From: Arthrobacter sp. A5
GTDB lineage: Bacteria > Actinomycetota > Actinomycetes > Actinomycetales > Micrococcaceae
Assembly (NCBI RefSeq): GCF_051131705.1
Contig: NZ_CP180316.1
Span: forward strand, 1,276,158 to 1,308,157
Length of the DNA stretch: 32,000 nt
Direction: 5' to 3'
A program made the translations under genes and the position numbers. Below the pieces are notes generated by a model, which saw only the letters and a program-made list of their open reading frames with translations, was not told the DNA's origin and searched no databases. Positions within the stretch are counted from its first letter, which is position 1; every line of letters begins with the position of its first letter. Of this stretch, positions 1 to 32,000 are shown one piece after another.

Positions 1-2
1 GC

Positions 3-1724
3 CATCTGCTGGCCGGTCGCGGTGAACAGGACGCGCTGATCTACGATTCGGCCATGCTGGGCATCCAACGGCGCTATAGTTACGCGGAACTGACGGATCT
101 GGTGGCGCGTTTTGCCTCCGTGCTGCGCTCGCAGGGGGTCGGCAAAGGCGACCGCGTTGTCATTTACATGCCGATGATCCCGGAAGCGGTGATAGCCATG
201 CTCGCCACCGCCCGCCTGGGCGCGGTGCATTCCGTGGTGTTTGGTGGATTCGCCGCGGCCGAGCTGGCGGCGCGCATCGCGGACGCTCAGCCTTCCGCCG
301 TCGTGACCGCATCCGGAGGGCTGGAACCGAACCGTAAAATTGAGTACCTGCCGGCCGTGGCCGAGGCCCTGCGGCTGGCGGACGCCGCCGGCACGCCGGT
401 GATCGTCAAGGCACGGGACGGCTTCGAGGCCGCCGCGGGAGACCCCGGGACGGACTACGGGACCTGGCTCGACTGGGACGTTGAAGTGCGCGGCGCGGGG
501 CGCACGGATCCGGTGCCCGTGGCTGCCTCGGATCCGCTGTATATCCTCTACACCTCGGGAACCACAGGTGCGCCCAAGGGAGTGGTTCGGGACAACGGCG
601 GGCACGCGACGGCGTTGATGTGGACCATGACCAATCTGTACAACATCCATCCCGGCGACGTGATGTGGACCGCCTCGGATGTGGGCTGGGTGGTCGGTCA
701 CTCCTACATCGTCTACGGACCACTGCTCGCCGGTGCCACCACCGTGCTTTATGAGGGGAAACCTGTCGGAACCCCCGACGCCGGTGCCTTCTGGCGCGTG
801 GTCAGCGACCACCGGGTCCGGGTGCTCTTCACAGCGCCCACCGCCCTGCGGGCCATCCGCAAGGTGGATCCGGACGCCGCCGAGCTGGCCACCTACGACA
901 TGTCCTCCCTGACGATGCTTTTTGCGGCGGGGGAGCGGCTGGATCCGGATACCTATCACTGGGCCGAACGGGTGCTCAACGTTCCGGTGGTGGATCACTG
1001 GTGGCAGACCGAGACGGGCTGGGCTATCTGCGGCAATCCGCGCGGGCTCGAACCGCTGCCGATCAAGGCCGGGTCGCCGTCGTTCCCAATGCCGGGCTTT
1101 GATCTGCGCATCGTCGACGGCCTGGGGGATCCGGTACCGCCAGGTACGGAGGGGAATATTGTGCTCGGCCTGCCGCTGCCGCCCGGCACCCTGATGACGT
1201 TGTGGGGCAGCGACGAACGCTACGTCTCCTCCTATTTGCGCGCTTTCCCCGGGTACTACACCACGGGTGATTCCGGTTACGTGGATGACGACGGATACGT
1301 CTTCGTGATGGGCCGCACCGATGACGTGATCAACGTGGCCGGCCACCGGCTCTCCACCGGCGCCATTGAACAGGTTCTGGCGCGGCACCCCGCGGTGGCC
1401 GAATGCGCCGTGATCGGGCTGGCCGACGTCCTTAAAGGCCAGCGCGCCAGCGCTTACGTGGTGTTGAAATCCGGCGTCGAGATGGACCAGGAGCAGCTGG
1501 TGAAGGAGCTGATCGCGCTGGTCCGCCGCCAAATCGGTCCCGTCGCGGATTTCAAACAGGCCGTGGTGGTTGAATCCCTGCCCAAGACACGGTCGGGGAA
1601 GATTCTGCGCAAGACAATGCGCCAGATCGCGGACGGTGACGAGTATGCGGTCCCATCGACGATCGAGGATGCCAGCGTCCTTGACGCACTGTTGCCCATT
1701 CTGCGTCCGGCGGAACTGCCCTGA
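3..1724 (+). CDS. prpE: Propionate--CoA ligase / AMP-forming acyl-CoA synthetase, 5' end outside window
   Basis: The frame is open from nt 3, so the ATG at 54 is internal. AMP-binding motifs YTSGTTGAPKG, GRTDDVINVAGHRL and LPKTRSGKILRK are present. End-to-end resemblance to enterobacterial PrpE as I recall it (YMPMIPEA..ARLGAVHSVVFGGFA, DVGWVVGHSYIVYGPLLAG, VDHWWQTETGW). Confidence 0.8.
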   Translation, partial: HLLAGRGEQDALIYDSAMLGIQRRYSYAELTDLVARFASVLRSQGVGKGDRVVIYMPMIPEAVIAMLATARLGAVHSVVFGGFAAAELAARIADAQPSAVVTASGGLEPNRKIEYLPAVAEALRLADAAGTPVIVKARDGFEAAAGDPGTDYGTWLDWDVEVRGAGRTDPVPVAASDPLYILYTSGTTGAPKGVVRDNGGHATALMWTMTNLYNIHPGDVMWTASDVGWVVGHSYIVYGPLLAGATTVLYEGKPVGTPDAGAFWRVVSDHRVRVLFTAPTALRAIRKVDPDAAELATYDMSSLTMLFAAGERLDPDTYHWAERVLNVPVVDHWWQTETGWAICGNPRGLEPLPIKAGSPSFPMPGFDLRIVDGLGDPVPPGTEGNIVLGLPLPPGTLMTLWGSDERYVSSYLRAFPGYYTTGDSGYVDDDGYVFVMGRTDDVINVAGHRLSTGAIEQVLARHPAVAECAVIGLADVLKGQRASAYVVLKSGVEMDQEQLVKELIALVRRQIGPVADFKQAVVVESLPKTRSGKILRKTMRQIADGDEYAVPSTIEDASVLDALLPILRPAELP

Positions 1725-1882
1725 TCCGACCAGACCTGGACTTGTCCGCCCTCGGCCCGGTAACCGAACCGGCCGGAATAAATATCACGCGGCCCGGTAA
1801 ACGAACGTGGCCGGCCCGACGGAGTAAGCGCCGGGACGGCCGGGCGGAATTTGTCAAATCAAATGAGACATAGTCTTTGTTT

Positions 1883-2959
1883 TTAATGAACTGAGGGCTC
1901 GGCCCGTTTCGCTGGGTCGTTGATCGCCGCTTTGAGGGGCAGCGGGGGTGCGATTGGGCGGCGGGCGAAGCGTTCGGGATGCGCGTTGTGCGCCCGGTCC
2001 AGGGTGGCTTGGCGTTGTTCACGCACGGCTTCGGCGGTGCCGTAATGGACGCTGGCCGGGGTGTGGTATCCGATCCCGGAGTGACGGTGCTCGTGGTTGT
2101 AGTAGGTGATGAAACCTTCCATCCAGGTTCTGGCCTCGTTGACGGACGCGAAGCGATCCGGGTAGTCAGAGACATATTTCATGGTCTTAAATTGGGCCTC
2201 CGAAAATGGGTTGTCATTGCTTGTGTGGGGTCTGGAATGCGACCGGGTGATGTCCATGTCCACCAGCATCGAAGCCAGGGCTTTGGAGGTCATCGCGGCC
2301 CCACCATCGGCGTGCAGATACCCGGGCGGGTGCCCGGTCTGCGCAACGATCTCCTGGACGAGGTCAGCGGCAAGCTGACCGTCTTCGATACGTTCGATCC
2401 GCCAACCGACCACGTAGCGGGAGAAGATATCGAGCACCACGTAGGCGTGGTACCAGATGCCCTTGGCCGGGCCACGCATTTTGGTGATGTCCCACGACCA
2501 CACGTCGTTCGGCTCGGTGGCGATCAGCTCGGGAATCGCCCGAGGTGGATGGGTGGCCTGTCGGCGCCGTTCCCCGCCCATCTTGGCCTCCGCCAAGACG
2601 CGGTACATGCTCCGCTGCGAGCACCAATACCTCCCCTCGTCCAGCTCACGGACGTAGACCTGGGTCGGTGAAAGGTTCGCGTAGTCCTGCCGGTTGAGTA
2701 CCGTCAGGATCTGGGCACGCTCCGCCGCCGAGAGCTCCGCCGGGTGCTGGGCCTTGGGCCAAGGCCCATGCATCCGCGGTTGGGGGTTGGCCTGCCGGTG
2801 ATGGGTGGCCCGGGACCGGCCCACCAGCTTGCAGGCCTTCACCACCCCGAGATGCGAGCTGAGCTCCGCTACGGTCTCTGCTTGCCACGACTGGTATCCG
2901 ATGCCGGTGATAACGCGTTCTTCGACGAGAGAGCTTCCAAGAACGCGACTCCTTTTCCC
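1883..2959 (-). CDS. IS3-family transposase OrfB (DDE integrase core), expressed as an OrfAB fusion by -1 frameshift
   Basis: rve-type core: DVWSWDITKM, YLHADGGAAMTS, NPFSEAQFKTMKY, YNHEHRHSGIGYHTP. No credible independent start. The N-terminal part of the 418-aa track ORF (2960-3139) is just the -1 frame of orfA. Confidence 0.8.
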   Translation of the reverse strand, partial: GKRSRVLGSSLVEERVITGIGYQSWQAETVAELSSHLGVVKACKLVGRSRATHHRQANPQPRMHGPWPKAQHPAELSAAERAQILTVLNRQDYANLSPTQVYVRELDEGRYWCSQRSMYRVLAEAKMGGERRRQATHPPRAIPELIATEPNDVWSWDITKMRGPAKGIWYHAYVVLDIFSRYVVGWRIERIEDGQLAADLVQEIVAQTGHPPGYLHADGGAAMTSKALASMLVDMDITRSHSRPHTSNDNPFSEAQFKTMKYVSDYPDRFASVNEARTWMEGFITYYNHEHRHSGIGYHTPASVHYGTAEAVREQRQATLDRAHNAHPERFARRPIAPPLPLKAAINDPAKRAEPSVH

Positions 2960-3375
2960 AAGGTATCCAAGGCGGCATCCGAAGAAGCCAGCTGGTCGCG
3001 AGTCTTCTCGTGCGAGGCCCGCTCCGCGACCAGTTCCTTGGTCAGCTGGTCGATCTGGACCTGCTCGGATGTTTTCTTCGGCCGTCCCCGACGGGCTGCC
3101 GGCTTGTCGAGGGTGCCCGCTTCGAACGCGGCCCGCCATTCCTGGATATGGGAGTCATAGAGCCTTTCGCGACGCAGCACCGCACCCTTGGATCCCATCA
3201 GTGCCGCATCGTATTCCCGAACGATCGCTCGTTTGAACTCGGCGCTAAAGGTCCTGCGTGCCGACCGGTTGGCCCGGGGGCCCTGCTCCGGGGACCCCGG
3301 GGCCTGACTGATTGATTCCTCCGGTACGGGCCGGCCGGTTCCTGCTGGTGTAGTGGTGCTCGTGGTCGTAGTCAT
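2869..3375 (-). CDS. IS3-family transposase OrfA (HTH DNA-binding part)
   Basis: ATG at 3375 lies about 11 nt downstream of GGAGG; the TTG at 3381 is the longest-ORF start. Typical OrfA sequence RRTFSAEFKRAIVREYD and a leucine-zipper-like C-terminus. Overlaps orfB in the -1 frame. Confidence 0.8.
   Translation of the reverse strand: MTTTTSTTTPAGTGRPVPEESISQAPGSPEQGPRANRSARRTFSAEFKRAIVREYDAALMGSKGAVLRRERLYDSHIQEWRAAFEAGTLDKPAARRGRPKKTSEQVQIDQLTKELVAERASHEKTRDQLASSDAALDTLGKGVAFLEALSSKNALSPASDTSRGKQRP
2953..2959 (-). promoter_or_regulatory. Programmed -1 ribosomal frameshift heptamer G_GGA_AAA
   Basis: Plus strand ttttccc at 2953-2959 is GGGAAAA on the coding strand. It is phased as (TT)G GGA AAA in the orfA frame (..L G K..). 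A -1 slip reads GGG AAA AGG, giving ..GKRSRVLGSS.. in the orfB frame. Phase was checked by coordinate arithmetic against both track ORFs. Confidence 0.75.
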
Positions 3376-3463
3376 GGTCAAACTTCCCTCCTGCCTTCAG
3401 CCCCTATTCTCGTTCAAGAAGCGGTCTCTAACGAGTCTGGCTGATAGGGGGGTTGGGCCCAAT

Positions 3464-3850
3464 ATGAGAGCCATTGGGCTGGATGCCATGTTGGACATTG
3501 AGTTCCCCGTCATCACTGGCTGGGACGTCGCCGGAGTGGTGGAATCGGCCGGTCCGGACGCACCGGAGTTTAAGCCAGGCGATAAGGTGATTGCCTACGG
3601 CTCGGCGGCCGTTCAGCTCGCCGCTGACCGGGGTGCACGGGTGATTGCGACGGAAGCGGAGCAGCACGGCGGGGCCTGGATATGGGTGCGTCCTTCCGGG
3701 GAAGACCTGCAGGCGCTCGCAGACCTCGCCCACGCGGGCAAACTCACCGTCGAGGTTGCGAAGACCTTCCCGCTGGAGCAGACGGCGGACGCTTACCGGC
3801 TCAGCATGGAGGGCCACCCGCGCGGAAAAATCATAGTCTACGTCAGCTAG
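3464..3850 (+). pseudogene. Internally deleted remnant of a zinc-type alcohol dehydrogenase / NADPH:quinone oxidoreductase (MDR family)
   Basis: 128 aa against roughly 310 expected. It keeps an N-terminal MRAI start, a FPVITGWDVAGVVESAGPDAPEFKPGDKV block, a Rossmann fragment SAAVQLAADRGARVIAT and the C-terminal block AGKLTVEVAKTFPLEQTADAYRLSMEGHPRGKIIV. The segments between them are missing. Confidence 0.6.
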
Positions 3851-3858
3851 CCAGTCAG

Positions 3859-4566
3859 TTAGCCCCGCCAGAGATATTCATTTTCCGGCCTGCCCGGAGT
3901 CCCATAGCGTGCGGTCCGGCGCACGGTCTGCTGGTCCGCCAGGTACTCCAGGTAGCGCCGCGCGGTGACGCGCGAGATCCCCAGCCGATCCATGACCTCG
4001 GACGCCGAGATAGGGCCGGCATGAGATTTGAGCAGGACGACGACGGCGGTCAGCGTGCTTTCGGACAGCCGTTTGGGCAGTGGTGCCGCGGTGGGCGCGC
4101 GCAGACTGGCCAATGCCAGATCGACGTCGTTTTGCGAGGCACGCGCGGTGGGGGAAGCCAGCTGCTGCCGGAAGTCGCGGTAGTTGGCGAGCTTTTCCGC
4201 GAACATCGCGTAGGTGAAGGGCTTGATCAGGTACTGCACTACACCGCTGGAAATGGCTGCCCGGACCACCTTCAGGTCCCGCACGGCGGTGATGGCGATG
4301 ATATCCACCGCAAGACCGCCGGACCGGATGCGCCGGGCGATGTCGAGCCCGTGCAGGTCCGGAAGATTCATATCCAGCAAAATCAGATCGATCGGTTGAC
4401 CGGCTTCGGCGGCCTGCTGCAGAGCACGCAGCGCGGACTGCCCGTCAGCGGCAGTGCCGGCGAGCGAAAAACCGCCGATCCGCTGCAGATAGACGGCGTG
4501 CGCATCGGCGGCAATCGGTTCATCCTCGACCACGAGGACTCGGATCGGCGGAGGTTCAGTGTTCAC
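3859..4566 (-). CDS. Response regulator, CitB/DcuR/DctR family
   Basis: Receiver domain (IRVLVVEDEP, LILLDMNLPD, KPF) plus a C-terminal HTH (ISASEVMDRLGISRVTARRYLEYL). The GTG start at 4566 overlaps the kinase TGA stop (GTGA). The 364-aa track ORF is an upstream extension through the kinase 3' end. Confidence 0.85.
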   Translation of the reverse strand: MNTEPPPIRVLVVEDEPIAADAHAVYLQRIGGFSLAGTAADGQSALRALQQAAEAGQPIDLILLDMNLPDLHGLDIARRIRSGGLAVDIIAITAVRDLKVVRAAISSGVVQYLIKPFTYAMFAEKLANYRDFRQQLASPTARASQNDVDLALASLRAPTAAPLPKRLSESTLTAVVVLLKSHAGPISASEVMDRLGISRVTARRYLEYLADQQTVRRTARYGTPGRPENEYLWRG

Positions 4567-6422
4567 GGCTGCTCCCTGGCATCTGGTTGTCCGGCGGGCT
4601 GTTCGGTGCCGGGACCGGTGCCGGGACCGGTGCCGGATCCGGTGCCGGATTCCGTACCGGTAGTATCCGCGGGCAGAAGGACGGTGAAAACGGCCCCGCT
4701 GTTTCCTGCTGCAGGTGATCCTTCCACCTGCGGCCCGTTCCCGCGCGGCCCGATAATCAGCCGGCCGCCCAGCCGTTGGACGGTCTGGCGGACCAGCGCC
4801 AGCCCGATCCCGCGGCCTGCTCCGCCCGAATGCTTCGTGCTGAAACCTTTGGCGAGAACGCTGGCGGCCTGTGCCGCATCCAAGCCAGGCCCGCTGTCGG
4901 AGACTTCCAGCTCCAGCCCGTCCGCGGTCGGACCAAGGTGTAGAGCCACCCATCGTGGTTCGGCGCCGTCGGCCGCGGCATCCATGGCATTGTCCAGCAG
5001 GTTCCCCAGAATCGTGACTGCGTCGTGCGCGCGGAGGCCGGAGAACTGTGTCCGTGTTTCGGTGCTGATCCGCAGCTCGATCCCGCGCTCGCTGGCCTGT
5101 GCGATCTTGCCCATGAGCAGCGCGCTGAGCACCGGCTCATCCGCCGCATTCAGAACCTCGTCGGCGAGCCGCTGGCTTAACTGCAGGTCGGCGGTGGCGA
5201 ACTCCAGTGCCTGACCCGTGCGGCCCAGCTCCAGCAGGGACACCAGCGTGTGGATCCGGTTGGAATGTTCGTGGGTCTGGGCGCGGAGGGCGTCCGTCAG
5301 CGTCTGCGTCGACCGGAGCTCGTCGCCCAGCTCCGCCATGACGGTATGGTCCTGCACCGTGGCGACCGTCCCGATGCCCACCGCGCCGGAACCCTGGTCG
5401 GCCCGTCTGACCCGGCTGGTCCGCAGGCCCCGGTTGGTTCGCGTGCCCCGGCTGGCCCGCATGCCTGGGTTGGTCCGCCTTATCGGCAGGGGCTCAGCGT
5501 CGGATCCCGGGGAGCGCGCCGGCTCCTGGCTGACCACCAGCAGGCGGTCGGAGGTCAGGTGCAGTTCATCCCTGGCGGTGCGCCCGCTGCGCAGCAACTC
5601 CTCCAGCGAGGGCGGCAGATCCAGATCCGCCAGCTTCGGTGCCGGTCCGTTCTCCGAGGGGACCGGGATACCCAGCAGCATTGCCGCCTGATCGTTGTAC
5701 ATCACCAGTTCGCCGTTGCGGTCCGTCAGCACCAGCCCGTCGCGGACCGAATGCAGGACGGACTCGTAGTAGACAAACAGCTGCCCCAACCGCTCCGGCC
5801 CCCAACCGAGCGTGACCTTGCGCAGGTAGCGCCCCAGCAGCCAGGCGGCCAGCGAACCACCCAGCAGCAGCACCAGGGCAATACCGACGACGGCGGGCAG
5901 TGAGCTGGTGAACGCGATCTCGACATTTGTCACGGTCACGCCGGCGGCGACGAGGGCCCGGACATTTCCGGCCCCATCCTTCACCGGGACAATGGCACGC
6001 ACCGAGGGGCCAAGCGTTCCGGCTGTCACCTCCGTATAAGCGTGCCCGGCCAGCGCCTGATCAACCGAGCCGATGTAAAGGCGGCCGATTTCCGCAGGAT
6101 CTGGGTGCGTCCAACGGGTACGGTCCGGCGCCATAATCGTCACGAAGTCCGCTTTCGCCTCCGCCATCACCTTTACCGCGTAGGGCTGCAGTTCCCCGGA
6201 CGGATCCGAGGAGGCCGCTGCGGTCAGGACCAGCGGGTTGTCCGCCACGGTGGCCGCAATGGACATCATCCGATCCTCGGCCTGGCGGTAGGCCTGGTCC
6301 CGCGCGTCGACGAAACCCGCTGTCGTGACGAACACGGTCAGTGCCAGTACAAACAGCACATTGACGGCAAACAGCCGGCGCGCAATGCTCCAGTCGTGGA
6401 TATAGACCACCGGCTCCTTCAT
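4563..6422 (-). CDS. Sensor histidine kinase, CitA/DcuS family (C4-dicarboxylate/citrate sensor type)
   Basis: Two TM segments flank an extracytoplasmic sensor domain. There is a cytoplasmic PAS (SVLHSVRDGLVLTDRNGELVMYNDQA), an H-box AQTHEHSNRIHTL, and ATPase boxes GNLLDNAMDA, DSGPGL and GRGIGLALV. It carries an Arg-rich repeat insert and a Gly/Thr/Pro C-terminal tail. Confidence 0.85.
   Translation of the reverse strand: MKEPVVYIHDWSIARRLFAVNVLFVLALTVFVTTAGFVDARDQAYRQAEDRMMSIAATVADNPLVLTAAASSDPSGELQPYAVKVMAEAKADFVTIMAPDRTRWTHPDPAEIGRLYIGSVDQALAGHAYTEVTAGTLGPSVRAIVPVKDGAGNVRALVAAGVTVTNVEIAFTSSLPAVVGIALVLLLGGSLAAWLLGRYLRKVTLGWGPERLGQLFVYYESVLHSVRDGLVLTDRNGELVMYNDQAAMLLGIPVPSENGPAPKLADLDLPPSLEELLRSGRTARDELHLTSDRLLVVSQEPARSPGSDAEPLPIRRTNPGMRASRGTRTNRGLRTSRVRRADQGSGAVGIGTVATVQDHTVMAELGDELRSTQTLTDALRAQTHEHSNRIHTLVSLLELGRTGQALEFATADLQLSQRLADEVLNAADEPVLSALLMGKIAQASERGIELRISTETRTQFSGLRAHDAVTILGNLLDNAMDAAADGAEPRWVALHLGPTADGLELEVSDSGPGLDAAQAASVLAKGFSTKHSGGAGRGIGLALVRQTVQRLGGRLIIGPRGNGPQVEGSPAAGNSGAVFTVLLPADTTGTESGTGSGTGPGTGPGTEQPAGQPDAREQP
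5411..5482 (-). repeat. Four imperfect in-frame 18-bp tandem repeats inside the kinase gene
   Basis: cccggctggtccgcaggc / cccggttggttcgcgtgc / cccggctggcccgcatgc / ctgggttggtccgcctta. These encode RTNPGM-RASRGT-RTNRGL-RTSRVR on the minus strand. Confidence 0.8.
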
Positions 6423-6440
6423 CTGTGTTGAATTCTTCTG

Positions 6441-6488
6441 TGCCCGAAATCATATCTGCCTGAAATGCTGCGTGCCTGAAATGCTGCG
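6441..6488. repeat. Tandem 16-bp repeats in the kinase/dctA divergent intergenic region (candidate response-regulator operator)
   Basis: tgcccgaaatcatatc (degenerate), then tgcctgaaatgctgcg twice (perfect, 6457-6472 and 6473-6488), followed by a partial tgccc. Confidence 0.7.
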
Positions 6489-6621
6489 TGCCCACAACCG
6501 AGGGGACGGGTTGGGTGGGACCAATATGAACGCAAGGGTGATTGCTGTCACACCGAAAGGCATGCTGGTCATTGTGCGGTAAAGAAGCCGCGCTCACCAA
6601 GACTAACTAAAGGAGTGCGCG

Positions 6622-8073
6622 ATGACCTCTCAGCCGAGTAAATCAGCTGCACCTGCGGTCCGCCGCAAAGGGCTGGATAAAACGCATTGGCTGTACATCG
6701 CCGTCATCGTCGCCGTCATTCTTGGCGTCGTCGTCGGACTGGGGTTTCCCGGTAAGGACGGCTTCGCCGCCCAGCTTAAACCGCTGGGCGACGGATTCAT
6801 CGCCTTGATCAAGATGATGATCGCGCCGATTATTTTCTGCACAATTGTGCTGGGCATCGGTTCCATTGCCAAGGCGGCGACGGTAGGCAAGGTCGGCGGC
6901 CTGGCATTGGGCTATTTTATGGTCATGTCCACCTTCGCTTTGGCCATCGGGCTGGTGGTGGGCAACATTGTCCACCCCGGGGCGGGCCTGCACCTGCAGG
7001 ACGCGGTCTACAAGGCCCCGGCGGAGAGCGCGAGCAGCACCGAATTCCTGCTCGGCATCATCCCCACCTCGCTGCTGTCCTCGCTGACCGGGAACAACAT
7101 CCTGCAGACACTCCTGGTGGCACTGCTGGCGGGGTTCGCGTTGCAGAAAATGGGTAAAGCCGGCCAGCCCATCCTCAAGGGGATCGGCCACATCCAGAAG
7201 CTGGTCTTCCGGATCCTGATCATGGTCATGTGGCTGGCCCCGGTGGGGGCCTTCGGCGCCATTGCCGCCGTCGTCGGCCTGACCGGTTGGCAGGCCGTCC
7301 TGAGCCTGCTGTCCCTGATGGGCGCGTTCTACCTGACCTGCGCCATCTTCATCGTGGTGATCCTTGGCAGCATCCTTAAGCTGGCCACCGGCGTCAACAT
7401 CTTCAAGCTGATGCGTTACCTGGGCCGGGAATACCTGCTCATTGTCTCCACCTCATCCTCGGAGGTGGCTCTGCCGCGGCTGATCGCCAAGATGGAGCAC
7501 CTGGGCGTTTCCAAGCCGGTGGTGGGCATCACCGTACCCACCGGCTACTCTTTCAATCTCGACGGCACCGCGATCTACCTGACCATGTCGGCGCTGTTCA
7601 TTGCCTCGGCCATGGGCACTCCGCTTGACCTCGGTTCGCAGATCGGGCTGCTGGTCTTTATGATCATCGCCTCCAAGGGCGCCGCTGGTGTCAGTGGTGC
7701 CGGGCTGGCCACGCTGGCCGGCGGGCTCGCCTCGCACCGGCCGGACCTGGTCGGCGGTGTCTCGTTCATCGTCGGTATCGACCGGTTCATGTCCGAGGCC
7801 CGAGCGCTGACCAACTTCACCGGCAACGCCGTCGCCACCGTGCTGATGGGCACCTGGGTGAAGGAAATCGACCGGGAACGGGTGGACCGGGTGCTGGATC
7901 GGCTCGAGCCCTTTGATGAGGCCACCATGTTGGCCGACGACGGCGGCTCCCACGGGTACGACGGCGGCGCGGACCACGGGCGCGACGGCGGCGCGGACCA
8001 CGGGGCCTTGACGACCATGGATGGGCAAATCCGGGACGCCGCGGGTACCGGATGGGAAAAGACCCGCGCCTGA
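6622..8073 (+). CDS. dctA: C4-dicarboxylate transporter DctA (dicarboxylate/amino acid:cation symporter family)
   Basis: RBS AAAGGAG upstream of the ATG. Multi-TM protein with family blocks SSSEVALPRLI, PTGYSFNLDGT and ASKGAAGVSGAG. The C-terminal tail contains a duplicated DGGADHG unit. Confidence 0.9.
   Translation: MTSQPSKSAAPAVRRKGLDKTHWLYIAVIVAVILGVVVGLGFPGKDGFAAQLKPLGDGFIALIKMMIAPIIFCTIVLGIGSIAKAATVGKVGGLALGYFMVMSTFALAIGLVVGNIVHPGAGLHLQDAVYKAPAESASSTEFLLGIIPTSLLSSLTGNNILQTLLVALLAGFALQKMGKAGQPILKGIGHIQKLVFRILIMVMWLAPVGAFGAIAAVVGLTGWQAVLSLLSLMGAFYLTCAIFIVVILGSILKLATGVNIFKLMRYLGREYLLIVSTSSSEVALPRLIAKMEHLGVSKPVVGITVPTGYSFNLDGTAIYLTMSALFIASAMGTPLDLGSQIGLLVFMIIASKGAAGVSGAGLATLAGGLASHRPDLVGGVSFIVGIDRFMSEARALTNFTGNAVATVLMGTWVKEIDRERVDRVLDRLEPFDEATMLADDGGSHGYDGGADHGRDGGADHGALTTMDGQIRDAAGTGWEKTRA
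7957..8004 (+). repeat. 24-bp in-frame tandem duplication in the dctA 3' tail
   Basis: The core gacggcggcgcggaccacggg occurs twice (7960-7980 and 7984-8004). It encodes YDGGADHG-RDGGADHG. Confidence 0.85.
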
Positions 8074-8107
8074 TCCTCCATCCCTGACATCGACGACATT
8101 GCCGACC

Positions 8108-8173
8108 ATCGATGACGCACTTGGGGCACATGTTGTTCGCCTCGACGACATGGGCGCCGAGTGTGTCATCGAT
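8108..8173. terminator. Long imperfect inverted repeat between convergent dctA and the ABC ATPase gene (possible bidirectional terminator)
   Basis: atcgatgacgcacttggggcacatg (8108-8132) pairs with catgggcgccgagtgtgtcatcgat (8149-8173) at 21 of 25 positions, with a 16-nt loop. The right arm overlaps the ATPase stop codon. No U-tract. Confidence 0.4.
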
Positions 8174-8975
8174 CGCGGGAACGGGACTTCCCCACGGGAG
8201 TTTCGTAGTGCGCGACCACCGTTCGGCGGCCGGCCCCGTTTTCCTCGTTGTAGTCGATTGTGCTGACCGAAACGCCGTACAGTGTGGATAATTCGCGGGC
8301 GTTGAGCAGTGCTTCCGCCGTACCGGTCCGCACCGTGTTCTTGTCCATAAGCACCACCGAGTCGGCCAGGAAGAGGGCATGATCCGGATCATGGCTGCTC
8401 AGCAGCAGCGCCATGCCGTCGGCGACCAGGGCGCTTAGGAGCCTTAGCACCTGTATCTGGTTCTTCAGATCGAGCCCGGTCGAGGGCTCATCCAGCACCA
8501 AGGTGGGGGAACCTGCGGCGATGGCCCGGGCGATCAATACCAACTGTTGTTCGCCCCCGCTCAATGTTGGGAAGAGCCGTTCGGCCAGGACACCGATCCC
8601 TACGCGTTCCATCGCCTCGTGCGCCGCCCGCGTGTCGGCCGTTCCCGGTGAGCGGAACACGCGGATTTGCCGGGCCCGTCCCATCAGCACCATGTCCAGG
8701 GCCCGGTAGGCGAAGGCGCTGCCGTGGGCCTGCGGGACATACCCCACGGTGTCATCCCGAAGGACAGTGCCTTCACTGGGTGCCAGGAGTCCGGCGGCGC
8801 AGCGTGCCAGCGTTGTCTTTCCGCTCCCATTGGGCCCGAGAATTGCCGTCGCGGATCCGGCGGACACCCGGAAACTCACGTTCCGGAAGACCCAGTCCCG
8901 GCCACCGGCGCCGGAACCGGAGCGGGCACGGCCCCGTCCCCCATAGGAGAAGCCCGCGTCGTCCAGTTCAAGCAC
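8166..8975 (-). CDS. ABC transporter ATP-binding protein (FepC/BtuD-type)
   Basis: Walker A GPNGSGKTT, signature LSGGEQQ, Walker B LVLDEP. Its start overlaps the permease stop by 8 nt. Confidence 0.9.
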   Translation of the reverse strand: MLELDDAGFSYGGRGRARSGSGAGGRDWVFRNVSFRVSAGSATAILGPNGSGKTTLARCAAGLLAPSEGTVLRDDTVGYVPQAHGSAFAYRALDMVLMGRARQIRVFRSPGTADTRAAHEAMERVGIGVLAERLFPTLSGGEQQLVLIARAIAAGSPTLVLDEPSTGLDLKNQIQVLRLLSALVADGMALLLSSHDPDHALFLADSVVLMDKNTVRTGTAEALLNARELSTLYGVSVSTIDYNEENGAGRRTVVAHYETPVGKSRSRDR

Positions 8976-10044
8976 TGTCCCAGATCCTGTCCCGGTTGTG
9001 CCGCAGCAGCACGAAGAAGACGGGGGCGCCGATCAGCGCCGTCAGCACGCCCAGCGGAATTTCGCCGCCGGTGATGGTGCGGGCGACGGTATCAACGGCG
9101 ATGATGTAGGAGCCGCCGAGCAGAAAGGAGACGGGCAGCAGCACCCTGTGATCCGGCCCCACCCACATTCTGGCCAGATGTGGAATCACCAGCCCCACCC
9201 AGCTGATGACGCCGCTGACGGCCACCGCGCCGGCCACGATCAGGGCCACCGAGATCAGCACCACCCACCTCAGCGTGCGTGGCCGAAGCCCCAGTGCGGC
9301 AGCGTCCTCATCGCCCAGGGAGAGTACGTTTATTCGCCACCGAAGGGCGAGCAGCGCCGAGGTGCCGGCAAGGATTGGTACGACGGCGATCAGCACCTTG
9401 GCATAGCTGGCGGTAGCAACGCTGCCCAGCAGCCAGAAGACGATCGCGGGCAGCGTGCTGAACGGGTCGGCGAGGTAGGTTATGAGCGAGACAAGTGCGG
9501 AAAAGAATGATCCCACCACCACGCCGCCGAGGACGATCAGCAGCATCGGCGTCCCGCCCCGTCCGGAAGTGATCAGGAACAACAGCCCCAGCGCCACCAG
9601 GCCGAAGAGAAAAGAGCCGCTGACCAGCATGATGGCGCCGGCGCCGACGAGCAGCGCGATGGCTCCGCCGAAAGAAGCGCCAGCCGATACCCCGATGATT
9701 TCCGGGCTCACCAAGGGATTGCGGAAGATGGCCTGCAGCGCCGCGCCGCCGATTGCGAGACCGCCGCCGACCAGCAGCGCCAGCATGACCCGGGGGAGGC
9801 GTACCAGCAGCACCACACTTGCCTCGGAACTGGTCGCGGAGCTGTCCAACGGCAGCACATGGGAGAGGAGTGCCTGCACCACGTGCCAGAACGGGACGGT
9901 GTAACGGCCCATGGCCAAGGCCAGTAAAGCAACGCCGAGCAACAGGACGGCGGTGCCCGTCACCGGGCCGAAGGCTTTCGGAGAGCGGAAACGTCGGGGG
10001 TTCCCTAGCCCCACCCGCCGGTGCTCCCGGACCTCATGCGCCAT
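8968..10044 (-). CDS. ABC transporter permease, FecCD/BtuC family
   Basis: Highly hydrophobic protein of about 9-10 TM segments with the FecCD-type conserved region. Its start overlaps the binding-protein stop by 11 nt. Confidence 0.85.
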   Translation of the reverse strand: MAHEVREHRRVGLGNPRRFRSPKAFGPVTGTAVLLLGVALLALAMGRYTVPFWHVVQALLSHVLPLDSSATSSEASVVLLVRLPRVMLALLVGGGLAIGGAALQAIFRNPLVSPEIIGVSAGASFGGAIALLVGAGAIMLVSGSFLFGLVALGLLFLITSGRGGTPMLLIVLGGVVVGSFFSALVSLITYLADPFSTLPAIVFWLLGSVATASYAKVLIAVVPILAGTSALLALRWRINVLSLGDEDAAALGLRPRTLRWVVLISVALIVAGAVAVSGVISWVGLVIPHLARMWVGPDHRVLLPVSFLLGGSYIIAVDTVARTITGGEIPLGVLTALIGAPVFFVLLRHNRDRIWDSA

Positions 10045-11182
10045 TGAACTGCCGGTAGTTGGCTGACTGACCGTTCACCGACGTCCACAGCATAGTGTCG
10101 ATGTCCGCAGAGCTTGGCTCACGGCCGTAGAGGAGCTTGTAGTCGTCCATGATCGTGCTGCGCAGTGGAGAGACCGTCTGATCCGGGAAAGCGATGTCCG
10201 CCAGCCAGCGCCACATCAGCGGCGATTCCTGCCCGGGAGGGTCCCAGCGGTAACCGCCCAGGGGGACTTTGTAGACGCGTCGATCGCGCACCGCTGAGAC
10301 GTCCTTCCAAACCGGGTCCGAGGTGATGTCAGCGGGCAAGGCGTCGTCGAAATTGCCCAGCAGGAGGACCTCCGGGTCCCACGCCAGGACCTGTTCTACG
10401 TCCACCCCGACCATGCCGGAACCCTTGGTACCCTGGTCGCCGGACGCGGGATTCGTTCCGCCCACCAGCTTGATATAGAAGTCGTTGTAGCTGGCATTTC
10501 CCGCCACCTTGAGGCCGCCGGTAAACCGATTGAAGTAGAGGATGCTCGGTCCCTTTCGGGAACGGCTGGCGGTCAGCGCCATGATATTCGTCCGCGTCCG
10601 GTCGCTGCGGGCCTTGATCTGCGCGGCGCGGTCCGGTTTGCCCAGCATCGCGGCAAACATCGCAGTCCAGGCATCCACGTCCTCCTGCTTGCCCGTATTG
10701 GTCAGACCCAGGACCTTCAGCCCCGCGTTTTCGAGCGGTTCCGTGAACTGCGAATCGCTCCACTGCACCACGACGTCCGGATTCAGCGCCCGGATGCTCT
10801 CCACGTTGGGGGTGAAGTCATTGGCGGCGACGTCGTGTGGGATCTTCAGGGCGTCGGGGAACAGCTTGCCCATAATGCCGTCCCGCATGGCGAGCCAGGA
10901 GGCGTTGTGCATGGCGGCCAGATGGTCTGCGCTTTGGTCGACGGCGACGAGCAGCGAGGCGGCGGGCATGGGAATCGTCACGACCAGGGTGACAGGTTTG
11001 TCGAAGGTCAGCGTCTTACCGCGCTGGTCAGTTACAACGATCGGCTGCTGGGCGCTGACGGCGGCGCGCGGCGTGACGGCAGGTTCCGTTTTTGGTTGCC
11101 CGCAGGAGGCGAGGGCCGCCGCACCGCCGGCGACCAAAATGGTGGACAGAGCCGAGCGACGGCTCATGTCAGGGCTGCTCAC
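10034..11182 (-). CDS. ABC transporter substrate-binding lipoprotein (BtuF/FhuD-like)
   Basis: GTG start 7 nt downstream of AAGGAGG. Signal peptide has a twin-Arg (SRRSAL) and a lipobox (LASC). First gene of the three-gene importer operon. Confidence 0.8.
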   Translation of the reverse strand: MSSPDMSRRSALSTILVAGGAAALASCGQPKTEPAVTPRAAVSAQQPIVVTDQRGKTLTFDKPVTLVVTIPMPAASLLVAVDQSADHLAAMHNASWLAMRDGIMGKLFPDALKIPHDVAANDFTPNVESIRALNPDVVVQWSDSQFTEPLENAGLKVLGLTNTGKQEDVDAWTAMFAAMLGKPDRAAQIKARSDRTRTNIMALTASRSRKGPSILYFNRFTGGLKVAGNASYNDFYIKLVGGTNPASGDQGTKGSGMVGVDVEQVLAWDPEVLLLGNFDDALPADITSDPVWKDVSAVRDRRVYKVPLGGYRWDPPGQESPLMWRWLADIAFPDQTVSPLRSTIMDDYKLLYGREPSSADIDTMLWTSVNGQSANYRQFNGA

Positions 11183-11254
11183 GGGCTGGCCTCCTTACGG
11201 TAAAGATCAGCAAAGTATGCATTTTTTCAATTGCTCACAGCATCCGCCCGAACG

Positions 11255-11395
11255 ACAGGGCTGTCAATGACAGCGTCGGCCTGCCGGTGTCCTGTCCCAG
11301 TGGCTTCGGGCAGCCAGTGCAGCGAACGTCCGGCGCCGGGAATTAATGCCGGGACGTCACCTGCTGCGAGGGATCAAATCCTGGTCCTTGTAGCC
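11255..11395 (-). ncRNA. Candidate cobalamin (B12) riboswitch in the leader of the ABC importer operon
   Basis: The minus strand reads ..GGUGACGUCCCGGCAUUAAUUCCCGGCGCCGGACGUUCGCUGCACUGGCUGCCCGAAGCCACUGGGACAGGACACCGGCAGGCC.. It contains the conserved GCCACUG core (plus-strand cagtggc at 11298-11304) and an AAUUCC..GCGCCGGAC..GC.GCACUG segment resembling the AAUCC..GC.G..CCGC.ACUG core. The genomic context is typical for B12 elements. Matching was by eye only; extent approximate. Confidence 0.45.
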
Positions 11396-11448
11396 GGCGG
11401 TGGGTGGTGCTAGCGTCAAAATTACCTTTTGCTGAACGAGGCCGAATC

Positions 11449-12222
11449 ATGGTTATTAACGGTGCCCAGTTGTTTGTCCGTTACGCCTATCCGCCCAATT
11501 CCCGGGGCAGCTGCGGCCCGGAAGACAGCGACGCACTGCTGCATTACGGTCAATCCGGGGTGACGGACCGCGGACTCAAGGAGCTGGCAAAAGGCTTCGC
11601 CGGCGCATGGCCGTATCTTGAGCTGATTGCCGGGGCCACCAAAATCGCCGATCCGCTCGATTACCGGGTGGTGGAGGCCTATTGGGTGGGCAACAGACTG
11701 CTGGACACCGTCGGCGTGACGAATATCGGCAACTCGATGGAGGACCGCTTCCGCGCGCGGACGGGAATGCAGTTCCCGCATCTGGTCGAGGGAGTACTCG
11801 CCGGCGGGGTTCCGCACCACAGCTTCCATGTCTTCGAGATATATCCGTGGCTCGGGCTGCTCCGCGACGACCGCAGATACCCGACGGCGCTGAATGTGCT
11901 GGACCAGTGCCGCATCCGCTGGGGTGAAGTGCTGGCCGTGACCGCGGATGAGGCTGTGGTGCGCTCGCAGCCCCTGGTCTGGGACGGAGCGGTGTTAAGT
12001 CTTGGCCCGGCAATCGTGGAGACGGCCAAGCACGCCGTCGCGGGGGCAGGCTTTGTGGCCGATCTTGCCGTGGGTGACGCGGTATCGCTGCATTGGGATT
12101 GGGTGTGCGACCGTCTCACACCCCTGCAGCTGCAGCGGCTGCAGCACTTTACAACCAGGCACTTGAAGATAGCCAACGTCGGCGTCGAACACCGCGGCAC
12201 TGCCGTAGCGCTGGAACGCTAA
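11449..12222 (+). CDS. Conserved hypothetical protein, convergent with the hydrogenase operon (DUF6390-like by recollection)
   Basis: ATG at 11449. The GTG at 11404 would extend into the divergent riboswitch/promoter region. Coding-like GC3. No catalytic motif recognised. I recall similar proteins beside actinobacterial hhy clusters. Confidence 0.6.
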   Translation: MVINGAQLFVRYAYPPNSRGSCGPEDSDALLHYGQSGVTDRGLKELAKGFAGAWPYLELIAGATKIADPLDYRVVEAYWVGNRLLDTVGVTNIGNSMEDRFRARTGMQFPHLVEGVLAGGVPHHSFHVFEIYPWLGLLRDDRRYPTALNVLDQCRIRWGEVLAVTADEAVVRSQPLVWDGAVLSLGPAIVETAKHAVAGAGFVADLAVGDAVSLHWDWVCDRLTPLQLQRLQHFTTRHLKIANVGVEHRGTAVALER

Positions 12223-12246
12223 CGCCCCATCGCGGAGCGCCCGGTT

Positions 12247-12504
12247 CTAGCCAGCGGTCGCGTCTTCATCCACGCCGGAACCCATGAGCTTCAGGCCGCC
12301 CATCGCCTGCTCGGCTCCGGCCGCATCTACACGTTCCAAGGCGAATCCCATGTGGATAATCACCCACGTCCCCGCTTCCAGGGGCCCCTCGTCCAGCAGA
12401 CCAATGTTGATCTTTCGCCGTACACCGGCAACGTCCACCAGCGCCAGTTGGTCGCCATAGCCGGCCAGCAGTTCAATCACCTGGCCAGGGATTCCCAAGC
12501 ACAT
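12247..12504 (-). CDS. hypC: [NiFe]-hydrogenase maturation chaperone HypC/HupF
   Basis: Diagnostic N-terminus MCLGIPGQV, about 85 aa, last gene of the operon. Confidence 0.9.
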   Translation of the reverse strand: MCLGIPGQVIELLAGYGDQLALVDVAGVRRKINIGLLDEGPLEAGTWVIIHMGFALERVDAAGAEQAMGGLKLMGSGVDEDATAG

Positions 12505-13187
12505 GATCCGTTTCTCCTTACCGCTGGAATACGTTCAGTGATTTCATTGATGAGCTGCCGAATCTCACCCAGCGCGTCGGGTATGGCGGCTTCCACCGAT
12601 TCGGATAAGCCGATTCCTTCAGCCAGGTCACCGGGCACGCATCCCACGACGAACGTCAGAGGAAAGTCGCCGCCCAGGGATTTCATCCTGCCCAGCACGG
12701 CCGCCGGGTCCATGCCATGCGGGTCTAAGGCCGGTGGCCCGCTGCGGCCATGATCCGTGCTGTAATCGCCGTGAAGATCCTCGGGCCGGACCTGCAGAAC
12801 GCGGATGGCTCCGGGCTTCGCCGGCACCCGGCGGGAGCCCCCTGTTCCGTTTCCGCTGTAGCCTGTCAGCGGCGGGACGGCATCGACCAGGATCAGGGCG
12901 TCCACGCCATCCAACAGGTCATAGGCCAGATGCATTCCGCGGATGCCGTAGTCCACCGCGCGGACGCCCGGACTCGCCATGCCGGTATCTGCGCCCATCC
13001 GGCGCACAACCTCCGGGCCGAACCCGTCATCACGCTGGAACATGTTGCCTACTCCGGCCACGAGAATGCAGGCAGGGGCAATCGCACCGTCACCTGCGGG
13101 CACGGGTACAGAGTCACCCGCCATCACACGGTCACCCGCCGGCCCGGCGCTGCTGACTCCCGGGCCGACGGCATCGACGCCGCTCAC
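12477..13187 (-). CDS. [NiFe]-hydrogenase maturation endopeptidase (HyaD/HupD/HybD family)
   Basis: Core ILVAGVGNMFQRDDGFGPEVV and LILVDAV. The GTG start at 13187 overlaps the TGA of the upstream 39-aa ORF (GTGA). The 3' end overlaps hypC by 28 nt. It contains a Gly/Thr-rich insert. Confidence 0.8.
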   Translation of the reverse strand: MSGVDAVGPGVSSAGPAGDRVMAGDSVPVPAGDGAIAPACILVAGVGNMFQRDDGFGPEVVRRMGADTGMASPGVRAVDYGIRGMHLAYDLLDGVDALILVDAVPPLTGYSGNGTGGSRRVPAKPGAIRVLQVRPEDLHGDYSTDHGRSGPPALDPHGMDPAAVLGRMKSLGGDFPLTFVVGCVPGDLAEGIGLSESVEAAIPDALGEIRQLINEITERIPAVRRNGSCAWESLAR

Positions 13188-13303
13188 ATCCGGCTGATTT
13201 TCACGTAGCGGACAATGTCCGGGATCGAACGCACCATCACCGCGATTCCTGTCAGGGCTGTCAGTGCCAACAACACAGCGGACATTTTTCCAAGGCTTCT
13301 CAT
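13184..13303 (-). CDS. Small (39 aa) single-pass membrane peptide; not in the supplied ORF track (its shortest listed ORF is 60 aa)
   Basis: MRSLGKMSAVLLALTALTGIAVMVRSIPDIVRYVKISRM. The ATG lies 1 nt after the upstream TGA (TGAcATG), and its own TGA overlaps the protease GTG. One hydrophobic helix and a basic C-terminus. I recall similar mini-proteins annotated next to actinobacterial hydrogenase proteases. Confidence 0.6.
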   Translation of the reverse strand: MRSLGKMSAVLLALTALTGIAVMVRSIPDIVRYVKISRM

Positions 13304-13304
13304 G

Positions 13305-14816
13305 TCAGGTTCCCTTTCCGTCATTCATCGCGGGTACCGGATCGAGAGGCTCCAGCTCGTCCGGCGAGAAATAGAGGTATCTTCCGTACCACTCCTGCAG
13401 TTCCGCGGCCGGATCCGCTTCAATCACGACGGCGACATGCGTGCCGCCGTCGACGTCAAAATGAACGCCGGTCACGCGCGCCGTCTGTCCGGCAGAGAAC
13501 AGGTCCTGCGCGTCGGCCCGGCGGTTGGGCCGGACCACAACGCGACTGCCCCTGGCGACGGCCACCCCGTTAATGACGACGGCGTCGGCTTCCGGTCTGA
13601 CGCTGGAATCGGCCGCCGGGTCCCACCACGGGGGGCCCGCCAGAGGATCGTCGGTCAGCACCGGGAAGGCAGCGGCAAGGTCAGTACCATCCCGGGGGGC
13701 GCCAAGGAGTCCGGCGCCGCTTCCGGGACCGGCACCAAGCTCTTCTTCCGCATGGGGACTGCGCAGGATGCCGTGCAGAGCCTGCAGTTGAACATCGGTC
13801 ATCGCCTCGCAGCGGTCGATGATGGCCGCAGCCCGCGGATCCGTTGCCCTGGCTTCGGCCTTTTCATCCTCGGTGAGCGTCAGTACGCGCAGCGTAAGGA
13901 TCTCGTCGATTTCGGTTGAATCGTAGAGCGCCACCGAGCTTTCCGGAGCCACGGCGGGATGGTCATAAAGAATGATGGGGGAGATCAGCAGGACGTCGCT
14001 TTGCCCCTCGGGGCCGGCCAGGACAGGCCAGCCGCGGTGCTGCGAGCAGGACGCCGCCGCGGCCCGCGCGTCCTCCGGCGGGTCCAGCAGCGAAATGAAG
14101 TCTGCATCGTGCAGGCTCAGCAGCAGGTGCGTTCCGATGAAGGACAGAGCGATTGCTTCCGGCTTTTTTACTGTCCGGCCCCCTGCCGTGTTTTCAGCAC
14201 TCACCCGAAGACGCAGCAAGCCAGCGGTTGAGGATTCTCCGCCGCCGGTTCCTTCACCGCCGCCGGTACCGCCGAGTGCGGTACCGCCTACTGCGGTCGT
14301 GCCGAGCCCGACCTCGCACTGAAGCGGCAGCCGTCGGCGTACCAGTCGTCCTGCCACCGCACCGGCCGCATCCTGGAGCGTCTCCACTTCTTCGGCACCG
14401 GAAATCTGAACCGGCACAGTCAATCCGCCGGCCAGTTGATCGAGCGCGAACGGACCCAGCATCATCTCCTGTTCGGTCGCCTCGTCCCACGTCAGCCAGC
14501 GGGCCGCACCGATGCTGAGCTCCGACACCGGCGTGAACGTCCCGTCGTCGAACTTTTCGCACGTCCGGGACTGCAACTGTAGGAAGCGCAGATGCACCTC
14601 CAACCGGGCGTGCCGGCCGGCACGCAGCAGGGCATCCGCGAACATGGTTGATTCTTCGCCTGCCCCGGCGGCGGCCGCGCCGGGAGGGCCCAGGATGCCG
14701 AACTGCCAGCGTGACTGGTTTTTCTGTGAGGAGGCACGGTAGGGATAGAGGAGGTACCCCTCGTAAAGGACTGCGTCCGCGATGGCCCTGGCCAGGCTAA
14801 GACTTGGATTCATCAT
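13305..14816 (-). CDS. Conserved hypothetical protein (503 aa) of the Hhy operon
   Basis: The start overlaps the upstream stop (ATGA at 14813-14816). Coding-like composition. Internal Gly/Thr low-complexity insert (GGTALGGTGGGEGTGGGESS). No known catalytic motif recognised. Confidence 0.75.
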   Translation of the reverse strand: MMNPSLSLARAIADAVLYEGYLLYPYRASSQKNQSRWQFGILGPPGAAAAGAGEESTMFADALLRAGRHARLEVHLRFLQLQSRTCEKFDDGTFTPVSELSIGAARWLTWDEATEQEMMLGPFALDQLAGGLTVPVQISGAEEVETLQDAAGAVAGRLVRRRLPLQCEVGLGTTAVGGTALGGTGGGEGTGGGESSTAGLLRLRVSAENTAGGRTVKKPEAIALSFIGTHLLLSLHDADFISLLDPPEDARAAAASCSQHRGWPVLAGPEGQSDVLLISPIILYDHPAVAPESSVALYDSTEIDEILTLRVLTLTEDEKAEARATDPRAAAIIDRCEAMTDVQLQALHGILRSPHAEEELGAGPGSGAGLLGAPRDGTDLAAAFPVLTDDPLAGPPWWDPAADSSVRPEADAVVINGVAVARGSRVVVRPNRRADAQDLFSAGQTARVTGVHFDVDGGTHVAVVIEADPAAELQEWYGRYLYFSPDELEPLDPVPAMNDGKGT

Positions 14817-15454
14817 CGGACCGAATCACCGGCCGCCGCCAATAGCCCTTCAACAGCGGCTTCCCACGTGGTAAGCCCGAGGCTTGATTTGTAATGCGCC
14901 AGCGCTTTAAGTACATCCCGGTCAAGCCGGATCCAGCCGCTGTTGGGAAAATGTTGGTCCATCAGTTCAGTCCAGGTAGAGACCGGCAGTTGGAACGACG
15001 CCTCGCGGTCCCATGGGACCTGTTCGACGCCGAACCCCGTGACTCCCTTGGTGAAGATCGTTCCCGAGAACAGCAGTTCCACGGGGATGGTGCGCTCGCG
15101 GAGCGCATGCAGGTACTTCGCCGCCGCGACCTCGAAGTCGAACGTACATGGAAGTGCCAGATCCACCTCGGCCTGTCCGGTGAAACCCTGCACCATGGTG
15201 CTGCACTGCATCCAAAGGAAGGGCTTCAGCGTCGAAGGCCAGCGCACGCGGGTTCCGAAAAGATCCAGCAGACCGGCTTCCTCCTCCGGGGTGTAGCCCC
15301 TGCGCTGCGGCTGAATCCGCACCTGGCAGCGCAGCGCTATAGCATGGATTGCCGCCCCGGTGGATTCGGTCAGGAACAGCCGGGCGGTCAACTGGGGGGA
15401 GGCGGCATAGCGTTCCGGGATAATGTCCAGAACACTGAAGCCAAGGTCCGTCAT
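14813..15454 (-). CDS. Conserved hypothetical protein (213 aa), DUF6084-like by recollection
   Basis: 4-nt overlaps on both sides (15451-15454 and 14813-14816). No cofactor motif seen. Confidence 0.75.
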   Translation of the reverse strand: MTDLGFSVLDIIPERYAASPQLTARLFLTESTGAAIHAIALRCQVRIQPQRRGYTPEEEAGLLDLFGTRVRWPSTLKPFLWMQCSTMVQGFTGQAEVDLALPCTFDFEVAAAKYLHALRERTIPVELLFSGTIFTKGVTGFGVEQVPWDREASFQLPVSTWTELMDQHFPNSGWIRLDRDVLKALAHYKSSLGLTTWEAAVEGLLAAAGDSVR

Positions 15455-16149
15455 GGCCGGGGCCCGCTTCCGGCGTGGACCGATCCGGAGAAAGTGCCGG
15501 GATAAGGTCTGCTGCGGTTGTTCACACGCTCAAAGAACGCGGTGAGCTGGGCACGCGCGTCTTGGCCGCCGTCGAAGCCCCGCCAGACCTTGCGCAGTTG
15601 GCCGACCAGTTCATAGCAGGCATCAATCGGCACGAGATGGCAATCGGCCTTCAGGCGCTCCGGTCCGGGAGCACGGATCAGCAAAGCCTCCGTGTCCGGC
15701 ACGGCAACGGCAACGGCAGGGTTGCTGGCCAGCACCGGGTCCCAGGCCCCCAGCGGCAACTCTGACTCGGTGGCACCGGCGGGGCCAGGATAAAATGCAA
15801 CGGTCCGCCCCATCCGGGAATTGGTGAAGAAGAATGCCAAGCCAACGGGAATCTCAAGTTCATCCCACCCGCCGCTTCCCAGTTCAAAGCCGGGGAAGGA
15901 AAGGTAACGCTCGGGCACCGAACGGTAACGCAGGTGCGCCGTCGCATCGGTGAAGAGCAGGTAGCACGGGCGGCAAGTGCACATCAGTGCGCGGCTGTCC
16001 ACGTCCACCACGTGCTGGTGTTTTTCCGCAAGAGGCTCGGCGCACATCTCACAGCGCTCGCCAGCGGTGGCGGCTGGACGACTGACAGCGATGCGCCGGA
16101 GCATGGCAACCGGCCCTGCAGCTGCGATGCTGCCTGTTCCGGTGTTCAC
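15451..16149 (-). CDS. Conserved hypothetical Cys-motif protein (232 aa), DUF5947-like by recollection
   Basis: N-terminal Cys cluster CEMCAEPL..HQHVVD..LMCTCRPC suggests a metal site. 4-nt overlaps with both neighbours. Confidence 0.75.
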   Translation of the reverse strand: MNTGTGSIAAAGPVAMLRRIAVSRPAATAGERCEMCAEPLAEKHQHVVDVDSRALMCTCRPCYLLFTDATAHLRYRSVPERYLSFPGFELGSGGWDELEIPVGLAFFFTNSRMGRTVAFYPGPAGATESELPLGAWDPVLASNPAVAVAVPDTEALLIRAPGPERLKADCHLVPIDACYELVGQLRKVWRGFDGGQDARAQLTAFFERVNNRSRPYPGTFSGSVHAGSGPRP

Positions 16150-17180
16150 GAAGCCGTCCTGGCAGGGATGGCCACGGAGGTAACGCCGCCGCGAACGAGC
16201 AGCGGTAGGGGATCCAGATGCATTGCCTTGTCTTCCAGACAGGCACCGGCCATCCGGACATCAAAATGGGCCCGGCAGGTGGGGCAGCGCAGCAGCCCGC
16301 CGCCGGTGGGGGCTGCAAGGGCGCGCTGCAACGACGCCCCGGCCATGGACTTCGTGCACCGTGGGCAGTAGTCCAAGTAAGCGAAAATATCCTCGCCGAT
16401 CCGGCAGGCCAGCACCTGGGCTCCACCGATCAGGAAGCCGGCCACCTCGCCGGCCTGCAGTCCGGCAAGCTCCGCCGCCGCCTCCCATGAACCACCTGCT
16501 GGACCCGGAACGGACCGTCCGGCCTGTAGATCCTTTTCTGCCTGTTGATCCAGGCGCATCCGCAGCGCATTCACCGGAATGACCGCAGGGGACTGGGCGG
16601 ACTCCTCCTCCGCCACCTGGATCGATGTCACTTCGGGGGCCGCCGTTTCAATGGCATCCTCGACAGCAAGCTTGAGTGTCACGGACGAGGACGGGCAGCC
16701 GTGGCAGCTCCCCAGCAGGCGGAGGCTCACCACCCCGTCCGCGCTGATGCCCAGCAGCTCCACGTCGCCCCCATGGGATCCAAGGTACGGCCGGACACTA
16801 TCCAGCGCCGCGGCGACTCTGGTTGGCAAGTCCTGTGGATGCAGACCGTGGACCAGCAGCAGACCTGAGATCAGCTCGTCTTTGATCAGGGCCTCCAGTG
16901 TGCCGTCCGTTTCGCCTCCCCGGGCCGAAATGACGTCCAGCACGCGTTCCAGCCCGGCGCCGTAGAGATCCGTAACTTGCCGGACCAGTTCCTCGGCGCG
17001 CTCGCGGGCCACCGAACCACCGGAGGACAGGGCGTCCAACAGCGTTCCGATCCGTTCGCCAGAGTTCCGCAGCTGGTCCCCGCCGGACCGGGCCGCAGGC
17101 ACCGGCGCCGCGGCCCACGGTGCGGCGGCCGCAGGAGCTACGGCTTCACTTGGCTCCAGCAAACCGTTCTGCGCGTTCAT
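16146..17180 (-). CDS. hhyE: Hydrogenase-associated putative Fe-S protein (NifU-like domain plus Rieske-like C-terminal domain)
   Basis: NifU-type CxxC block LLGSCHGCPSSSVTLK. C-terminal Rieske-fold-like segment ACRIGEDIFAYLDYCPRC...LRCPTCRAHFDVRMAG. It sits immediately downstream of hhyL, like mycobacterial HhyE. Confidence 0.7.
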   Translation of the reverse strand: MNAQNGLLEPSEAVAPAAAAPWAAAPVPAARSGGDQLRNSGERIGTLLDALSSGGSVARERAEELVRQVTDLYGAGLERVLDVISARGGETDGTLEALIKDELISGLLLVHGLHPQDLPTRVAAALDSVRPYLGSHGGDVELLGISADGVVSLRLLGSCHGCPSSSVTLKLAVEDAIETAAPEVTSIQVAEEESAQSPAVIPVNALRMRLDQQAEKDLQAGRSVPGPAGGSWEAAAELAGLQAGEVAGFLIGGAQVLACRIGEDIFAYLDYCPRCTKSMAGASLQRALAAPTGGGLLRCPTCRAHFDVRMAGACLEDKAMHLDPLPLLVRGGVTSVAIPARTAS

Positions 17181-17186
17181 GGCAAG

Positions 17187-18980
17187 TCATTCCCCGGTGA
17201 GGGACTGCGTGGGGGAGTGCAGCATATCCAAGGATTTACCCTCGCCCAAATACATGTGCACGCCGCAGGGCAGGCAAGGGTCGAAGCTACGGACCGTGCG
17301 CATGATGTCGATCCCCTTGAAATTCTCCCGATCGTTTTCTTCAAAGATGGGCTGACCCTGCACCGCGTCTTCATAGGGCCCCGGGGTTCCGGAGGCATCA
17401 CGCGGACTGGCGTTCCACGGTGTCGGCGGATAAGGATGGTAATTGGCGATCTTTCCGTCGCGGATCACCATGTGGTGCGAAAGAACGCCGCGGACCGCTT
17501 CGGTGAAGCCGCAGCTGACAGCCTCGTCCGGGACCTCAAACGATTCCCACGTCTTGGTCCGCCCGGCACGGACTTCCTCGAGCGCCTTTTCTGCGAAATG
17601 CAGGGCAGCTGCCGCGGCATACGCCTGGAAATAGGTGCGGGCCCGGTTGCGCTCGAGTGTGTTGCTCCATTGCGGGATCTTCCATTCGAGGGACACGGGT
17701 CCCTTGAGCGCCGTTTTCGGCAGGTTGATCTCCACGCTGTGTCCGGTGGATTTGATGTAGCCGATATCGACCAGCCCCGCCAGCGCCGTTGACCAGAGCC
17801 GTGCGAGCGGGCCACCACCGGTATCCAGCGCCAGATTGCCTTGCCCGTCGAACCAGCGCGGCGACATCACCCAGCTGTACTTGTCCTCCAGATCCCGCTT
17901 TTGCGGGAGCGGGTTGGTGTGCTGGTTCCACGGATGACGCCGGTCCACCGGGTTGCCCAGCGGATCATTCTTGACGAACATTTCCTGGTCATTCCAGTCC
18001 TCATAGTAGGAGGAGCCAAGCATGATCCGGATGCCGAGGTTGATCCGCACGAGATCCGTGGTGACCAGTTTTCCGTCGACGACGACGCCCGGGGTGACGA
18101 ACATCTTCCGGCCCCAGTCTGTCATGTCCTTGTAGGCGAAGTTGCAGAATTCCGGGTCCTGGAAGGAGCCCCAACACCCCAGCAGCGTCCGCCGCAGCCC
18201 GACCTGCTCATAGCCGGGAAGCGCGTCGTAGAAGAAATTGAAGAGGTCGTCGTGCATGGGTACGACCTTCTTCATGAATTCCACGTAGCGCATCAACCGG
18301 GTGATGTAGTCCGTCATCAGCTGGATCGTGGCGACGGTGCCGACTCCGCCCGGATAGAGCGTGGAGGGGTGTACGTGGCGACCCTCCATGAGGCAGAACA
18401 TTTCCCGGGTGAGCCTGCTGACCTGCAGCGCCTCGCGGTAAAACTCGCCGGTAAATGGATTCAGCGAGCGCATGATGTCCGCGATGGTCCGATAGCCGTG
18501 TTCGCCTTCATGCGGGGCGCGGGTGTTTTCCGCCTTGGCCAGCACACCCGGGTTGGTTTCGGAGACCATTTTTTCGCAGTAGTCCACGCCGACCAGGTTC
18601 TCCTGGAAGATATTATGATCGAACATGTACTCCGCGGCTTCGCCCAAATTGACGATCCATTCGCCAAGATGTGGGGGCTTTACCCCATAGGCCATGTTTT
18701 GCGCGTAGCAGGAGCACGTGGCGTGATTGTCCCCGCAGATCCCGCAGATCCGGCTGGTGATGAAGTGCGCGTCCCGCGGATCCTTGCCGCGCATAAAGAT
18801 CGAGTAGCCGCGGAAGATCGATGAGGTGCTGTGGCACTCCACGACTTCCTTGTTTTTGAAATCGATTTTGGTATAAATGCCAAGGCTGCCCACGATCCGC
18901 GTGATGGGGTCCCAAGCCATCTCCACCAGTGAGTCGTCTGCGGTGCTGCCCTGTGCGGGTAATGGAATCGTGGAGGTCAT
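17187..18980 (-). CDS. hhyL: [NiFe]-hydrogenase large subunit, group 1h (high-affinity, actinobacterial type)
   Basis: N-terminal Ni-Fe ligand motif TSRICGICGDNH and C-terminal SFDPCLPCGVH, followed by a cleavable tail MYLGEGKSLDMLHSPTQSLTGE. About 597 aa. These are the signatures I know for group 5/1h enzymes. Confidence 0.9.
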   Translation of the reverse strand: MTSTIPLPAQGSTADDSLVEMAWDPITRIVGSLGIYTKIDFKNKEVVECHSTSSIFRGYSIFMRGKDPRDAHFITSRICGICGDNHATCSCYAQNMAYGVKPPHLGEWIVNLGEAAEYMFDHNIFQENLVGVDYCEKMVSETNPGVLAKAENTRAPHEGEHGYRTIADIMRSLNPFTGEFYREALQVSRLTREMFCLMEGRHVHPSTLYPGGVGTVATIQLMTDYITRLMRYVEFMKKVVPMHDDLFNFFYDALPGYEQVGLRRTLLGCWGSFQDPEFCNFAYKDMTDWGRKMFVTPGVVVDGKLVTTDLVRINLGIRIMLGSSYYEDWNDQEMFVKNDPLGNPVDRRHPWNQHTNPLPQKRDLEDKYSWVMSPRWFDGQGNLALDTGGGPLARLWSTALAGLVDIGYIKSTGHSVEINLPKTALKGPVSLEWKIPQWSNTLERNRARTYFQAYAAAAALHFAEKALEEVRAGRTKTWESFEVPDEAVSCGFTEAVRGVLSHHMVIRDGKIANYHPYPPTPWNASPRDASGTPGPYEDAVQGQPIFEENDRENFKGIDIMRTVRSFDPCLPCGVHMYLGEGKSLDMLHSPTQSLTGE

Positions 18981-19007
18981 TGCCTCTGCCTCTTTCTCAT
19001 GCCGTTC

Positions 19008-20066
19008 TTACCAGGTACGGGTGGCGCCTGTAAGCAGTTCGCGGCCGGTCCTGCGCCAGCGTGGTTCCTTATCAAGGGTGTTCATGGTGATGTGCCGCAG
19101 AGTCCGGACGGCAGCGCCGTACGGCCGCACGGCGTTGGTTGAGAGAATGCCGCCAGGAGGCTCGTCCATGAACGGCATGAACTTATCCGGGAAACCTGGC
19201 ATGGTGCAGCCTATGCAGATGCCGCCGACGTTCGGACACCCCCCAATTCCATTCATCCAGCCGCGTTTGGGAACATTGCATTTAACCACCGGGCCCCAAC
19301 AGCCCAGCTTCACAATGCACTTCGGGGAGCCGTATTCGGTGGCAAAATCACCCTGCTCGTAGTACCCCGCCCGGTCACACCCCTCGTGCACGGTCCGGCC
19401 GAATAGCCACGTCGGCCGCAGCGCGTCGTCCAAGGGGATCATCGGTGCCTGTCCGGTCGCCTGATAGAGCAGATAGGTGATGGTTTCGGAGAGATTGTCC
19501 GGCTGGATCGGGCATCCCGGAACACAGACAATCGGTATCCCGGCCTTGGATTTCCAGTCGTAACCGAGGTAATCGGGAACGCCCATCGCGCCGGTGGGGT
19601 TACCTGCCATGGCATGGATCCCGCCGTAGGCAGCGCACGTACCGGCGGCAATAATCGCAGTTGCCTTCGGCGCGAGGCGGTCCAGCCACTCGCTTGTCGT
19701 GATGGGTTGTCCGGTTTCCAGATCATTTCCGAATCCGGACCAGTATCCGCCCACGTCGTGCAGTTTCTCGTTGGGAATGGAACCCTCTACAACGAGGACA
19801 AAAGGCTCCAATTCCCCTCGGTCCGCCTTGCGGAACCACTCAAGGAAGTCATCAGCGCCCTCCTGCGGGCCGCATTCGAAATCAATGAGCGGCCAGTGCA
19901 TGGCAATCTTCGGCAGGCCGGGCAGGGCACCGAGAGCGATTTCCTCCACGCTGGGCTGCGTTGCCGCGGTCAGTGCCACCGAGTCGCCATCGCAGCTGAG
20001 CCCTGCATTGATCCACAAAACATGTATAAGCGCTTCTTCGGCCTTAATCGAAGCTTCTGTAGGCAT
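19008..20066 (-). CDS. hhyS: [NiFe]-hydrogenase small subunit, group 1h, no Tat signal
   Basis: Fe-S ligand blocks LSCDGDS, GTCAAYGG, CVPGCP, GCDRAG, KLGCWGPVVKCNVP and CPNVGGICIGCTMPGF. The N-terminus MPTEASIKAEE lacks an RRxF twin-arginine motif. Confidence 0.9.
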   Translation of the reverse strand: MPTEASIKAEEALIHVLWINAGLSCDGDSVALTAATQPSVEEIALGALPGLPKIAMHWPLIDFECGPQEGADDFLEWFRKADRGELEPFVLVVEGSIPNEKLHDVGGYWSGFGNDLETGQPITTSEWLDRLAPKATAIIAAGTCAAYGGIHAMAGNPTGAMGVPDYLGYDWKSKAGIPIVCVPGCPIQPDNLSETITYLLYQATGQAPMIPLDDALRPTWLFGRTVHEGCDRAGYYEQGDFATEYGSPKCIVKLGCWGPVVKCNVPKRGWMNGIGGCPNVGGICIGCTMPGFPDKFMPFMDEPPGGILSTNAVRPYGAAVRTLRHITMNTLDKEPRWRRTGRELLTGATRTW

Positions 20067-20127
20067 CGTTGCCTCCTTTGAGAGTCCTGCTCATCCGAGC
20101 CGGGCCCATTATGCGTATGTCTGCACC

Positions 20128-21021
20128 TCAGACACGGACGCCATCCGGTAGAGTAGCGGCGCCCGCGCGCACCGCCGGAGCATTAGCATTTTTCATCAGC
20201 CAGTCGTACCAACCGTCCAGGCCTACGCCCGTCGTGGCGGAAACGGAGAGCATCTCGACGCGTGGATTCAGTTGCCGTGCCTGGCGGAGGCATTGATCCA
20301 CGTCGAATTCAACATAAGGCAGTAGATCCGACTTATTGATAATCACGAGATCTGCTGCCATAAACATGTGCGGATACTTTTGCGGCTTATCATCACCCTC
20401 CGTGACGGAAATAATTACTACTTTGGCTGTTTCGCCGAGATCAAAAAGCGCCGGACAGACCAAATTTCCGACATTTTCAATGAAGAGCGTTGATCCCTGC
20501 TCCGGATTCAACGCGTCGAGCCCCCGTCGGAGCATATCGGCGTCCAGATGGCAGCCGGCTCCGGTGTTAATCTGAACGGCCGGACGCCCGGCGGTGCGGA
20601 TGCGGTCGGCGTCCAGCGACGTCTCCTGGTCGCCTTCGATGACGGCGATGTTAAGCCTGCTTCCCAGTTCTTCAATGGTGCGCACCAGCAGGGTTGTCTT
20701 GCCCGCTCCGGGGGAACTCATCACATTGAATGCCTGGATGCCGCGTCCCTCCAGCCAGCCCCGGTTCCGCGCCGCCAGCAGATCGTTCTTGGCGAGCAGG
20801 CTTTGCTCCAGCGCGATCGTGGCCACCGGAGCATGGCTGTGCGCCTGCCCACTCTCGTGCACGTGATCGTGGCCACCATCGTGCGCGTGGTCGTGCGGAT
20901 GCTGCCGGCCGCCGTCGTGCAGATGCTGGTGATCGAGAACCGGTTCCGGGGACGCACCGCTGCCGTCCCCGGTTGACACCCGGACTCCGACGTCGTCGCT
21001 GCAACCGCAGGTAGCGCACAT
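20128..21021 (-). CDS. hypB: Hydrogenase nickel-incorporation GTPase HypB with a His-rich N-terminal region
   Basis: MCATCGC N-terminus, a His-rich stretch HQHLHDGGRQHPHDHAHDGGHDHVH, P-loop SSPGAGKTTLL, and NKSDL. Confidence 0.9.
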   Translation of the reverse strand: MCATCGCSDDVGVRVSTGDGSGASPEPVLDHQHLHDGGRQHPHDHAHDGGHDHVHESGQAHSHAPVATIALEQSLLAKNDLLAARNRGWLEGRGIQAFNVMSSPGAGKTTLLVRTIEELGSRLNIAVIEGDQETSLDADRIRTAGRPAVQINTGAGCHLDADMLRRGLDALNPEQGSTLFIENVGNLVCPALFDLGETAKVVIISVTEGDDKPQKYPHMFMAADLVIINKSDLLPYVEFDVDQCLRQARQLNPRVEMLSVSATTGVGLDGWYDWLMKNANAPAVRAGAATLPDGVRV

Positions 21022-21023
21022 TT

Positions 21024-21353
21024 TTACCCCACTTCCACGGAAGCAAGCATCAGCTCGCGGCCGCCCGTAATTTCAACGTCGGCGCTGCCACAGGTGCACA
21101 GCGGGATCGTATCCGGGAGAATGAAACTCTGCCGGCACGTGTGACAGGTGGCCCGGCCCGCTGGCTCATCGATTCGCAGATCCGCCCCGGCCAGCGGGGT
21201 TCCCTCGGCCAGCAGCTGGAAGCAGAACCGCAGGGCATCCGGCAGAACTCCGCTGAGCCGCCCGATTCGCAGGTTCACGCCGGTGACAGTGCGATCGCCG
21301 GTGCAGTCGAGCACCGCGTCAACCAGGCTTTGGGTAATGGAGAGTTCGTGCAT
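21024..21353 (-). CDS. hypA: Hydrogenase nickel-insertion protein HypA
   Basis: Canonical MHELSI N-terminus with GAGGTGG 8 nt upstream. Zn motif CHTC...CTCGS. The ATG at 21389 gives a non-canonical 12-aa extension. Confidence 0.85.
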   Translation of the reverse strand: MHELSITQSLVDAVLDCTGDRTVTGVNLRIGRLSGVLPDALRFCFQLLAEGTPLAGADLRIDEPAGRATCHTCRQSFILPDTIPLCTCGSADVEITGGRELMLASVEVG

Positions 21354-21376
21354 GGGCTTTGCCACCTCGTGACAAC

Positions 21377-21405
21377 AATGTAGGCTCATGGGCCGTTAAC
21401 CGCAA
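21377..21405 (-). promoter_or_regulatory. Candidate sigma-A type promoter for hypA-hypB-hhy
   Basis: The minus strand reads TTGCGG (21405-21400), a 17-nt spacer, then TACATT (21382-21377). This is followed by the RBS GAGGTGG and the hypA ATG at 21353. The -35 lies inside the proximal 17-bp tandem-repeat unit. Confidence 0.35.
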
Positions 21406-21478
21406 TAGGTTCCGAACCGCAATAGGTTCCGGCGGCCTGTGCAGCGCACTCTGATCCGGCGGTCTGTGCAGTGCACTC
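21398..21478. repeat. Two pairs of direct repeats upstream of hypA
   Basis: aaccgcaataggttccg twice, perfect and adjacent (21398-21414, 21415-21431). ccggcggYctgtgcagYgcactc twice (21429-21451, 21456-21478; 2 mismatches). Each copy of the second repeat holds a GTGC(A)-N-(T)GCAC palindrome. Confidence 0.85.
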
Positions 21479-21506
21479 GGGTGTGCTACGGAGCACACCC
21501 GAGTGC
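21473..21506 (-). terminator. Perfect 15-bp stem / 4-nt loop hairpin 20 nt downstream of the hoxN stop
   Basis: gcactcgggtgtgct acgg agcacacccgagtgc. GC-rich stem with no clear U-tract on the transcribed strand, so it may be a terminator, attenuator or RNA-stability element. Confidence 0.45.
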
Positions 21507-21525
21507 GGTACGGAAGGGTGCGCCG

Positions 21526-22662
21526 TCAGGAGTCGACGTCGGGCGGGGTTGGACGCCGCAGCGCTGCGGTCCACTTATCTTCGATCCGACCGAACTTCCA
21601 AGTGCCGACGGCGATGATCCAGGCCAGCACAAAAATCGCCACGATGGCGTAGCCGACGTTGTTCAGATCCAGCCCCCCGATAGCCGCCAGCGGTCCGGAG
21701 TGGATCCCGGTTCTGTCGACCAGAATGGAGATGAGCTCGATCGACCCGATAATCAGCGCTACGGCAACGGAAAGCCCGGTGATGACGAGGTTGTAGTAGA
21801 TCTTGCGGACGGGTTTCGAGAACGCCCAACCATAGGCAAAGTTCATGAAGCACCCGTCCAGCGCATCCAAGAGGCTCATTCCGGCAGCGAAGAGAACCGG
21901 CAGGGTCAGAATGGCGTACCAGGGCAGCGAAAGCGCTGCCGCACCGCCGGCCAGCACCAGCAGGGAAACTTCCGTGGCCGTATCGAAACCCAGACCGAAC
22001 AACAGACCGACGACGTACATTTGCCAGGGCCGGGTGACGAGCCGGTTCACGCCGCCGAACAGCCGGTTCATTAGGCCTCGATTGTTGAGCTGGTGTTCCA
22101 GCGCCGGCTCATCGAACTGGCCCTGCCGCATACGGCGGAAGATTTTCACGATGCCCAGCAGGATCACCAGGTTGATGATCCCGATGATGTAAAGAAAGAT
22201 CCCGGAGACACCGGTCCCGATGAGTCCAAGCACCGTGTGCAGGGTAGAGGAATCGGCGTCCACCTGACCGGCCAAGGTATGCATGCCCAGAGCCAGCAGG
22301 AAGCACAGTCCGAAGACTATGCTCGAATGGCCCAGGGAAAACCAGAACCCCACGGAAAGTGGCCTCTTCCCGTCGTTCATCAGCTTGCGCGTGGTGTTGT
22401 CAATGGCGGCAATATGATCAGCGTCGAAGGCATGCCGCAGGCCCAAGGTATAAGCGGTGACCCCCAGCCCCAGCCCGAAAACCCCCGCCTGACCCGTCTG
22501 TCGATGTGCCGGTTCCACAATGCCGGCCAGCACCCCCCAACCCACCAGGTGCAGGAGTGCCACGAACCCCGCCATCGAGGCGATCGAACCCCACTCTCGG
22601 AGGGTCAGGGCCCTCCGGATGCGGCTGATCCGGGACCCTGCGGCTCGTTCAAGGGTGCTCAT
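21526..22662 (-). CDS. hoxN: Nickel/cobalt permease, NiCoT (HoxN/HupN/NixA) family
   Basis: NiCoT signature RHAFDADHIAAIDNTTRKL and the second block FSLGHSS. About 8 TM segments. Conservative ATG start at 22662; an in-frame GTG at 22773 would add a 37-aa Cys/His-rich extension. Confidence 0.85.
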   Translation of the reverse strand: MSTLERAAGSRISRIRRALTLREWGSIASMAGFVALLHLVGWGVLAGIVEPAHRQTGQAGVFGLGLGVTAYTLGLRHAFDADHIAAIDNTTRKLMNDGKRPLSVGFWFSLGHSSIVFGLCFLLALGMHTLAGQVDADSSTLHTVLGLIGTGVSGIFLYIIGIINLVILLGIVKIFRRMRQGQFDEPALEHQLNNRGLMNRLFGGVNRLVTRPWQMYVVGLLFGLGFDTATEVSLLVLAGGAAALSLPWYAILTLPVLFAAGMSLLDALDGCFMNFAYGWAFSKPVRKIYYNLVITGLSVAVALIIGSIELISILVDRTGIHSGPLAAIGGLDLNNVGYAIVAIFVLAWIIAVGTWKFGRIEDKWTAALRRPTPPDVDS

Positions 22663-22711
22663 CTGCTCGTTTTCATGGTGCGTTGTCTCCCCACGCCCGT
22701 CGGCCAGATGT

Positions 22712-23419
22712 TCACGGCCGTGCCGGTGATGGTCGGGTGGCGAACGCGAGCCGCAGGTAGGGCAGGTACTCACGCCCGATGACGGCGGTTAGCAGCCGAC
22801 CGTCAAGGTCGGCGGCCAATCCGAGCACGTGGGGATCCGAGTCGACCCGCAGGCCCACGACATCCGCACCACCGACGGAAACCGGATAGCCGTGCTCAAT
22901 ACTGTCCTCGGACGCCGGATCGATGAGTTCGCCGGGAAACCCGCCGTGGACGCGTACGTCACGGTACGTGTTTCTCACGATGTAGTTGATGTGTTCGACC
23001 AACGCCAGCTCCGGAGTGTGCCGGGTGTATCCGTCATGCCCCTGGACTTCGCTGATGTGAGTCGTGCGCACTGCATCCCACAGCAGCGGGTAACACATCC
23101 TGGCACGCCACCGGCTGATCCACTCCGGCAGCGGCCACGGCGGCTCCGCGTCGAGGGCTGCCCGCATCTCCTCAGTAAGGTCCACGAGGTTGGCGGGATC
23201 GTCGCGATCGGACGGGTTACGCCACAACGTATATGACAGCGTTGCTGCTTCCATCACCGGTTGATGATCCTGCGTTTGAGATGATATGCCGGCGCTCGCT
23301 TCCTCGACTGAGTCCTGGGCGGCGAGCGTCAGCAACGGCACGGCAAAACCAGCGGCAATTTCATCCGGTGTCGGCGGCTCCGGAGCATCGGACGGACGCC
23401 GGCTGCGATCGAGGAACAT
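22712..23419 (-). CDS. Hypothetical protein, no recognised domain
   Basis: Long ORF with coding-like GC3. The ATG at 23419 is preceded by GGAG; the longest ORF starts at TTG 23455. It lies directly upstream of hoxN on the same strand. Confidence 0.55.
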   Translation of the reverse strand: MFLDRSRRPSDAPEPPTPDEIAAGFAVPLLTLAAQDSVEEASAGISSQTQDHQPVMEAATLSYTLWRNPSDRDDPANLVDLTEEMRAALDAEPPWPLPEWISRWRARMCYPLLWDAVRTTHISEVQGHDGYTRHTPELALVEHINYIVRNTYRDVRVHGGFPGELIDPASEDSIEHGYPVSVGGADVVGLRVDSDPHVLGLAADLDGRLLTAVIGREYLPYLRLAFATRPSPARP

Positions 23420-23458
23420 GTAGCAACTCTGCTCCTGCCATCGTTCAAGATGCAATGC

Positions 23459-23897
23459 TCAGTGCCGACAACCTGGTGACGTCAGCCTGTTTCCCCGGGA
23501 CGGGGAGGACACCCCTGTCCCAGCTACAGCCCCGTGATATGGCTTTGAGGCGGGGCTCAGATATTCCTGCAGCGCAACCCGCACGATTTCGCTCGGCTTG
23601 CGCCGCTCCTCTGCGGAGCGGGCGAGGAGTTGGGCGTCAAGTTCTTTCGGAAGCCTGATGGACCGCGAGGGGGGGTGCCTTCCTTGCTTATCGACGGTTT
23701 GCCGACAGCGCGTTTTACCGCGGCAGAAGACCCAAGAGCGGCTTCCAACAGGGCCAGCCCTGCCCCGTCACCGCGGGTCTTGGATATTCGCGCGTCGGGT
23801 CCGATCTCGGCTGTTTCAGCCCAAGTAACAACGGCGTGGTACCGGGCCTGATTTTCCGTACCTGCCCCTCGTCGCCCCTGCCATTTTGGGTGTTCAT
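23459..23897 (-). pseudogene. Frameshifted ribbon-helix-helix (CopG-type) antitoxin-like gene
   Basis: The RHH segment SRSIRLPKELDAQLLARSAEERRKPSEIVRVALQEYL is in a frame with no start codon. The matching N-terminal part ..YHAVVTWAETAEIGPDA..LLEAALGSSAAVKRAVGKPSISKEGTPP is in another frame. The two meet at a C7 run on the coding strand (plus-strand G7, 23669-23675). The only ATG coupled to the upstream ORF (23897) is in the third frame. Confidence 0.6.
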
Positions 23898-24007
23898 TCG
23901 CCCGTTCCCCTTTCAGCTATGTCAATGATCTTTCGCGGGGCCTCCAAGACGTGGAAGATGAGAATGTCAGCCGGCGGGCAGATGGTGGCCATCACTTCAA
24001 GCGTCAT
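23894..24007 (-). pseudogene. Possible toxin gene remnant (RelE/ParE-like C-terminal fragment)
   Basis: Short ORF ..MTLEVMATICPPADILIFHVLEAPRKIIDIAERGTGE. Its TGA overlaps the ATG at 23897 (ATGA), as in toxin-antitoxin pairs. The upstream frames are broken by stops. Family assignment is weak. Confidence 0.3.
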
Positions 24008-24345
24008 GCGCCGGTCACGGTCGGGCCCATAACCAGATCTGGGCGGACAACCGCTTCAAGACGTGGTTAATCGAACTGCTCAATCCTGCATACAATATTT
24101 GTTTCGGTGGATTTGGTCGCTGGATCGCTAGCGAACCCTAATTACCCCGCCCGGGCTGATTTTCTTCAGTGGGTGCAGCGCCGATTCGAGGCCGATTCGA
24201 GAACGTCGGCGCGGGCCTGGCCGAACAGGATGTCGGACCGGGTGGGGATCCGGCCCCGGTAGCGGATCTCTCCAGCCGGTGTCAGTGCCCCGGGGATAGA
24301 GTGAAACGCGAACACCCGAGCGGCATCGAGGGAAGGAGTTTTCAC

Positions 24346-25737
24346 ATGAGCACGCAGCAAGCCCATCAACAACCTGCAGGCAAGGAGGGATCCCGCGCGC
24401 TGGTCTACGCGGTCAGTATCATTGCGGCCTTGGGTGGCCTGCTCTTCGGCTACGACACCGGTGTCATTTCCGGGGCGCTGCTGTTCATCGGCGACGAATT
24501 CCACCTGGATCCACTCTCCGAGGGCGTCGTGGTGAGCTCGCTGCTGATCGGCGCCATGGCAGGCGCCATCGCCTGCGGGCCGCTGGCGGACAAAATCGGT
24601 CGGCGTTTATCCATCACCGGGGCAGCAACGATCTTCGCCATCGGCGCCGTCGTAGCGGCGCTTGCTCCGAGCGTGGGAACGCTCATCACCGCGCGCGTCA
24701 TCCTCGGCATCGCCGTAGGTGCGGCCTCCGTCCTGGTGCCGCTGTTCATTGCCGAGGCCGCACCACCGGCCACGCGCGGCAAGCTGGTCTCCTTCAACCA
24801 GCTGATGATCACCATCGGCATCCTGGTTGCCTACCTGACGAATGCGGCCTTCGCGTACGACGGCGGCTGGCGCTGGATGTTCGGACTGGCACTGATTCCG
24901 TCGGCCGCGTTAGGCATCGGGATGCTGTTCCTGCCGGAAACGCCGCGCTGGCTCGTGGAAAAAGGTCGAATAGAGGAGGCCAAGGCGGTTTTGCTGAGGC
25001 TGCGCGGACCCCGTATTGCGGCCGTGGAGCTGGCGGATATCCAGCAGACCAAATCCGCGGAACAGCACAAGTCCACGCTGCGTGACCTGGCCAAACCCTG
25101 GGTGCGCCCGGCGCTCATCGCCGGGATCGGGGTATCAGTAATCGGCCAGGCCAGCGGCATCAACACCGTCATTTATTATGCCCCCACCATCTTTAATGCC
25201 ACCGGGTTGGGGCCCGCGGCGGCCATTCTGGCGACCGCCGGAGTGGGAGCCGTTAACGTGGTGATGACGCTGGTGGGCATGTCGCTGGTGGACAGGGTGG
25301 GCCGTCGGCTGCTGCTGATGATTGGATTTGCGATCATGACGGTGAGCCTGCTGGTTTTGGGGCTAGTCCTGCTGCCGAATCCGCTGCCGGCCTCCGCGGG
25401 CTGGATCGCCATCATCTGTGTGGCCGTCTACATCGCCGCTTTCGCGGTGAGCGTCGGGGTCGTCGTCTTTGTCCTGCCATCGGAGCTGTACCCGCTGAGC
25501 ATCCGAGGCTCGGCGATGAGCGCCACCTTGCTGTGCAACTGGGGGATGAACTTTGTCGTTTCGCTGACGTTCCTTTCCCTGTTCAACGGCTTGGGGAAGT
25601 CGCCGGTGTTCTGGCTGTACGCGGTGGTCTGTGCGCTGGGCTGGCTCTTCGCCGTCAAGCTAGTGCCCGAAACGAAGGGCCGCAGCCTGGAGGAAATCGA
25701 GAGCTGGCTGCGCAGCAAGGAAAACACGGCGTCCTAG
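24346..25737 (+). CDS. MFS sugar porter family transporter
   Basis: ATG at 24346, 7 nt after GGAAGGAG. Sugar-porter motifs LFGYDTGVISGAL, GRR, PETPRWL and PETKGRSLEEIE. 12 TM expected. The 59-aa upstream extension in the track ORF is unlikely. Confidence 0.88.
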   Translation: MSTQQAHQQPAGKEGSRALVYAVSIIAALGGLLFGYDTGVISGALLFIGDEFHLDPLSEGVVVSSLLIGAMAGAIACGPLADKIGRRLSITGAATIFAIGAVVAALAPSVGTLITARVILGIAVGAASVLVPLFIAEAAPPATRGKLVSFNQLMITIGILVAYLTNAAFAYDGGWRWMFGLALIPSAALGIGMLFLPETPRWLVEKGRIEEAKAVLLRLRGPRIAAVELADIQQTKSAEQHKSTLRDLAKPWVRPALIAGIGVSVIGQASGINTVIYYAPTIFNATGLGPAAAILATAGVGAVNVVMTLVGMSLVDRVGRRLLLMIGFAIMTVSLLVLGLVLLPNPLPASAGWIAIICVAVYIAAFAVSVGVVVFVLPSELYPLSIRGSAMSATLLCNWGMNFVVSLTFLSLFNGLGKSPVFWLYAVVCALGWLFAVKLVPETKGRSLEEIESWLRSKENTAS

Positions 25738-25786
25738 GAAACACAGGTCCTAGGAAACACAGCGTTTTAGGAAAACACGGCGTCCT
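25718..25786 (+). repeat. Four tandem 16-18-bp units straddling the MFS stop codon
   Basis: aggaaaacacggcgtcct / aggaaacacaggtcct / aggaaacacagcgtttt / aggaaaacacggcgtcct. The first and fourth units are identical. Confidence 0.8.
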
Positions 25787-25817
25787 AACGAGCACCAAAA
25801 ACCCCAAACTAACCAGG

Positions 25818-25855
25818 ATTTGTGGCTCCAATAAGCGCTCATTGGAGCCACAAAT
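25818..25855. terminator. Perfect 15-bp hairpin between the convergent MFS gene and cycA (candidate bidirectional terminator)
   Basis: atttgtggctccaat aagcgctc attggagccacaaat. It is unusually AT-rich for this sequence and sits between two convergent stop codons. Confidence 0.6.
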
Positions 25856-25883
25856 GCTGACCAGTTGGGGCGGTGGACGTGGC

Positions 25884-27377
25884 TCAGTTCCCGCCGGGCG
25901 CCTGGGCGTCGGCGAGGGTGTCCTTGTCCGACTGCAGCTCCTGCTGGAAGAGCGCATAGCGGGCCTTATGGCCGGGCCGGCGGCGGACCAGGGCCCAGGC
26001 GATTCCGAGCAGGGCAAACCAGATCGGCGTCACCAGCAGCGCCTGCAGCGTGTCCTGCTTCTGCGTCAGCGCCCAGAGCAGGAAGACGAAGAACGCCAGC
26101 ACCACGTAGCACATGGCCACACCGCCCGGCATCTTGAATTTCGACGCCGCGTGCAGCTGCGGGCGCCGTTTGCGGTAGACGAGGTAGCTGACCAGGATGA
26201 TGGTCCAGACGAACATGAAGAGCAGCGCGGAGATGGTGGTGACCACGGTGAAGGCCTCAATGATCGACGACCCTGCGTAGAGCAGCACGACGGCGGCGAG
26301 CAGGAACATGCAGGAGAAGAACAGGGCGTTGGCCGGCACGTGGTTGCGGGTGAGTTTACCGAACTTCCGCGGCGCGTTGCCTTCCTGCGCCAGCCCGAAG
26401 ACCATCCGCGAGGTGGAGTAAATGCCGGAGTTCGCCGACGACGCGGCGCTGGTCAGCACCACGAAGTTGATCATCCCGGCGGCGATCAGCAGCCCTGCCA
26501 GGCTGAACATCGTTACGAAGGGGCTCTTGTCGGCGGTGATTTCGCGCCACGGGGTCACCGAAATGATGACGATCAGGGCCACCACGTAAAAGAGCATCAC
26601 GCGGACGGGGATGGAGTTGATGGCCTTGGGCAGGTTCTTTTCTGGATCCTTGGCCTCCGCCGCGGTGGTACCGACGAGTTCAATGCCCACGAAGGCGAAG
26701 ACGGCGATCTGAAAACCGGCCACGAAGCCCATCGGCCCGGTCGGGAAGAGGCCGCCGTCGTTGTACAGATTGGCGAAACTTGCCTGCGCGCCGTTGGGTG
26801 CATGGAAGGCGGTGAAGACCATGACCAGGCCGACGATGATGAGCGTGACGATGGCGACGATTTTGACCAGGGCAAACCAGAATTCGGTCTCCCCGAAGGC
26901 CTTGACCGTCGGCAGGTTCAGTCCCAGCAGCACCGCGATGGCGGCCAGCGCCGGAATCCACAGCGGGAGTCCGGACCACCAGAAGCGGACGTAGCCGGAG
27001 ATGGCGATGATGTCCGCAATCCCGGTGACGATCCAGCAGAACCAGTAGGTCCAGCCCGTGAAGAATCCGGCCCAGGGTCCGAGCAGGTCCGCGGCGAAGT
27101 CGCTGAAGGATTTGTATTTGAGGTTGGAGAGCAGCAGTTCCCCCATCGCCCGCATGACAAAGAAGAGCATGAAGCCGATGATCATGTACACGAAAATGAC
27201 CGAGGGGCCGGCGAGGCTGATCGTCTTGCCCGAGCCCATGAACAGGCCGGTGCCGATGGCGCCGCCAATGGCTATCAGCTGGATGTGCCGGTTGGACAAG
27301 GAGCGGGTCAGGTGCGGTCCTTCCGCGGCCCGGTCAGGGGTGCGGACCGGCGGTTGAACCGTCGTTCTTTCAGACAT
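25884..27377 (-). CDS. cycA: D-serine/D-alanine/glycine transporter (APC family amino acid permease)
   Basis: Near-colinear resemblance to E. coli CycA as I recall it: NRHIQLIAIGGAIGTGLFMGSGKTISLAGPS, IFVYMIIGFMLFFVMRAMGELLLSN, KSFSDFA.DLLGPWAG.FTGWTYWFCW, FAFVGIELVGTTAAE.KDPEK.LP.AINSIP. ATG at 27377 is preceded by GAGAGAAG. Confidence 0.88.
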   Translation of the reverse strand: MSERTTVQPPVRTPDRAAEGPHLTRSLSNRHIQLIAIGGAIGTGLFMGSGKTISLAGPSVIFVYMIIGFMLFFVMRAMGELLLSNLKYKSFSDFAADLLGPWAGFFTGWTYWFCWIVTGIADIIAISGYVRFWWSGLPLWIPALAAIAVLLGLNLPTVKAFGETEFWFALVKIVAIVTLIIVGLVMVFTAFHAPNGAQASFANLYNDGGLFPTGPMGFVAGFQIAVFAFVGIELVGTTAAEAKDPEKNLPKAINSIPVRVMLFYVVALIVIISVTPWREITADKSPFVTMFSLAGLLIAAGMINFVVLTSAASSANSGIYSTSRMVFGLAQEGNAPRKFGKLTRNHVPANALFFSCMFLLAAVVLLYAGSSIIEAFTVVTTISALLFMFVWTIILVSYLVYRKRRPQLHAASKFKMPGGVAMCYVVLAFFVFLLWALTQKQDTLQALLVTPIWFALLGIAWALVRRRPGHKARYALFQQELQSDKDTLADAQAPGGN

Positions 27378-27564
27378 GAAACTTCTCTCAAGAGATGGAT
27401 AAGGCGCGCGAAAAGTCGGGGGTCGGGTGCTTGCCCGGAGTGGATGGTGCCGCTTTGGCCGCGGCTGCCTGGGTTTCAGTGTGTTGTCTGTCACGAGGTA
27501 ATGTCAAACGCGCACGGCTTTGGCCGGACGCGCCAACAGGGGTAAGCTGGTGAGCCGAATCACC

Positions 27565-27570
27565 TATAAT
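27565..27570 (+). promoter_or_regulatory. Candidate -10 box (TATAAT) for the gcv riboswitch transcript
   Basis: Perfect TATAAT about 15 nt upstream of the first riboswitch helix. The -35 is weak (GTAAGC at 17-nt spacing). Confidence 0.4.
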
Positions 27571-27585
27571 TTCACAGCCTCTGAA

Positions 27586-27775
27586 CCGCGGCGGGAGAGT
27601 CCTGCCGGTGCAACACCGTGCAGGCGCCGTAGGAGCAAATCCTCCCCAGGAATCTCTCAGGCCCCTGTACCGCTGCGGCAAGGCAACTCTGGAAAGTAGT
27701 CAGGCGAAAGCCCGGACTCACCGACGGTGCAAGCGGACTCGTGTCCGCGGAAACTCTCAGGTCCAATACAGAGCG
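27586..27775 (+). ncRNA. Tandem (two-aptamer) glycine riboswitch
   Basis: Aptamer 1: GGGAGAG..GCCGUAGGAGCAA..CUCUCAGGC. Aptamer 2: CUCUGGAAAG..CACCGACGGUGCAA..CUCUCAGGUCCAAUACAGAG. These match the GGAGAG / CACCGAAGGGGCAA / CUCAGGCAAAAGGAC cores. It lies directly upstream of gcvP. Confidence 0.85.
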
Positions 27776-27832
27776 GGGAGGAACCCGGCCCCTCCGGCAT
27801 CTTTGCGATGTCGGCCAAACTTGGAGTTCCTC

Positions 27833-30829
<2,997 letters not shown>

Positions 30830-30845
30830 CCCAGCGTCCATTAAC

Positions 30846-30881
30846 TCAGCGCCATCCACAGAATCAGCGCCATCCACAGAA
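30846..30881 (+). repeat. Perfect 18-bp tandem duplication in the gcvP-gcvT spacer
   Basis: tcagcgccatccacagaa twice (30846-30863, 30864-30881), preceded by a degenerate partial copy ccagcgtccattaac. Confidence 0.9.
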
Positions 30882-30892
30882 CGGTGACGATC

Positions 30893-32000
30893 ATGACAAC
30901 AACCACGAAATCCCAGTACACGGCCCTGTATGCGGAGCATGAGAAGCTGGGCGCCTCCTTTACCGACTTCGGCGGCTGGCAGATGCCGCTGAAGTACAGC
31001 AGCGAACTTGCCGAGCACCACGCGGTTCGCCGCACGGCGGGTCTCTTTGACCTGTCCCACATGGGTGAGGTCTGGGTGAGCGGCCCGGATGCGGGTGCGT
31101 TCCTGGACTTCGCACTGGTGGGAAAACTCTCCGCCGTCGTGGATGGCAAGGCCAAGTATTCGCTGATCTGCAACGACGAGGGCGGCATCATTGATGATCT
31201 GATCAGCTACCGCCGCTCCGATGAAAAGTATCTGGTAGTGCCCAATGCCGGCAATGCCCCGGTGGTGGCAGAGGCGCTGGCACAGCGGGCCGCGGGATTC
31301 GACGTCGTCGTCGATGACCAGTCCGCCGCCACCTCGTTGATTGCCATCCAGGGTCCGGACGCCGAGGCGATCCTGCTGGCGCTGGTCCCGGCAGCGGATG
31401 CCGAGGCGGTGCGCAGCCTTAAGTACTACGCCAGCACCGGCATTACTGTTCAGGCCGGCGACCAGGACATGGACGTTCTGCTGGCCCGCACCGGTTACAC
31501 CGGCGAAGACGGTTTCGAGCTCTACATCCCTAACGCGCAGGCAGCCGCGCTGTGGACCGCACTGTTGGCGGCCGGCGGGGAGAAGCTGGTTCCGGCGGGG
31601 CTGGCCTGCCGCGACTCGCTCCGGCTGGAGGCGGGCATGCCGCTCTACGGCAACGAGCTGAGCCTGGATATTGATCCGTTCTCCGCCGGTTTGGGGCCCA
31701 TTGTCGCGCTGTCCAAGCCCGGTGACTTCGTCGGACGCAGCGCCTTGGAAGGCAAAAAGGCCAGCGGCGCCGGCACGACCACGGGCCGCAGGCTGGTGGG
31801 TCTGCAGGGAACGGGCCGGCGCGCCGGCCGCTCACACTATCCGGTCACGCTGGACGGCAACGTGATCGGCGAGGTGACGTCCGGTGCGCCCAGCCCGACA
31901 CTCGGTTACCCGGTAGCGCTGGCCTATGTTGACGTCGAACATACCGAACGGGGCTCCGAAGTGAGCGTGGATCTGCGCGGCAGGCCGGAACCGTTCACGA
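30893..32000 (+). CDS. gcvT: Aminomethyltransferase, glycine cleavage system T protein, 3' end outside window
   Basis: My own translation from the ATG at 30893: MTTTTKSQYTALYAEHEKLGASFTDFGGWQMPLKYSSELAEHHAVRRTAGLFDLSHMGEVWVSG.. then ..ARTGYTGEDGFELY.. and ..CRDSLRLEAGMPLYGNEL. The frame is open to the window end, which explains its absence from the ORF track. Confidence 0.9.
   Translation, partial: MTTTTKSQYTALYAEHEKLGASFTDFGGWQMPLKYSSELAEHHAVRRTAGLFDLSHMGEVWVSGPDAGAFLDFALVGKLSAVVDGKAKYSLICNDEGGIIDDLISYRRSDEKYLVVPNAGNAPVVAEALAQRAAGFDVVVDDQSAATSLIAIQGPDAEAILLALVPAADAEAVRSLKYYASTGITVQAGDQDMDVLLARTGYTGEDGFELYIPNAQAAALWTALLAAGGEKLVPAGLACRDSLRLEAGMPLYGNELSLDIDPFSAGLGPIVALSKPGDFVGRSALEGKKASGAGTTTGRRLVGLQGTGRRAGRSHYPVTLDGNVIGEVTSGAPSPTLGYPVALAYVDVEHTERGSEVSVDLRGRPEPFT

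Follow-up and report, generated by a model that had tools for sequence, protein, structure and literature searches.

Gene organization of the Hhy locus

The genes analyzed here lie in a 32,000-nucleotide stretch of DNA from Arthrobacter sp. A5 (the window), within the operon for a group 1h (Hhy) [NiFe]-hydrogenase, the enzyme with which soil bacteria can subsist on atmospheric hydrogen. Four minus-strand genes form a block between hhyE and the maturation protease gene, and the components of the region are as follows.

12477..13187, minus strand: [NiFe]-hydrogenase maturation endopeptidase, HupD/HycI type (NCBIfam TIGR00072, 89.5 bits)
13184..13303, minus strand: ORF4, DUF6893 microprotein, 39 aa (alternative 46-aa start at 13324)
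13305..14816, minus strand: ORF3, 503-aa protein
14813..15454, minus strand: ORF2, DUF6084 protein, 213 aa
15451..16149, minus strand: ORF1, DUF5947 protein, 232 aa, GTG start
16146..17180, minus strand: HhyE, with NifU-like (Pfam NifU, 78 bits) and Rieske-like (Rieske_2, weak) domains
17187-18980, minus strand: hhyL, group 1h structural gene
19008-20066, minus strand: hhyS, group 1h structural gene
21024-21389: hypA, genuine copy in the same window

All four open reading frames of the original prediction were recovered, and the stop/start coupling that it described was confirmed. Start and stop codons overlap by 4 nt between hhyE and ORF1, ORF1 and ORF2, ORF2 and ORF3, and the peptide and protease genes; the 39-aa start of the peptide gene is located 1 nt past the stop of the 503-aa gene. 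The four frames are not chance occurrences because they have thousands of homologues and strictly conserved synteny. HhyL is 77% identical to Cupriavidus necator PHG065 and contains both the L1 (TSRICGICGDNH) and L2 (SFDPCLPCGVH) motifs. No twin-arginine (RR) motif was found at the HhyS N terminus, consistent with the earlier description of the enzyme as Tat-less. For the peptide gene, the 39-aa start call is supported by the initial M-R/K-x-x-G that its homologues share, and a Shine-Dalgarno sequence (GGAAAGGGA) is positioned 7 nt upstream. The public collection searched listed no gene for either the 39- or the 46-aa product.

Families, motifs, and structural models of the encoded proteins

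The features assigned within the individual proteins, all encoded on the minus strand, are listed below.

13187-13231, minus strand: conserved basic C-terminal tail of the DUF6893 peptide, RSIPDIVRYVKISRM
13232-13285, minus strand: transmembrane helix of the DUF6893 peptide, residues 7-24 (hydrophobicity)
13332..13604, minus strand: C-terminal SH3-like beta-barrel of the 503-aa protein, approximately residues 405-495 (Foldseek)
13761..13979, minus strand: best-conserved segment of the 503-aa protein, residues 280-352 (invariant columns)
13977..14699, minus strand: beta-sandwich domain of the 503-aa protein, approximately residues 40-280 (AF2 pLDDT mostly 86-97)
15616-15618, minus strand: Cys178 of the DUF5947 protein, also invariant
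15964..16053, minus strand: DUF5947 motif C33-x2-C36-x7-H44-x-H46-x10-C57-x-C59-x2-C62, putative metal-ligand site

The DUF5947/DUF6084-type matches that had been anticipated were borne out in the Pfam search. The ORF1 product matched PF19372 with 241.5 bits (profile positions 1-176 of 177 covered), showed 100% identity with the Arthrobacter sp. A5 entry named "DUF5947 family protein" at NCBI, and is the orthologue of C. necator PHG067 (MSMEG_2717-type), with the operon position matching that in the pHG1 annotation. It comprises an N-terminal Cys/His-rich region followed by a C-terminal alpha/beta domain. The Cys motif originally quoted for this protein is real and forms part of a larger Cys/His motif, which was invariant in 50 close homologues and in a cross-phylum alignment that included Cupriavidus and Methylocystis. 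The AF2 model was confident for residues 80-215 and of low confidence for residues 33-76, and the Foldseek search with this model returned no PDB match. HypA-type metallochaperones combine a Zn ribbon, built from two CxxC pairs, with a separate Ni site. By analogy, the C33/C36 and C59/C62 pairs of DUF5947 have a zinc-ribbon-like spacing, and H44, H46, C57, and C178 could form a second site. Assignment of the protein as HypA itself was rejected on the basis of the lack of a HypA match in Pfam or NCBIfam and the presence of the genuine hypA elsewhere in the window.

The ORF2 product, an orthologue of PHG068, matched PF19562 with 307.8 bits and has a single invariant Cys in alignments of its homologues. 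A conserved Cys/His cluster of cofactor ligands was absent from the alignments of both the DUF6084 and the 503-aa proteins, including the cross-phylum alignments, and for DUF6084 we presume from its sequence a scaffold or protein-binding role.

The 503-aa protein matched nothing in Pfam, NCBIfam, PHROGs, or PADLOC. It belongs to an unnamed family with 3829 representatives (50%-identity clusters) at E ≤ 1e-3 and is the orthologue of PHG069, a "hypothetical protein" that occupies the equivalent place in the pHG1 operon (33% identity over 96% of the length). The AF2 models of this protein and of DUF5947 were of only moderate confidence (pLDDT about 70), with the best-conserved segments modelled poorly. 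The sole matches of the beta-sandwich in a fold search of the PDB were to DrmA, with TM scores too low to be interpretable. Residues 280-352, part of the model with low confidence, read SPIILYDHPxVAPES...LYDSTEIDEILTLR...EK.EARATDPR...LHG..R and include a mostly acidic cluster (D285, D299, E302, D304, E305, E318, and H348) that was invariant in diverse and cross-phylum alignments. The SH3-like barrel resembled PetP (2n5u, 7r0w_V) with a Foldseek probability of 1.0 and target-normalised TM scores of 0.64-0.77. PetP is a peripheral subunit of cytochrome b6f, and SH3-like barrels are a very common fold; the likeness, which spans the C-terminal ~90 residues in a model of mixed confidence, would be one of fold only, without sequence similarity.

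The 39-aa peptide matched PF21833 (DUF6893) with 35.8-36.9 bits (cut-off 24.6). Its Kyte-Doolittle maximum (19-residue window) was 2.04 compared with ≤1.53 for all other operon proteins, in agreement with the claim that the last gene of the block encodes the sole membrane helix of the enzyme system. Nearly every related non-proteobacterial locus contained the gene. Across 119 metagenome loci, its position was 3' of the 503-aa gene, 3' of the protease gene, or beside hhyS. Among long-type metagenome loci with sufficient flanking sequence it lay 3' of the protease gene in every case (31/31). It continued to adjoin hhySL even under different operon arrangements, and this accompaniment of the Hhy genes across several arrangements is a new result. 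No DUF6893 peptide was found at the C. necator or Methylocystis loci. In loci L083 and L084, the peptide gene is followed on its 3' side by a YceI-like gene (polyisoprenoid-binding family).

Conservation of the gene block and gene fusions

The order hhyS-hhyL-hhyE-DUF5947-DUF6084-503aa-(DUF6893)-protease-hypC was retained in 80/80 related genomic loci, as judged wherever the contig extends far enough, and also on Cupriavidus (beta) and Methylocystis (alpha) proteobacterial plasmids. In PLSDB, hhyL and the 503-aa gene each occur on 13 plasmids, and the two sets are identical. These counts bear on the possibility that the block consists of passenger genes that are linked to the operon and have no hydrogenase role. 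The loci L086 and L087, which encode an HhyE-like protein, a DUF5947-503aa protein, and the protease with no hydrogenase structural genes within 8 kb, fit such a reading, as do the DUF6893-like genes on contigs devoid of any Hhy gene (about 17/119). We consider it highly improbable given the 13/13 co-occurrence with hhyL, the translational coupling, the fusions with HhyE and the protease described below, and the order kept across Actinomycetota, Alphaproteobacteria, and Betaproteobacteria despite 33-41% identity. The original assertion that these genes belong with the hydrogenase thus withstood the test of co-occurrence. Median identities to the window proteins were 86-87% for HhyS/L, 51-59% for HhyE, DUF5947, DUF6084, and the 503-aa protein, 47% for the protease, and 64% for HypC.

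Fusions connect several of these proteins in other bacteria. DUF6084 is N-terminal to the 503-aa protein in P0432, a 28-member cluster from many contigs (NCBI, JGI, ENA, and Logan), and DUF5947 is joined to the 503-aa protein in P0499 (4 contigs). A 375-aa protein in L084 and L085 links the HhyE N-domain (BLASTP 5e-14 against the HhyE of the window) to DUF5947. The endopeptidase is C-terminal to the 503-aa protein in 7 of 150 representatives (50%-identity clusters), and at least 4 of these 7 fusions were each seen in two or more full-length sequences or contigs. The fused endopeptidases have intact GNxxxxDDGFG, DA, and DxHG motifs and start 10-40 residues past the SH3-like barrel. In a neighbor-joining tree the fusions are scattered, each beside unfused relatives, which suggests repeated events. 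Fusions of coupled neighbors arise easily, and they show association, not the kind of function. With that proviso, this fusion network, also a new result, would favor an Hhy-specific assembly module over an electron-acceptor role and, as sequence evidence from other bacteria, suggests that DUF5947, DUF6084, and the 503-aa protein participate in assembly.

Proposed roles in enzyme assembly and membrane association

The original prediction had offered three roles: an electron-acceptor or quinone link, a membrane tether, and a maturation machine. Our best explanation, to which we assign about an even chance, is that the three soluble proteins, HhyE, the endopeptidase, and the peptide constitute one hydrogenase-specific assembly and maturation module, of which HhyE would be part even though it stands outside the four-gene block. 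We infer the biochemical steps, the directions of interaction, and the peptide topology as follows. DUF5947 would bind a metal or Fe-S center via its invariant Cys5His2 site (plus Cys178) and, together with the NifU-like part of HhyE, load or check a cofactor in the precursor. DUF6084 and the 503-aa protein, which lack cofactor ligands, would serve as scaffold or chaperone, and the 503-aa protein would recruit the endopeptidase beside its C-terminal SH3-like barrel, coupling cleavage of the HhyL C-terminal extension to the earlier steps. The DUF6893 peptide would reside in the cytoplasmic membrane with its basic tail (PDxxRYxKxRxM-COOH) facing the cytoplasm and dock the assembly complex, the finished enzyme, or both. 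Fusion with HhyE and with the endopeptidase argues for maturation as the role of the soluble proteins, and the evolutionary rate of the block, near that of the protease and HypC, is also supportive. The literature expressly leaves room for HhyE in maturation and reports that hhyE deletion mutants phenocopy structural-subunit mutants. On native gels HhyE reportedly runs together with HhyS/L, as a stable subunit would, and this counts against a reading confined to assembly.

That co-migration is among the evidence for a different arrangement, in which HhyE, the three soluble block proteins, and the DUF6893 peptide remain in the enzyme as permanent subunits, carrying electrons from the distal cluster of HhyS to menaquinone and holding the enzyme at the membrane, comparable to HucM for Huc. 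The invariant Cys5His2 motif, the earlier suggestion in the literature that PHG067/MSMEG_2717 is the electron acceptor, and the Rieske-like domain of this HhyE are consistent with this arrangement. So are the membrane association of Hhy "despite lacking transmembrane regions" in an operon that encodes a transmembrane peptide, the lack of the peptide at the locus of the cytoplasmic C. necator enzyme, its persistence beside hhySL in rearranged operons, and the YceI-like gene noted above. We nevertheless judge it unlikely. The recurrent 503aa-endopeptidase fusion is ill-suited to a permanent electron-transfer subunit, the Rieske-like domain is missing from the HhyE of proteobacteria (C. necator and Methylocystis) and L083, the NifU CxxC is lost in L085 and L086, and the evolutionary rate of the block matches that of maturation factors. 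Without a ligand cluster, DUF6084 and the 503-aa protein do not suit an electron-acceptor or quinone link, leaving DUF5947 as the sole candidate. Methylacidiphilum lacks both HhyE and the four-gene block but has an active group 1h enzyme coupled to the membrane; therefore, the module is not universally required, which weighs against both readings. A tether remains plausible for the 39-aa peptide, so far overlooked, which may be the reason for the membrane location of Hhy. HucM is reportedly a non-catalytic, membrane-associated scaffold encoded with the Tat-less, high-affinity group 2a Huc and is said to explain the access of a seemingly soluble enzyme to the membrane and its quinone. The candidate anchor here differs in being a separate transmembrane peptide, and no quinone-binding element was evident in the window.

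The dispensability of the module in some lineages also suits a function in stabilizing, storing, repairing, or regulating the enzyme while cells lie dormant in air for long periods, rather than in building or wiring it; re-metallation and the shielding of Fe-S clusters from O2 would be examples. Hhy is a persistence-phase enzyme, the Thermomicrobium roseum "hhaABC" genes (hhySL operon) were published as up 5.5-fold on carbon limitation, and the DUF5947 metal motif with a NifU-like partner would suit repair. We regard this function as quite improbable: without HhyE, Hhy activity is abolished entirely instead of being shorter-lived, the fusion is to an endopeptidase that acts once, in biogenesis, and so points to assembly, and no regulatory or redox-protective domain was found in Pfam or NCBIfam.

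The soluble components of the proposed assembly module are not entirely new, and the block had been oversold as undescribed biology. The C. necator H16 pHG1 "actinobacterial-type" operon contains members of all three families, arranged identically between the NifU-like and endopeptidase genes (PHG067, PHG068, and PHG069; 34-41% identity to the window proteins). These proteins and their M. smegmatis counterparts (MSMEG_2717 and downstream genes) are described solely as conserved hypothetical proteins, and hhaABC of T. roseum are, from the published wording rather than sequence, probably the equivalent genes. Their function is, as was originally stated, not established; the literature up to 2026 still labels them hypothetical. 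Ralstonia eutropha HoxL/O/Q/R/T/V and Escherichia coli HyaE/HyaF, which mature O2-tolerant membrane-bound hydrogenases in an isoenzyme-specific manner, are likewise hydrogenase-specific helpers encoded beside structural genes and a specific endopeptidase, HoxR being a Cys-rich, rubredoxin-like metal protein. The literature cites a rubredoxin-type helper. The likeness is in concept only: the block proteins resembled neither the Hox/Hya helpers nor other known maturation factors by sequence or fold (Pfam, NCBIfam, and Foldseek). Hhy has no Tat signal and therefore does not need Tat-proofreading chaperones. In contrast to the Hox/Hya helpers, the genes of the Hhy block precede the protease gene and are sometimes fused to it.

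The group 1h operon and its four-gene block

The operon is that of a group 1h (Hhy, or actinobacterial-type) [NiFe]-hydrogenase. HhyL is 77% identical to PHG065 of Cupriavidus necator H16, carries the group 1h L1/L2 motifs TSRICGICGDNH and SFDPCLPCGVH when compared with the motifs quoted in the literature, and has a C-terminal extension of 23 residues after CGVH. Inspection of the HhyS N-terminus (MPTEASIKAEEAL...) revealed no RR motif and hence no Tat signal. The DUF5947 protein encoded in the operon is 100% identical to its Arthrobacter sp. A5 counterpart, and the source belongs to the Micrococcaceae and is Arthrobacter-like. The genes hypD, hypE, and hypF were absent from the surveyed part (9000-24200 plus the larger ORFs elsewhere in the window) and probably lie elsewhere in the genome.

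Hydrogenase genes flanking the four-gene block in the window
22773..21526, minus strand, nickel transporter NicO, cluster member
21389..21024, minus strand, hypA, cluster member
21021..20128, minus strand, hypB, recognized normally by the models
20066..19008, minus strand, hhyS, cluster member
18980..17187, minus strand, hhyL, cluster member
17180..16146, minus strand, hhyE, with a NifU-like and a weak Rieske-like domain
13187..12477, minus strand, maturation endopeptidase, recognized normally by Pfam/NCBIfam models
12504..12247, minus strand, hypC, recognized normally by Pfam/NCBIfam models

Between hhyE and the endopeptidase gene, four ORFs encoding a DUF5947 protein, a DUF6084 protein, a 503-aa protein, and a 39-aa DUF6893 peptide were located on the minus strand, exactly where the original prediction had placed them. 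Their proposed stop/start coupling was borne out, as 4-nt overlaps link the genes to one another, to hhyE, and to the protease gene; the sole exception is the start of the peptide, which lies 1 nt past the previous stop and is preceded at a distance of 7 nt by the ribosome-binding site GGAAAGGGA.

When genomes were scanned with an alignment of diverse 503-aa homologues, at least 589 loci were confirmed, and the 80 that were kept (mostly from Actinomycetota) all show the order hhyS-hhyL-hhyE-DUF5947-DUF6084-503aa-protease-hypC wherever the contig reaches. Annotations of the C. necator H16 megaplasmid pHG1 and of a Methylocystis parvus plasmid give this order as well. In PLSDB, a group 1h large subunit is encoded on 13 plasmids, and the gene for the 503-aa protein occurs on precisely these 13. 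On the basis of the conserved order and the shared plasmids, the block co-occurs with hhyL and belongs to the hydrogenase system, as had been proposed. That its members are passenger genes is effectively excluded.

We equate the pHG1 operon genes with PHG064 to PHG070, on the basis of operon position and of the equation of PHG067 with the Mycobacterium smegmatis MSMEG_2717 family in the literature. The block genes are already known there as conserved hypotheticals: the "conserved hypothetical proteins hhaABC" of the T. roseum hhySL operon were described as induced by carbon limitation, "HP" genes were noted in Acidobacteria, and the 2026 literature still gives "6 genes encoding hypothetical proteins." Being members of known uncharacterized families in a well-known operon, they do not constitute a new kind of system, and the view of the block as undescribed biology goes too far. 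As far as the literature found shows, two features are newly pointed out here, namely, a fusion network linking the block to HhyE and the endopeptidase and a transmembrane microprotein that is encoded in nearly all Hhy loci of the actinobacterial type and often goes unannotated. The active, membrane-associated group 1h enzyme of Methylacidiphilum has been reported to occur without hhyE and the block genes.

Other observations concern the surroundings of the operon and its annotation. A DUF6390 protein (11404-12222, plus strand; Pfam, 299.6 bits) is the product of a gene convergent with hypC and has a homologue in 64 of the 80 related Hhy loci; it looks like another uncharacterized hydrogenase-linked family. 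Four sizeable minus-strand ORFs (22712-23455, 27572-29512, 29648-30451, and 30464-31060) had no Pfam match. Just outside the hydrogenase cluster, 8166-11182 (minus strand) encodes an apparent ABC uptake system, with the ABC ATPase identified by Pfam and the permease-like and binding-protein-like ORFs judged from reading the sequence. RefSeq calls the Hhy small subunit "hydrogenase expression protein HypE" on both pHG1 (locus L081, 4208-5263) and the Methylocystis plasmid (locus L082, 4287-5366); the label is apparently a systematic annotation error, noted for R. equi as well in a 2026 paper.

Properties of the three soluble block proteins

The sole Pfam or NCBIfam matches of the four block proteins were the three DUF families, with the neighboring HypC, protease, and HypB recognized normally. 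None of the four matched the Pfam or NCBIfam models for HypA-F, HupF/HypC, HyaE/HyaF, or HoxL/O/Q/R/T/V, in agreement with the earlier view that no motif ties them to a known Hyp function. The DUF5947- and DUF6084-type matches anticipated in the original prediction were obtained, at 241.5 bits for DUF5947 (PF19372, cut-off 25, profile positions 1-176 of 177) and 307.8 bits for DUF6084 (PF19562, cut-off 25, positions 1-210 of 213). Single-sequence and profile searches of the PDB returned no solved-structure relative of the three soluble proteins, and profile-profile comparison revealed no homology among them (hhalign probability <1%).

The Cys cluster noted earlier in the DUF5947 protein is present and forms part of a larger set, C33xxC36-x7-H44xH46-x10-C57xC59xxC62 plus a distal C178, whose eight ligand residues show no variation in 50 homologues or across an alignment of Actinomycetota, Cupriavidus, and Methylocystis (Alpha- and Betaproteobacteria). 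The suggested Fe-S identity found no matching model: as regards a ferredoxin, rubredoxin, or Rieske protein, no Pfam or NCBIfam model besides DUF5947 was matched, and no PDB relative was found by sequence or profile. The AlphaFold2 models used here are of moderate confidence; that of DUF5947 shows a C-terminal alpha/beta domain modeled with confidence (residues 80-215) and a low-confidence Cys region, and its fold had no Foldseek match in the PDB (best E 0.22). For DUF6084, the alignments show a single invariant Cys and no conserved ligand cluster.

The 503-aa protein matched no Pfam, NCBIfam, PHROGs, or PADLOC family, and a per-domain Pfam scan at E up to 10 was also empty. Its family is nevertheless large, with at least 8000 matches in a word-indexed search, every source-named one a "hypothetical protein," and 3829 representatives of 50%-identity clusters at E ≤ 1e-3. 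In pHG1, tblastn aligned residues 11-491 at 33.4% identity (E 1e-42) with a gene annotated as "hypothetical protein" that is flanked by the DUF6084 and protease genes; judged by sequence comparison and operon position, the 503-aa protein is a member of the unnamed PHG069-type family. In the model, an N-terminal helix precedes a confident beta-sandwich (residues 40-280). The acidic helical segment that follows (residues 280-352) is strongly conserved and poorly modeled, with D285, D299, E302, D304, E305, E318, and H348 invariant, and the C-terminal end is predicted to comprise a variable disordered linker and an SH3-like barrel matching PetP by Foldseek. The only significant Foldseek matches in the PDB were to DrmA of the DISARM defense system (E 1.4e-4, probability 0.99, TM 0.19-0.21). 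PADLOC gave just a fragment match to SduA (E-value 0.07) and PHROGs nothing; because both were negative, the DrmA match was set aside as uninterpretable. With a TM of ~0.2 to DrmA as well, a defense or phage origin of the protein was dropped.

The DUF6893 membrane peptide

The last block gene matched DUF6893 (PF21833) at 35.8-36.9 bits (cut-off 24.6). Among the operon proteins compared, the 39-aa peptide alone has a membrane-spanning hydrophobic stretch (Kyte-Doolittle value 2.04), consistent with its earlier description as a single-pass helix and the sole membrane element of the system. Its tail, PDIVRYVKISRM, follows the DUF6893 pattern PDxxRYxKxRxM, with Ser at position -3 where nearly all homologues have Arg; the homologues share one hydrophobic helix followed by (R)S[IVL]PDxxRYxKxRxM-stop. 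The gene stands after the 503-aa gene or the protease gene in essentially every untruncated non-proteobacterial locus and was not found at the C. necator and Methylocystis loci. This distribution fits the contrast between the membrane-associated Hhy of other bacteria and the cytoplasmic C. necator enzyme, the proteobacterial side being represented by two loci.

A back-translated motif scan of metagenomes, in which the loci carry no taxonomy, yielded at least 120 loci. Among the matches listed, the helix precedes the tail in 119 of 120, and these 119 divide into 78 short forms and 41 long forms of 65-70 aa, the latter with a 25-residue linker between the helix and the same tail. All of the listed long forms with sufficient flank (31/31) follow a 503aa-protease pair. 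The listed short forms lie downstream of the 503-aa gene or the protease gene in 32 of 49 cases, and further ones adjoin hhyS/hhyL in other arrangements. Among the same matches, ∼17 DUF6893-like genes are on contigs without an Hhy gene, ∼7 of them on informatively long contigs. A tblastn search of plasmids with the peptide, a short and masked query, gave no match. By exact-sequence look-up, the public collection searched holds no gene for either possible product, of 39 or 46 aa, in the source genome, so the peptide is easily missed; the exact sequence of entry P0121 is likewise not on record there.

Several features of the surrounding sequence were recorded. Met precedes the stop in every DUF6893 peptide (window 13184-13189), including those whose stop is not overlapped by a downstream gene. 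Tandem DUF6893 genes occur in two loci (L020, 11500-11722; L051, 11479-11698). Nine actinobacterial loci (L008, L009, L017, L021, L022, L037, L053, L055, and L072) have one or two small, very acidic ORFs between the peptide and the protease; their products, which have no counterpart in the window, are probably disordered and carry the motifs EEPQxERGxxGSRDTGSDEP... and PPYEGRxExAD...GGATGP.... In two further loci (L083, 10044-10565; L084, 4361-4873), a YceI-like gene (PF04264, polyisoprenoid-binding family) lies directly after DUF6893 and before hypA. This neighborhood occurs in lineages with fused genes, and a lipid or quinone link is one possible meaning.

Gene fusions and the role of the block

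Among 150 representatives of the 503-aa family searched for fusions, one is a 765-aa DUF6084-503aa protein (from a 28-member cluster on many independent contigs), one is a 623-aa DUF5947-503aa protein (4 contigs), and seven are joined to a HycI-type endopeptidase that retains the conserved protease motifs. Several of the protease fusions were seen in assemblies independent of one another, among them an Acidimicrobiaceae MAG from NCBI, and in a neighbor-joining tree, which is poorly resolved, the seven are scattered, each beside unfused relatives; they likely arose in several independent events. In the loci with the DUF6084-503aa fusion, the gene after hhyL encodes a 375-aa protein in which an HhyE-like N-domain is fused to DUF5947. 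No 503aa-DUF6893 fusion was found among 269 family members, a stop codon separating the two in L031. Through these fusions, the endopeptidase, HhyE, and the three soluble proteins are linked as parts of one module.

Since the endopeptidase is a biogenesis enzyme, the fusions favor assembly over a permanent electron-transfer role. Thus, of the three alternatives in the original prediction, a maturation machine is favored for the soluble proteins and a standing electron-acceptor link is disfavored. A permanent redox and tether module would accord with the Cys/His motif of DUF5947, the report that HhyE co-migrates with the enzyme, the transmembrane peptide in the operon, and the YceI-like gene beside it in some lineages; weighed against the endopeptidase fusions, we consider it unlikely, and a stabilizing or repair role decidedly improbable. 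Median identities to the window are 86-87% for HhyS/L, 51-59% for HhyE and the block, 47% for the protease, and 64% for HypC, and the evolutionary rate of HhyE and the block, close to that of the protease and HypC, agrees weakly with a role in assembly.

That the block is an Hhy-specific assembly module with the microprotein as its membrane tether has, in our estimate, about an even chance of being correct. In such a module, DUF5947, together with HhyE, would handle the metal, DUF6084 and the 503-aa protein would form a scaffold that recruits the endopeptidase, and the DUF6893 microprotein would tether the assembly complex, the finished enzyme, or both to the membrane. HucM is a hydrogenase scaffold that forms a tetrameric lipid- or quinone-conducting stalk, and the block resembles it in proposed role only. 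We advance more tentatively the fuller reading in which the endopeptidase, HhyE, DUF5947, DUF6084, and the 503-aa protein make up a dedicated and hitherto unrecognized assembly machine for the group 1h enzymes that oxidize atmospheric H2, with the overlooked DUF6893 microprotein holding the machine or the finished enzyme at the membrane. If true, [NiFe] maturation would gain a new class of factors with no relation to the Hyp, Hox, and Hya helpers, and HhyE would have to be seen as serving in assembly instead of as the electron acceptor of the enzyme.

Group 1h hydrogenases rank among the main biological sinks of atmospheric H2 and sustain dormant soil bacteria. The results bear on two questions in the literature, the roles of HhyE and the neighboring hypothetical proteins and the route by which an enzyme free of membrane segments reaches the membrane and the quinone pool. 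The fusion network offers a testable grouping and moves the odds from "electron acceptor" toward "assembly machine," and the missing membrane contact has a specific candidate in the DUF6893 microprotein. For heterologous production of O2-insensitive enzymes, the accessory genes may need to be coexpressed.

Further features were noted among the loci of the fusion analysis. In L086/L087 (7465-10339), an HhyE-like gene, a DUF5947-503aa fusion lacking DUF6084, and an endopeptidase gene lie among unrelated genes, and a hydrogenase structural gene was not found within 8 kb. The HhyE-like parts of L085 (3035-4162) and L086 (7465-8004) have lost the NifU-like CxxC, GPGAG or GVEGPP replacing GSCHGCP, which argues against a universal Fe-S role of the NifU-like domain.
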